Shown here one piece after another: positions 1 to 54,126 of a stretch of DNA of 54,126 nucleotides. A model generated the notes under the pieces. The model did no database searches. It worked only from the letters and a program-made list of their open reading frames with translations, and had not been told where the DNA came from. Position numbers and translations under genes: made by a program. The stretch is from Candidatus Omnitrophota bacterium (GTDB lineage Bacteria > Omnitrophota > Gorgyraeia > Gygaellales > Profunditerraquicolaceae). The DNA is taken from positions 1 through 54,126 of the forward strand of contig JBEKSD010000017.1 of assembly GCA_049517335.1 (NCBI GenBank), in the 5' to 3' direction. Numbering within the stretch: position 1 is the stretch's first letter; each line of letters opens with the position of its first letter.

Positions 1-219
1 GTGAACTGGATACGCCAAGTAGAGTATTTGAAAACTGAGAACAAGATCTTGCGAAACAGGTTGACTAAGAAAACTAGGCTTACCCCTAGTGAATAACAAC
101 AGATCTTACGCTACGATAGACCATTGGGTGATTCCATTAAGAAGATTATCACCATTACAAGCTACCAGACATTTCGTAGGTGGTTTTTTAAAACTTTTTG
201 TGATATTTATATAGGGTGA
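1..219 (+). pseudogene. N-terminal fragment of an integrase-core (DDE) transposase, with an internal stop
   Basis: Frame 1 reads RQVEYLKTENKILRNRLTKETRLTPSE*QQILRYDRPLGDSIKKIITITSYQTFRRW. From memory this resembles the YLK.EN.ILR...TF.RW N-terminus of integrase-core transposases seen in PVC bacteria. In-frame TAA at 94-96 and no catalytic domain follows. Confidence 0.5.
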
Positions 220-232
220 GTTTTGTTTATTT

Positions 233-1249
233 TTAATTTGTATTCTCCCGGCAGAAATTCAAAAATGTCTCTGCATTTTTTTTGAGGTCATAACTAATGG
301 CAAAGGAATAAGTTCTAGATTGAGACACAGCCTTGACGGTGTTTTTCAACCTGGAAAACAAGACCGGGCTTTTTTTAAGAAACCCCCAAAAGCCTCTTTG
401 AATCAAAAATTCAGCTCCTTCGTATAATCCTATCCCGAAAACACAATTTTCTACAAATTGCTTGAACGCGCTATATTTAGATATTGGCTTAATAAAGGAT
501 CTATTGCCTAAACACCTCACGCCGCAAAATATATACTGGACGCCAAGGGGCTTTTGGGCAATTTTATCTTTGAAAACATCTATATCTATCATATACTTCG
601 GTCTAAAGCCCATTCTTTCAACAAGATGCAAATGCTCATCCGGAATATCCTGTGGTCTATCCTCAGCCAGCACACCGATCCTGATAGGAAAAGGAAGCAT
701 CTGACCAGTAGCATCAAGCAGAGGAGAATCTTCCGATACCAGCTTAACAGCTCCATTTTTAATAAGGTCCAAAAGAAGAGTGGTTTTGCCTCCGCCGCTA
801 GGTAAGAGGATTAAAATGGCTTTGTTGTTGACTTCAAGTCCAAGGCCATGGACCCTGTGGAGACCTCTTAAACCAAGGTTTTGACCAACCAACGCCAGAA
901 TATATAAATAGACGATCTCATGCCTTAAATGCGGCTCAGGACAAAATACCTTATAAATATTTTTACGCCGGTCTATGACAGCTAAACCCCTGCTAAAATA
1001 ATCGATAAAGGTTAGGTCTTTGTATCTATAGCGAATATTGTGATTGGTGTATGAATGTGCCTTGACAGGAGGAAATTGGCTATAATCAGGCGCTTCATTG
1101 GAAATTTCAAAAAATACCTTAGCGGCCACACTGTCGCTTAAAAAAAACGAATAATCTCTCTGTATATTTTGCAGAGTCTCTCTGTCTTGGCAATTTACTT
1201 CTATGCCAAAGCCGTAAAAAGAAAACTTGCATGTGTAAAGAATATCCAT
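233..1249 (-). CDS. HPr-kinase-like P-loop protein
   Basis: 338 aa; HGLGL...LPSGGGKTT Walker A followed by LVSED, typical of HprK-related kinases. Confidence 0.55.
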   Translation of the reverse strand: MDILYTCKFSFYGFGIEVNCQDRETLQNIQRDYSFFLSDSVAAKVFFEISNEAPDYSQFPPVKAHSYTNHNIRYRYKDLTFIDYFSRGLAVIDRRKNIYKVFCPEPHLRHEIVYLYILALVGQNLGLRGLHRVHGLGLEVNNKAILILLPSGGGKTTLLLDLIKNGAVKLVSEDSPLLDATGQMLPFPIRIGVLAEDRPQDIPDEHLHLVERMGFRPKYMIDIDVFKDKIAQKPLGVQYIFCGVRCLGNRSFIKPISKYSAFKQFVENCVFGIGLYEGAEFLIQRGFWGFLKKSPVLFSRLKNTVKAVSQSRTYSFAISYDLKKNAETFLNFCRENTN

Positions 1250-1270
1250 TTTAAAAATACTCTATTCCGT

Positions 1271-2143
1271 TTAATATCTTTTGGCCATTGCCCATAATAA
1301 CCCCGCCCTCCAGGAAAGCTCAGACACAAGGATAAAACAGGCCTCACCTACTGGTCTTTTTATAAATTGAAACAGCATCCAAAATGGAAATACTAGCCAA
1401 TTCTTCAGGTGCATACTCTCGAACATAATATCGTTTCTAACAAAACCACTTTTTTTGTATTTCCTATAGATCTGAAAAGACCAAAAAGCCCGAACAAAGT
1501 TTGTTTTTATTGTGCTTTTTAGAGACGTGCGATGAAAATGCCCTACCCTTACAAGAGGAAGATAGCGTATCCTATTTTTCATGGTGATTCTTATACCAAG
1601 GTCCAGGTCATCCATCACGTTAATCTCAGAGTCAAACATCAGTTCTTTCATCAGTTTTTCTCTTATTGCAGAATTTTTTGTATCAATTGTAGAGGTATAT
1701 TCTTCATAGCCACAACGTTGCATATAAAGCTGGTCTCTTTTCTGAATATTTTTTGTCCAGTAATTCTTTACCAAGTCCTCTTCGAAACCAGCGGTTGCAT
1801 CCTCGCCCTCAAGCCGTATAGGCCGGGTAATCTCTTCGATCCAGCAATACGGACAGACGCAATCCGCATCCGTAAAGATAAGGATATCCCCCCGGACTAG
1901 CCTGACTCCTTCGTTTCTAGCAACCGCTGTTGAACGTCTTTCGGCAAAAGCATATATTACTCTCCCTTCATTTTTTTTAAAACTGTATATGATCTCCTTG
2001 GTTTTATCCGTGGAGTTGTTATCCACGACAATAACTTCGTAATTCTTATATGATTGGTTTAAAACGGAGTTTAAACATATCCGCAATGTTTTTTCCCCAT
2101 TATAGACCGGAATAATCACAGAAACCTTTGGCTCAGGTTCCAC
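1271..2143 (-). CDS. Glycosyltransferase family 2
   Basis: VSVIIPVYN, VVDNNSTD and FTDAD motifs. Confidence 0.92.
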   Translation of the reverse strand: MEPEPKVSVIIPVYNGEKTLRICLNSVLNQSYKNYEVIVVDNNSTDKTKEIIYSFKKNEGRVIYAFAERRSTAVARNEGVRLVRGDILIFTDADCVCPYCWIEEITRPIRLEGEDATAGFEEDLVKNYWTKNIQKRDQLYMQRCGYEEYTSTIDTKNSAIREKLMKELMFDSEINVMDDLDLGIRITMKNRIRYLPLVRVGHFHRTSLKSTIKTNFVRAFWSFQIYRKYKKSGFVRNDIMFESMHLKNWLVFPFWMLFQFIKRPVGEACFILVSELSWRAGLLWAMAKRY

Positions 2144-2321
2144 AGAAACCTTCTATCTGTTCTTTGATTTTTTTTATGAAAACTCCTGTGTCAAATTTCT
2201 TTGCTTGTTCTATGTAAGCATCTTTATACTTTTGAATATCTTTCGCCATCGCCTTTATAGCACCAACTAATTTATCAACATTGATATCATCGATGAGTTT
2301 TCCTGTAGCCTGCCCGTGCAA
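2133..2321 (-). pseudogene. C-terminal remnant of a GT4-type glycosyltransferase
   Basis: G..TG.L...L..AI...AKKFD...F resembles a GT4 C-terminus; overlaps the GT2 start; no intact N-terminal part upstream. Confidence 0.5.
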
Positions 2322-2429
2322 ATATTAGGTATAATTATACCCTCCGTTTCTGCGATGAGGTTCGAAGCTATTTCAGAAATTCACAAGCCACACTATAACA
2401 TAAAATCTTCAGTCCGCAAATGATTTAAG

Positions 2430-2660
2430 GCACCATGCATTGGCCGCTGGCTTCCAACTAATGCAGTGCGGGTTCGGCTCGGCTTGGGGCTGGCGGCTGG
2501 GCGACGGCGGCCGCCAGCCCCAGCATCCTCGCTTCAAGTCGTAATTAGCGCAGGCTCGTTCGCTATGCCGCAATCCCCACAGGAGGTGGGGCACTTGTCC
2601 ACCAAATAGGGCAAGGTGCAACAAATAAAAACTCGGCGGTGCGGCATGCCGAGCCTCTTG
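2430..2660. other. GC-rich multi-hairpin element (candidate structured RNA or DNA site)
   Basis: Perfect IR TGGGGCTGGCGGC 2485-2497/2510-2522, long-range pairs 2552-2558/2650-2656 and 2565-2572/2640-2647, and hairpins 2575-2591 and 2591-2619, all within AT-rich surroundings. Confidence 0.5.
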
Positions 2661-2916
2661 CAATAAAACATCGGTAATTTCTTCTTTAACTTTGACGAAG
2701 GCTACCGCAGGAAACCTGATGCAAAAATCACCCCAAATAAAAACTCCACCCAAAACCAACACCCAAGCCAAAGATGAAGTCAAAGAAAGCAAAAAAAGAA
2801 AATTAATAAAAATAACGCACCAATCCTCCAGACAGAGAAAAACAGGGTTGGAAATGACTAAAAAGGAGTTGCTTAAAACTCAGGTTTTTGTAATTTTTAG
2901 ACTCACAATTTTGGAA

Positions 2917-2963
2917 TTTGTGGTAGAATATCTTGCAGAGGGTTTTTGTTTGGAGTAAAATAA
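2917..2963 (-). repeat. Partial cassette-junction repeat (half hairpin), left end of the array
   Basis: TGTGGTAGAATATCTTGCAGAGGGTTTTTGTTTGGAGTAAAATAA matches the right half of the 3386-3430 junction; left arm and core are missing. Confidence 0.75.
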
Positions 2964-2983
2964 TATAACAAAAAGGAGGAGAG

Positions 2984-3145
2984 ATGAGGATATTTTTTGC
3001 TATCCTTTTATTTTTATATGCTGCTTGGCAGATATTTACTTTCGTAGGTGCTCCTAATAAAGGGCAGGCAATAGGGCAAATAATTTGGGCTTTATTGGCA
3101 ATCGCAGGTGGAATATATTTAGTGAGAAAGGTCAAGAGCAAATAA
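2984..3145 (+). CDS. Small two-TM membrane protein, 53 aa (cassette gene, absent from the ORF track)
   Basis: AGGAGG RBS then MRIFFAILLFLYAAWQIFTFVGAPNKGQAIGQIIWALLAIAGGIYLVRKVKSK*; flanked by junction repeats. Confidence 0.75.
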   Translation: MRIFFAILLFLYAAWQIFTFVGAPNKGQAIGQIIWALLAIAGGIYLVRKVKSK

Positions 3146-3260
3146 TTCTCCATACAGTTTCTCCGCCTCTTCCGTAGCACAAAAAGTTCTTCCCGCCAAA
3201 AAGAGTCGGGATTTTGCTAAACAAAAGATTAAGGTTCTCAAAAACTCGTCCAATAGGAAA
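3119..3260 (-). repeat. Inverted recombinase-tail repeat (type A) with a 51-nt in-frame insertion
   Basis: Minus strand reads FLLDEF[LRTLIFCLAKSRLFLAG]RTFCATEEAEKLYGELFALDLSH*; homologous to 5409-5492. Confidence 0.75.
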
Positions 3261-3284
3261 TAGGGCAAATTAGTGTAAATTTAG

Positions 3285-3430
3285 CTAAATTAACGCAATT
3301 TCCTTTGAAAGGTCATAAGAGAGGATAGCTTCCTTACTCATTAAAAAGTTATTAAACTCGTCCAATAGGGAGAGATTGACTTCCTAACCCTCTGTGATAG
3401 AATATATTGCAGAGGTTTTTTTGCTTGGAA
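3285..3430 (-). repeat. Inverted cassette junction: 33-bp hairpin (3386-3418), 11 bp, core CTCTCC (3374-3369) and type C tail
   Basis: Near-identical to the reverse complement of 5360-5430; tail reads LSLLDEFNNFLMSKEAILSYDLSKEIALI*. Confidence 0.85.
3376..3403 (+). promoter_or_regulatory. Sigma70-like promoter inside the junction, facing the TPR gene
   Basis: TTGACT-16 bp-TAGAAT with TG extended -10; the same motif is on the minus strand at 5380-5407 and 7438-7465. Confidence 0.6.
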
Positions 3431-3450
3431 TAAAAAACGAGGAGAAAAAG

Positions 3451-4731
3451 ATGAAACTCCAGAGTTCCAAAATAATGATGTTTATTTTAATAGGAGTATT
3501 ATTTTTAAGCGTTTCTTCTGTTTTTGCCGAAACTATTCTCCTTAAAACAGGAAAAACTATAGAAGGCAAAATTATTGAGAAAACCGATAAATACATCAAG
3601 ATAGACATAGCAGGAGTATCTGTGCCTTATTTTTTAAATGAGATTGATACTATTGATGGAAAGCAACTAAGCGCATCAAAAGAAATATCTACAGCTACTC
3701 ATGTTCCCTCAGAGAAAACGCTTGAGGTTAATTCCGGAGTTAATAATAACGAAGCTAAATCTTACTATGATCGTGGAGTTACCTATGCCACAGCAGGTAA
3801 CTTTAATCAAGCTATCGGATACTTTAATAAAGCGATAGAATTAAAACCTGACTATGCCGATGCTTGGGGTGGCAGAGGCATGTCTTATTCTTCGAAAGGC
3901 GACTTTGACCAAGCCTTATCTGATTTTAATAAAGTGATAGAGATTAATCCCGAATCTGCCAAAGCTTATTACTGGATAGGAGTTATTTACGGCAGGAAGG
4001 GGGATTCAGATAGAGCTATTTCTGCATTTAACAAGGCAATAGAAAGAGATTCTAAGCACGCAGAGCCTTACGTCAATCGCAGTCTCGCCTATTTTTACAA
4101 GCGGGAATACGATAAGGCCTGGGAAGATGTGCATAAAGCAGGGGAGTTGGGATTCAAGGTAAATCCTAAATTTATTGAAGATTTAGAAAAAGCTTCCGGA
4201 AAAGGGAATATCAGGAGTTCATCTATGGAAGAGAAAGAAGTTCATACTAGAAGCGATGCAGGTGCGCATTTAAGTTACGCAGAAGATTATTTAAAGGCTA
4301 TGCAACCTCAAAAAGCACTAAAAGAATTTCAAAAGGCTTCAGAGATAGACCCGAATAACGCCATAGCTTATGTAGGCATAGGCCACGTCTATATGCTTTT
4401 GAAAGAGAAAGAAAAAGCTTTGGCTAATTTTCAAAAAGCAATCAATATGGCTCCTAGCGAACCTGAAATTTACCTGCGCATGGGCATAGTTTATGCTTCT
4501 TTGCATGAACATGAAAAAGCAATTGAAAATATGACGAAAGCAATCTCTTTAAACCCTAATTATGCTAAGGCATACTTAAGTCTTGGTTTCCTTTACCGTG
4601 AAAGTAAAGAATACGAAAAAGCTAAGGGAAATTTTCAAAAAGCTAGAGAACTGTATCAGAATTTAGGTGAGAAACAGGCGGTTCAAAATACAGATAAACT
4701 TATTAACGAGCTTTCTCTCGGGCAACAATAG
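3451..4731 (+). CDS. Secreted tetratricopeptide-repeat protein (cassette gene)
   Basis: GAGGAG RBS before ATG 3451; signal peptide ending VFA; many TPRs (A..Y..RG..Y...G.F.QAI..FNKAIEL.P). Confidence 0.9.
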   Translation: MKLQSSKIMMFILIGVLFLSVSSVFAETILLKTGKTIEGKIIEKTDKYIKIDIAGVSVPYFLNEIDTIDGKQLSASKEISTATHVPSEKTLEVNSGVNNNEAKSYYDRGVTYATAGNFNQAIGYFNKAIELKPDYADAWGGRGMSYSSKGDFDQALSDFNKVIEINPESAKAYYWIGVIYGRKGDSDRAISAFNKAIERDSKHAEPYVNRSLAYFYKREYDKAWEDVHKAGELGFKVNPKFIEDLEKASGKGNIRSSSMEEKEVHTRSDAGAHLSYAEDYLKAMQPQKALKEFQKASEIDPNNAIAYVGIGHVYMLLKEKEKALANFQKAINMAPSEPEIYLRMGIVYASLHEHEKAIENMTKAISLNPNYAKAYLSLGFLYRESKEYEKAKGNFQKARELYQNLGEKQAVQNTDKLINELSLGQQ

Positions 4732-4817
4732 AGAATTAAAAAAGTATTCTCGTCTAGTTAAATAAGGAAATTCAAGTGATTTTTGGTGATGAAGAATTAG
4801 CAAACTAAAGGAGTAGT

Positions 4818-4986
4818 TTAAACAACCATAACCAGTTCTTTATACAGTTTATCCCCCTCCTTTTCGTAGCACAAAAAGTTCTAACTTCGTTCAACAGGAC
4901 AAATTAGTATAAATTAGCTGAATTAGCGCAAATTCCTTTGAAAGGTCATAAAAGAGGGCAGCTTCCGTACTGATTAGAAAGTCAAA
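4818..4986 (-). repeat. Degenerate inverted type C plus type A tails (second copy of the 3146-3350 block)
   Basis: 4890-4980 matches 3263-3350 (CAAATTAGT...TTCCTTTGAAAGGTCATAA.AGAGG..AGCTTCC.TACT.ATTA.AAAGT); 4830-4882 matches 3146-3190; the type A tail is frameshifted. Confidence 0.8.
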
Positions 4987-5070
4987 CTCCCCCTATATGA
5001 CACGTTTCGCAACTGGCTGATGACAGGGGAGGCTGAGGGAATATGTAAAGAACTGGCTATGATTACTTAG
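4987..5070 (+). repeat. Junction core CTCCCC plus type B tail; meeting point of the two array arms
   Basis: Reads LPLYDTFRNWLMTGEAEGICKELAMIT*; highly similar to 6879-6962. Confidence 0.85.
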
Positions 5071-5121
5071 ACTGCTCCTCTACTTGAGCTAATCACTTAA
5101 AGCAACTATTTTCTGTTTCGT

Positions 5122-5307
5122 TCATTTTTTATTTTTGTTTCTCAACACAATCCAGATTCCTATTACAATTAGGATTCCGCAGATTACAAGAGCAGCTGAA
5201 GATTTTGGACCAATAAGAAATAATGTATGCTTAATACTTTTATATATCGTAACGCTTATTAAAACCAAAAAACTGAATAAAATCAAAAATATACCAGTTG
5301 TTCGCAT
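5122..5307 (-). CDS. Small two-TM membrane protein, 61 aa (cassette gene)
   Basis: Two hydrophobic segments; GGGAGAGG RBS; lies between junctions. Confidence 0.75.
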   Translation of the reverse strand: MRTTGIFLILFSFLVLISVTIYKSIKHTLFLIGPKSSAALVICGILIVIGIWIVLRNKNKK

Positions 5308-5354
5308 TTTCCTCTCCCTTTTTAATTATACCTCTTTCCATTTCAAAATGGTAT

Positions 5355-5492
5355 AAAAAACAAAAACCCTCTACAATATATTCTATCACAGAGGGTTAGG
5401 AAGTCAATCTCCCCATAATGGACGAGTTTAGAACTTTTTATGCTACGGAAGAGGTAGAGAAACTATGCCAAGAACTGGCTATGGTTACTTAA
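5355..5492 (+). repeat. Cassette junction: hairpin 5365-5397, 11 bp, core 5409-5414 and type A tail
   Basis: AACCCTCTACAA-9-TCACAGAGGGTT; tail reads LPIMDEFRTFYATEEVEKLCQELAMVT*. Confidence 0.9.
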
Positions 5493-5958
5493 ACTGATCC
5501 TTTACTTTGGGACGGGTGAAGAAATAAATCACGCAAATTGCAAAACCAATATCAATAGCCCAAGCTAATATAGCTGAAGTCCACAATAGTGAAGAGTGAA
5601 AATGTTGCGAAATTGTCGGATTCATAGCCGTCGTTTTTATAGTTTGTTGGTGAATAAAATCAGGTATGTTCTTTAAAACAAAAAAAGGTAGTTGTATAAT
5701 ATAATCAAGAATAACAAGAACCGATAGAAATACGGCAATCTTACGAAAAATATCTTTTAGCCATAATATTCCTACGCCTGAAATAGCCCCCAATATTAAT
5801 AATAGCTTCATAATACAATCTCTTACTATTATTACCGACTCTGGCAATGGCTTCAAAAGAACTGAATAAGAAGATATTCCTACGGGTAATTGAACTAATG
5901 AGCCTAAAATCATTAAAATTCCAAATACTATTATTCCCACCGACCTTTTTTTCTCCAT
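5485..5958 (-). CDS. Four-TM membrane protein (cassette gene), related to 6952..7386
   Basis: Hydrophobic segments; ends FFTRPKVKDQFK*; stop overlaps the junction tail. Confidence 0.8.
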   Translation of the reverse strand: MEKKRSVGIIVFGILMILGSLVQLPVGISSYSVLLKPLPESVIIVRDCIMKLLLILGAISGVGILWLKDIFRKIAVFLSVLVILDYIIQLPFFVLKNIPDFIHQQTIKTTAMNPTISQHFHSSLLWTSAILAWAIDIGFAICVIYFFTRPKVKDQFK

Positions 5959-5974
5959 CTTATCCCCCCTTTTC

Positions 5975-6123
5975 TTTTATTTTACCCCAAACAAAAACTC
6001 CTTGCAACATTTTTTATTGCAAGGGGTTAGAATTAGTGGCTCTCCCTATATGACGCATTTCGCAACTGGTGCATGACGGAGGAGGCAGAGAAATTGTACA
6101 AAGAACTGGCTGTGATTATTTAA
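5975..6123 (+). repeat. Cassette junction: hairpin 5996-6028, 11 bp, core (TGG)CTCTCC 6040-6045 and type B tail
   Basis: AACTCCTTGCAA-9-TTGCAAGGGGTT; tail reads (W)LSLYDAFRNWCMTEEAEKLYKELAVII*. Confidence 0.9.
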
Positions 6124-6800
6124 AAAGCAAAATTCAGGCTTCCGGCTATAGCCGTTGCGTCAAAAAGTTGCCCTTCTATATTAAACCATACTTTTTTGCT
6201 TAAAGGAATATCAGCTCCGATAATCAACCCTACGCTTTTACCTAAATCCGATTTTTCTAATTTTCTTGTGCCATTTGTCCAGTGGATATTATCCATTCGC
6301 GACCATCGCGTACCTATATACGGTGTAATTATAAAAAGTTCGCGCGATATAAGGCAGGAAAATTGCCAGTCATCCAGTACGGCTTTATGTTTTGAACCAT
6401 CGACCGATACGGAATAGGGATGCACGCTGATATGCTGGAATCCAAAAACCACTTTTGTTTTTTCGCTGTTATAAAGCCTTACTCGGAAACCATACCCGCC
6501 CCCTAGAAAAGTGGGGTAATTTATGTCGCCGCCGGTCCCAGAACGCTGTTTTATATTCCCCGCGCCACCTTTTAAGTCTATAGAGAGCCAATCAAAAACC
6601 CCGTATGATAAAAGAAAAAAATTCTGGAGGCTGTGAATCTTTCCGTAGTCTTTTTCTAATTGCCGCTTAAAAACCGAATATGTCTGGAGGCTGGCAAGAA
6701 ATTGGCTCTTTTCAGGCATCCTCGAACCATAACACGGTGCGGCATAGCTCGGACTCGACACACAAAAACAAATTAAAAAACACAGTAAAACCTTCTTCAT
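6120..6800 (-). CDS. Secreted, putative outer-membrane beta-barrel protein (cassette gene)
   Basis: Signal peptide, alternating aromatic/Gly strands and C-terminal Phe (LNFAF*). Confidence 0.65.
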   Translation of the reverse strand: MKKVLLCFLICFCVSSPSYAAPCYGSRMPEKSQFLASLQTYSVFKRQLEKDYGKIHSLQNFFLLSYGVFDWLSIDLKGGAGNIKQRSGTGGDINYPTFLGGGYGFRVRLYNSEKTKVVFGFQHISVHPYSVSVDGSKHKAVLDDWQFSCLISRELFIITPYIGTRWSRMDNIHWTNGTRKLEKSDLGKSVGLIIGADIPLSKKVWFNIEGQLFDATAIAGSLNFAF

Positions 6801-6814
6801 TTCATCCTCAGGCT

Positions 6815-6962
6815 TTTATTTTACCCCAAACAAAAACTCCTTGTAACATTTTTTGCTGCAAGGAGTTAAAAGATTTTTCTCCCCCTGTATGACGCATTTC
6901 GCAACTGGCTGATGACAGGGGAAGCCGAGGAAATATGTAAAGAACTGGCTGCTATTGCTTAA
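6815..6962 (+). repeat. Cassette junction: hairpin 6835-6867, 11 bp, core CTCCCC(CT) 6879-6886 and type B tail
   Basis: AACTCCTTGTAA-9-CTGCAAGGAGTT; AAAGATTTTTCTCCCCCT versus AAAGATTGGCTCCCCCT at the recombinase/tRNA junction; tail reads LPLYDAFRNWLMTGEAEEICKELAAIA*. Confidence 0.9.
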
Positions 6963-7386
6963 ACTGCTCTTTAATCGTTGGACGAGTGAGCTCATAAGTA
7001 ATAAAGGCCAAATACAACATACTAAGACCAAACGTCTTAAAAAATATGGCCAGTGGTCCCCAGATAACAACATTAGCCCCGCGTATTCTTAAAACTTTCA
7101 AAAACATATCAATATTTACCAAAGGAACAAAGATTATTCCCAAGAGTGGGCCAGCTATTCCTGCAACCGAGAACACAATTGCCGATAACCGCATCTTCCA
7201 ATTTAATCTCAGCACTCCATAAGCCAATATCCCATATAATACAAGAAAACCACCCCATCGCAATAGCTCCACCGTTCTCCAAATAACTTTTTCTTCGGAT
7301 AATAGGAGATACCAAGCAAGAACAAACAAAGGATATATAAAAAGCAATGCACCTACTAATTTAACTTCTCTTGATGTCTTTTTCAT
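6952..7386 (-). CDS. Four-TM membrane protein (cassette gene), related to 5485..5958
   Basis: Hydrophobic; ends ELTRPTIKEQFKQ*. Confidence 0.8.
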   Translation of the reverse strand: MKKTSREVKLVGALLFIYPLFVLAWYLLLSEEKVIWRTVELLRWGGFLVLYGILAYGVLRLNWKMRLSAIVFSVAGIAGPLLGIIFVPLVNIDMFLKVLRIRGANVVIWGPLAIFFKTFGLSMLYLAFITYELTRPTIKEQFKQ

Positions 7387-7412
7387 GTCTATACCTTTTC
7401 CCTCGCATTTAC

Positions 7413-7553
7413 CATAAATAAAAACCCTCTATAATATATTCTATCACAGAGGGCTAAGAAGTCAAACTCCCCATCGTGGACGAGTTTAGAACTACTTTAT
7501 TAGCAATTCCTCAAGAGTTTTTATACCACGAATTGCTGGAATCATCAATATAA
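7413..7553 (+). repeat. Junction and left att site of the recombinase element: hairpin 7423-7455, 11 bp, core 7467 and displaced recombinase C-terminus
   Basis: CTCCCCATCGTGGAC is 13/15 identical to tRNA-end CTCCCCCTCGAGGAC (12848-12862); reads LPIVDEFRTTLLAIPQEFLYHELLESSI*. Confidence 0.88.
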
Positions 7554-7588
7554 ATAGCGTATAATTGTTTTAAAGAGGTGATGAAAAA

Positions 7589-8359
7589 GTGAAAGAAATA
7601 GATACCCTTATTCCTGTAGATTCAACTAAGATTGATAAATTGCATAATGATTTATCAGAAAAACTAAAATATTTATTTTCTTCTCCGGATTTTCAAAAAG
7701 AAGTAAACAAGATTAGAGGCAAATTCAATATTCGGGCTTACGGAATAAAAAGATTCTTGTCCGTTGGAGATAAAGTTTCAAAATTAGAAGAAAGAAAAAA
7801 TCTGGAAAAGTTTAATAATTTATTATCTCTTATGTATGATAATAGAGATTTGAAGGCACTCCATATCAAGAAAAAAAGCAGAAAAGACGCTTATCAGAAA
7901 TCGATAAGAAAAATTAGGATGATGTTTAATCTTCCGATAAGATTTCAAAAGTCATTAGCCGACGCTTTTATCCCATACGGAAGATTGCCTAATATTTATA
8001 GTCATTCTGTTTCATGCATCATAAGAGTTTACGACGATTGCGGAGAGAAAAGATTATTTATTGAAGTATTTGGCGATACTAAAAAACAGGATGTCGTCCG
8101 TGCTTGGAAGTATGTAGAATCAATCAAAACTTTGCCAGATGTTAAAGACATTAAGAAAAAGAAACACAAATTTAACGGAGGGCACTTATTTAGATATAAA
8201 GACTATTACAAACATAGATTGATAGATTCTGGCCAGAAACCAGTTGATATAATGGGCTTCCAGAAATCTCAAGATGAGTTTACCGACCTTCCTAACTTCA
8301 GAAAGAATATTTACAAATATAGATACCGAAAGCACTTAAATAAATATTACAGCAAATAG
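7589..8359 (+). CDS. Hypothetical basic protein, possibly the element regulator
   Basis: 256-aa Lys-rich ORF with GAGG upstream; no motif recognised. Confidence 0.6.
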   Translation: MKEIDTLIPVDSTKIDKLHNDLSEKLKYLFSSPDFQKEVNKIRGKFNIRAYGIKRFLSVGDKVSKLEERKNLEKFNNLLSLMYDNRDLKALHIKKKSRKDAYQKSIRKIRMMFNLPIRFQKSLADAFIPYGRLPNIYSHSVSCIIRVYDDCGEKRLFIEVFGDTKKQDVVRAWKYVESIKTLPDVKDIKKKKHKFNGGHLFRYKDYYKHRLIDSGQKPVDIMGFQKSQDEFTDLPNFRKNIYKYRYRKHLNKYYSK

Positions 8360-8399
8360 CGATTTGCTGTAATTGGCAGCCTCAAATAAATATAGTAAG

Positions 8400-8430
8400 C
8401 TCCTTGTTGTAAGCGACAAGGAGTTTTTTA
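8400..8430 (+). terminator. Intrinsic terminator
   Basis: CTCCTTGTTG-TAAG-CGACAAGGAG followed by TTTTTT. Confidence 0.7.
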
Positions 8431-8431
8431 T

Positions 8432-8638
8432 TTGAACATTTTAACTAAAGAACAGGAAATTCAAGAATGGTCAAAGCTCTATGGAAGGCAAATCTCCGAG
8501 GAGGAATTTGCGGAGATATGCTTTAACCTTAATGGATTTTTCTCAACCTTAAAAGAATGGGCTGATGAAGAAAGGATGAAGTTAGAAAATGAGCGAACTT
8601 GTAGTGTCGGAAATTCAGATAATTCCAGTCAAACCTAA
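8432..8638 (+). CDS. Small hypothetical protein
   Basis: 68 aa, TTG start; W...YG..IS.EE..EI..NL.GFF pattern resembles small proteins of integrated elements. Confidence 0.55.
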   Translation: MNILTKEQEIQEWSKLYGRQISEEEFAEICFNLNGFFSTLKEWADEERMKLENERTCSVGNSDNSSQT

Positions 8639-8909
8639 AGACGGTCTTGTTTCTTTTGCCTCTTGCGTTATAAATAATCAATTGTATCTTGGTAACATAG
8701 CAATCTATTCATCCCTTTCTTCCCCCGATGGCTTTCGCCTCGTTTATCCTTCACGAGCAGCAAACGGAACGCAATTAAGCATAGCGCATCCAATCACAAA
8801 AGAAGCTGGTCTTGCGATTCAAAAACAAATTGTTGAAAGATACATAAAACTTATGGAAGATTTAACGAAAGGAGATAGCGCAAATGGACGAGAGCCGCCA
8901 AATTCTTAG
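8589..8909 (+). CDS. SpoVG-family nucleic-acid-binding protein
   Basis: SEIQI.P...GL..FAS......L....IAI...F.L.YPSR...AHPITKE matches the SpoVG pattern. Confidence 0.75.
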   Translation: MSELVVSEIQIIPVKPKDGLVSFASCVINNQLYLGNIAIYSSLSSPDGFRLVYPSRAANGTQLSIAHPITKEAGLAIQKQIVERYIKLMEDLTKGDSANGREPPNS

Positions 8910-9192
8910 AGATTTTGCAAAATCCGGATCAATGTTTTTTAAACTCGAAGACGGGGATGAGAAAACGGTTAGATTTCTTTCTTTTGAAAAAGCACCTAAT
9001 AACTTTGACGGAGGTAAAACTACTCTTATCCGCTATCACTTAGAGGTTGATGGCGTAAAAAAGTTATGGGATAGGCCTTCGCATAAATTAGCAGAGCAAA
9101 TGGCAGAAATTCCTTTTGGCGCACTGATTAAAATTAAAAGAACAGGCCAAAAAAATCAAACTAAGTATTTTATAGAAGAGATTAAAGAATGA
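8884..9192 (+). CDS. Putative phage-type ssDNA-binding (OB-fold) protein
   Basis: FFKLEDGDEKTVRFL and IKIKRTG...TKY resemble phage SSB-like proteins. Confidence 0.5.
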   Translation: MDESRQILRDFAKSGSMFFKLEDGDEKTVRFLSFEKAPNNFDGGKTTLIRYHLEVDGVKKLWDRPSHKLAEQMAEIPFGALIKIKRTGQKNQTKYFIEEIKE

Positions 9193-9377
9193 GATTTTCC
9201 AAGCCCCTGTCATTTTTTCATCGCTCTGACCTGCTTACTCTTGTCAACGATGACCTATACAAGCATTCAGGGGCTTGGATATATTTCAAGGAGTTAGTTA
9301 TTGAGTATGCTTGGTAGGGATAAAGAGTAAGAGTATAAGCTAAAGACAATAGTTATCTATATAGAATAAAGAGGTGA

Positions 9378-9593
9378 TTGATGTTGACTCCGGTTAAAGC
9401 CATCAGGGCAAAGTGCCTTGACTGTTCTGGTTTCCAGCCTTCGGAGGTTAGGCGCTGCGAAAGTGAGGATTGCCCTCTCTTTCCTTACCGGCTCGGCAAG
9501 AATCCAAACAGGGTTGGCATTAAAAAATTAGGTTATTCTGATGAAAAAGAGCCTACTCAGCTAAAGATTACTACTCAAACAGGGCTTGTTTGA
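9378..9593 (+). CDS. Small Cys4 zinc-binding phage-type protein
   Basis: TPVKAIRAKCLDCSG.....VRRC....CPLFPYRLGKNP. Confidence 0.7.
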   Translation: MMLTPVKAIRAKCLDCSGFQPSEVRRCESEDCPLFPYRLGKNPNRVGIKKLGYSDEKEPTQLKITTQTGLV

Positions 9594-9668
9594 TTAACTC
9601 TGCTTAGACAGTATTAGCAAGATAGATAATTAGAAAAACTTGAGTTGAGCAAGACAAAAGGACAAAAA

Positions 9669-9818
9669 ATGAGCATAAAAAACAGGTTAAAGAAGGTTGA
9701 GAGTAAAATTATACAAGAAGATAAAGTTAATAATTTATCAATTGCGGAGATGCTAAAAGAGGCTAGAGAACGGCATTTTAAACCGGTAGTATCTAAGGTC
9801 GAAAATAAGCCAGATTAA
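9669..9818 (+). CDS. Small hypothetical protein, 49 aa (absent from the ORF track)
   Basis: AGGA RBS then MSIKNRLKKVESKIIQEDK...; N-terminus resembles that of 10246..10506. Confidence 0.55.
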   Translation: MSIKNRLKKVESKIIQEDKVNNLSIAEMLKEARERHFKPVVSKVENKPD

Positions 9819-9820
9819 AT

Positions 9821-9850
9821 ATTTTCTAACAGTTTCTAACGATTTTTAAC
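9821..9850 (+). repeat. Three tandem 10-bp direct repeats
   Basis: ATTTTCTAAC AGTTTCTAAC GATTTTTAAC. Confidence 0.7.
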
Positions 9851-9868
9851 GAATTTCGAGGGTTTAGT

Positions 9869-10249
9869 ATGAATACAGAATATAAATTAACTACCCGACA
9901 GCTTGTAGTAATAAATCATCTGATTTGCGCATCTTCTATTGAAGAGGTTTCCCGAAACGCAAAAGTCAGTAAGCCTACACTCTACAAATGGCTCAAGGAT
10001 GAAGCTTTTAAAGCGGAGTTAAAGCGTCAAAGGGATGAAGTTGTTAAGGAAAGTTTAAATCGTCTAAAACACGCAACAATGAAAGCAACAGAAGGACTCA
10101 TTAAACTAATAGATTCTTCTCGGCCAGAGTTACGTAGATGGGTTTGTAAAGATATTATTGACTATGCGCTAAAGAGCGTAGAGCTTGAGGACATTGAGGA
10201 AAGGTTAGACAAAGTGGAAAGGGTTATTTTAGGGGGTCTTTATAAATGA
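9869..10249 (+). CDS. HTH protein, terminase-small-subunit-like
   Basis: SIEEVSRNAKVSKPTLYKWLKDEAFKAEL HTH followed by a helical oligomerisation-like region. Confidence 0.6.
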   Translation: MNTEYKLTTRQLVVINHLICASSIEEVSRNAKVSKPTLYKWLKDEAFKAELKRQRDEVVKESLNRLKHATMKATEGLIKLIDSSRPELRRWVCKDIIDYALKSVELEDIEERLDKVERVILGGLYK

Positions 10250-10506
10250 GTAATCTTAAAACAAGGCTTAAAAGAATGGAAGATAAAATTGGGTTATCCG
10301 AAAACGAGAGTTACTGGTTTATTATATATGGATATAAGACTTTATCTGACTGTGAGCGTAAAGGAATTGCTTATTATTGTAAGGGAAATATTGGCGGAGG
10401 AATAATAATCTGGAGGATGCAAGGAAAGAAATTTATAGAGCAAATCGATTCTAATTCCGAACGAGGCCAGAAGATTCTTGAGGAAAATGGGTATAAAAAA
10501 TGTTAA
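10246..10506 (+). CDS. Hypothetical protein
   Basis: 86 aa; start overlaps the upstream stop. Confidence 0.6.
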   Translation: MSNLKTRLKRMEDKIGLSENESYWFIIYGYKTLSDCERKGIAYYCKGNIGGGIIIWRMQGKKFIEQIDSNSERGQKILEENGYKKC

Positions 10507-10534
10507 ATTTTACTCCGAATAGTAGTATAATAAT

Positions 10535-10730
10535 GCTGTGCTTCAGAGGAACAATCTCCAGAGGCATATACAATTTGGTTCATCGCTATACCTTAAAGAG
10601 GATATAAGGCCTCTAACTTCTAAGTAAGGTAAGCTGCACCACTGCCCGTAAGGGCAGGGGGAAATGCAGTCTTATCGGATTTACTTAGAAGTTGCCGGTA
10701 GGAATATGCGCCCCCTTTTAATTGGGGGGT
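10535..10730 (+). ncRNA. Candidate structured leader or ncRNA
   Basis: 79-nt hairpin 10615-10693 with a 13-bp perfect basal stem, capped by CTGCCC-GTAA-GGGCAG; additional smaller hairpins; TATAAT upstream at 10526. Confidence 0.45.
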
Positions 10731-10752
10731 AGAGAAGCTTAAGAGGGGGAAT

Positions 10753-11337
10753 ATGAAAAAACTTATTATATTTTTATTTATTATTCTTACTATTGCATTT
10801 TGCCCCATTCTCGCATTAGCCGATAGCGATACATTTTGGCAAGAACAAAAAGCGGAAATGGATATATTCAATACTCAAATGGCTCAATTGAAGGCTATGA
10901 CTGAACAGGTGCAGAGCAATAGAAGACAGGAACAGAGCAACAAAGAATGGGAGTTATACAAAGCATATCTTAATGGGGATTACAGCCCCGAAGCAGAGAC
11001 AGCATTTTATAATAAAGTAGGTCAGCCAACAGAAATCGCAATTAAAAACGCCTTGCCAGAAATAAAAAAGGCATATAATTTGCCAACGGGGAGCGGGAGC
11101 GACCTATACGCAAGTGAGATTTGGCTAAATAATTATTTCTTAAATTCAGGGGTTAGAACAAAGGAAGAACACGATAAAGTTGAAAAAACCTTGACCCGTG
11201 ATTTTTGTTTAGTAGCTAATCTTGAAACTCTCGCTATGAGGTTAGAATACGGGATAATAACAAAAGATGAATTTAATAAAGAGAGAAAAGAGGAAATTTA
11301 TGACTACAAAAATAAAAGGGGGAATTATTCAGAATGA
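10753..11337 (+). CDS. Secreted hypothetical protein
   Basis: GAGGGGG RBS; signal peptide ending ALA. Confidence 0.75.
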   Translation: MKKLIIFLFIILTIAFCPILALADSDTFWQEQKAEMDIFNTQMAQLKAMTEQVQSNRRQEQSNKEWELYKAYLNGDYSPEAETAFYNKVGQPTEIAIKNALPEIKKAYNLPTGSGSDLYASEIWLNNYFLNSGVRTKEEHDKVEKTLTRDFCLVANLETLAMRLEYGIITKDEFNKERKEEIYDYKNKRGNYSE

Positions 11338-11383
11338 CGAAGGTAAGAGTAAGAGATAGGTCAAAATAAGCCCAGAAAATAAA

Positions 11384-12886
11384 ATGAAATCCATTATCTA
11401 CGCCAGAGTATCAAGTAAAGAACAAGAACAGGAAGGCTACTCTATTCCGGCTCAGTTAAAATTACTAAACGATTACGCCTCAAAGAATGGTTATAAAGTA
11501 GTTAAGGAATTTGTAGATGTAGAGACTGCCAAGCGTGCCGGTAGAGAAAACTTTAACTTGATGATTGAGTTTCTAAAGAAGAATACGGATGTTAAGGCTA
11601 TTCTCTGCGAAAAAACAGATAGGCTTTCAAGGAATTTTAGGGATATTGCTATTCTTGACGACTTGGTTAATCAACAGACTTTAAATATAATTTTGGTTAA
11701 AGAAAATACTACTATTAGTCGAGATTCTAAATCTCACGAAAAATTTATCTTTGGTATTAAAGCGTTAATGGCTAAAAACTATATAGACAATCTCTCCGAA
11801 GAAACCCGTAAAGGTATGATTGAGAAAGCAGAACAAGGCATCTACCCTTCTGCTGCCCCGCTTGGCTATAAGAACTGCGAAGCAAAGAATGACGGAAAGG
11901 TTTTGAAGTATTTAGAAATTGACGAGCAAAGGGCTCCAATACTTCAAAAAGTCTTTAGGATGTATGCAACAGGCGATTATTCTCTGGCTTATCTTACCAA
12001 GCAGGCTTATGAAGAAGGATTGCGTAATAAACGAGGCACTAAAGTATATAAATCAGCAATACACAAGATATTAAAAAATCCCATCTATTACGGTGCTTTC
12101 ATCTGGTATGGCAAGCTATATCAAGGCTCACACCCTGCTCTTGTCTCTAAAGAGCTATTTGACGCAGTGCAAGAGACATTTGAGGCGCAAAACAGGCCTA
12201 AACAGACTAAGAGGCACTTTGCTTATACCGGCCTTATGGTATGCGGTAAGTGTGGATGCGCTATAACTGCGGAGATTAAAAAGGGCAAATATATTTATTA
12301 TCACTGCACGGGATTTAAGGGTAAATGCGGAAATTCTTGGGTGTCGGAAAAAGTATTAGAGGATAAGTTTACGGAGGTAGTCAACAAAATACAAATAGGT
12401 GATGATGTATTAGAAAGAATTAAAAACGCTCTCTTATTAAGCCATAAGGAAGAACGGGAATTTCACGATAAGCGAATGAAAATTCTCCAAGAGCAACACA
12501 ATAAGCTTCAGCACCGCTTAGACCAGATTTACATTGATAAGATAGACAATAAGATTAGCGAGAACTTCTATGATGAAAAGGCTGACGCTTGGCAGGAAGA
12601 ACAAAAGGAATTATTAAGACAGATTGAGAAACATCAGAACTCAAACGCTAATTACTTCGCTCAGGGCGTCCATATTCTAGAACTCTGTAACCGTGCTAAT
12701 AGCTTATACTTACACAATACACCCACAAAAAGAGCTAAACTACTACATTATATACTATCGAACTGCTCTCTTAATGACGCAACTCCATATCCTACATACA
12801 GAAAGCCCTTCGAATTAATTGTCAAAGGGCTCTCATCTAAAGATTGGCTCCCCCTCGAGGACTCGAACCTCGGACCTGGTGGTTAA
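11384..12886 (+). CDS. Large serine recombinase (resolvase, recombinase and zinc-ribbon domains); last 14 codons are antisense to tRNA-Asn
   Basis: YARVSS catalytic Ser, DRLSRN, PLGY, LKNPIYYG, CGKCG...YYHC; ends KDWLPLEDSNLGPGG*. Confidence 0.97.
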   Translation: MKSIIYARVSSKEQEQEGYSIPAQLKLLNDYASKNGYKVVKEFVDVETAKRAGRENFNLMIEFLKKNTDVKAILCEKTDRLSRNFRDIAILDDLVNQQTLNIILVKENTTISRDSKSHEKFIFGIKALMAKNYIDNLSEETRKGMIEKAEQGIYPSAAPLGYKNCEAKNDGKVLKYLEIDEQRAPILQKVFRMYATGDYSLAYLTKQAYEEGLRNKRGTKVYKSAIHKILKNPIYYGAFIWYGKLYQGSHPALVSKELFDAVQETFEAQNRPKQTKRHFAYTGLMVCGKCGCAITAEIKKGKYIYYHCTGFKGKCGNSWVSEKVLEDKFTEVVNKIQIGDDVLERIKNALLLSHKEEREFHDKRMKILQEQHNKLQHRLDQIYIDKIDNKISENFYDEKADAWQEEQKELLRQIEKHQNSNANYFAQGVHILELCNRANSLYLHNTPTKRAKLLHYILSNCSLNDATPYPTYRKPFELIVKGLSSKDWLPLEDSNLGPGG

Positions 12887-12920
12887 CAGCCACTCGCTCT
12901 ACCGACTGAGCTAAGGGGGA
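12845..12920 (-). tRNA. tRNA-Asn(GTT)
   Basis: TCCCCCTTAGCTCAGTCGGTAGAGCGAGTGGCT-GTT-AACCACCAGGTCCGAGGTTCGAGTCCTCGAGGGGGAGCCA; 76 nt with encoded CCA. Confidence 0.97.
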
Positions 12921-12932
12921 ATAGTGTTAAAT

Positions 12933-12960
12933 ATTTTACACTAAATAAACACCCCGTCAA
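12933..12960 (-). promoter_or_regulatory. tRNA promoter
   Basis: TTGACG-16 bp-TAAAAT, 12 bp upstream of the tRNA 5' end. Confidence 0.65.
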
Positions 12961-13047
12961 GCAAAAAGCCTTTAAAACCCTAAGCCAAATTATATTGCGG
13001 ACGACTGTTATTTAAGGTAAAATCTAAAGAAAAAGGGAGGTGTTCAA

Positions 13048-13227
13048 ATGATCGATATCGAGGTCTTAAAACTGACTTTGGCAAAAGAAGAAGACGCAAT
13101 AAGGGTATATAAAGGGTTATTAATTAACCATCCCAATGTTAAGGAATTACTCTCTTTATTGGTTACGGAGGAGCAAAAACATAAGGCGTTGATAGAGAAA
13201 AAAATCGCCGAGTTAATGCACTATTGA
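13048..13227 (+). CDS. Small half-ferritin/rubrerythrin-like protein, 59 aa (absent from the ORF track)
   Basis: GGGAGG RBS; LAKEEDAIRVY...LLVTEEQKHKALI contains the E..A...Y and EExxH motifs. Confidence 0.7.
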   Translation: MIDIEVLKLTLAKEEDAIRVYKGLLINHPNVKELLSLLVTEEQKHKALIEKKIAELMHY

Positions 13228-13247
13228 TAAATAACAGGAGGAAAACC

Positions 13248-14195
13248 ATGAAGAAAATCCTCGTTGTATTAATAGTAATTATAATTGCGTTCTTTACAAT
13301 AGGTATCCTTAAGGACCAGATCATTAAATCCGTAGTAACTGTTGTCGCAACCCAAGTTACCGGCGCCCCGGTGCATATTGACGGGTTTTCTTTAGGTTTA
13401 TTCAAACATTCCATACGCATATCGGCATCCAGAATGTTTAATCCTTCCGGATTCCCCAGAGGCATTCTCGTAGATTTGCCGAGAATCAATGTTGATTACG
13501 ATTTGAGCGCCCTATTAAGGAAGAAATTACATTTGTTCAATGTAGAAGTTGAATTAAAAGAAATGGATCTAGTAAGAAACAAGGAAGGCAAATTAAATGT
13601 TGATGCGTTAAAGGTAGTAGAGGAAGGTAAAAATAAGCAAGGCAAACCATCCGGGCAGATGCCCTTGCAAATTGATATGCTTAAACTTGGCATGGGGAGG
13701 ATTATCCTTAAAGATTATAGCTCAGAGAAAGAACCTGTAGTCAAGGTATATGATATAAAGCTGCACAAGGGTTACAAAAATATAACCAGCACTCAACAGT
13801 TAACTGCGCTTATTTTGACAGAACCCATGAAGGCTGCCGGTATACAGGGTGCGCAAATTTACGGGGTTGCGATGTTGGCGGGAGTGGCGGTTTTTCCTGT
13901 TGCGCTGGCAGCCACATTTACCGGAAAAGACAGTGCGGCCCAAGATTTTGCGGTTGATTTTGATAAGGTTTACAATACTAGTTTAGCGGTTTTAAGGCGC
14001 ATGGGTAAGGTTGCCAAAGAAGATAGAAACAAGGGGATGATAAACGCTGAAGTTAATTCTGCCAAGGTAGAATTGAGGGTTAATAAAAAAGTAGGCAATA
14101 AAACCGAAGTATTTGTTTCTGCCAGAAGATATTTGCTGCCGCGTCCGGAAGTAGCAGGAGGGATACTTTATGAGATTAGTGAGAAGTTAAAATAA
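13248..14195 (+). CDS. AsmA-family-like membrane-anchored protein
   Basis: AGGAGG RBS before ATG 13248; N-terminal TM; NPSGF and L.....EGKLNVD motifs. Confidence 0.65.
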   Translation: MKKILVVLIVIIIAFFTIGILKDQIIKSVVTVVATQVTGAPVHIDGFSLGLFKHSIRISASRMFNPSGFPRGILVDLPRINVDYDLSALLRKKLHLFNVEVELKEMDLVRNKEGKLNVDALKVVEEGKNKQGKPSGQMPLQIDMLKLGMGRIILKDYSSEKEPVVKVYDIKLHKGYKNITSTQQLTALILTEPMKAAGIQGAQIYGVAMLAGVAVFPVALAATFTGKDSAAQDFAVDFDKVYNTSLAVLRRMGKVAKEDRNKGMINAEVNSAKVELRVNKKVGNKTEVFVSARRYLLPRPEVAGGILYEISEKLK

Positions 14196-14205
14196 GAAGA
14201 TAGAT

Positions 14206-15042
14206 TCAGAGGCCGGATAAATATTCCGTTATCTTACGTATAGACTCTTTGGGGGTTGAGGCTCCGGTAGTAACGCCTACCGATTTCAGGTCTTTAAAAT
14301 ACCCGCGTTTTAATTCTTTACTTGAATTTACCCAAAAGGTGCGCTTATTAAGGGATTTGGAAATTTCATAAAGCCGTTTTGTGTTAGCGCTTTTTTTAGA
14401 GCCGATAATTACCATTGCGTCATTTTTCAAAGGCAGGCATTTTATCTCCTCTTGCTTGATACGCGTAGGCCGGCAAATAGTGTTATAGAATTTAAGTTCG
14501 GGTATGTAATTTCTTAATTTCCCCAAAATCTTTAAAACTTTTTCAATATTCTGGGTGGATTGCACTACTACCGCCGCTCTTTTTATCTTTTTAACCGCCG
14601 AAACCGGTATTTTATTTTTATCATCAATAATAACGGCTTTTTTCTTCAATTGGCCGACTATGCCCTGTACCTCATCGTGTTTTTTGTCCCCGATCACGAT
14701 AATATCAAATCCTTCATTCTCCGCATCTTGCGCAATCTTGTGAATTTCCTTGACCATAGGGCATGTTGCGTCAATTATGTTATAACCTAAGCTTTTCGCT
14801 TTTTTAAATGTCGCAAAGGAAGCGCCGTGAGCGCGTATAAGCAAGGTTTTTCCCCGTCCCGAGGTGAGGTGACTGATCTTTTTTATTCCGGTTTTCTTTA
14901 TCAGTCTTACCACATTTTCGTTATGTACGATATCGCCAAGCATAAAAATATTATTTTTGCTTTTTACCTGCCGCAGGGCGATATTCAGCGCCCTTTGGAC
15001 CCCGAAACAAAACCCGGCTGATTTTGCCAAGTTTACTTTCAT
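14206..15042 (-). CDS. ispH: 4-hydroxy-3-methylbut-2-enyl diphosphate reductase
   Basis: AGFCFGV, IVHN, RAHG, DATCP, NTIC, SANT and GASTP motifs. Confidence 0.96.
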   Translation of the reverse strand: MKVNLAKSAGFCFGVQRALNIALRQVKSKNNIFMLGDIVHNENVVRLIKKTGIKKISHLTSGRGKTLLIRAHGASFATFKKAKSLGYNIIDATCPMVKEIHKIAQDAENEGFDIIVIGDKKHDEVQGIVGQLKKKAVIIDDKNKIPVSAVKKIKRAAVVVQSTQNIEKVLKILGKLRNYIPELKFYNTICRPTRIKQEEIKCLPLKNDAMVIIGSKKSANTKRLYEISKSLNKRTFWVNSSKELKRGYFKDLKSVGVTTGASTPKESIRKITEYLSGL

Positions 15043-15905
15043 AAATGTTTTCCTTTTGCGATTATCTTTAATAGTAATCCTGCTTTTTTTGGGCCGTTAA
15101 CGCAATCCCGTTTTAAGAAAACGTTATAATCCTGTTTTTCAACTTCGTCTAAGATCGAAGCGTAAACTTCTTTCATCGTCAATACGACAAAACGTGATCT
15201 CCTTGGAGAGATTACAGATATCCCTTTTCCCGACTCGCGGTAATATTCCCTTGCTCGCGCGATCTGAAATCTTAAGAGCTGTTTGAAATTCTCATTACAG
15301 TTCTCACCCGCAATATCCGCTTCGCTTACTTTGAACCTTTGCAATTCATCAAGAGGCAGGTATATTCTTCCCCGCGAGAAGTCTTCTTTAATATCACGGA
15401 TAATATTGGTAAGCTGCATAGCTATGCCTAAATCTGAAGCGTATTTTTCACCCTCTTTATCTTTAGAGCCAAACACCTTCAGCATTATTAATCCGATAAC
15501 TCCTGCGACGTGCCAGCAATAATCGCAGAGTTCGCTAAAGTCTTTATAGCGGTTTTTATGAATATCCATCTGCATGCCGCTGAGCAGTTCATCGAAATAT
15601 AACTTGGGGATTTTATAACGGTTTACAGTATCGTTAAAAGCCGCAAGGATAGCGTTATCAAGATTTTTGTTTGTATAGGCTACGTCAATATTCTGCTTTA
15701 CCTGATTCAGGCTTTTAAGCTGTTCCTCGGGCTTTACGCTGTCAACGCTTTCATCGCTTGAGCGGCAGATGGCGTAAATTGAATAACACGCCAGCCTCTT
15801 TGCCTTTCCCAAAAAAAGAGAGGCAAAATAAAATGTCCGGGCGTATCTTTTGGTAATATGCCTGGAGCGCTTAAACCCTACGCTGATCAGTTGCGCGTTT
15901 TGCAT
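15039..15905 (-). CDS. Phytoene/squalene synthase family protein
   Basis: TFYFAS, YC..VAG.IG and LG.AMQLTNIIRD..ED...GRIYLP motifs. Confidence 0.92.
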   Translation of the reverse strand: MQNAQLISVGFKRSRHITKRYARTFYFASLFLGKAKRLACYSIYAICRSSDESVDSVKPEEQLKSLNQVKQNIDVAYTNKNLDNAILAAFNDTVNRYKIPKLYFDELLSGMQMDIHKNRYKDFSELCDYCWHVAGVIGLIMLKVFGSKDKEGEKYASDLGIAMQLTNIIRDIKEDFSRGRIYLPLDELQRFKVSEADIAGENCNENFKQLLRFQIARAREYYRESGKGISVISPRRSRFVVLTMKEVYASILDEVEKQDYNVFLKRDCVNGPKKAGLLLKIIAKGKHL

Positions 15906-15984
15906 GACTATATTCTATAATAACTTTTGTTTGAATAAAAGCATATTTAGCAATAAAAATGGAGGAGTCTGCAAAAGATTGAAT

Positions 15985-17025
15985 TTAAAGGCTAAGCGTT
16001 TTTCTTGAGAAGGCATTAAGGCAGAGCCGGTAATTTTCTTTCATGGAAAGGTTTCTATTAAGGTTTTCAGCTTTTTTAAGGAGTGTGGTTATTTCATTCT
16101 TAGCGTAAGCCAGCGCGCCTGAGTTTTTAATAATAGCGCGCATTTTTAGAAGGTCTTCCTTCCTGATTTTTTTCCCCGACAATATTTTTTTGATAGCCGT
16201 TTTATCCTTAAGTCCGGATTTGTTATAGGCATACCAGATAAGGATTGTCTTTTTTGCTTCCTGCAGGTCGGTTATATTGGATTTTCCGATTTCTTTCTCC
16301 TTGCTAAAAGTGCTGAGGATATCATCCCGTATTTGAAAGGCCCTGCCTAAATAAATACCATAGTTATAAAGTTTGATTATCTCATTTTTACTTGCGCCGG
16401 CTAAAGTCGCTCCCATTACCAGCGGAGTAGAAAAAGTATAATTAGCCGTTTTTAAGTCGTAAACTTTGTAAATGTCGTTTTTCGTTATTGCACCGATTTT
16501 TTTAAAGTTCAGTATTAATTCGATAAACTCACCCGTGCCCGTATAAAGCGCCGCTTCGATAAGTTTCCTGAAAGCAGCTTCTTTATTTTCCGGTTTTTCC
16601 TTTATGGAAAGGAAGGCATGCAACGCCATGGCGTACATAACATCTCCGGCAATAATTGCCAGGTCCTGGCCGTTAAATTTGATATCGCGCCTGCCTTGTA
16701 AATATTTATTGAATACGGTATGCATTGAAGGTCGTCCCCTTCGGGTATCGGATTTGTCAATTATATCATCATGAACGAGCATAAAATCATGTAGGAGTTC
16801 TAAAGATGATGCGCTGCGGTAAAGGAGGCTCGCGGTTTTTTTGGAATAACCGAGGTAGCTGATGACAAAAAGTATGGGGCGTATGCGTTTGCCGCTCCTT
16901 TTGGCGAATTCATTGATACTTTTAAACAGAATGGGGGAGATTGATTTTAAGCGGTAAGTTTTTTCAATACTGCCGAGGAAATCTGCTAACTCGGCTTCTA
17001 TTTTATTTCTTATTTTCAAAAACAT
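15985..17025 (-). CDS. Polyprenyl (GGPP-type) synthetase
   Basis: GKRIRP, LVHDDIID....RRG, KTA.YT and FQIRDD motifs. Confidence 0.93.
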   Translation of the reverse strand: MFLKIRNKIEAELADFLGSIEKTYRLKSISPILFKSINEFAKRSGKRIRPILFVISYLGYSKKTASLLYRSASSLELLHDFMLVHDDIIDKSDTRRGRPSMHTVFNKYLQGRRDIKFNGQDLAIIAGDVMYAMALHAFLSIKEKPENKEAAFRKLIEAALYTGTGEFIELILNFKKIGAITKNDIYKVYDLKTANYTFSTPLVMGATLAGASKNEIIKLYNYGIYLGRAFQIRDDILSTFSKEKEIGKSNITDLQEAKKTILIWYAYNKSGLKDKTAIKKILSGKKIRKEDLLKMRAIIKNSGALAYAKNEITTLLKKAENLNRNLSMKENYRLCLNAFSRKTLSL

Positions 17026-17089
17026 AAACCTATGTTAACATATACCTAAACTTTAGGCAAATGGAAATATATTCCAATAAAAGGCTTTT

Positions 17090-18214
17090 ATGAAGAAAAT
17101 AGTAATTATCGGCGCGGGTTTTGCCGGGTTAAGCGCGGTAGAGAGGCTCTCTAAATCTAAATTAGATATTAGAGTTACTTTGATTGATAAAAAACAGACT
17201 TTTGATTTCCTTCCTACTTTACCTGACTGTATCGGTAGGCGCATTAATCCGAAGTTCCTAAGCTTTAATATAACCGACGCAGCAGCGAAATTTAAGTTTG
17301 ATTATATCAATGATGAAGTCACGGCAGTTGATTTGGAAAACAGGAAAATTCAGGCTGCCTTGCAGGTTTTTGACTATGATTATCTGATTATTGCTTCAGG
17401 TAGCGAGACTAATTTCTATGGAAACGAGAACTTAAGGCAGAATGCTTGTAAGGTTGATAATGTAGAAGATGTTACTAAGCTCATAAATATCATCAAAAGT
17501 AAAGATTTCAGCACATATTTTGTCTGCGGAGGAGGCTATACCGGAATTGAGGTTGCCACAAATTTAAGGTTATTCCTAGATAAGTTTAAGAAAAAAAACA
17601 GGCGCATTATCATTGTTGAGCATGCGCCTTCTATTTTAGGGCCGCTTCCCGAATGGATAAAAGAATACACGCGACATAATCTTAAGAAATTGGATATAGA
17701 AGTATTTTTAAACAGTTCTGTTGAAAGGGTAGACAGGGGCAGTGTTTTTGTTTACGGTGGCAAAATTTTTGAGAATGCGTTTCTTATCTGGGCTGCTGGA
17801 GTAAAAACTGCTCCTTTTATCCAGAATATAAATGTGGAAAAGAACCCTCAGGGCAGGATTAAAGTTAGCCCTTATTTGAGGATAAAGTATAATTGTTATG
17901 TTGTGGGGGACGCGGCTTATTTTTCCGCGAAAAACTCATTTTTAAGAATGGCTGTGCAATTTTCCATCTATGAAGGCAGGCTGGCTGCGGAAAATGTTTT
18001 AAGAAACATAGAAGGTAAGGAGCCAAAGCCCTATAAACCGCTGGATTTAGGTTACATTATCCCTATGGCTAATAATAAGTCTTGTGGCATAGTTTTGGGA
18101 TTTAAATTAAAGGGTTTTATTCCCACGGTTTTGCATTTTATAATGTGCACTTACCGTTTATGTGGCATCAAAAATAAACTTGGTTTACTCCGTAATCTTA
18201 TCGGTATAAAATAG
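17090..18214 (+). CDS. NDH-2-like FAD-dependent oxidoreductase
   Basis: GAGFAG, GGGYTGIE, WAAGV and VGDAA motifs. Confidence 0.88.
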   Translation: MKKIVIIGAGFAGLSAVERLSKSKLDIRVTLIDKKQTFDFLPTLPDCIGRRINPKFLSFNITDAAAKFKFDYINDEVTAVDLENRKIQAALQVFDYDYLIIASGSETNFYGNENLRQNACKVDNVEDVTKLINIIKSKDFSTYFVCGGGYTGIEVATNLRLFLDKFKKKNRRIIIVEHAPSILGPLPEWIKEYTRHNLKKLDIEVFLNSSVERVDRGSVFVYGGKIFENAFLIWAAGVKTAPFIQNINVEKNPQGRIKVSPYLRIKYNCYVVGDAAYFSAKNSFLRMAVQFSIYEGRLAAENVLRNIEGKEPKPYKPLDLGYIIPMANNKSCGIVLGFKLKGFIPTVLHFIMCTYRLCGIKNKLGLLRNLIGIK

Positions 18215-18226
18215 TCGATTGTAAAT

Positions 18227-18910
18227 ATGCATATCCCTGATGGATATTTAGGCCCGGCAACATGCACCTTTTTTTATGTAATCATGCTGCCGATATGGAC
18301 GGTTGCATCAAGAATTGTCAAGAAAACGCTTAAAGCGCGGCAAGTCCCGATGTTGGCAATAGGCGCGGCATTTAGTTTTGTAATCATGATGTTCAATATC
18401 CCTATCCCCGGAGGTTCAACCGGGCATGCAGTAGGAGGAGTGCTGGTAGCGATACTTTTAGGGCCGTGGGCAGCGTGTATTGCCATAACCGTAGCTTTGG
18501 TTATACAAGCGTTGTTATTCGGAGATGGAGGCATTACTGCGGTAGGGGCCAATTGTTTTAACATGGCTTTTATTTTACCGTTTGTAGGGTACTATATTTA
18601 TAAAGCAATTAGTTATAATGCTTCGATAGATTCTAATAGAAGAGTAATCGCCGCATTTATAGGAGGATATATAGGCATTAATGCTGCTGCGTTCTTAGCC
18701 GGCGTTGAATTCGGCTTGCAGCCTTTATTGCACCATTCTGCCAGCGGACAAGCTTTGTATTGCCCTTACGGGCTTAATGTTGCTGTGGCGGCAATGACAG
18801 GAGAGCATTTGTTAATATTCGGCTGGGTAGAAGCTATTGTTACAGCGCTGGTAGTTAAATATTTGCAGAAACAGTCTCCGGAGTTTCTTCAGGAAGAGGA
18901 GGAGGCGTAA
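18227..18910 (+). CDS. cbiM: ECF Ni/Co transporter substrate component (NikM/CbiM)
   Basis: MHIPDG N-terminus (NikM-type), STGH and LFGDGG motifs. Confidence 0.92.
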   Translation: MHIPDGYLGPATCTFFYVIMLPIWTVASRIVKKTLKARQVPMLAIGAAFSFVIMMFNIPIPGGSTGHAVGGVLVAILLGPWAACIAITVALVIQALLFGDGGITAVGANCFNMAFILPFVGYYIYKAISYNASIDSNRRVIAAFIGGYIGINAAAFLAGVEFGLQPLLHHSASGQALYCPYGLNVAVAAMTGEHLLIFGWVEAIVTALVVKYLQKQSPEFLQEEEEA

Positions 18911-19245
18911 TGAAGCCTATTACTAAATTTTGGATTGCCATTGCGGTTTTAATTATTTTATCCCCATTAGGGTTAATGCTTCCTAAACATTTTAAGGCCG
19001 GGAGCGCCTGGGGAGAGTGGGGTGTTGATAAGATGCAGAAACTGGCAGGGTATATTCCTAAGGGATTAGGTAAACTTTCAAATCTTTGGAAAGCCCCAAT
19101 GCCGGATTATGCGTTTAAGGGTTGGGAGGGAAAAGGGTTACCTCAGCTTAGTTTCGCATATATAATGTCAGCCATAGCCGGCATACTTATAATAGTTATA
19201 GTGGTATTGATAATAGGCAGGCTGCTGGTAAAGAAAGGCGGATAG
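18910..19245 (+). CDS. PDGLE/NikN-like component
   Basis: LSPLG...AWGEW...APMPDY with two TMs, between the M and Q genes. Confidence 0.8.
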   Translation: MKPITKFWIAIAVLIILSPLGLMLPKHFKAGSAWGEWGVDKMQKLAGYIPKGLGKLSNLWKAPMPDYAFKGWEGKGLPQLSFAYIMSAIAGILIIVIVVLIIGRLLVKKGG

Positions 19246-19248
19246 TTA

Positions 19249-20079
19249 GTGTTTGGGAAAAATAATTTCATAGAGTGCTCGATACTAGGCGCTCTGTCTT
19301 TTTTAAAAGAATCGATTTTTGCCGACGAGTATGCCCTGAAAAAAGGGCTACTGCAGATCTTGGACCCGAGGATAAAAACATTCACCCTTCTTTTGTTTAT
19401 TATTCAGGTTATCCTGACAAGAAATATGCTAATCTTATCCTCCCTATATGCTTTATGTTTGTTTCTAGCTTTGTTTTCCAGAATAAACTTGGGATTTTTC
19501 TTAAAGCGCACATGGGTATTTATACCCTTATTTTCGCTCTTTATTGCCGTTCCTGCAATATTTAGCGTTTTTTCGCCCGGCGAAATACTGGCTACATGGA
19601 AAATCTCCGGGATTAACTTAAGTATTACCCGTCAGGGATTAGCCGGAGCAGGATTATTCGTTATGCGTGTAATAACATCGGTATCCTTTGCCGTGCTCTT
19701 AAGCATTACCACCAAACATTTTGCCCTGCTTAAAGTCCTACGCGTTTTTAAGATTCCCCAGATATTTGTGATGACAGTGGGTATGTGTTACAGATATGTT
19801 TACCTTTTTGTGGAAATAATAGAAAATACCTATCTTGCGATCAAAAGCCGGGTAGGAGGCAGGCTTCATTATAAGAAGGGGCAGAGTGTTGTAGCTTGGA
19901 ATATCGCTTTTCTCTGGCAGCGCTCTTACCGCTTAAATGAGGACGTGTATAAATCAATGCTATCGAGGGGCTATAACGGCGAGCCGGCGACAAAAGAAAC
20001 ATTCAGGGCTAAGGCGAGAGACTGGGTATGGTTATTCACGGCCTCGGCGATATTTTTACTTCTAATATGGATAAAATAA
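19249..20079 (+). CDS. cbiQ: ECF transporter T component (CbiQ/NikQ)
   Basis: LDPRIK, YRY, A..SR and MLSRGY motifs. Confidence 0.9.
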   Translation: MFGKNNFIECSILGALSFLKESIFADEYALKKGLLQILDPRIKTFTLLLFIIQVILTRNMLILSSLYALCLFLALFSRINLGFFLKRTWVFIPLFSLFIAVPAIFSVFSPGEILATWKISGINLSITRQGLAGAGLFVMRVITSVSFAVLLSITTKHFALLKVLRVFKIPQIFVMTVGMCYRYVYLFVEIIENTYLAIKSRVGGRLHYKKGQSVVAWNIAFLWQRSYRLNEDVYKSMLSRGYNGEPATKETFRAKARDWVWLFTASAIFLLLIWIK

Positions 20080-20864
20080 TTTTTGAATTAAAAAACGTTT
20101 CTTTTGCGCACGCCGGAAAATTTCCGGCTTTACGCAATATTGGCCTGACTATTAACAGCGGCGAAAAAATAGCCATTCTGGGCGCGAACGGAACAGGAAA
20201 GTCCACGCTTCTTCATTTGCTGGATGCCTTAATTTTTCCGCAAGTTGGCTCTATAAAAACATTCGGCAGGCAGCTTAATGAGCGCGATTTTAATGACGAA
20301 GGATTTACCCACGATTTCAGAAGGAAAATAGGGTTTGTTTTTCAGAATCCTGATGTGCAGCTATTTTGTCCTACGGTTGAAGAAGATATTTTTTTCGGGC
20401 CCCTGCAGCTTGACCTTGATATGGATGAGGCAGAGGCGCGTTTTGATAAAATTATAGAGAAACTCCACATAAAACATTTGATTAGAAGGATGCCTCATCA
20501 GTTGAGCTTGGGCGAAAAAAAGAAGGTGAGCATCGCCTCCGTTCTGGTGATTGATCCCGAAGTCCTGCTTCTTGATGAACCCACTGCCGGGCTTGATCCG
20601 CGCACCTGCAGGGAGCTTATTGACTTAATTGACGATTACCACGCGCAGGGCAGGACGGTCATTACCGCAATACAGGATTTGCATATCGTCCCGGAAATGG
20701 CGGATAAAATATTCATTCTGAACGAAGAGAAGTCAATCGCCGTAAGCGGCAGCTGCGAGGAAATACTCACCCAACAGCCGCTTTTGGAAAAATTTAACCT
20801 AGCGCACATCCATAAACATAAGCACGACGGCTCCTGGCATAGCCATTCCCACCAGCATTCGTAA
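20067..20864 (+). CDS. cbiO: ECF transporter ATPase (CbiO/NikO) with His-rich tail
   Basis: GANGTGKS, FQNPD.QLF, LSLGE and LLDEPT motifs; ends HIHKHKHDGSWHSHSHQHS. Confidence 0.9.
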   Translation: MDKIIFELKNVSFAHAGKFPALRNIGLTINSGEKIAILGANGTGKSTLLHLLDALIFPQVGSIKTFGRQLNERDFNDEGFTHDFRRKIGFVFQNPDVQLFCPTVEEDIFFGPLQLDLDMDEAEARFDKIIEKLHIKHLIRRMPHQLSLGEKKKVSIASVLVIDPEVLLLDEPTAGLDPRTCRELIDLIDDYHAQGRTVITAIQDLHIVPEMADKIFILNEEKSIAVSGSCEEILTQQPLLEKFNLAHIHKHKHDGSWHSHSHQHS

Positions 20865-20913
20865 ATCATATATAGCTTGAATTTATTGATTTTTTAGGCT
20901 ATATTATCTTTTC

Positions 20914-22077
20914 ATGAAAACGCATAGATTAGCAATCATTGGTGTTGTTATTGTTTTATTCCTTGCGGTTTATTCGTTTGCTAAAGCCGAAGGGATGCGC
21001 AGATTAATTGTTTTCTTCTCACCCAGCTGCCATGCCTGCGCTCAGGCTAAAAAAACAGTGATACCGGAGATAGCAAAGCAATATGCCAGCCGGGTGGAGA
21101 TAGAATACAGAGATATTACGGATATTGAAAATTATAAATTCCTTTTGAGTTTGAAAGCTGCGCAAAAAGACACGTCCCCCGTTGCCATCCCGGTTTTTTA
21201 TTTTGAAGGCAATTTTTTAGTTGGCCTAAAGTCAGCGGAAAATTTACACAAGATAATAGAAGCTTCTTTGAATAAGCCTCTTGGGCCGCTACCTGAATCA
21301 ATAGTGGATTTGTATGAACACTTTAAATCTTTCCGGCCGCTGGTGATTTTTAGCGCTGCACTCATTGACGGGATTAATCCTTGTGCTTTTACCGTTATAG
21401 TATTTTTTATGTCATTCCTTGCTTTTCAGGGATACAGAAGGCGCGTGCTGATTATCGTAGGCCTCACGTTCATTTTTGCGGTATTCCTCACCTATCTTTT
21501 ACTTAGGATAGGCATCTTTCAGTTTATATACCGTCTGGAAGGGTTCTTTCTACTTTCAAGGATAGTTAATCTGGGAATAGGGGTGTTCAGCATAATTTTG
21601 GGTTTTTTCGCCGTTTACGATTTCTATAAATTCAAAAAAACCGGCCGAAGCGAAGGCCTTGCCTTACAGTTACCTCAGGCGGTCAAAAATCAAATCCATT
21701 CGATCATTAGTTCACATTACAGAAGGAGCACGGCAGAAAAAGAGGAAGGAAAACATGAGAATGTTTCAAGCTTGATTGTTAGTCTTTTTATCACTGGTTT
21801 CCTCGTGTCGTTGTTAGAAGCAGTCTGCACTGGCCAGACTTATCTTCCGACGATAGTTTTCATTTTGAAAGCCTACAGAAGTTTTAAGGCGCTTGCTTAC
21901 TTGTTAATATATAACTTGTTGTTCATAATGCCGTTGGTAATAATATTTTTATGCGCCGTACTTGGAGCCACTTCCGTAGATTGTTCCGCGTTCATGAAAA
22001 AACGGTTAGCCTTAATCAAGATATTAATGGCAATTTTATTTTTTAGTTTAGGTGCATTTTTAATCTGGAGGGGGTAA
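20914..22077 (+). CDS. Thioredoxin-like plus DsbD/CcdA-like membrane redox protein
   Basis: CHAC motif; DGINPCAF and LEAVCTGQ.Y in the TM domain. Confidence 0.8.
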   Translation: MKTHRLAIIGVVIVLFLAVYSFAKAEGMRRLIVFFSPSCHACAQAKKTVIPEIAKQYASRVEIEYRDITDIENYKFLLSLKAAQKDTSPVAIPVFYFEGNFLVGLKSAENLHKIIEASLNKPLGPLPESIVDLYEHFKSFRPLVIFSAALIDGINPCAFTVIVFFMSFLAFQGYRRRVLIIVGLTFIFAVFLTYLLLRIGIFQFIYRLEGFFLLSRIVNLGIGVFSIILGFFAVYDFYKFKKTGRSEGLALQLPQAVKNQIHSIISSHYRRSTAEKEEGKHENVSSLIVSLFITGFLVSLLEAVCTGQTYLPTIVFILKAYRSFKALAYLLIYNLLFIMPLVIIFLCAVLGATSVDCSAFMKKRLALIKILMAILFFSLGAFLIWRG

Positions 22078-22448
22078 TGCGAAACATTATTCTATTAATA
22101 TTTTTCTTTTTCCTGTGTACGCTTTTATGCCTGGCCGATGATAAAGCGAGTAGCCCTGACCTGTGGGATTTCGGTACGGTCAAGGCAGGGGATGTGCTGC
22201 AACACGAGTTTGCCTTAAAGAACGATTCCGGAAAAACACTGAATATAAATAACGTTTCAACCAGCTGCGGCTGTACTGCTTCCGTTGCCAGGAAGAAAAG
22301 CCTTCTCCCGGGAGAGAGCACAACAATAGAGGTTAAATTTAACACTAAGGGGTATTCGGGAGAAGTGAAGCAGCATATTTATGTTAATACTGATAATGTT
22401 GACAAGGCACTTATTGTGTTTATAATAAAGGCTAATGTGGTTAAGTAG
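22077..22448 (+). CDS. DUF1573-like Ig-fold secreted protein
   Basis: WDFG, V.TSCGCT and LLPGES motifs. Confidence 0.8.
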   Translation: MRNIILLIFFFFLCTLLCLADDKASSPDLWDFGTVKAGDVLQHEFALKNDSGKTLNINNVSTSCGCTASVARKKSLLPGESTTIEVKFNTKGYSGEVKQHIYVNTDNVDKALIVFIIKANVVK

Positions 22449-22461
22449 TTCATGGCCTATG

Positions 22462-22516
22462 GCTAATAGTTCATAGTAAAAACAAACCCACGAATTATTA
22501 GCTATGAACTATTAGC
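22462..22516. repeat. 15-bp perfect inverted repeat upstream of htpX
   Basis: GCTAATAGTTCATAG 22462-22476 / CTATGAACTATTAGC 22502-22516. Confidence 0.7.
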
Positions 22517-22536
22517 TAAATCAAGGAGATGATAAC

Positions 22537-23502
22537 ATGTTTGGTTTGAAATTAAGGATGTGGTTGTTAGTTACAGTACTTTTTGCGTTGATATATGCGG
22601 CTGTCGTAGTTATCGGCAGGGTATTTTTCCACGTCGGCGATTTTTGGTTCTATTTTATTATTTCTGCGGTGATGATGTTTATCCAGTATATGCTTGGGCC
22701 CAAAATCGTTGAGTGGTCCATGCACGTTAAATATATTAAAAGGCAGGATAACCCGCGCCTTTACCAGATGATAGAAGGCCTCGCCATGCGCGCAGGCATA
22801 CCGGTGCCAAGAATTGGCATTGCTGAAATTGATATACCGAATGCTTTTGCTTTTGGCAGAAGTGTTCGCGACGGCAGGGTATGCGTCACGCGCGGGATTT
22901 TGAATCTGTTGAATGACGAAGAAACAAAAGCAGTGTTGGGACATGAGCTTACGCACTTGAAGAACCATGATGTTCTGACAATAACCCTGCTTTCGGTCAT
23001 CCCTATGGTGATGTACCGTATTGCCTGGAGTTTCCTGTTTTATGGCCGCAGGCGCGATGAGCGAGGAGGGGGTAATACGGTATTAATTGGAATAGCCGCG
23101 TTTATTTTTTATTTTATCACCAACCTACTCGTGCTTTACGCTTCGCGTATCCGCGAATACTTTGCGGATAAAGGTTCGGTGGAGCTGGGTAACCGGCCGT
23201 CGGCATTGGCTTCAAGCTTATATAAGCTGGTTTATGGCTCAGCCCGGGCAAATAAGGAGTTTTTGAAAGAGGTTGAGGGCTTAAAGGCATTTTTTGTCAA
23301 CGACCCGTCGCAGGCAATGAAAGAGATAAAGGAATTAAGCCAGCTTGACTTGGATAAAAACGGCACCATTGACTCTTCGGAGCTGGAAGCCCTTAAGAAC
23401 ACCCCCGTTCATTTGAGCTTTGGGGACAGGGCGATGGAGGTTTTAAGCACCCATCCGAATATGCTTAAGCGTATAAAGAGGCTTTCTACTTATAAGGTTT
23501 AA
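22537..23502 (+). CDS. htpX: Zinc metalloprotease HtpX (M48)
   Basis: PNAFAFG, HELTH, SRIREY.AD and STHP motifs. Confidence 0.93.
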   Translation: MFGLKLRMWLLVTVLFALIYAAVVVIGRVFFHVGDFWFYFIISAVMMFIQYMLGPKIVEWSMHVKYIKRQDNPRLYQMIEGLAMRAGIPVPRIGIAEIDIPNAFAFGRSVRDGRVCVTRGILNLLNDEETKAVLGHELTHLKNHDVLTITLLSVIPMVMYRIAWSFLFYGRRRDERGGGNTVLIGIAAFIFYFITNLLVLYASRIREYFADKGSVELGNRPSALASSLYKLVYGSARANKEFLKEVEGLKAFFVNDPSQAMKEIKELSQLDLDKNGTIDSSELEALKNTPVHLSFGDRAMEVLSTHPNMLKRIKRLSTYKV

Positions 23503-23554
23503 CCTTATCTTTTAAGCTTAACCTTTATACCGTAACAAGATATGGGAATCAATT

Positions 23555-23593
23555 AAAGGGGACGGACCAGAATTTCGGGCCCGTCCCCTTTTT
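23555..23593 (+). terminator. Intrinsic terminator after htpX
   Basis: AAAGGGGACGG...CCGTCCCCTTTTT. Confidence 0.8.
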
Positions 23594-23646
23594 GTATCCT
23601 TTTCTTGGTTGACATAATCCCGAATTTCTTATATAATTATCCAACT

Positions 23647-25107
23647 ATGGAGCTAAACGAGATTATTCAGCAAAGAATCGCAAAATTAAGATTGCTTAAA
23701 GCTAAAAATATCCCTTTGTACCCTGCTTCCGTGCCTGTGCATATCACTGTGGAAAATGCTGTAGGAGGTTTTAATGAAGCTCAAACCGCACCTCAAACGG
23801 TTACCCTTTGCGGCCGCATCAGCGCTGTGCGTTCCCACGGAAAAGCGAGTTTCCTTGATCTGAAAGATGAAAGCGGCAGGATACAGCTTTACATTAAACG
23901 CGATTTAATCACAGAGGAAAAAGCGGAAATCTTTGCTTCCTTTGATATAGCTGATTTTATCAGCGTTACGGGAGAGCTTTTCAAAACGCATACCGGCGAA
24001 CTTACGGTTAAGGTCAAGGATTTCTGCCTGCTTGCTAAGACTTTAAGGCCCCTGCCTGAAAAATGGCACGGCTTAAAAGACGTTGAGCTGCGTTACAGGC
24101 AGCGTTACCTTGACCTGATTTCCAATGACGAGGTAAAAAGGGTTTTCCGTATGCGCAGCCGCATCATAAAAGCAGTGAGAAATTTCCTTGACGCAAAAGG
24201 TTTTCTGGAAGTTGAAACCCCGATGATGCATGATATTGCCGGAGGGGCTGCGGGCAGGCCGTTTAAGACACATCATAATGAATACGATATGGATCTTTAT
24301 TTGAGAATCGCCCCAGAACTTTATCTAAAGCGGCTGCTCGTCGGCGGGTTGGAAAGGGTTTATGAGATTAACCGTTCCTTCCGCAACGAAGGTGTCTCTA
24401 CACGCCATAACCCTGAATTTACCATGCTTGAGGTTTACCGCGCTTACGCCGGCTATGCAGATATGATGCTTTTAACCGAAGAGTTGATTACATTTGTCGC
24501 AAAAGAAGTCTTAGGGAAAGACGAATTTACCTATCAGGGGAAAACTGCGAGTTTAAAAACTCCGTGGGCGAAGCGCTCGTTTGCGCAAATGGTTAAGGAA
24601 AGATTTGATATTGAGCCCGGCGATGAAACAGTTGCGATGCTAAAGAAGCTTCAGGTTAAAGGCTTTGCTAGAGATAAAAACAGGCTTACCCGTTCGCAGG
24701 TAAATAAAATTATTGAAGATATTCTGGAAGAGGATTTAAGTGTGAATCCTACCTTCGTTACGGATTACTATACTTCTTTAAGCCCGCTGGCTAAGACAAA
24801 AAAAGACAACCCGCTTATCTCTGAGAGGTTTGAATTTTTTGTTGCCGGTATGGAATTGGGTAATGCGTATTCGGAGTTAAATGACCCGGTTGAACAGAAA
24901 AAGCGTTTTGAGGATGAAATAGGCGATTTGAATACCGATGAAAAGAAGAGCGTGGATGATGATTACGTGCTGGCCCTTGAACATGGTATGCCTCCAGCAG
25001 GAGGTTTAGGTATCGGTATTGACCGGTTAGTGATGTTGTTTACGGATTCGCCTTCAATCCGCGATGTGATTTTGTTCCCGCTCTTGAGGCCGAATAATGA
25101 AACTTGA
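23647..25107 (+). CDS. lysS: Lysine--tRNA ligase
   Basis: RYRQRYLDL, LRIAPELYLKRL, FRNEG and GLGIGIDRL motifs; probable start at ATG 23647. Confidence 0.97.
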   Translation: MELNEIIQQRIAKLRLLKAKNIPLYPASVPVHITVENAVGGFNEAQTAPQTVTLCGRISAVRSHGKASFLDLKDESGRIQLYIKRDLITEEKAEIFASFDIADFISVTGELFKTHTGELTVKVKDFCLLAKTLRPLPEKWHGLKDVELRYRQRYLDLISNDEVKRVFRMRSRIIKAVRNFLDAKGFLEVETPMMHDIAGGAAGRPFKTHHNEYDMDLYLRIAPELYLKRLLVGGLERVYEINRSFRNEGVSTRHNPEFTMLEVYRAYAGYADMMLLTEELITFVAKEVLGKDEFTYQGKTASLKTPWAKRSFAQMVKERFDIEPGDETVAMLKKLQVKGFARDKNRLTRSQVNKIIEDILEEDLSVNPTFVTDYYTSLSPLAKTKKDNPLISERFEFFVAGMELGNAYSELNDPVEQKKRFEDEIGDLNTDEKKSVDDDYVLALEHGMPPAGGLGIGIDRLVMLFTDSPSIRDVILFPLLRPNNET

Positions 25108-26287
25108 GTTAAAATTAAGCTGGCGCTACCTTGCGACGAAGAGGAAAGAAAAATTCATCTCTTTAATCAGCGTAATTTCTATCCTAGGCGTTGCCATCGG
25201 CGTTACCGCCTTGATTGTAGTTTTGGCAGTGATGACCGGGTTCGACCGGGACCTGCGCGATAAAATAGTGGGGAATTATTCCCATATTACCTTATCCGCT
25301 TACAAGGGGATAAATGAAGCTGAGTATAAAGAGTTAGCGAAGAAGATTTCCGCTTTTAAGCACGTTGAGGCTGTAAGCCCTTATCTTCAAGGACAGGTTT
25401 TGCTTAAAGAGGAAAACAGGTTTTTCGCCGTCGGCATAAAAGGCATAGACCCGAAAAGCGAAAGCCGCACAACCAAAATTGATAAATATATGGTTGCCGG
25501 AAACATCAATGATTTGGCGCAGGGCGGCTTGCTCATCGGCCGGGAGCTGGCAATGTACCTTGGCGTGCGTCCCGGAGCGACAGTTACTTTAATTTCGCCT
25601 TCGGGCAAACAGAATATTATGAATGTCGCCGGTATTTTCAGTTCAGGCATGTATGATTATGACATGAATATGGTGTTTACCGGCCTTAAAAGCGCGCAGG
25701 CAATATTAGGCATGCCGGATAAAATAAGCGCTTTGTCCATTAAGCTGGATGACCTTTATTTGGCGCCGCAGGTAAGAGACAGTCTTTATTTAAGCTTAGG
25801 ACCTGATTATATATTAAAAACATGGACAGAAGCCAACGCTAATTTTTTTGCAGCACTCAAACTGGAAAAACTGACTATGTTTATTATTCTGACTTTAATC
25901 ATACTGGTCGCGGCTTTTAATATCGCTAGCACCCTGATTGTGATGGTGGTTGAGAAGACCAAGGATATCGGCGTATTAAAAGCATTAGGAATGAGTTCTA
26001 AAGGCGTACGCAGGGTTTTTATTTATCAAGGGTTGATTATCGGTTTGCTCGGAACACTGCTAGGAGCATTTGGCGGGGTAGTTTTATGCGCCTTACTTAA
26101 GAAATACCAGTTTGTAAAATTACCGCAGGATATTTATTACATTGATCACCTTCCGGTTTCAATCGTGCTTTGGCCGGACATTGCTTTGATAGTCTTGGCG
26201 GCTTTTGTCATTACTTTGATTTCTACTATTTATCCGGCTTCTAAAGCAAGCAGGTTGGAGCCGGTAGAAGCGCTGCGGTATGAATAA
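25097..26287 (+). CDS. lolE: Lipoprotein-releasing ABC permease (LolC/E)
   Basis: FISLIS..GVAIGV, VAAFNI and YPA.KA..L.PVEALRYE motifs. Confidence 0.88.
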   Translation: MKLELKLSWRYLATKRKEKFISLISVISILGVAIGVTALIVVLAVMTGFDRDLRDKIVGNYSHITLSAYKGINEAEYKELAKKISAFKHVEAVSPYLQGQVLLKEENRFFAVGIKGIDPKSESRTTKIDKYMVAGNINDLAQGGLLIGRELAMYLGVRPGATVTLISPSGKQNIMNVAGIFSSGMYDYDMNMVFTGLKSAQAILGMPDKISALSIKLDDLYLAPQVRDSLYLSLGPDYILKTWTEANANFFAALKLEKLTMFIILTLIILVAAFNIASTLIVMVVEKTKDIGVLKALGMSSKGVRRVFIYQGLIIGLLGTLLGAFGGVVLCALLKKYQFVKLPQDIYYIDHLPVSIVLWPDIALIVLAAFVITLISTIYPASKASRLEPVEALRYE

Positions 26288-26943
26288 TGCTTGAAGTAAA
26301 GAATATACATAAATTTTACAATAACGGTAAGAAGATCCTGGAAGTCTTAAAAGGCGTGGAACTGAATGTTGAAAGTGGCAGGTTCATTGCCATTGTCGGG
26401 CCTTCGGGCGCGGGTAAATCAACACTCTTACATATTTTAGGCGGGTTGGATTGTCCCTCGCAGGGAAAAGTCATTTTCGAGAAGGAAGACATTTATGCTC
26501 TGGATGACCGCGCAATTTCTCATTTAAGGAACAAGGAAATAGGGTTTGTTTTCCAGTTTTATAACCTGCTTTCGGAGTTTACGGTTTTAGAAAATGTTTT
26601 GATGCCCGCTGAAATCGCAGGCTCTGTCCCTCATGACGCGGCTTGGCAGCTTTTGGACAAGATGGGACTTAAAGACAGGGCAGGGCATTTTCCGAATCAG
26701 CTTTCTGGAGGGGAAAAACAAAGAGTTGCTATTGCTCGAGGGCTGATTAATAACCCGCGTTTACTTTTGTGTGATGAGCCGACGGGTAATCTTGATTCAA
26801 AGACAGGGCAAGAGATAATCTCGCTCATTAAGAAAATAAATCTGGAAAATTCCATGACAGTAATAATGGTCACGCATAATATAGAATTAACCCGGCAGGC
26901 AAACGCAGTTTATCAATTGAAAGACGGAATATTGTTAAGTTAA
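26287..26943 (+). CDS. lolD: Lipoprotein-releasing ABC ATPase
   Basis: GPSGAGKS, LSGGE and DEPTGNLD motifs; follows lolC/E. Confidence 0.88.
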   Translation: MLEVKNIHKFYNNGKKILEVLKGVELNVESGRFIAIVGPSGAGKSTLLHILGGLDCPSQGKVIFEKEDIYALDDRAISHLRNKEIGFVFQFYNLLSEFTVLENVLMPAEIAGSVPHDAAWQLLDKMGLKDRAGHFPNQLSGGEKQRVAIARGLINNPRLLLCDEPTGNLDSKTGQEIISLIKKINLENSMTVIMVTHNIELTRQANAVYQLKDGILLS

Positions 26944-26957
26944 TTTTTGGAGGGCTT

Positions 26958-27827
26958 ATGAGAATTTACATTAAGGGAAAATTTTATGATAAAAAAGACG
27001 CTAAAGTGTCCGTGTTTGACCATGGTTTCCTTTACGGGGACGGGGTATTTGAAGGTGTGCGCGTTTATAACCGCCTGATTTTTAAATTAAACGAGCATAT
27101 TGACCGTTTGTATGAGTCGGCGCACAGTATTATGCTCGAGGTGCCTTTAACTAAGAGTCAGCTTATTCAGGCGATTATCAGGACATTAAAGGAGAATAAG
27201 CTCAATGAAGCTTATCTGCGGGTAATCGTAAGCCGAGGCGAAGGGGATCTTGGTCTTGACCCGAGGAAATGCTACGGAAAGTCGGCGGTTATCATTATCG
27301 CGGATAACGTTTCTCTTTATTCTGATAAGCTGTATAAAAAAGGAATGAAGATGATCACGGTTTCAACTACTCGTAATGCGCATGAAGCGTTAAATCCGCA
27401 GATTAAGTCGCTTAATTACCTGAACAATATCCTTGCCAAAATTGAAGCGACGAATTCGGGGTATGAGGAAGCTCTGATGCTTAACGATCAGGGTTATGTG
27501 GCAGAATGCACCGGAGATAACATTTTTATTGTCAAGAAAAAAGAGCTATATACGCCTCCGGAATGCATGGGAGCATTAAGTGGAGTAACCCGCGATACTG
27601 TTTTAGGCATCGCTAAGAAAATGAAGCTGGTTACCCATGAGCACGTGTTTACCCGTCATGAACTTTATGTGTCCGATGAATGTTTCTTAACCGGCACTGC
27701 GGCGGAGATCATTCCCGTGGTTAAAGTTGACGGTCGTATCATCGGTTCGGGTGTACCCGGTAAATTGACTTTTAACCTGATGAAGAAGTTTAAGGCCGCG
27801 ACTAAAAAAGAAGGGATCAGGTATTGA
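26958..27827 (+). CDS. ilvE: Branched-chain amino acid aminotransferase
   Basis: YGDGVFEG, KSLNY and FLTGTAAE motifs. Confidence 0.93.
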   Translation: MRIYIKGKFYDKKDAKVSVFDHGFLYGDGVFEGVRVYNRLIFKLNEHIDRLYESAHSIMLEVPLTKSQLIQAIIRTLKENKLNEAYLRVIVSRGEGDLGLDPRKCYGKSAVIIIADNVSLYSDKLYKKGMKMITVSTTRNAHEALNPQIKSLNYLNNILAKIEATNSGYEEALMLNDQGYVAECTGDNIFIVKKKELYTPPECMGALSGVTRDTVLGIAKKMKLVTHEHVFTRHELYVSDECFLTGTAAEIIPVVKVDGRIIGSGVPGKLTFNLMKKFKAATKKEGIRY

Positions 27828-27828
27828 T

Positions 27829-28329
27829 ATGTTATGCGATATCTGCGGTAAAAACCCGGCAACCGTGCATCTGACAGAGATTATTGACGATCAGATGAAT
27901 GAACTACATCTATGCGAGGAGTGCGCGCGGGAAAAGAGCGCGGCTATGGAGCAGCAGTTCGGGTTAAGCGACCTATTGGCGGGCATGGCGGAGGTAAGTA
28001 AGCCCAGCTTAAAAGAACCTCAGGCGCCTTATGTCAACTGCCCTAACTGTAATTTAAGTTATGCCGATTTTAAGAAGATAGGCAGGTTAGGATGCGGAGA
28101 GTGTTATACTGTTTTTAAGAAATACCTCACTCCGCTATTAAAGCGCATTCATGGCTCCGTCCAGCATACCGGAAAATCTCCGTTAAAGACAACGGCTAAA
28201 AACGGCAAAAAGAAGCCCGATATACAAGAATTGCGCCTGCGGCTGCAGAAGGCGATAGAGGAAGAGGCTTTTGAAGATGCTGCGCGCCTTCGCGACCAGA
28301 TAAAAGAATTGGAGAAAAAACAGGAGTGA
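27829..28329 (+). CDS. mcsA: McsA-like activator (CxxC, UvrB/C motif)
   Basis: CDIC, CEEC, CPNC, GRLGC..CY and EDAARLRDQI motifs. Confidence 0.93.
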   Translation: MLCDICGKNPATVHLTEIIDDQMNELHLCEECAREKSAAMEQQFGLSDLLAGMAEVSKPSLKEPQAPYVNCPNCNLSYADFKKIGRLGCGECYTVFKKYLTPLLKRIHGSVQHTGKSPLKTTAKNGKKKPDIQELRLRLQKAIEEEAFEDAARLRDQIKELEKKQE

Positions 28330-28330
28330 T

Positions 28331-29380
28331 ATGCAGTTAAACGACCTATTGAAACATACAAGCGAATGGCTTAAGGGTACCGGCCCAAATGCCGATATTG
28401 TGATCTCAAGCCGTATACGGCTGGCAAGGAACCTGGATAAGTTTCCTTTTCCGCAGTGGGCAAATAAAAAGCAGGGCCAGGAGGCCTTAAATGCCATCCT
28501 TGATGCCGTAAATAAGGTTGATTACTTAAAAGGCACGACCGTTTTGCGTATGGCGGAAATGGACAGCATCGATAAACAGTTTTTAATCGAGCGGCATTTG
28601 ATGTCTTTGGAGCATGCGCAAAAAACGGAGAACAAGGCGTTGGTTGTTGATAATGAAGAGATTGTTTCCATTATGTGCAACGAAGAAGACCATATGCGCA
28701 TACAGGTAATGCAGTCAGGCTTTAATCTTTTTGAAGCCTGGAATATCATCAACCAGATAGACGATTCCCTGTCAAAAGTGCTCACCTTCGCGTTTTCGCC
28801 CGAATGGGGTTATTTGACTGTCTGCCCTACAAATACCGGCACCGGCATGCGCGGTTCGGTTATGCTGCACCTACCGGCCCTGGTGATGAGCCGGCAGATC
28901 GACCGGGTGATGGCGGCAATAGCGAAATTAAGTTTTACTACCCGCGGGCTTTACGGGGAAGGCACTCAGGCAAGCGGAAATTTCTTCCAGATATCAAATC
29001 AGGTGTCACTAGGCCCCAGCGAGCAAGAAATTATAGATAACATTAACAGCATTATCCGCCAGATTATAGAGCAGGAAGCGCAGGCAAGAGAAATAATGAT
29101 GTCAAAAAGCAGGGCATTGCTGGAGGACAGGATAAACAGGAGCCTAGGCATATTAAAGAGCGCGCGCATTATCAGCAGCCAGGAAACAATTGAATTGCTT
29201 TCTATGGTCAGGCTGGGCGAGGACTTGGGGTTGGTTAAGGATTTAAACAGGAGCAGCCTGAACGAATTATTTATTATCACTCAGCCGGCTCATTTGCAGA
29301 AAATAGAAGGCAAAAATATTTCTTCCGAAGAACGCGACATAAAACGCGCAGAGTTAATCAGAGAAAGGCTTAATATATAA
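28331..29380 (+). CDS. mcsB: Protein arginine kinase
   Basis: SSRIRLARN, NEEDH and CPTN.GTG motifs. Confidence 0.95.
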   Translation: MQLNDLLKHTSEWLKGTGPNADIVISSRIRLARNLDKFPFPQWANKKQGQEALNAILDAVNKVDYLKGTTVLRMAEMDSIDKQFLIERHLMSLEHAQKTENKALVVDNEEIVSIMCNEEDHMRIQVMQSGFNLFEAWNIINQIDDSLSKVLTFAFSPEWGYLTVCPTNTGTGMRGSVMLHLPALVMSRQIDRVMAAIAKLSFTTRGLYGEGTQASGNFFQISNQVSLGPSEQEIIDNINSIIRQIIEQEAQAREIMMSKSRALLEDRINRSLGILKSARIISSQETIELLSMVRLGEDLGLVKDLNRSSLNELFIITQPAHLQKIEGKNISSEERDIKRAELIRERLNI

Positions 29381-29390
29381 GGAGGTTGTC

Positions 29391-31808
29391 ATGTTTAACC
29401 GTTTCACTGAAAGGGCAAGAAAAGTCATCATACTGGCAAAAGAAGAAGCGCGCCGTTTTAATCATGATTATATCGGCACAGAGCATATCCTTTTAGGCTT
29501 AATCCGCGAAGGCGAAGGCGTGGCTGCGGCGGTATTACAGAAGATGGGCGTATCGCTTGAGAATATCCGCCTTGAAATCGAAAAGCTGGTGCAGCCTGGG
29601 CCAAGCACCCAGATTATAGGCGATATCCCGTTTACGCCCAGAGCAAAAAAAGCATTGGAGTTGGCAGCTGAAGAAGCGCGCTCACTGGGGCATAATTATA
29701 TCGGCACCGAACACTTGCTGCTCGGGCTTATCCGCGAAGGCGAAGGGATTGCTTCACAGGTTTTGCTTAATTTAGGGATGGATCTTAATTCCGTAAGGAA
29801 TGAAGTCATGGAACTTTTAGGTTCTGTCCTTCCCGGAATGGGCCAGCAGCCGCAGGCAAAAACCAAAACTCCGGCACTGGATGCTTTTGGTCGCGACTTG
29901 ACCGCACTTGCCAAAGAAGATAAACTCGACCCGGTAATTGACAGAAAGAATGAAATTGAAAGGGTCATTCAGATATTAAGCCGCAGGACGAAAAATAACC
30001 CCGTGCTTTTAGGCGAAGCAGGCGTGGGTAAGACCGCCATTGTTGAAGGCTTGGCGCAGGCGATTGTTTCCGGAAACATCCCTGAGATCTTAAGGGGCAA
30101 GCGTATCGTGGTCCTTGATTTGGCTTCTATGGTCGCCGGTACAAAATACCGTGGGCAATTTGAAGAAAGGATTAAGGCGGTAATGGAGGAGATTAAACGT
30201 TCGCAGGACGTCATTATTTTTATTGATGAGCTGCATACCTTAGTGGGCGCAGGCGCTGCCGAAGGTGCGATTGACGCTTCAAATATCCTCAAGCCGTCTC
30301 TTTCGCGCGGCGAAATGCAATGCATCGGCGCGACTACTATGGATGAATACAGGAAATACATTGAAAAAGACGCAGCGCTCGAGCGCAGATTCCAGACAAT
30401 TATGGTTGAGCCGCCGACAGTGGAGCAGACCATTGATATTTTAAAAGGCTTAAGAGATAAATATGAGGCGCACCATCGGGTAACTTTCCGCGATGATGCC
30501 TTGGAAGCTGCGGCAAAATTATCCGACCGTTATATCTCCGGCCGTTTCCTGCCGGATAAAGCGATTGATTTGATTGATGAGGCAGGTTCGCGCGCGCGCC
30601 TTAACGTTTTAATTATCCCTCCGGATATTAAAACCCTTGAAGCGAAAGTTGAAAATATAAGGAAAGAAAAAGAATCTTTTATCAAGCATCAGGATTTTGA
30701 GAAAGCCGCGTCTTTACGCGATCAGGAAAGACAGGCACGGCAGGAACTGGAGAATTTGAACAAGGACTGGTCGCAGGCAAAAGATAAGATGCGGCCGGAA
30801 GTTAGCGAAGAAGATATCGCCAAAATTGTCGCGCAATGGACAGGCATACCGATATTTCGCTTGGAAGAAAAAGAGAGCGAAAAATTGATGAAGATAGAAG
30901 AAGAGTTGCATAAACGCGTGATCGGCCAGGATGAGGCGATTGCAGCCATAGCCCACGCGGTGCGCCGCTCCCGTGCCGGCATCAAGGACCCGAAAAGACC
31001 CATAGGTTCGTTTGTTTTCTTAGGTCCGACCGGCGTGGGAAAAAGTTTGCTTGCCCGTGCTTTGGCGGAATTTATGTTTGGGGATCAGGACGCGCTCTTA
31101 CAGTTGGATATGTCCGAATATATGGAGAAGTTTAATGTCTCCCGTTTAATCGGAGCTCCTCCCGGATACGTAGGGTATGAAGAAGGGGGACAACTTACCG
31201 AAAGAGTACGCCGCAGGCCGTACGCGGTAATCCTTCTTGATGAAATAGAGAAAGCGCACCCGGATGTGTTTAATCTGCTTTTACAGGTTTTTGAAGAAGG
31301 TCGCCTTACGGATAGTTTCGGAAGGAAGGTTGATTTCAAGAATACGGTGATCATCATGACTTCAAACGTAGGTGCGGATTTGATACGCCGCACCGGCTCC
31401 CTCGGTTTTAAGGCCCAGAAAGAAGAATTGTCTTATCAGGATATGAAAGAGAAATTACTTGAAGAGGTAAAACGCACTTTCAAGCCGGAGTTCTTAAACC
31501 GCATAGACGATATAATTGTCTTTAGGCAGTTGTTAAAAGAAGACCTTGTGAATATTATTGACATAGAAATCGGCTATGTCGCAGCACGGCTTAAAGAACA
31601 GAATATATCTCTTGAGGTAACGCAGGAAGCCAAGGATTTCCTCATTGAGAAGGGGTTTGACCCAGTGTTCGGCGCCCGGCCGCTAAAGAGGACAATCCAG
31701 AGGTTCCTTGAAGACCCACTTGCGCAGGAAATAATTTCTAAAAAATTCAAGGAAGGTTCAAAGATTAAAGTCATAAATAAAAATCAGGAATTAATTTTTG
31801 AGGCATGA
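29391..31808 (+). CDS. clpC: ATP-dependent Clp protease ATPase ClpC
   Basis: Clp-N repeats and two AAA modules (GEAGVGKT, GPTGVGKS). Confidence 0.96.
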   Translation: MFNRFTERARKVIILAKEEARRFNHDYIGTEHILLGLIREGEGVAAAVLQKMGVSLENIRLEIEKLVQPGPSTQIIGDIPFTPRAKKALELAAEEARSLGHNYIGTEHLLLGLIREGEGIASQVLLNLGMDLNSVRNEVMELLGSVLPGMGQQPQAKTKTPALDAFGRDLTALAKEDKLDPVIDRKNEIERVIQILSRRTKNNPVLLGEAGVGKTAIVEGLAQAIVSGNIPEILRGKRIVVLDLASMVAGTKYRGQFEERIKAVMEEIKRSQDVIIFIDELHTLVGAGAAEGAIDASNILKPSLSRGEMQCIGATTMDEYRKYIEKDAALERRFQTIMVEPPTVEQTIDILKGLRDKYEAHHRVTFRDDALEAAAKLSDRYISGRFLPDKAIDLIDEAGSRARLNVLIIPPDIKTLEAKVENIRKEKESFIKHQDFEKAASLRDQERQARQELENLNKDWSQAKDKMRPEVSEEDIAKIVAQWTGIPIFRLEEKESEKLMKIEEELHKRVIGQDEAIAAIAHAVRRSRAGIKDPKRPIGSFVFLGPTGVGKSLLARALAEFMFGDQDALLQLDMSEYMEKFNVSRLIGAPPGYVGYEEGGQLTERVRRRPYAVILLDEIEKAHPDVFNLLLQVFEEGRLTDSFGRKVDFKNTVIIMTSNVGADLIRRTGSLGFKAQKEELSYQDMKEKLLEEVKRTFKPEFLNRIDDIIVFRQLLKEDLVNIIDIEIGYVAARLKEQNISLEVTQEAKDFLIEKGFDPVFGARPLKRTIQRFLEDPLAQEIISKKFKEGSKIKVINKNQELIFEA

Positions 31809-32590
31809 TTAGCGAATTTTTTATTGAATTAGGCCGTAAAAGTTACTCTTTCCTTTATTTCTGGGGAGGACTTGCTAATTTAGGCTGGCAGACCCTGTAT
31901 TCGTCTTTATTGCCTCCCTATAGAAAGGACAGGGTAATTGAGCAGATAAAAAAAGCCGGTTTTGACAGCCTGCCGATAGTTACGCTCGTTGCATTATTCA
32001 TCGGGTTCATATTCGCTTTGCAGACCGCTTATTTTATGCAGCGCATCGGCTCGGAGATTTATATTGCCAGTCTTGTTGCCCTTTCTCTGGTACGGGAACT
32101 GGGCCCGGTTATTACCGCTTTAGTCGTGGCAGGTAGGGTAGGGGCTGCGATTACCGCCGAGCTTGGCTCAATGCAGGTTACCGAACAGATAGACGCGCTT
32201 GAGACCTTGGCCACAAACCCGGTAAAATATCTGGTTGTCCCGCGTTTTCTTGCCCTCATTGTGGTTTTACCGCTGCTTACCATTTACGCAGACACCGTCG
32301 GCATATTCGGCAGTTATCTAATCTGCACACTAAAATTAGGAATCTCAAGCAGTTTGTATCTTAAAGTCACTTCTGAAGCGCTTTTATACAAAGACTTATT
32401 CACCGGGCTCTTTAAGACCGTATTTTTTGGCATGATTATCGCTTTGGTTAGCTGTTACGAAGGCTTTAATGTTGAAGGCGGAGCAGAGGGCGTGGGAAGG
32501 GCAACGACAAAATCCGTGGTGGCCTCATTTATCATAGTTATCGCGGCAGACTGTTTCTTTACCGCGCTGTTCTATTTTATATTCCCATGA
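31805..32590 (+). CDS. mlaE: MlaE-family ABC permease
   Basis: RELGP...AGR.G....AELG.M..TEQIDAL motif. Confidence 0.92.
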   Translation: MISEFFIELGRKSYSFLYFWGGLANLGWQTLYSSLLPPYRKDRVIEQIKKAGFDSLPIVTLVALFIGFIFALQTAYFMQRIGSEIYIASLVALSLVRELGPVITALVVAGRVGAAITAELGSMQVTEQIDALETLATNPVKYLVVPRFLALIVVLPLLTIYADTVGIFGSYLICTLKLGISSSLYLKVTSEALLYKDLFTGLFKTVFFGMIIALVSCYEGFNVEGGAEGVGRATTKSVVASFIIVIAADCFFTALFYFIFP

Positions 32591-33345
32591 TAGAAATAAA
32601 AGAGGTGTATAAAAGATTCGGAGAGCATAAGGTTCTTGACGGACTGAATTTAAGAATTGAGACCGGCTCAACTTGCGTCATTATCGGGCGCTCCGGGTGC
32701 GGTAAGAGCGTATTGCTCAAGCATATGGTCGGCATATTAAAACCGGATAAGGGAAACGTATTTGTGGATGATAAGGAAATTAACAAATTAACAGGAAAAG
32801 CTCTGGATGAATTCCGTTTAAAAATCGCGCTTGTATTTCAGGGAGGTGCGCTTTTTGATTCGCTGAGCGTGGCTGAGAACGTGGGTTTTGGCCTGATAGA
32901 GCATTCCCTGATCAGCCGCAAAGAGCTTCTGGAAAGGATTGAGGAGGCGCTTTGTTTAGTCGGGCTCTGCGGCGCAGGCAACCTTATGCCTGCGGAGTTA
33001 AGCGGCGGGATGAAGAAACGCGTAGCCCTTGCGCGCGCAATATGCCTTAAACCGAGGATTATTTTATACGATGAGCCCACGACCGGAGTAGATCCCATTA
33101 CCGCCGACAGCATTAACGACCTCATTAAGGACATGCATGATAAATTAGAAATAACCTCGGTTGCGGTTACGCACGATATGAAGAGCGCATATAAAATAGC
33201 CGATAAGATAGCTATGCTGTATCAGGGCAAAATTATTGCCGAGGGCACATCGGAGGAAATAGAAAAGAGCAGTAGTCCCGTAGTGCACCAGTTTATTAAC
33301 GGTTTGGCTTCGGGTCCGATAACAGAGACTTTAGACAGAGGATAA
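32587..33345 (+). CDS. mlaF: MlaF-family ABC ATPase
   Basis: GRSGCGKS, LSGGMKKRVALARA and YDEPT motifs. Confidence 0.9.
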   Translation: MIEIKEVYKRFGEHKVLDGLNLRIETGSTCVIIGRSGCGKSVLLKHMVGILKPDKGNVFVDDKEINKLTGKALDEFRLKIALVFQGGALFDSLSVAENVGFGLIEHSLISRKELLERIEEALCLVGLCGAGNLMPAELSGGMKKRVALARAICLKPRIILYDEPTTGVDPITADSINDLIKDMHDKLEITSVAVTHDMKSAYKIADKIAMLYQGKIIAEGTSEEIEKSSSPVVHQFINGLASGPITETLDRG

Positions 33346-33367
33346 CTCTTAATCCGGAGGTTATAAA

Positions 33368-33976
33368 ATGATATTCGGAAAAACAAAAATGGAACTTAAG
33401 GTCGGCGTTTTCGTTTTCTTCGGCCTTGTATTGCTGATTATTTTTTTATTGTCCATAGGAGGGTTTAAAACCTGGAGCTCGGGGTATAATATTAAATTTA
33501 CTTTTTCTTTTATAAACGGCGTTAAGGTCGGCGCGCCTGTGCGCTTTGCCGGCCTTGATGTCGGGCAGGTAAAAAGGATAGATTTAGAGGTTCCTTCTGG
33601 AAAAAACGGGCAAACAAAAGTCCATATTACCTGTTGGGTGAAGAGGGAAGTCAGGGTGCCTGTTGATTCAATTGTCTGGGTGAATACTCTGGGGCTTCTG
33701 GGAGAGAAATATATTGAGATAATGCCAGGCACAGATTACAGTAGGGTCTTAAGTGCGGGAGAAGAATTAGCCGGAGTAGACCCCTTACCTATGAATAAGA
33801 TTACTGATTTGGCCAACAACATTGCCCACAACATTAACGACATTCTGGAAAAAGTCAAAAATAAGGAAGGCTCTTTGGGTAAACTTATCTATGATGATAC
33901 TATCTACAAAGAACTGGAAGCCTTATCCATAGATATAAGGAAGCATCCCTGGAAGTTATTTATAAAAACAAAATGA
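33368..33976 (+). CDS. mlaD: MlaD/MCE-family protein
   Basis: N-terminal TM; GAPV...G..VG.V and GLLGEKYIEI motifs. Confidence 0.88.
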   Translation: MIFGKTKMELKVGVFVFFGLVLLIIFLLSIGGFKTWSSGYNIKFTFSFINGVKVGAPVRFAGLDVGQVKRIDLEVPSGKNGQTKVHITCWVKREVRVPVDSIVWVNTLGLLGEKYIEIMPGTDYSRVLSAGEELAGVDPLPMNKITDLANNIAHNINDILEKVKNKEGSLGKLIYDDTIYKELEALSIDIRKHPWKLFIKTK

Positions 33977-35299
33977 AGACTAAAACCATATTCAGCTGTC
34001 AAAGTTGCGGAGCGCAATTCCCCAAATGGCTGGGCCGCTGCCCAGAGTGCGGGAACTGGAATACTTTCGTTGAGGAAAATTTTGCCGCGCCTGCATCAAA
34101 ACACAAAGAACGATTTTCTCTATACAAGGATGAGCCGGTATTATTAAGGGACGTTGAGGTGACTGAAGAAGCCCGGCTTAAAACCAATATTCATGAATTA
34201 GACCGAGTATTAGGCGGCGGCGTAGTTGCCGGCTCCGTAGTTTTAATCGGCGGCGACCCGGGCATAGGCAAGTCCACGATATCCTTGCAGGTCTCCAATC
34301 AATTGGCCAAACAGGGTAAAACTGTCCTTTATATAAGCGGCGAAGAGTCTGTTGCTCAAACAAAGATGCGCGCGCACCGCTTAGGTGACGCTCATAAATC
34401 GGCTGAGCTTTACATCGTCAACCAGACGGATTTGTCTTTAATCACGGAATATATTAAAAAATTAAAACCCGATCTCGTCCTGCGCGGGTTCAGTCAGCCA
34501 GGTAAGGGAGTGCGCTGGTGTCTTAACGCAGTTGGCTAAGACTACCGACACTTCGGTTTTTATCATCGGTCACGTGACAAAAGAAGGTACACTTGCTGGG
34601 CCGCGCGTGCTGGAACATATAGTTGATACCGTGCTCTACTTTGAAGGAGACAGATTCTCGGTTTACAGGATTTTGCGCGCGGTAAAGAACCGTTTTGGCT
34701 CAACGAATGAAATCGGGGTATTTGAGATGGGACAGGAAGGCCTAATGGAAGTAAGGAATCCTTCTGAAATATTTTTATCACAGCGGCCCCGCGATGTTTC
34801 GGGTTCGGTGGTTGTCCCTATTCTGGAAGGCTCGCGGCCGTTACTAGTTGAGATTCAGGCTTTAGTGAGCAAGTCAAGTTTCGGCTATGCCCGCCGCAGG
34901 GCAGATGGTTTTGATTTTAACCGGCTAGCTTTGTTAATTGCAGTTTTGGAGAAAAGAGTCGGGCTGCATCTTGAGGCGGAAGATATTTTTGTCAACGTTG
35001 CCGGCGGGATAAAGATAGAGGACCCGGCAGGGGATTTGGCGGTAGCAATGGCAGTAGCTTCAGCTTTTCGTGAACAGCTGGTAATCCCGGAAACAGTGGT
35101 TTTAGGCGAAGTTGGTTTAGCCGGAGAAATCAGGAGTGTTTTTCAGGTGTCGTTACGCATCAATGAAGCGGAAAAGCTCGGTTTTAAATATTGTGTTTTG
35201 CCGCGAAATAACCTTAAGGGCTTAAAAGTGAATAAAAGCGGCATAGAATTGCTTGCGGTTTCAACTTTAAAAGAAGCCCTGGACATCATACTTAAATAG
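33973..35299 (+). pseudogene. radA: DNA repair protein RadA, frameshifted by an internal deletion at ~34478
   Basis: Zn finger, GDPGIGKST and KNRFG are present; after KPDLV the frame shifts to SCAGSVSQVRE and the Walker B segment (IDSIQ) is absent. Confidence 0.88.
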
Positions 35300-35317
35300 T
35301 AAGGAGGGTTATTCATC

Positions 35318-36286
35318 ATGAATTTATTGTTAGTCCGTATTTTGTTTTTTGTGGGCAGCGTGATTGTGGGGTACCAGTCTTTTCCCGGTTATCTTGGCTT
35401 AATAATCGGCGGCGTAGGGGCATTAGTTTTAATTTCTCTTGAAATAGGCCTGCGCCGTGTTTCGGTAAGCGGGCTTTCCAGTGCCGTATTTGGATTAATC
35501 CTCGGCCTTATCATGGCCAAGCTTGTGGGCGATGCTTTCAGTATGGCTCATTTACAGGAAAACATAATGGCCAACATCAGGCTCATTCTTAACCTCGTAT
35601 TCTGCTATCTTGGCATGATTATGGCCTTACGCGGGAAAGATGAGTTCAATATCATCATCCCATATGTGCGCTTACGCAGGCAGGACCAAACGGAAGATAT
35701 CACTCTTTTAGACACTAGCGTGATTATTGACGGCCGGATAGTTGACATAAGTAAATCAAAATTCCTTTGTGGCAAGATTATAATTCCAAAATTTGTCCTA
35801 CATGAGCTCCAGCAGATTGCCGATTCTACCGACCCCATTAAACGCCAGAGGGGAAGACGTGGCCTAGAGATGCTGCAAACCATCCAGAAAGAACCGGGGC
35901 TGGATATAGCATTAAATGAAGAGGATTTTCCGGAAACAAGGGAAGTGGATGCAAAGTTAGTTAAGCTGGCTAAGTTACTGGCAGCTAAGATACTCACCGT
36001 GGATTTTAACCTTAACCGCGTTGCCACTATTCAAGGGATTAAAGTCTTGAATATAAACGAGCTGGCAAACGCGCTGAAACCCGTTGTGTTTCCGGGCGAA
36101 GCAATGCAGATTAAGCTCATCAAGGAAGGCAAGGAATACAATCAGGGAGTCGGATACCTTGATGACGGGACTATGGTCGTGGTTGAAGACGGTCGCAAGT
36201 TAATCGGGCAGGAAGTAAAGGTCGCGGTAACGAGCGTCCTGCAGACGCAGGCAGGCAGGATGATTTTTACGCGCATAGAGAAATAA
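35318..36286 (+). CDS. PIN/TRAM domain membrane protein (YacL-like)
   Basis: [17 protein letters not shown] and [11 protein letters not shown] motifs. Confidence 0.92.
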
Positions 36287-36289
36287 GCA

Positions 36290-36976
36290 ATGTTTATTAC
36301 TGCTATCCTCCTTGCCGCGGGCAAGGGCAGAAGGTTCCGATCCCCTATGTCTAAAGCTTTGGTTAAGATAGGCTCCCAGCCGTTAATAGCTTATTCATTA
36401 CAGGCATTAAACAGGCATCCTTCTATTAAAGAGATAATCGTTGTGGTTAATGCCGAGAACGTAAAAAGCATAAGCGGGATAATAAAAGCTTACAGAATAA
36501 AAAAAGTAAAGGGGATAGTAAAAGGTGGTTTACGCCGGCAGGATTCCTTAGGATGTGCGCTTAAAGTGCTGGATGAGCGAACAGAGCTGGTTTTAATACA
36601 CGACGCAGCCCGGCCCTTTATTGACAAAAAGCTTATTTCTTCGGCGATAAAAGGGGCGCAGAATACGGGAGCTTCAGTTGTCGCGGTTATGGTTAAGGCT
36701 ACGATTAAGATGGCAAATGGCGCATTTGTAAAGAAGACCCTAAATAGAGATAACCTGTGGGCGGTACAGACTCCGCAGGTATTCCGGAAAAGCATAATCG
36801 TTAAAGCGCATAAGCGTTTTGGAAAAATGGATGTGACGGATGATGCATCGCTGGTTGAAAAAATGAGGAAAAAAGTGAGATTAGTAGTCGGTTCTTATTC
36901 TAATATTAAAGTTACTACTCCTGAAGATATGGTCCTGGCTAAAGCTATTGCGGGGAAAAAATGGAATACAGGATAG
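36290..36976 (+). CDS. ispD: 2-C-methyl-D-erythritol 4-phosphate cytidylyltransferase
   Basis: LAAGKG, IHDAARP, QTPQ, TDD and NIKVTTPED motifs. Confidence 0.95.
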   Translation: MFITAILLAAGKGRRFRSPMSKALVKIGSQPLIAYSLQALNRHPSIKEIIVVVNAENVKSISGIIKAYRIKKVKGIVKGGLRRQDSLGCALKVLDERTELVLIHDAARPFIDKKLISSAIKGAQNTGASVVAVMVKATIKMANGAFVKKTLNRDNLWAVQTPQVFRKSIIVKAHKRFGKMDVTDDASLVEKMRKKVRLVVGSYSNIKVTTPEDMVLAKAIAGKKWNTG

Positions 36977-37443
36977 GCATAGGTTATGATATTCATCGTT
37001 TAGTAGAAGGCCGCCGCCTATTGTTGGGCGGTGTAGAAATCCCTTATATTAAAGGCTTGCTCGGGCATTCGGACGCCGATGTGTTAATACATGCTATTTC
37101 GGATGCGCTTTTAGGCGCGATGGGTGAACCTGATATCGGAGAGCATTTCCCGGATACAGACCCCAAATACCTTGGTATTTCAAGCGTTGAGTTGTTAAAA
37201 AAAGTCTTGGATATACTCAAAAGTAAAAAATACAGGATTTGTAACATTGATGCGGTGCTGGTCGCGCAGGAGCCGACGCTTGTCCCTTTTAAGGCTCAGA
37301 TCAGGAAGAAATTATCCGAAATTCTGAAGATAAAAGAAAATTGCTTGAATGTCAAGGCCAAGACTAATGAAGGTTTGGGCGAGATGGGAAATAAGGAAGC
37401 GATTGCCTGCTATGCAAACGCTTTATTATTAAAGGAGGGCTAA
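36961..37443 (+). CDS. ispF: MECDP synthase
   Basis: GYDIH, GHSDADV and KAKTNE motifs. Confidence 0.96.
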   Translation: MEYRIGIGYDIHRLVEGRRLLLGGVEIPYIKGLLGHSDADVLIHAISDALLGAMGEPDIGEHFPDTDPKYLGISSVELLKKVLDILKSKKYRICNIDAVLVAQEPTLVPFKAQIRKKLSEILKIKENCLNVKAKTNEGLGEMGNKEAIACYANALLLKEG

Positions 37444-37446
37444 ATT

Positions 37447-38136
37447 ATGAGCTTTCTGATAAATTTGATTTTTATACTTTTTGTTTTATTTGTTATTAAG
37501 ATGATCCTTATTGCCGTGTTCTTTCATGATGAAATAAAAGAGGCAAGGAAAAAGGACCCTGCGGCAAAGAGCTTCCTGGAAGTGCTTATTTTGTATCAGG
37601 GACTGCATGCCTTGGTGAGTTTTCGCGTTGCGCACTTTTTTTACAAACGGCGTTTGTTCTTTTTGGCCCGCTTCATTAGCCAGTATGCGCGGTTTTTAAC
37701 GGGAATAGAAATTCATCCCGGAGCACAGATAGGCAGGTGTTTATTTATTGACCACGGGATAGGCGTGGTTATCGGCGAGACGGCTATAATAGGCGATAAC
37801 GTGCTGCTTTATCAGGGGGTCACGCTTGGTGGGACAGGGCTTGAGCAAGGAAAAAGGCACCCTACGGTAGGAAATAATGTTGTCATCGGCGCAGGGGCAA
37901 AAGTGCTGGGTAATATTACCATCGGAGATAATTCGTACATCGGTGCCAACGCCGTAGTTATTCATGATGTGCCGCCGAACTCTACGGTCGTAGGGGTTCC
38001 GGGCAGGATTACCCGCCAGGACGGTAAGAAAATAGACATCAGCCTTGACCATATTCATATTCTTGACCCGATAATGCAGAATATAGAAGAACTGGAGAAA
38101 AGAATAGGGAATTTGGAACAAGGGCAACAGCTTTAA
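37447..38136 (+). CDS. cysE: Serine O-acetyltransferase
   Basis: [17 protein letters not shown] and GKRHP motifs. Confidence 0.95.
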
Positions 38137-38169
38137 AAATTTCAAAGTTACCATTTACGATTTTTTAAA

Positions 38170-39585
38170 ATGCCCATTTATATATATAACTCCCTTACGA
38201 GGAAAAAAGAAGAATTCCTTCCCATAAAACCGCCTGAAGTAAATATTTATACCTGCGGCGTAACCGTATATGACGAAAGCCATATAGGCCACGGCCGCAG
38301 CCTCTATATCTTTGATATAATTAGGCGGTATCTGGCCTACCGTGATTTCAAAGTTAGATTTATAAGAAATATTACCGATATAGACGATAAAATTATCAAC
38401 CGTGCCAATGAACTAAAAATAGACTGGCAGGGGCTGGTGAGGAAATATATTGACAGTTACTACGCAGACTTGAAAGTCTTAGGCGTTGAAAAAGGGGATG
38501 CTGAGCCGCGGGCAACGGAAAACATACCTGAAATGATTAAATACATACAGGGGTTAATTGAAAAAGGATTCGCCTACGAGGCAGGAGGCGACGTATATTT
38601 TAATGTGCGTAAATTTCCGGCTTATGGTAAGCTATCTGGCCAAAATATAGAGCAGATGGAATCGGGTGCGAGAATAGACCCCAGCGAGCATAAAAAAGAC
38701 CCGCTGGATTTCGCCTTGTGGAAAGCATCCAAGCTGGATGAGCCGTCGTGGGACAGCCCGTGGGGAAACGGGGGCAGGCCGGGCTGGCATATTGAATGTT
38801 CGGTGATGTCGCAGAAATTTTTAAAAACCGATACCCTTGATATTCATGCCGGAGGCCGTGATCTTATTTTCCCGCATCATGAGAATGAAATTGCCCAGGC
38901 AGAGGCACTCACGGATAAGCCTTTTGCAAAATATTGGATCCACCACGGTTTGTTGACTATCAACGGCCAGAAGATGTCAAAATCGCTAGGGAATTTTATC
39001 ACCATTAAGAATGTATTAGCTCGTTACCCGGCAGATATTTTAAAGATTTTTTATCTGCAGGCGCATTATTCTAGTCCGATAGACTTTTCATGGGGAAAGA
39101 TGGATGAGGCAAAAAAAGCATATGAACGAATTGATATTCTAATGAGGAGATTGGATAGGGAATTTGGGACAAGAGATTTAAGTAAAGTTATAACTGGAGG
39201 AATGGGGGCTATAGGACAATTTAAAGATAAATTCATTGAATATATGGATGACGATTTTAATACGCCGAGAGCATTATCAGTTTTATTTGATATTGTAAAT
39301 CGATGTAATATAGAATTGGATAGTAATGATGAATATAAAAACTTTAAGTTACGCTATGCCATGGATATAATAAAAGAAATAGCTGATATTTTTGGTTTAA
39401 CTTTTTCTAAAGAAGTATCAGGTGAAATATCGGATATGAAGATTGCAGTCGCTATAACATTGCGTGAACAGTTAAAGAAAGAAAAAAAATACTCCGAAGC
39501 AGATCAAATCAGAAGAGAATTGGAAGGTAGGGGAATAATTTTAGAAGACACTAAAGACGGCACTACTTGGCGTAGGAAAATCTAA
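38170..39585 (+). CDS. cysS: Cysteine--tRNA ligase
   Basis: CGVTVY...HIGH, PGWHIEC and KMSKS motifs. Confidence 0.97.
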   Translation: MPIYIYNSLTRKKEEFLPIKPPEVNIYTCGVTVYDESHIGHGRSLYIFDIIRRYLAYRDFKVRFIRNITDIDDKIINRANELKIDWQGLVRKYIDSYYADLKVLGVEKGDAEPRATENIPEMIKYIQGLIEKGFAYEAGGDVYFNVRKFPAYGKLSGQNIEQMESGARIDPSEHKKDPLDFALWKASKLDEPSWDSPWGNGGRPGWHIECSVMSQKFLKTDTLDIHAGGRDLIFPHHENEIAQAEALTDKPFAKYWIHHGLLTINGQKMSKSLGNFITIKNVLARYPADILKIFYLQAHYSSPIDFSWGKMDEAKKAYERIDILMRRLDREFGTRDLSKVITGGMGAIGQFKDKFIEYMDDDFNTPRALSVLFDIVNRCNIELDSNDEYKNFKLRYAMDIIKEIADIFGLTFSKEVSGEISDMKIAVAITLREQLKKEKKYSEADQIRRELEGRGIILEDTKDGTTWRRKI

Positions 39586-39641
39586 AAAAGAGTCAGAGCC
39601 AAATAGCTCTGACCTTAAAGAAATCCCCTAAGGAAAATAGA

Positions 39642-40157
39642 TTGAATAAAAAACGATTATTAATTCTTGTACTGGCAATGGGTTTAATATTTCCCGTTTT
39701 TGTTTCTGCTGAGACTGCATTGGATAAACATAAAGAAGCGAATAAGCTTATGCCGGAAGCGGCAAAACTTATCCGGGAAGGCAAGCTGGACGAAAGCTTA
39801 ATAATATTAAGACAGGCCATAGCTATTGCTCCGAAAGAACCCGATATGCATATGAATTACGCCAGCGTGCTTTTTATCAAGGGCCAGCGTTTTTTCCAGT
39901 TCGGGTTTAATGATAACGCAAAAAAAGTATTTAAGGAAGCGGAGGACGAATTAATAACGGCAATAAAATTATATAAGGGCAGCCCGGATAAGGATGCGAA
40001 GGATTTTTCCAAATCGCAGTGCTATTTTTTACTGGGCGATATTCAGCATTATGTGTATAAGAATGACGCAAGGGCGAAGTCACTATATCAAAAATCCCTG
40101 GAATATAATCCTAATCACGGGGGAGCGCTTGAGGCTTTAAAACGGATAAGTATATGA
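39642..40157 (+). CDS. Secreted TPR-like protein
   Basis: Signal peptide and TPR-like helices. Confidence 0.65.
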   Translation: MNKKRLLILVLAMGLIFPVFVSAETALDKHKEANKLMPEAAKLIREGKLDESLIILRQAIAIAPKEPDMHMNYASVLFIKGQRFFQFGFNDNAKKVFKEAEDELITAIKLYKGSPDKDAKDFSKSQCYFLLGDIQHYVYKNDARAKSLYQKSLEYNPNHGGALEALKRISI

Positions 40158-40768
40158 AGGGGAAATTCATAACATTTGAAGGCTCGGAAGGAAGCGGTAA
40201 AAGCACGCAGTCAAAGCTTCTTTATGAATACCTGAAAAAGAAAGGGTTTAATGCGGTTGTTTTGCGCGAACCGGGTGGCGTAAAAATAAGTGAAAAAATA
40301 AGGAAGATCCTGCTGGACGTAAAAAACGAATCCATATCGGAGATTTGCGAAATGCTCCTTTATATGGCGGCCCGTTCGCAGGTAGTGGAGAAATTGATAA
40401 ATCCGGAGCTGGAAAAAGGTAAAATAGTAATTTGCGACAGGTTTTTGGATTCCACAATTGCCTACCAGGGTTTTGGTTTAGGTTTGGATATTAAATCCAT
40501 AAAGTTTATCGGCGGTATAGCTACGTCCGGCATAAAGCCGGATTTGACTATCCTTTTGGACCTGCCGGTGAAAAAAGGCCTGCAGCACCGCAGGAATTCT
40601 TTAGACCGCATTGAAAAACGGGCTTTAAGTTATCATAAGCGAGTCAGAAACGGATACCTGAAGTTAGCCGCCTTAGAGCCGAAAAGGATTAAAATAGTAA
40701 AAGTGGAAAAAGATTTAAATTTGACTCAAAAAAGAGTGCGGGAACTGGTTGAGAAATATGTCATTTAA
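40154..40768 (+). CDS. tmk: Thymidylate kinase
   Basis: FEGSEGSGKST, REPGG and DRF..S..AYQG motifs. Confidence 0.96.
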   Translation: MKGKFITFEGSEGSGKSTQSKLLYEYLKKKGFNAVVLREPGGVKISEKIRKILLDVKNESISEICEMLLYMAARSQVVEKLINPELEKGKIVICDRFLDSTIAYQGFGLGLDIKSIKFIGGIATSGIKPDLTILLDLPVKKGLQHRRNSLDRIEKRALSYHKRVRNGYLKLAALEPKRIKIVKVEKDLNLTQKRVRELVEKYVI

Positions 40769-41762
40769 GGATATTTACGGGCAGGATAACGCTATAAGCC
40801 TTCTTAAGGGTTATCTTAATGAAGGCAGGCTTGAAGGCGGTTTTTTATTCAGCGGGCCCGAAGGCATAGGTAAGAGATTTTCAGCCGGAATCCTGGCTCA
40901 GGCAGCCAATTGCTTAAGGAATAATCTTGAATCCTGCGGCGATTGTCCGTCGTGCAAAAGAATAGCAAGCGGACAGCACCCGGACGTGCATTTTATTGAT
41001 GCCTCAACGCCCACAGACATTCTTACGGAAGGCTTGAATGATGAAGGCGCAACAGGCGCAATAAGGATAGGCCATATACGCCAGCTGCAAAAAAACATAT
41101 CTTACAAAGCATACGAAGGAAGGCTTAAGTTCTTTATTATTGATAACGCGCATAATCTCAACCCTTCGGCTTCCAATGCCCTACTTAAAGTATTGGAAGA
41201 ACCTCCTCAGGGCAGCGTGATTATTTTAATAACCGATAAGCCATTTCTTCTTTTTAAGACCATAGTTTCCCGTTGTAAGGCCATAAAATTCACCGCGCTT
41301 AACCGCCGGGTGCTTGAAAAAATACTTAAGGCAGATTACAATTTAGACAGTGATACCACGCATTTTTTGGCGTATTTTAGCGAAGGCAGGCTGGGCAAAG
41401 CCCTACGCCTGAAGGATACTGGAGTCCTGAACGAAAAAAATGCTTTAATTGATAATTTTATTCAGGTAAAGGATTTTAGATTGGGCAATCTCACCCTGCA
41501 AAAGCGGGATGAGGTCAGGGATTGCTTAAATATCCTCGCCGGATGGTTCCGGGATATTTATTTGTTAAAAATCGGCGCAGAAGGGTCAGGATTGATTAAT
41601 TCAGACCGCATCGGTGAATTAAAGAGGTCTCTGCCTTCCTTTTCGCTGAATAAATTAAATGAGATAATGGATGCAATATCCGAATCAATATTTTATTTAG
41701 AGAGAAACATCAATACGAAACTGCTGCTATATAATCTGAGGGCTGTCTTATGGACGGTTTAG
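40758..41762 (+). CDS. holB: DNA polymerase III delta' subunit
   Basis: GPEGIGK, C..C.SC, HPD, NALLK.LEEP and TIVSRC motifs. Confidence 0.93.
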   Translation: MSFKDIYGQDNAISLLKGYLNEGRLEGGFLFSGPEGIGKRFSAGILAQAANCLRNNLESCGDCPSCKRIASGQHPDVHFIDASTPTDILTEGLNDEGATGAIRIGHIRQLQKNISYKAYEGRLKFFIIDNAHNLNPSASNALLKVLEEPPQGSVIILITDKPFLLFKTIVSRCKAIKFTALNRRVLEKILKADYNLDSDTTHFLAYFSEGRLGKALRLKDTGVLNEKNALIDNFIQVKDFRLGNLTLQKRDEVRDCLNILAGWFRDIYLLKIGAEGSGLINSDRIGELKRSLPSFSLNKLNEIMDAISESIFYLERNINTKLLLYNLRAVLWTV

Positions 41763-42550
41763 TTTTAGTGAGGTTAAGGGATTCAGGCCAGGTGCATTTA
41801 TATAACCGGGGCAATTTGGAGGTTAAGGAAGGCGATTATGTTATCGTTGATCATGATCGGGGTCTTGATTACGGGATGTGCGTGCCTAAAAAAGAATATT
41901 GCCCTGTTGGCGAGAGTAAAGAGCAGCCGAGAAAAATTATCCGGCTTGCCCGCGAAAGCGATTTAAAGCAGATAGAGGATAACCGCGTAAAATCAAAGGA
42001 AGCTTTTGTCACCTGCGTCAGGAAAATAGAAGAGCATAAACTGGATATGAAGCTGGTGCGTTCGGAATATTCCTTTGACCGGACGAAAATAATCTTTTAT
42101 TTTACCGCTAATGGAAGGATAGATTTCAGGGATTTAGTCAAAGACCTGGCGAAAATATTCCGGGCAAGGATTGAGTTGCGGCAGATCGGCGTGCGCGATG
42201 AAGCGCGTATCTTCGGAGGATGTGGGCCGTGCGGCAGGGAGCTTTGCTGTACAAGATTCTTAAAGGATTTTGAGCCGGTGACCATTAAGATGGCCAAAGA
42301 TGAGGGGCTTCCTTTGAACCCTCCGAAAATCTCCGGCCTCTGCGGCAGGCTAATGTGTTGCCTCTCCTTTGAGTATGAAACCTATAAGATCCTCGCTAAG
42401 GGCCTTCCCCGCGAAGGCGAACGGATTACCACCCCTCAAGGTAAGGGTAAGGTTATCTCCGTGAATGTTTTTAAGCGCAGTGTAACTGTAGAACTGGAAG
42501 AAGGCGCCGTGGTTCAGATAAGTTATAAAGAAAAAGGGAATGAAAAATAA
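41750..42550 (+). CDS. PSP1/YaaT (RicT) family protein
   Basis: RIDFR.LV, RIELRQIGVRDE, CG..LCC and SG.CGRLMCCL motifs. Confidence 0.93.
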   Translation: MDGLVLVRLRDSGQVHLYNRGNLEVKEGDYVIVDHDRGLDYGMCVPKKEYCPVGESKEQPRKIIRLARESDLKQIEDNRVKSKEAFVTCVRKIEEHKLDMKLVRSEYSFDRTKIIFYFTANGRIDFRDLVKDLAKIFRARIELRQIGVRDEARIFGGCGPCGRELCCTRFLKDFEPVTIKMAKDEGLPLNPPKISGLCGRLMCCLSFEYETYKILAKGLPREGERITTPQGKGKVISVNVFKRSVTVELEEGAVVQISYKEKGNEK

Positions 42551-44066
42551 GTTTTATATTACTACGCCTATTTATTATGTGAATGCCGCCCCGCATATAG
42601 GGCATTCTTATACCAATATTGCCGCGGACACGCTTGCGCGTTTTTTTCGTCAGGCATTGGGTAAAGATAAAGTCTGGTTCTTAACCGGGACAGATGAGCA
42701 TGGTCAGAAAATACAAAAGGCATCTGATGAGGCAAAACTTACTCCTCAGGAATTTGTGGATAAAGTAGTAGTGCAGTTTAAGGGGCTCTGGGATAAGTTA
42801 AACATATCCAATAATGATTTTATCCGCACAACCGAAGCAAGGCATATAAAGACGGTCCAGAGAGCGCTGGAGATACTTTATGATAAAGGCGATATTTACG
42901 AGGGTAAATATGATGGGTGGTATTGCACGCCTTGCGAAACTTTCTGGCCTCAAACTCAAATTACTGATAATCTTTGTCCTGATTGTAAGAGGCCGCTTGA
43001 GAAGATAAGTGAAACCAATTATTTCTTCAATTTGTCTAAATATCAGGATTGGCTTATTGATTATATTAATAATCCAGCGCATATTAAATTTATTATGCCT
43101 AGCACCAGACAAAATGAGGTTATCCGATTTCTCGAAATTAATAAATTAGACGCTCTCTGTATTTCTCGTCCAAAAGAACGCCTCGGTTGGGGGATACCTT
43201 TACCCTTTAGCCCAAAACATGTTACTTATGTATGGTTTGACGCTCTTATTAATTATATTAGCGCCGTAGGAGAATTCGACAATAATAATAAGTACACCTC
43301 AAGGTGGTGGAATAATGATGTTCAGGTTGTACATTTACTCGGTAAAGATATATTAAGGCATCATGCCGTATATTGGCCGATTATGCTGGAAGCGCTGGGT
43401 ATCAGGCAGCCGGATACGATATTTGCCCATGGCTGGTGGCTGATTAATCAAGATAAGATGTCAAAATCACGCGGAAATGCCGTAAATCCGCTTGACTTGG
43501 TAAATCAATTCGGAATAGATGTATACCGGTATTTTCTTCTACGCGATGTGCCTTTTGGTCTTGACGGTAATTTTTCAGAAGAAGCGATTATAAAAAGATT
43601 TAACGCGGACTTGGCCAATGATTTGGGAAATTTAGTATATCGAACACTTACTATGATTGAGAAATATTATCAAGGCGCAATCCCCGCGCTTAATGTCTCG
43701 GAAATACAATATGATGAAAGCGGTGAAATAATTAAAAAGAAGATTTTTGATTTAAATCAGGTGACCTACACTCCTTTAAGCTGGAGTTTTGATTTTAGCC
43801 TATATCTTGAGAAAATCTGGGAACTTATTAATCTGACGAATAAGTATGTTGAAGAAACTAAACCATGGAATTTGGCAAAAGAAAATAGCGCCGAAGAGCT
43901 TAAGCGGTTCATCGTGCTTGAGGTTCAAGCAATAAGAGAAGTAGCCAAGTATATTTATCCTTGTATGCCCGATACTTCAAATTCAATTCTTGAACAGATC
44001 GGCGGTGCCTTCGTCAAAAAAGGAAAGCCATTATTCCCCAGAATAGACACAAAAATCAAGAAATAG
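42540..44066 (+). CDS. metG: Methionine--tRNA ligase (short form)
   Basis: ITTPIYYVN..PHIGH, YVWFDAL and KMSKS motifs. Confidence 0.96.
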   Translation: MKNKFYITTPIYYVNAAPHIGHSYTNIAADTLARFFRQALGKDKVWFLTGTDEHGQKIQKASDEAKLTPQEFVDKVVVQFKGLWDKLNISNNDFIRTTEARHIKTVQRALEILYDKGDIYEGKYDGWYCTPCETFWPQTQITDNLCPDCKRPLEKISETNYFFNLSKYQDWLIDYINNPAHIKFIMPSTRQNEVIRFLEINKLDALCISRPKERLGWGIPLPFSPKHVTYVWFDALINYISAVGEFDNNNKYTSRWWNNDVQVVHLLGKDILRHHAVYWPIMLEALGIRQPDTIFAHGWWLINQDKMSKSRGNAVNPLDLVNQFGIDVYRYFLLRDVPFGLDGNFSEEAIIKRFNADLANDLGNLVYRTLTMIEKYYQGAIPALNVSEIQYDESGEIIKKKIFDLNQVTYTPLSWSFDFSLYLEKIWELINLTNKYVEETKPWNLAKENSAEELKRFIVLEVQAIREVAKYIYPCMPDTSNSILEQIGGAFVKKGKPLFPRIDTKIKK

Positions 44067-44075
44067 GTTTTTCTT

Positions 44076-44837
44076 ATGTTAGTTGATACGCACTGCCACC
44101 TGGATTTTCCTCAGTTTGACGCCGATCGAGACGAAGTTATACGAAATGCCAGGCAAGGCGGTATTGGTTATATGGTTAATACCGCTTCTAGCCTTAAATC
44201 GTCTCAAAATTCCGTAGAGCTTGCCGCAAAATATGATTTTATTTACTCTACCGTCGGTATCCACCCGCACGAAGCCGATTCCGTTACTAAAGAAGACATT
44301 GAAGGAATAAGGAAGCTGGGGCAGAATAAAAAAGTGGTTGCCGTAGGAGAAATCGGGCTGGATTTCTATAAGGATTATTCTCGGCCCGCGAACCAGCTAC
44401 TGCTTTTTAAGTCTTTACTGGGCTTAGCCAAAGATTTAAACCTTCCGGTTGTAATACATACGCGCGAAGCAGGAAATGAAACGTTAAGAATATTAAAAGA
44501 GGTAATGCCTCTTAGGGCAGTAGTACATTGTTTTTCAGGGGACGAAGCCCTCTTAAAGCAATGCCTTGATTCGGGCTTTTATATTTCTTTTACCTGTAAT
44601 ATTACTTATAAAAAAGCCCAAAACTTAAGGGATATAGTTAAGCTGAGTTCATCTGATAAGCTGCTGTTGGAAACGGACTGTCCGTATTTATCCCCTGAAG
44701 GTATGCGGGGCAAGAGGAATACCCCTTTGAGCGTAAAAGTGTTGGCGGAGGAGGTTGCGCGTATTAAAGGTTTAAGTTTTGAGCAAGTCGCGCAGGCTAC
44801 GACAGATAACGCATTCAAATTTTTTAATCTTAAATGA
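44076..44837 (+). CDS. tatD: TatD-family DNase
   Basis: DTHCH, GIHPH, GEIGLD, HCF and ETDCP motifs. Confidence 0.93.
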   Translation: MLVDTHCHLDFPQFDADRDEVIRNARQGGIGYMVNTASSLKSSQNSVELAAKYDFIYSTVGIHPHEADSVTKEDIEGIRKLGQNKKVVAVGEIGLDFYKDYSRPANQLLLFKSLLGLAKDLNLPVVIHTREAGNETLRILKEVMPLRAVVHCFSGDEALLKQCLDSGFYISFTCNITYKKAQNLRDIVKLSSSDKLLLETDCPYLSPEGMRGKRNTPLSVKVLAEEVARIKGLSFEQVAQATTDNAFKFFNLK

Positions 44838-45952
44838 GCTCTAAAGTTACAATCGTAAGATGTGCAAGCTATGAACCGGCCTTAGTGCAGGTCTCGGTTG
44901 AGCGGGCAATAGGCTTATTAGGCGGGATAACGCAGTTTATTAAGCCTACAAGTAAAGTCTTAGTTAAGCCGAACCTTCTGATGGCCAAAGAGCCGGAGTT
45001 TGGCATTGATACCCATCCTGAAGTTATGCGCGCGGTTATTAAGGTTTTAAAGCAGATTAATTGCAAGATTACCGTTGGCGACGGTCCGAGCGTGTGGGGA
45101 AACCAGATTGAGAATGTAGATGAAGTTTATAGGCGTTCGGGTGTTGAGAAAGTTTGCACTGAAGAGGAGGTTAGGCTGGTTAAATTTGATAAACGCAGGA
45201 TGCGTAAAAATTTTCCCCTGACTACCGAGCTTGATGAATGCGACCATCTGGTCAATATCCCTAAGTTTAAGACCCATGACCTGACCCTTTTGACCGGAGC
45301 CGTAAAGAATTTATTCGGCCTTATTTCTGGGACCTTTAAAACGGAACTACATAAGAAGCATTTTGAGGCAGGCGATTTTGCAAGAGTCCTTGTGGATATC
45401 TTTGAAGAAGCCCGTCCCAGCCTTACTTTAATCGACGGGATAACGGCGATGGAAGGGGACGGCCCGGCAACAAGCGGCAAATTGCGCGATTTAAATCTCA
45501 TTCTTGCCTCATCCGACTGCGTTGCTTTGGACGCGCTAATGGCTTTGATTATTGGCGTTACGCCAGAGAGCGTTTTGTCAACTAAAGAGGCTGGCGCAAG
45601 AGGCTTAGGAGAAGCGGATATTAAAAACATTCAGGTATTGGGAGAAAAGCTGGAGGACATAATTGGCAAGCCATTTATTCTGCCCGCAACTTCTCTTACT
45701 AAGAAAGTCCCCAAGCCGGTGGCGTATCTTGCGCGTCACCTCATTAAATATCATCCTTATGTAAAAGATGAGAATTGTATCAGGTGCCTGGCTTGTGTAG
45801 ATGCCTGTCCTAATGGTGTAATAAGCCTTAAAAAGGGGAAAATAGTTTTTGATTATTCAAAATGTATTTCTTGCTTTTGCTGCCAGGAGGCCTGTCCTTC
45901 TTCGGCGATTAAAGTAAAGAAAAGTTTATTGGCAAAAATCATAGGATTATAA
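44834..45952 (+). CDS. DUF362 protein with C-terminal 2x[4Fe-4S]
   Basis: VKPNL, KFKTH, GAVKN and MEGDGP motifs plus two CxxCxxCxxxCP. Confidence 0.88.
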   Translation: MSSKVTIVRCASYEPALVQVSVERAIGLLGGITQFIKPTSKVLVKPNLLMAKEPEFGIDTHPEVMRAVIKVLKQINCKITVGDGPSVWGNQIENVDEVYRRSGVEKVCTEEEVRLVKFDKRRMRKNFPLTTELDECDHLVNIPKFKTHDLTLLTGAVKNLFGLISGTFKTELHKKHFEAGDFARVLVDIFEEARPSLTLIDGITAMEGDGPATSGKLRDLNLILASSDCVALDALMALIIGVTPESVLSTKEAGARGLGEADIKNIQVLGEKLEDIIGKPFILPATSLTKKVPKPVAYLARHLIKYHPYVKDENCIRCLACVDACPNGVISLKKGKIVFDYSKCISCFCCQEACPSSAIKVKKSLLAKIIGL

Positions 45953-45961
45953 TAGTTGTAT

Positions 45962-46053
45962 TTTTAGCGGGTCCTGTTTGTCGAGCTAGCTCGCTGTGCT
46001 CACTGACGTTACGCGCGGTAAGGCCTTCGGTTCGTCAGCCACCCCGCTGAAAA
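45962..46053. other. Intergenic GC-rich branched hairpin
   Basis: TTTTAGCGGG/CCCGCTGAAAA closing stem, palindrome CGAGCTAGCTCG and stem CTGACG/CGTCAG. Confidence 0.5.
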
Positions 46054-46066
46054 TACCAATAAGATT

Positions 46067-47110
46067 ATGAATATTCGCACAATTGAATGGAAGAATAACG
46101 CAATAAAGATTATTGACCAGACGAAGCTACCGGGTAAGTTAGAGTATCTTTATATAAAAGATTTAAAAAAGCTTAGGCTGGCAATTAAGGAGTTGAAAGT
46201 AAGAGGCGCTCCGGCATTGGCAGTTGTAGCTGCTTTGGGAGTATATCTTGGAATTAAGGGCTCAAAAGCTAAAAACTTTAAAGAGTTTAGTCTTCAGCTC
46301 GATAGAGTTACAAGGTTTATCGGCTTGTCGCGGCCTACCGCGCGTAATTTATTCTGGGGTTTGGAAAGGGTCTGCAGCGCTGCCGTAAAGAACGGCGGTA
46401 GAAGTGTATCTTTTATTAAGGGAAAAATACTTGAAGAGGTGAAGAAGATAATCGAGGAAGACAGGAGCAGTTGCCGTAAAATCGGCTTATACGGGGCAAA
46501 GTTACTGCATAAGAATGATGCTGTGCTTACCGTCTGTAATGCCGGGATATTAGCGACAATAGATTATGGGACGGCTCTGGGAGTGATTTACCGCGCTGAA
46601 GAAGAAGGCAAAAATATCCGAGTCTTCGCCTGCGAGACCCGACCACTCCTTCAAGGTTCACGTTTAACGGCGTGGGAATTACAGAAAAATAGGATTGACG
46701 TTACCTTGATAAGCGACAATACCGCTTCATACCTGATGCGCGAGGGTAAAATCAACGCAGTGATTACCGGAGCAGACAGGATAGCCGCAAACGGAGATAC
46801 TGCAAATAAAATCGGCACGCTCAACCTTGCTATTTTAAGCTCAATGCACAAAATACCTTTTTATATTGCCGCGCCCGTATCCAGCTTTGATTTAGGTATA
46901 AAAAACGGAAAAAGTATAATAATTGAAGAGCGCAAGCCGGATGAGGTCAGAGGGGTACATTTAAAGAAAGGTATTATCCCGGAAGGGATAAAAGTTTTTA
47001 ATCCCGCTTTTGACATAACGTCTCATAATTTAATCAACGCAATTATTACCGATAAAGGCATAATCCGTAAGCCATACGAAAGAAATATTGCGAATATGCT
47101 GCAAAAATAA
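46067..47110 (+). CDS. mtnA: S-methyl-5-thioribose-1-phosphate isomerase
   Basis: VRGAP, RPTA.NL, CNAG.LAT, ETRPLLQG and GADRI...GD.ANKIG motifs. Confidence 0.94.
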   Translation: MNIRTIEWKNNAIKIIDQTKLPGKLEYLYIKDLKKLRLAIKELKVRGAPALAVVAALGVYLGIKGSKAKNFKEFSLQLDRVTRFIGLSRPTARNLFWGLERVCSAAVKNGGRSVSFIKGKILEEVKKIIEEDRSSCRKIGLYGAKLLHKNDAVLTVCNAGILATIDYGTALGVIYRAEEEGKNIRVFACETRPLLQGSRLTAWELQKNRIDVTLISDNTASYLMREGKINAVITGADRIAANGDTANKIGTLNLAILSSMHKIPFYIAAPVSSFDLGIKNGKSIIIEERKPDEVRGVHLKKGIIPEGIKVFNPAFDITSHNLINAIITDKGIIRKPYERNIANMLQK

Positions 47111-47135
47111 GTGATATAATATATATTTAAATAAG

Positions 47136-47606
47136 ATGAGACTATTTTCTAACTCGGTTAAGGATACCTTAAAGATAGGCGGGGCAATTGCCGAGAATGC
47201 TAAAAAAGGTGACATTATCTGTTTGTCCGGAACGCTTGGTTCCGGCAAGACCGTGCTTACAAAAGGCATTGCCGCAGGGCTTAAAGTCAGCAGTAAAGAT
47301 GTTATCAGTCCGTCTTTTGTACTTTTACGCGAATACGTGTCGGCAAAGCTGCCGTTATATCATTTTGACCTTTACCGGCTCAAAGGCCCCAAAGATATCC
47401 TTGATATAGGTTATGAAGAATATTTGTTCGCTCAGGGGCTGGCAGTAATAGAGTGGGCGGACAGGCTTAAATATTTAAAGCCTGAAGAATTCTTAGGCAT
47501 AAATCTATCCGTTAAAGGAGCTTCAAAGAGGGAACTTATTTTTAAGGCGCACGGAAGGCGCCACAAAGAACTCTTAAAAAAAATAAATGAAGATATTAGC
47601 GCTTGA
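47136..47606 (+). CDS. tsaE: t6A biosynthesis ATPase TsaE
   Basis: G.LGSGKT, SPSF, HFDLYR and IEWA motifs. Confidence 0.95.
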   Translation: MRLFSNSVKDTLKIGGAIAENAKKGDIICLSGTLGSGKTVLTKGIAAGLKVSSKDVISPSFVLLREYVSAKLPLYHFDLYRLKGPKDILDIGYEEYLFAQGLAVIEWADRLKYLKPEEFLGINLSVKGASKRELIFKAHGRRHKELLKKINEDISA

Positions 47607-48255
47607 TTCTACGACTAAAATCCTAACTCTGGGTATTTATAATGACGGCGTGGAGGCAGAGTACAATCTGGAAGTAGGCAGGAAGCTTTCTCAGGTTATA
47701 GATAAGTCTGTAGAGAGGGTACTGGCTGCTTCAGGGTTGACCTTAAGGGAGATTAATTATTTTGCTTCAGGTCTTGGCCCGGGTTCTTTTACCGGTATGC
47801 GCGTGGGGATTTCTTTTATAAAAGGCTTAAGCTGGGCAAATAAGAAGCCGGTAATCGGGCTTTCAACTCTGGATATAATCGCGCAGCAGGTAGAAGAAGA
47901 TAGCCAGCCTATAATTGTCAGCCTTGATGCCCGGCGCAACTTGATTTACAGTTGTATTTATAAAAAAACATCAGGCAGGCTGAAAAAAATGTCCCCCTAT
48001 ATGCTTTTAAGTATAGGCGATTTATTAAAGAAAACCCCGAAGGGAAGCTTAATCTTAGGTGATGCTCTTAGCCTGTACGCTGAAAATTTCCTGAAAGCTG
48101 CCAAGGGCGCGAATCTGCTGGGAAAAGAATTCTGGTATCCTAAGGCGCATAATCTCATTAGGCTTACTTTAGCTAAGATAAAAGAGAAAAAAGTTTACGA
48201 CGCGTTCAGCGTTAAACCGATATACCTTTATCCGAAAGAATGTCAGATAAAGTAA
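47587..48255 (+). CDS. tsaB: t6A biosynthesis protein TsaB
   Basis: GPGSFTGMR, DARR and PIYL motifs. Confidence 0.93.
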   Translation: MKILALDSTTKILTLGIYNDGVEAEYNLEVGRKLSQVIDKSVERVLAASGLTLREINYFASGLGPGSFTGMRVGISFIKGLSWANKKPVIGLSTLDIIAQQVEEDSQPIIVSLDARRNLIYSCIYKKTSGRLKKMSPYMLLSIGDLLKKTPKGSLILGDALSLYAENFLKAAKGANLLGKEFWYPKAHNLIRLTLAKIKEKKVYDAFSVKPIYLYPKECQIK

Positions 48256-48276
48256 GTAACTACTAATTGGAAGGAT

Positions 48277-49398
48277 ATGAATAAGAATAGGCAGATAGGA
48301 TACCGGCCTACTTGGGCTGAAATTAATTTAGGCAACTTAAGCAAAAATTTCTTCAAAATAAAGAAGGCCACTCTAGTCGGGACAAAAATTATGGTAACGG
48401 TTAAAGCTGATGCCTATGGCCACGGCTTAATACCGGTATCCCGGAAACTCGTCTCCTGCGGGGTGGATTTTTTAGGGGTCGCTTCCATTGATGAAGGGAT
48501 ATTATTAAGGAAAAACGGGATAAGAATCCCTATTTTGGTAATGGGAGCGGTGTTAAAAGAGCATATGAATGCGCTTTTTATTTTTCATTTGACCCCCACG
48601 GTTTGCGATATAGCTCAGGCTGTTGCTTTAGAGAGAAAAGCAGAAAGGTTAAAACAGCCCATTAATATCCATATTAAGGTAGATACGGGAATGGGCAGGG
48701 TGGGAGTGGCCTACTATGATGCCGAGGAATTGGTTAAGAAAATACTTAAATTTAAGTTATTAAGGGTAGAGGGGCTGTTTACGCATTTTGCTTTTGCCGA
48801 CATAAATAAGAAATTCACGAACTATCAAACATTCCTGTTTTACCACCTGATTTCTAAATTAGAGGCTTTAGGGGTACATATCCCGCTTGCTCATGCGGCA
48901 AACAGCGCCGGCGTGCTTGATTACAACAATACGCATTTTAATATGGTCAGGCCCGGCCTTGCGATTTACGGCCTGTATTTAAGGAATAACCTAAAAAACA
49001 GCCTTAAACCCGTTTTAAGCCTTAAGACAAAAGTTGTTTTCATAAAAAGAGTCCCGGAAGGCACCGGCATAAGTTACGGCCATGCTTATGTAACTAGCAG
49101 GGACACCAAGATTGCCACTTTACCGATAGGTTACGGAGACGGTTACCAGCGTAACCTTTCAAATCTTGCCCCGGTCCTGATCAGGGGTAAGCGCTTTAAA
49201 GTAGCGGGGAGGATTTGTATGGATCAGATGATGGTTGATGTGGGAGGCCTTTCTCTAAAAGTAGGAGATGAGGCCGTATTGATCGGCTCTCAGGGTAAAT
49301 ATGAAATCTCAGCCGAAGAACTCGCTGAGCTTTCCGCGACTATTCCTTATGAAGTTGTTTGCGGTTTATCAAACAGAATACCGCGGGTTTACGTGTAG
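48277..49398 (+). CDS. alr: Alanine racemase
   Basis: VKADAYGHG, KVDTGMGR, GYGDG and GRICMDQ motifs. Confidence 0.96.
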   Translation: MNKNRQIGYRPTWAEINLGNLSKNFFKIKKATLVGTKIMVTVKADAYGHGLIPVSRKLVSCGVDFLGVASIDEGILLRKNGIRIPILVMGAVLKEHMNALFIFHLTPTVCDIAQAVALERKAERLKQPINIHIKVDTGMGRVGVAYYDAEELVKKILKFKLLRVEGLFTHFAFADINKKFTNYQTFLFYHLISKLEALGVHIPLAHAANSAGVLDYNNTHFNMVRPGLAIYGLYLRNNLKNSLKPVLSLKTKVVFIKRVPEGTGISYGHAYVTSRDTKIATLPIGYGDGYQRNLSNLAPVLIRGKRFKVAGRICMDQMMVDVGGLSLKVGDEAVLIGSQGKYEISAEELAELSATIPYEVVCGLSNRIPRVYV

Positions 49399-49402
49399 TT
49401 TT

Positions 49403-50500
49403 TTAAGGGATGCTTCTGATCATATAGATACCGACGCTTAAAGCGATTACGTGGCTTAAAGAAGCGGCAGCTAAAGGAGGCAGTAGACCGCCTTTACCGA
49501 ACGTAATACATACGGCATCTAGGATATAATACAGGAACCCCACCATAATTGAAATCCCTATGGAAGATAATCCTGCCGCGCGCCTGCGCATAATCAGGGA
49601 AAAGGGGATGCCGAGGATTATGATAATCAGGCTGGTGAACGGCGCCGTATATTTCTGATACAAATCAATTTTAAGGTTACGTACTACCGTAGTCGCACCG
49701 CTACGCGATAGTTTCCAGATATAGTCATCAAGGTCTTTGATGGTCATTTGTTCAAGGTGCTGCCTTTGGCTGATAAAATCGCGCGGCGTCTCCGGGATAG
49801 ACATTATTTCCTCTTCCATATATATCGGCTCGTTTATAATCTGGCCGTTGGCGTCAAAATTATAAGTTATGCTTTGGCTGAATTTCCAAAGTCCGTCTTG
49901 ATATATCCCTCTGTTCGCAACAACTTTTTTTATCAGGTTTTGGTGTTCGTCGTGCTCAAGTATGATTATGCCCTGCATAGTATTGGTTGCGGTGTAGAAC
50001 TTATTTATAAAAAAGAGCCGGTTCCTTAAGCCGTACATGCATAAATTATTAAGTATTTCCTGCTTTTTCTCTTTCGGTTTTCTGACTTCTTCAAACTGTG
50101 ACTTTATCCTTTGGGCCTGCGCAAGGGCCTGAGGCATTATCCGGCCGTTTAGCCAGAAAACAAGCAGGCTGACTAACAGGCCCAGCATGAGCAGAGTTTT
50201 GGAGATATGTAAAACGCTTAAGCCCGAAGAGCGCATGGCGATAATTTCATTGTTGTGGTTGAGCCTGCTGAAAGTATAAAGCGTGCTTAATAGGCAGGCG
50301 AAGGGGGCAACCTTTACAAACATGAAGGGGAGGTTCAGGAGGTAATATTTGGCGAGGACGTTAAAGTGTATGTGCATTTTAATCAGATCTTCGAGGTTTG
50401 TCAAAAGGTCAATAACCACATAAAGGAAAAGAAATATGAATACACAGGTTACAAAGATGCTTAAGGTTGATTTTAATATATAGCGGTCTAAGATGCGCAT
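49403..50500 (-). CDS. lptG: LPS export permease LptG
   Basis: MRILDRY start at 50500; NEIIAMRSSG; paired with lptF. Confidence 0.85.
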   Translation of the reverse strand: MRILDRYILKSTLSIFVTCVFIFLFLYVVIDLLTNLEDLIKMHIHFNVLAKYYLLNLPFMFVKVAPFACLLSTLYTFSRLNHNNEIIAMRSSGLSVLHISKTLLMLGLLVSLLVFWLNGRIMPQALAQAQRIKSQFEEVRKPKEKKQEILNNLCMYGLRNRLFFINKFYTATNTMQGIIILEHDEHQNLIKKVVANRGIYQDGLWKFSQSITYNFDANGQIINEPIYMEEEIMSIPETPRDFISQRQHLEQMTIKDLDDYIWKLSRSGATTVVRNLKIDLYQKYTAPFTSLIIIILGIPFSLIMRRRAAGLSSIGISIMVGFLYYILDAVCITFGKGGLLPPLAAASLSHVIALSVGIYMIRSIP

Positions 50501-51594
50501 AGCCTGATAATAAGAATGCCTCCGATTATCCCAAAAATTACGTTGGGCGCCCACATTATGATTTGGGGAGGAATGATTCCCTGTATAGCCAAAGCTTCAC
50601 AGCCGATAAAAAGCGGATAATATATGGTAATTATGAGGAGGGCAATACCGAAGTTGATGGATTTTTCCCTTCTGCGCGTGATTATGCCGAGGGAGGATCC
50701 GAGCAGAATGAAAACAAAGCAGGAAAAAGCCAGAGTAATTTTTTCGTTTATCTCTGTTACCAGCGGGGCAGGGTTAATGCCGAGTTTTTTAAATTTTGAT
50801 ATTTTGTCTTTTAATTCGGCTATCGTCATTTCTTTGGGTTTTTTTTCTATCTCCTGGTTCTTGTCGGAATTCAAAAGGTTCAGGTTCATGAAGTAAGTCT
50901 TAAAATTCAACTTATAAAAATTATACGGGTTTTCTGGGTCCGGTTCATCAGATGTGCCGTCAATTAATTTAAGTTTTACCGTATTCTTTTCCGGTTCCGT
51001 TATGAATTCGCCTGCCTTGGCTACGATGGTGCGGGTAGGCTTATCGTCTCCCTGCGGCTCGTAAATGCGCACGTTGCTTAAGCGGTTCCTTTTCTGGTCA
51101 ACGTGATAAATGAAGAGGATGTATTTTTCGAAGGAGTTGATGAATACACCTTCTTCAAAAGCCGCGGTAGGGTTCTTAAACCCCACATTGATTAAAGTTT
51201 TACGGTAGGCGTAATGCGCGTAGGATGAAGCTTTGTCATTAAAGATGAGCAGCATTAAGCTTAAAATCATCCCGATTATAAGCAGCGGTAGGATTAAACT
51301 CAATAAATTTACTCCGCTTGACCTTATGGCGATGATTTCATTATCGCTGGAAAGCCTGCCGAAAGCCAGTAGTACGGCTACCAAGACTGAGATAGGTAGG
51401 GCGTAGGTGATAATATAAGGCGCCATAAAAAGTAGGAGCTTAAAAACGCTGAATATATCCACTCCCTTATTGATTACGAGGTCGGCGATTTTCTGGAGGT
51501 TTCCCACTAAGATCATGACGAAGCTTAAGACCCCTATTGTCATGATAAGGGGAGCGGTAAATTCTTTTAAAAGGTAACTGCGCAGGATTTTCAT
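50488..51594 (-). CDS. lptF: LPS export permease LptF
   Basis: GRLSSDNEIIAIRSSG and W.PN motifs. Confidence 0.85.
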   Translation of the reverse strand: MKILRSYLLKEFTAPLIMTIGVLSFVMILVGNLQKIADLVINKGVDIFSVFKLLLFMAPYIITYALPISVLVAVLLAFGRLSSDNEIIAIRSSGVNLLSLILPLLIIGMILSLMLLIFNDKASSYAHYAYRKTLINVGFKNPTAAFEEGVFINSFEKYILFIYHVDQKRNRLSNVRIYEPQGDDKPTRTIVAKAGEFITEPEKNTVKLKLIDGTSDEPDPENPYNFYKLNFKTYFMNLNLLNSDKNQEIEKKPKEMTIAELKDKISKFKKLGINPAPLVTEINEKITLAFSCFVFILLGSSLGIITRRREKSINFGIALLIITIYYPLFIGCEALAIQGIIPPQIIMWAPNVIFGIIGGILIIRLCAS

Positions 51595-51595
51595 A

Positions 51596-51922
51596 TTAAT
51601 TGGCCAAGGTTAGGACGAAAACAATATTGGCTCCGGAATTTTTTAAAGCAAGGACTGCTTCCGAAGAAGTAGCCCCGGTGGTCAAGATGTCGTCGATTAG
51701 AATGATATTCTTGCCCGCTATTTTTTCGACCGCATGCACTAAAAAGCTGTCTTTTACGTTTATGGCGCGCATGTTTAAATCCATCTCAGTCTGCGTTTTT
51801 GTATTACGGCAGCGCGCACAGATAAATTGCTCGTCGTTCTACTTTTTAAATATATTTTTGCAAGCAAGGCACGTTTGAGGATAGATTATATCCTTTAATC
51901 CGTTTAACAGCCGGCGCAGCAT
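51596..51922 (-). pseudogene. comF: ComF competence protein remnant (internal stop and large in-frame deletion)
   Basis: MLRRLLNGLKDIIYPQTCLACK...K*...ICARC joins directly to RNTKTQ...R..NV..SF...IILIDDILTTGAT; 108 codons versus ~230-250 aa typical. Confidence 0.85.
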
Positions 51923-51980
51923 AAAGATATGATAACACTAAACCACTATTTGTCAATCTCAGCCAATAATGGTATAATAT

Positions 51981-52733
51981 TTGTCTATGAAAATTAAACC
52001 GAGAAAGAAAATTATAATACTATTTGTGGTAGTTATTCTTTTAGTGCTTGCTATGGCTGCATTTTGCGTATTCTTTGACGAAGCGGTTATAGTCAGGAAA
52101 GATACCTTTTATCGCGCCCGGATACAGGATAAAGTGGTGGCTTTAACTTTTGACGACGGGCCTTCAGAGGAGTGGACGCCGAAAATACTGGACGTATTGA
52201 ACAAGTACGGCGTCAAGGCTACTTTTTTCATGATCGGCGAGCACGTCCTTCAGTATCCCGAAATAGCAAAACGTGTAGCTAAAGAAGGCCATGAAATCGG
52301 CAATCACACCTTTGATCACCATGTTCTGGTATATTATAAACCGCAGGAGTTAGTAGAGGAAATCAAGAAGGCGGAAAAAGCCATAGAGGAAACCACAAAC
52401 CGGAAAACGGTATTATTAAGACCGCCGAAGGCGTGGGTTACGTCTCCTGAGAAAATAATAATTAATAAGCTCGGATATAAGATCATACTTTGGTCGTTAA
52501 ATTCCAAGGATTGGGTCAATTTTGACGACAAGTATATCGTTAGATACCTGATGCATAATATCAAACCCGGAGACATTATCCTTTTTCATGACAGCGGAGG
52601 GGTTTTTACTACTGAGGGTGGAAATAGGAGCGAGACTATAAAAGCTGTGGGCCGCCTTATCGAGAAATTAAGAGATAAGGGGTACAGATTAGCTACAGTG
52701 AGCGAACTTCTGAGCCTTAAAGGGAAAAATTAA
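51981..52733 (+). CDS. Polysaccharide deacetylase (CE4)
   Basis: LTFDDGP, NHTFDH, RPP, DW and LFHD motifs. Confidence 0.93.
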   Translation: MSMKIKPRKKIIILFVVVILLVLAMAAFCVFFDEAVIVRKDTFYRARIQDKVVALTFDDGPSEEWTPKILDVLNKYGVKATFFMIGEHVLQYPEIAKRVAKEGHEIGNHTFDHHVLVYYKPQELVEEIKKAEKAIEETTNRKTVLLRPPKAWVTSPEKIIINKLGYKIILWSLNSKDWVNFDDKYIVRYLMHNIKPGDIILFHDSGGVFTTEGGNRSETIKAVGRLIEKLRDKGYRLATVSELLSLKGKN

Positions 52734-54126
52734 ATGGACGAAAAGAAGTTAAGAAGTATTTTTGTCTTAATCGTTTTAAGTTTTATATTTTTCATGCTGG
52801 GTAATAATATATTAAGTTTAACTAACCCGGATGAGGTCTTTTACACGTTGACCGCGAAAGAAATGGTTGCGCATAACACCTGGATGACGCCTTACATATT
52901 CGGCTCGCCTCAGTTTGAAAAACCTGTATTGTTATACTGGTTTTTACGCACAGCGGATATTTTCTTTGGCTTTACCAATTTTAGTATGAGGTTTTTCCCG
53001 GCGCTGTTCGGTATTTTCGGGGTTTTAGCGGTTTATTTTTTGTGCCTTATTGGTTTTAAAAATGAAAGAAAAGCTTTTATTTGCAGCCTTATATTAATGT
53101 CCTCAGGGTTATATATAGGAATGGCCAGGACTGTTTTTACCGATCTTATCTTTTCGGTATTTATCCTTCTCGCTTTGGCGTTTTTTTACTGGGGGTATAC
53201 TTTTAAAGAGAAGAAAGCCGCGGGGATAATATTATTCTTTGTATTCACCGCTCTTGCCGTATTAGCCAAAGGGCCGTTAGGCGTATTAATTACATTTTTG
53301 ACCGTATTTATATTTCTTTTGGCAAAAAGAGAGCTTAGTTTTATCCGGTCAGCTCCTTTTTTCTGGGGGTTTCTCATTTTTCTGGCAATTTCCCTGCCAT
53401 GGTATATATTCATGGAAGCCAAATACGGAGCGGCTTTTAACAGGGAGTTCTTCTATAACGACCATTTCAGGCGTTTGATTGAAGCAGAGCATAGCAGCAA
53501 TGACCGGTGGTATTTTTATCCTCTTTCTATGATAGGCTGCATGTTTCCGTGGAGCCTGTACCTATTGGCAGGCTTATTCTATTCTTTAAAGAGTATTAAA
53601 CGCAGCGCCAATCCAATTTACCTTTTTATGTTTATATGGCTGGCTGTGGTTTTCTTAATTTTTGAGCCCGCGCACTCAAAATTAGTCAGTTATATCCTGC
53701 CTTTATTTCCCGTCTTGGCCATGATTTGCGGAGATTATTTATACAGCGCGGCTTTAAATGAAGCCCGTAATAAAGCGTTGTTTATCGTGAACCTCGTAAC
53801 CCTGTCCGTGATCCTGATTTTTCCTATAGGTTTAATAGCAGCCTCGCGCATATTCTCAGTATACCTGTCTTCTACTGTTCCAGTATACGTTTTTTCTCTG
53901 GCGTTTGTTATTTTAGCAGCGTGGTTTGCTTTCTTTATTTTTAAGGCGAAGATATCAAAGATTATTTTTCCCCTCATATTTGTCGTGCCCCTGATGGTAT
54001 TTTCCGCATTTGCCCTCCAGAAAGACGTAGAGCCTTACGTTTCATCCAAAAACATATGCGCATATCTAAAGGAAAACTACCCCATAGAAGGCTCTATAAT
54101 ATGTTCAAAATTTTTTGTCAGAGGCA
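52734..54126 (+). CDS. ArnT/GT83-like membrane glycosyltransferase (runs off the window end)
   Basis: ATG 52734: MDEKK...PDEVFY...AKEM...W.TP....FEKP..LYW; later LAKGP and FPW; multi-TM; absent from the ORF track because no stop is reached. Confidence 0.85.
   Translation, partial: MDEKKLRSIFVLIVLSFIFFMLGNNILSLTNPDEVFYTLTAKEMVAHNTWMTPYIFGSPQFEKPVLLYWFLRTADIFFGFTNFSMRFFPALFGIFGVLAVYFLCLIGFKNERKAFICSLILMSSGLYIGMARTVFTDLIFSVFILLALAFFYWGYTFKEKKAAGIILFFVFTALAVLAKGPLGVLITFLTVFIFLLAKRELSFIRSAPFFWGFLIFLAISLPWYIFMEAKYGAAFNREFFYNDHFRRLIEAEHSSNDRWYFYPLSMIGCMFPWSLYLLAGLFYSLKSIKRSANPIYLFMFIWLAVVFLIFEPAHSKLVSYILPLFPVLAMICGDYLYSAALNEARNKALFIVNLVTLSVILIFPIGLIAASRIFSVYLSSTVPVYVFSLAFVILAAWFAFFIFKAKISKIIFPLIFVVPLMVFSAFALQKDVEPYVSSKNICAYLKENYPIEGSIICSKFFVRG

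Follow-up and report, generated by a model that had tools for sequence, protein, structure and literature searches.

To our knowledge, integrons are the only well-established stockpile of single genes as mobile cassettes, and they rely on a tyrosine recombinase and folded attC sites. The locus described here adjoins a tRNA gene of an uncultured Omnitrophota bacterium and contains small, mostly one-gene modules in a row. It lies in a stretch of 54,126 nucleotides (contig JBEKSD010000017.1 of assembly GCA_049517335.1), the whole of which is called the window below. As in integrons (IntI, attI, attC, Pc), the cassettes are small, mostly single-gene and in one orientation, their sites bear palindromes, and new units are expected at one fixed end. 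Unlike integrons, the locus has neither a tyrosine recombinase nor a fixed platform. Integron cassettes are promoterless and depend on a common Pc, whereas the cassettes here have promoter-like sites of their own; attC is found at the 3' end of the cassette ORF, whereas the palindrome here lies 5' of the cassette gene and corresponds to the tRNA terminator; and the exchange point is a 6-nt core held in common with the tRNA.

In the SCC and SCCmec composite islands of staphylococci, in which CcrAB or CcrC acts at the 3' end of rlmH, a large serine recombinase (LSR) is likewise paired with one chromosomal target at the 3' terminus of a conserved gene, integration restores the target, and tandem cassettes, many of them recombinase-less, are bounded by short direct repeats. 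The likeness is one of layout, Ccr kinship aside: SCC units of 17-26 kb target rlmH, whereas the units here, of 0.4-2 kb with one to three genes, target tRNA-Asn. In addition, each unit here brings a hairpin, read as terminator and promoter, that replaces the tRNA flank, and the LSR ORF itself crosses the site. The cases described in PMC11470126 include cassettes without a recombinase that are excised, singly or combined, by the recombinase of a neighbour. Such excision in trans is thus reported for SCC, whereas for the tandem recombinase-less units here we infer mobilisation in trans.

Tycheposons and the tRNA-linked islands of Prochlorococcus also consist of site-specific elements at tRNA genes. 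In the set described in 10.1101/2020.12.28.424599, 910 of 937 tycheposons use tyrosine recombinases, a minority use an LSR, and many have replication genes. As portrayed there, newer integrations push older ones inward, and partial tRNA copies lie between elements together with degenerate remnants, all of which resembles the present locus. The differences are that the repeat here combines no more than the terminal 6-7 nt of the tRNA with a tail of non-tRNA sequence; that tycheposons carry an integrase and a replication module, whereas the cassettes here have neither and the LSR element has no recognisable replication gene; that the units here are minimal and mostly recombinase-less; and that tycheposon hosts belong to another phylum. 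CIMEs, which by analogy correspond to the MITEs of transposons, keep both recombination ends, have lost the recombinase and occur in tandem with autonomous relatives (accretion). By this analogy the present units appear CIME-like, with ends kept, recombinase lost and accretion next to an autonomous relative. Described CIMEs use tyrosine recombinases and are kilobases long, and we know of no CIME arrays of many one-gene units. Finally, in integration-dependent gene remodelling, such as immunity of the mycobacteriophage BPs type (compare PMC4557955), attP lies within a gene, so that integration alters the C-terminus of the protein. The gene in BPs is the repressor and the recombinase a tyrosine integrase, whereas the part altered here comprises the terminal 27-28 codons of the serine-recombinase gene.

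The tRNA-Asn locus and its LSR element

The tRNA-Asn (GTT) gene occupies 12845-12920 on the minus strand (66 bits in Rfam), and its antisense 3' acceptor end at 12848-12853 reads CTCCCC, the junction core. The tRNA is intact, and CTCCCC at 7467 and 12848 forms a direct repeat around a 5.4-kb LSR-bearing element (7467-12853, plus strand), with the tRNA-borne copy serving as attR. The element contains SpoVG-like, small-terminase-like HTH and SHOCT genes and the LSR (11384-12886, plus strand), for which the domain search returned Resolvase PF00239 (4.4e-26), Recombinase PF07508 (2.3e-18) and Zn_ribbon_recom PF13408 (2.2e-10). No replication gene was recognisable in it. The LSR ORF runs across the core and stops within the antisense tRNA, and the ~60 nt of it that immediately precede the tRNA fold into a hairpin. 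On the other side, attL (7423-7553, plus strand) comprises a hairpin (7423-7455), a spacer with TTGACT, the core (7467-7472) and a second type of tail, in which the LSR frame stays open for 28 codons. Orthologous elements were found at tRNA-Asn in L038 (78-81% nucleotide identity) and on contig C24 of G111 (81%), with matching attL in both.

The LSR provides the sole PF00239 match on contig C17, and PF00589 (tyrosine recombinase) is absent from that contig, the genome's matches being confined to contigs C1 and C3. Members of the LSR family use tRNA 3' ends as targets: at 48 of 95 family loci the LSR gene is overlapped at its 3' end by an antisense tRNA, a hairpin falls within the last 62 nt of the LSR ORF at 41 of 48 loci, and a matching tRNA-derived C-terminus is present in many LSR homologues.

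Anatomy of the junctions and the cassette array

Five junctions have one geometry, a hairpin followed by exactly 11 nt and then by CTCCCC or CTCTCC, and the array in the window comprises four direct and two inverted units, each with one ORF antisense to the tail. The direct part begins with a core plus tail lacking a hairpin on its left (4987-5070, plus strand), beyond which lies g61 (5122-5307, minus strand; two hydrophobic segments). The junction at 5365-5492 (plus strand; hairpin 5365-5397, spacer 5398-5408, core 5409-5414, tail to 5492) is followed by g157 (5485-5958, minus strand), which encodes a multi-pass membrane protein and overlaps the tail end with its last codons. The next junction, at 5996-6123 (plus strand; hairpin 5996-6028, spacer, core CTCTCC at 6040, tail to 6123), precedes g226 (6120-6800, minus strand), the product of which has a signal-peptide-like N-terminus and a weak match to OMP beta-barrels; that at 6835-6962 (plus strand; hairpin 6835-6867, spacer, core 6879, tail to 6962) precedes g144 (6952-7386, minus strand), with four hydrophobic segments and a C-terminus resembling that of g157. 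The attL of the LSR element follows, giving core-to-core distances of 422, 631, 839 and 588.

The inverted arm starts in the window with a truncated hairpin (2919-2951, plus strand) missing its left stem arm, followed by cargo gene g53 (2984-3145, plus strand; 53 aa, two hydrophobic segments) and a degenerate tail (3146-3262, minus strand) with a ~50-nt insertion and no intact core. Next come a core (3368-3374) with a 29-codon tail variant (3288-3374, minus strand; repeat D4 copy 1) and its 11-nt spacer and hairpin (3375-3418, plus strand; hairpin proper 3386-3418). The -35-like TTGACT of this module and the TGaTAGAAT in its loop are promoter-like for the adjacent gene of a TPR-repeat protein (3451-4731, plus strand), which has an N-terminal hydrophobic leader. 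Repeat comparison further revealed a frameshifted tail (4801-4900, minus strand) and D4 copy 2 (4911-4982, minus strand), a 5'-truncated tail variant head-to-head with the core at 4987; the 72-nt repeat 3278-3349/4911-4982 is this inverted tail variant. The breakpoints of the arm (about 2917 and 4983) lie away from cores, so some rearrangements here were not site-specific.

The junction repeats are real and far above chance, with nhmmer E-values of 1e-13 to 1e-43, and are 62-91% identical to one another over 78-150 nt; since a metagenome assembly has to span such repeats, the contig order may contain errors. The genome has more copies outside the window, at the end of its contig C24. Three modules make up a junction: the hairpin and an 11-bp spacer, together the native 3' flank of tRNA-Asn for this family; CTCCCC, with the core copy covering only the last 6-7 nt of the tRNA; and an 84-nt tail related to the stretch from which tRNA-targeting LSRs, when un-integrated, derive their C-terminal extension. 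Given this three-part make-up, every junction is an attL-type site.

The coordinates thus bear out the initial annotation as to the geometry of the five junctions, the further core plus tail at 4987 and the spacing of the cores, as well as the match of the core to the tRNA-Asn 3' end, the single antisense gene per unit (the ORF list agrees) and the LSR as the only nearby recombinase. Its statement that a ~84-bp tail is common to the junctions holds for most of them; at 7467, in the attL of the LSR element, only the first ~27 nt are common to the other tails. A membrane or secreted location had also been proposed for all six cargo proteins, and a crude hydropathy scan agrees in detecting N-terminal or multiple hydrophobic segments in each. 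The genome's sole copy of the conserved gene g226 is in a cassette; 87 of the order's 234 genomes have this gene in single copy, and in 10 of 11 further genomes it is located away from arrays, a distribution that counts against our preferred explanation.

The hairpin as tRNA flank and putative terminator and promoter

The relatives argue against reading the palindrome as attC-like: it appears to be the tRNA's own terminator, with a promoter for the cassette gene. In G199 the real tRNA is directly followed 3' by hairpin, spacer and core; among tRNA-Asn loci of the family with at least 500 nt of flank, the hairpin is present at 23 of 24; and the hairpin type of the window recurs in G010, G013, G023 and G002. 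The hairpins are imperfect palindromes with covarying stems at every junction, have a T-run after them on the gene strand and include promoter hexamers. TTGACT-16-TGaTAGAAT on the gene strand at three junctions (10 of 12 matches) gave the top three hits of the scan, and the remaining two have 9/12 sites; in the 5365 junction the promoter-like TTGACT-16-TAGAAT lies at 5407-5380 (minus strand). Terminator-like hairpins were called at the same places. On consensus matches, the module reads as a terminator with an embedded sigma-70-like promoter; with a predicted promoter for each gene, the cassettes would not be promoterless. The module would end the upstream transcript and supply a promoter for the unit's gene, so that each cassette may be self-expressed.

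The tail and the LSR reading frame

The tail continues the LSR reading frame in phase across the core. An HMM of six array tails, searched against 121 proteins, matched the extreme C-terminus of the LSR homologue P0051 (E 2e-4) and gave five weaker matches at the same C-terminal position, and the junction model aligns weakly to the LSR 3' end (nhmmer E 0.0075 to 0.06). The coding signal of the tails is weak, with in-frame pN/pS of 0.31-0.81 and similar values in other frames. These sequence comparisons show the tail as the post-core segment of the LSR ORF and the junction arms as kin to the ends of the LSR element. A unit (tail, cargo, hairpin, spacer, core) therefore looks like an LSR element minus the LSR with both ends kept. 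Both the earlier assignment of the junctions to LSR att-type sites and that of the units to minimal non-autonomous elements fit these data.

Recurrence in relatives

The array anatomy is conserved across the order. The tail was found in 56 of 234 genomes, with at least two copies in 14. Among the 33 tails at 11 fetched array loci, 22 have a CTYYYC core, and 19 of these a strong upstream hairpin; 31 of 33 ORFs of at least 80 aa at array loci run antisense to the tails. A conserved hotspot with the order recR/ABC-F/tRNA-Asn/array/LytB was evident, in which arrays of relatives differ in cargo and order. Their occurrence is sporadic, with tails at 1 of 42 loci anchored on ABC-F. Some tails are degenerate, frameshifted or truncated, some units consist of a tail alone, and in G000, G073 and G105 the whole array is inverted relative to its flanks.

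The 11 fetched array loci all lack an LSR. In five array genomes the LSR family is represented, on other contigs, by no more than distant (31-33%) or fragmentary members in four cases and by none in the fifth, and an LSR of this type lies beside the tRNA at only 3 of 29 tRNA-Asn loci. The search of relatives suggested in the initial annotation as a test recovered tRNA-Asn arrays of variable cargo and order, which supports the annotation on this point, and no LSR accompanied the 11 fetched arrays. The cargo of relatives includes a transporter, a methyltransferase, a glycosyltransferase and a hydrolase, and this mixture limits the proposed diversification of the cell surface to the present window.

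Movement of cassettes between genomes

Over 1263 bp, an SBF-transporter cassette of G177 matches that of G013 at 88.3% identity; the two genomes belong to different genera, and their flanking LytB and ABC-F regions agree at 64% and 70%, respectively. The homology ends at the 6-nt core on both sides, the adjoining hairpins differ in type, and the cassette's own hairpin travels along; the cassette adjoins the tRNA in G013 and is internal in G177. Limits exactly at the cores point to cassettes moving as discrete units, and the alignment shows core-to-core transfer of a discrete cassette between genera, in keeping with the cassette shuffling that had been postulated. In addition, a 129-aa cassette shared by G199 and G177 shows 84% identity (core genes 72-78%) and lies on opposite sides of a DUF5674 cassette in the two genomes, and cassette order differs between congeneric genomes. 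Neither a circular junction nor a clean cassette-loss scar was found in the Logan contigs of four runs, which break at junctions. Five joints at depth 8.87 in Logan contigs probably come from one further array contig.

Proposed mechanism and alternative explanations

It is probable that the region is the tRNA-proximal part of an island to which one unit after another was added by site-specific integration at the tRNA-Asn 3' end. The attB would consist of the last 6 nt of the tRNA and its native 3' flank (terminator hairpin and 11-nt spacer), and integrating units would bring an attP-like site of identical layout, namely hairpin, spacer, core and tail. In autonomous elements, the terminal codons of the LSR gene would contain the hairpin, and in the excised state the last 27-28 LSR residues would be encoded by the tail; one-gene cassettes would be deletion derivatives in which only the two ends and one or few cargo genes remain. 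Recombination at CTCCCC would insert a unit between the old flank and the tRNA, leaving an attL-type junction, while a complete attB would be re-formed beside the tRNA out of the unit's own hairpin and spacer. With attB rebuilt, the next unit could integrate and the array would grow at the tRNA end; in G199 and G013 hairpin, spacer and core abut the tRNA with cassettes behind, that is, the integration site is rebuilt. Integration and excision of cassettes are presumably catalysed by a member of this LSR family that elements like the one at 7467-12853 provide in trans. We know of no LSRs that recombine attL-type sites with attB without accessory factors, which counts against this explanation; the hairpin arm is a candidate for a P-type arm. 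Also on the negative side are the lack of an LSR at the 11 fetched array loci and its rarity beside tRNA-Asn, the sporadic occurrence of arrays, the negative outcome for circles and scars in the Logan contigs, the weak coding signal of the tails, the off-core breakpoints of the inverted arm and the possible errors in contig order.

At a low but appreciable probability, the units could instead be immobile leftovers of full LSR elements that integrated serially and had their interiors randomly deleted, their regular look being survivorship because the hairpin was retained as terminator and promoter. The match of cassette ends to LSR element ends, the decayed and tail-only copies, the lack of an LSR in most arrays and the weak coding signal of the tails would all be expected; however, LSR gene fragments are absent between cargo and hairpin in the four direct units, the SBF cassette crossed genera core-to-core without an LSR and is the tRNA-proximal unit in G013, and congeneric genomes differ in cassette order. 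That transfer also bears on a reading to which we assign a low probability, in which the junctions are portable promoter-terminator units that act as homology anchors, RecA-dependent exchange following DNA uptake adds, removes and reshuffles cassettes, and the LSR element is one more tenant of the hotspot. Junction identities of this degree, the whole-array inversions, the off-core breakpoints of the inverted arm and the persistence of arrays without an LSR speak for it, whereas the stop of SBF homology exactly at the 6-nt core on both sides with neighbouring hairpins of different types, the identity of the core with the tRNA end that LSRs of this family use, and the relationship of the tail to the post-core LSR ORF speak against it.

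That a gene and its regulatory flank were duplicated locally in tandem and then diverged, with no mobility involved, is very unlikely and is disfavoured. Such duplication would account for the C-terminus common to g157 and g144, into whose 3' ends the repeat extends, but the remaining cargo genes are mutually unrelated, the same architecture with other cargo occurs in many genera, and one cassette crossed genera. Covarying-stem palindromes at every junction could also suggest single-stranded folding into attC-like sites recombined by an unrecognised enzyme. We consider this hardly credible, as the same hairpin stands 3' of the genuine tRNA in relatives, precedes a T-run on the gene strand and encloses promoter hexamers, no tyrosine recombinase is present on the contig, and the shared cassette is delimited at the core, outside the hairpin.

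Implications

Serial integration at the tRNA end is thus preferred, and our overall verdict is that of a tandem island, presumably LSR-built, that is both SCC-like and tycheposon-like, with integron-like miniaturisation. A more far-reaching proposal, possible but doubtful when all its parts are taken jointly, is that this Omnitrophota family has a genuine serine-recombinase cassette system. One-to-three-gene units, whose ends would serve as LSR attP, tRNA terminator and cassette promoter, would insert one by one at tRNA-Asn with the target rebuilt each time, and LSRs that are transient cassettes would drive intergenus exchange. The swap of the LSR end between a hydrophobic, Ala/Val-ending tail (excised) and the tRNA-encoded end (integrated) would then be a switch of stability or direction; a regulatory role of this swap is speculation. 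LSRs serve as genome-engineering tools, and a natural one with a target regenerated at each insertion and an integration-dependent C-terminus, if real, would be of applied interest.

The layout would allow integron-like collection and exchange of genes. The problem of insertion at a tRNA end would, if the scheme is true, be solved by each unit supplying a new tRNA terminator together with a promoter for its own gene. If the LSR does move the units, the cassette strategy would have evolved a second time, by other chemistry, in a poorly known phylum of small genomes.

Structure of the junctions and units

The repeated junctions proposed in the initial annotation are real, being recovered by a self-repeat search, by alignment and by nhmmer (E 1e-13 to 1e-43), and their geometry was reproduced as well: a 33-nt hairpin, a spacer of exactly 11 nt, a core of CTCCCC or CTCTCC and a tail of ~84 nt, with the core matching the acceptor end of tRNA-Asn at 12848-12853. 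Direct junctions with a hairpin have their cores at 5409, 6040, 6879 and 7467 on the plus strand, a further plus-strand core and tail at 4987 lack the hairpin, and an inverted copy has its core at 3368-3374 on the minus strand. A 72-nt repeat (3278-3349, 4911-4982) was considered as a separate element and rejected, as it reads as an inverted variant of the tail. Two more degenerate inverted tails lie on the minus strand at 3146-3262 and 4801-4900, and half a hairpin at 2919-2951; the inverted arm, read on the minus strand, is therefore a regular array of two units, which hold a TPR gene and a 53-aa gene. The breakpoints of this arm (~2917 and ~4983) are situated away from the cores. Each unit contains a single ORF antisense to its tail, as had been claimed, and a simple hydropathy scan shows a hydrophobic leader, or more than one hydrophobic segment, in each of the six ORFs, in agreement with the membrane or secreted cargo suggested earlier.

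Pairs of tails standing back to back, with neither cargo nor hairpin between them, form 'empty' units both in the window (3146-3374 and 4801-4982) and in contig C24 of the same genome and the related loci L149 (9408-9593) and L152 (3995-4165); in genome G199 one tail is followed directly by the hairpin and the tRNA. An Rfam search of the junction returned no family, the sole other match having an E-value of 0.63. The possibility that the tail is a degenerate tRNA was discarded, as it forms no cloverleaf and ARAGORN calls only one tRNA. A BLAST search of one junction against its own genome had pointed to a single locus, and this reading was overturned by the more sensitive nhmmer search.

The hairpin and spacer as part of the tRNA target

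The palindrome is here re-read as the terminator of the tRNA combined with a putative promoter; the same module is found 3' of genuine tRNA-Asn genes. In G199 a genuine tRNA-Asn is followed by 11 nt and then by a hairpin closely resembling those at 6040 and 6879, and the hairpin type of the window adjoins the tRNA in four further genomes (G010, G013, G023 and G002). A flank of 500 nt or more was available for 24 of 29 other tRNA-Asn loci of the family, and in 23 of these 24 the 70-mer beside the tRNA folds at -15 kcal/mol or below; random 60-mers from related loci, an unmatched set, averaged -8.4 kcal/mol. The presence of this module at genuine tRNAs indicates that hairpin, spacer and core are the native left arm of the target site, so that each junction, with its tail, is an attL-type hybrid.

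The junction hairpins fold at -15 to -21 kcal/mol (z-scores -1.9 to -4.5); a T-run comes after each of them on the gene strand, and they were called terminator-like. By consensus matches, the three best promoter-like sites of the region are located in the junctions at 7467, 5409 and 3374, with a -35 element TTGACT inside the 11-nt spacer and an extended -10 element TGaTAGAAT inside the hairpin loop, and the remaining two junctions carry sites matching 9 of 12 consensus positions. At five loci (L170, L181, L185, L187 and L149 ~9600-9700) sequence resembling the 3' end of another tRNA lies in opposite orientation just past the tRNA-Asn hairpin, and this hairpin may be a shared two-way terminator.

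The LSR, its element and the probable origin of the tail

ARAGORN identified one tRNA in the window, tRNA-Asn(GTT) at 12845-12920 on the minus strand. The large serine recombinase (LSR) is a 500-aa ORF (11384-12886) with the three domains of the family, and its last 14 codons are antisense tRNA because the ORF passes through the tRNA 3' end on the opposite strand. That it is the only recombinase nearby was borne out, with no tyrosine recombinase on the contig and no resolvase-domain match other than the LSR itself. An association of the family with tRNA 3' ends was observed at 48 of 95 loci, where an antisense tRNA overlaps the LSR end; these tRNAs are mostly Asn, and also Asp, His, Ser, Ala, Gln and Glu. 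In 41 of the 48 loci the final 62 nt of the LSR ORF reach a folding energy of -10 kcal/mol or lower, with a mean of -18.6 kcal/mol vs -11.9 for internal stretches of the same genes, and the hairpin (12784-12845 in the window, with 47 other loci examined) is situated directly 3' of the tRNA within the coding sequence. This suggests that LSR elements bring a replacement tRNA terminator encoded within the recombinase gene. A model of the junction also gives weak alignments (E 0.0075 to 0.06) at the 3' end of the LSR.

As the LSR ORF crosses its own crossover core, integration swaps its last 27-28 residues for antisense-tRNA codons (window 12790-12886; loci L013-L112). When the LSR frame is followed across the core, the four long tails and that of the metagenome contig L038 each remain open for 27 codons, with their stops at an identical position, and the tail of the element's own left junction at 7467 is open for 28. 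Many of 120 LSR homologues end in antisense-tRNA peptides, and others have a short extension after the same conserved motif. A profile built from six array tails only matched the extreme C-terminus of one homologue, P0051 (E 2e-4 among 121 proteins), with five weaker matches (E 0.56 to 5.3) at the same C-terminal position. The open frames together with these matches indicate that the tail corresponds to the portion of an LSR gene situated past the crossover in its un-integrated (attP) form. Array tails show little coding signal, since their pN/pS of 0.31-0.81 does not surpass that of the other frames, and they are treated here as relics or relaxed copies. Phage relatives of the LSR in IMG/VR, all distant (at most 47% identical), often have, away from tRNAs, an ORF with a hydrophobic end (...AA, ...VA or ...CA; at least nine of the loci listed), and the array tails end in similar residues. 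Such ends are reminiscent of ssrA-like tags, and a role in recombinase stability is speculative.

The LSR element encodes a SpoVG-like protein and a small-terminase-like HTH protein (9869-10249; phrog_2538, E 1e-12, the only informative PHROGs match), has no capsid or replication genes, and may be phage-satellite-like. Orthologous 5-kb elements occupy tRNA-Asn in L038 and in genome G111; in L038 one 221-aa cassette stands behind the element, and its left flank shows no synteny with the window. In L037 a second LSR element of ~3.9 kb (1-4080), with an HNH-like gene and a differing LSR (26% identical to P0001), terminates in hairpin, spacer and core, and the first element type comes after it; the ~3.9-kb element has an inverted ~140-nt copy of its right end at its left end, so the segment may be invertible. 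L050 has an LSR, then three tails, then cargo. Type-1 tails, the kind found at the array junctions, were absent from LSR loci of other tRNAs. A generic attL search with a 16-nt tRNA-end probe had hardly any yield, since no more than 6-7 nt of core are shared.

Distribution of the arrays

Since MAFFT misaligned the hairpins, a peptide profile of the tail (A3) served as the search model in place of a junction covariance model. Of the order's 234 genomes, 56 gave tail matches in a six-frame search; at least two are present in 14 of these, and one genome has nine. Eleven loci from ten genomes were taken for comparison of arrays, none of which (0/11) contains an LSR; three abut tRNA-Asn in the expected orientation. 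A CTYYYC core is present at 22 of their 33 tails and a strong upstream hairpin at 19 of these 22, by a threshold that 33% of random 60-mers also reach. Within the arrays, nearly all ORFs with a length of 80 aa or more run antisense to the tails (31/33). In four of five array genomes the LSR family is represented solely by distant or fragmentary members on other contigs, and the fifth has none.

The arrays are held in a conserved interval, recR / ABC-F / tRNA-Asn / array / LytB, with tRNA and array inverted relative to the flanks in the window's own genome (G000), G073 and G105. The ABC-F side of the window's island, with more junctions, is found at the end of C24: the left flank there comprises dnaX, recR, ABC-F and a PilZ gene, and the array piece at the contig end (13100-13921; 6100-6922 of locus L116) comprises a truncated tail, a 65-aa gene, a full junction, a double tail and an ankyrin-repeat gene. 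The far end of the island is probably represented by this piece, and, with the ABC-F side on C24, positions 1-2917 of the window probably lie within the island. At 1-100 the contig starts in an open frame with an apparent resemblance to a transposase N-terminus, which may explain the break.

The arrays are sporadic. A type-1 tail lies within 1.5 kb of the tRNA at only three of 29 tRNA-Asn loci, an LSR is present at six of the 29 (three being of the window's type), and only one of 42 ABC-F-anchored loci has tails. The tRNA-Asn of many relatives is split at ~35/36 by 230-600 nt, as in most of 18 tRNA-Asn loci of the ABC-F-anchored sample; that of the window is unsplit. In G105 (L151 3737-3939) a group I intron forms the insert, scoring 67.6 bits with RF00028, which exceeds the gathering threshold.

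Movement of cassettes

A cassette with an SBF/ACR3-like transporter is common to G177 and G013, which belong to different genera, at 88.3% identity over 1263 bp, compared with 64% for the LytB region and 70% for the ABC-F region of the flanks. The alignment extends from the first base of one core to the final base of the following core; the hairpins that lie beyond it are of differing types, and its right-hand core is the tRNA itself in G013 and an internal junction in G177. G199 and G177 have a 129-aa cassette in common, at 84% identity (core genes 72-78%), and it has changed sides relative to a DUF5674-pair cassette from one genome to the other. The limits of homology at the cores argue for site-specific exchange there, not for homologous exchange within the junction.

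Nine sequencing runs contain the region, and four were examined as Logan contigs, which break at the junctions; peat and wetland are among the sample sources in which the window occurs. The joints in these contigs, five of which have the equal depth of 8.87, are most readily accounted for by an additional contig rich in junctions, and are not claimable as a circle or a clean cassette loss. Loose ends from the same samples show, by presence only, junction-like sequence fused to other sequence. The OMP-like cargo gene g226 (6120-6800), here a one-gene cassette, is the only copy in its genome; it is a single-copy gene in 87 of 234 genomes of the order, ten of eleven other contexts being outside arrays, and its presence as a cassette is a puzzle.

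Relation to known systems and proposed origin of the cassettes

The closest functional parallel is the SCC composite island, in which CcrAB or CcrC excise tandem cassettes, including recombinase-less ones, singly or together (PMC11470126). Tycheposon islands are alike in their tRNA target, tandem growth and remnants, but differ in having mostly tyrosine recombinases (10.1101/2020.12.28.424599). Three of the four defining features of integrons are either lacking or doubtful in the window's array; no integron-type tyrosine recombinase is encoded on the contig, and the cassettes have promoter-like sites of their own. Literature searches found no paper joining Omnitrophota with serine recombinases and none on such arrays there, and for integron-like serine-recombinase arrays returned integron papers only.

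Autonomous elements and cassettes share their ends and thus have one layout of hairpin, spacer, core and tail, the hairpin being coding sequence in autonomous elements. From this layout, the cassettes look like LSR elements that have lost the recombinase and kept both ends. It is reasonably likely, judging from the sequences, that the arrays are built by site-specific, LSR-type integration at the core. Well-studied LSRs are not known to recombine attL-type sites with attB unless helped; the hairpin arm could conceivably behave as a P-type arm. The earlier proposal of cassettes of a serine recombinase is partly supported, as regards LSR-type att sites and discrete units, given the layout of the ends and the core-to-core limits, with the palindrome now assigned to the tRNA as terminator and putative promoter. 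The system is a new, miniaturised form of LSR-built tandem islands.
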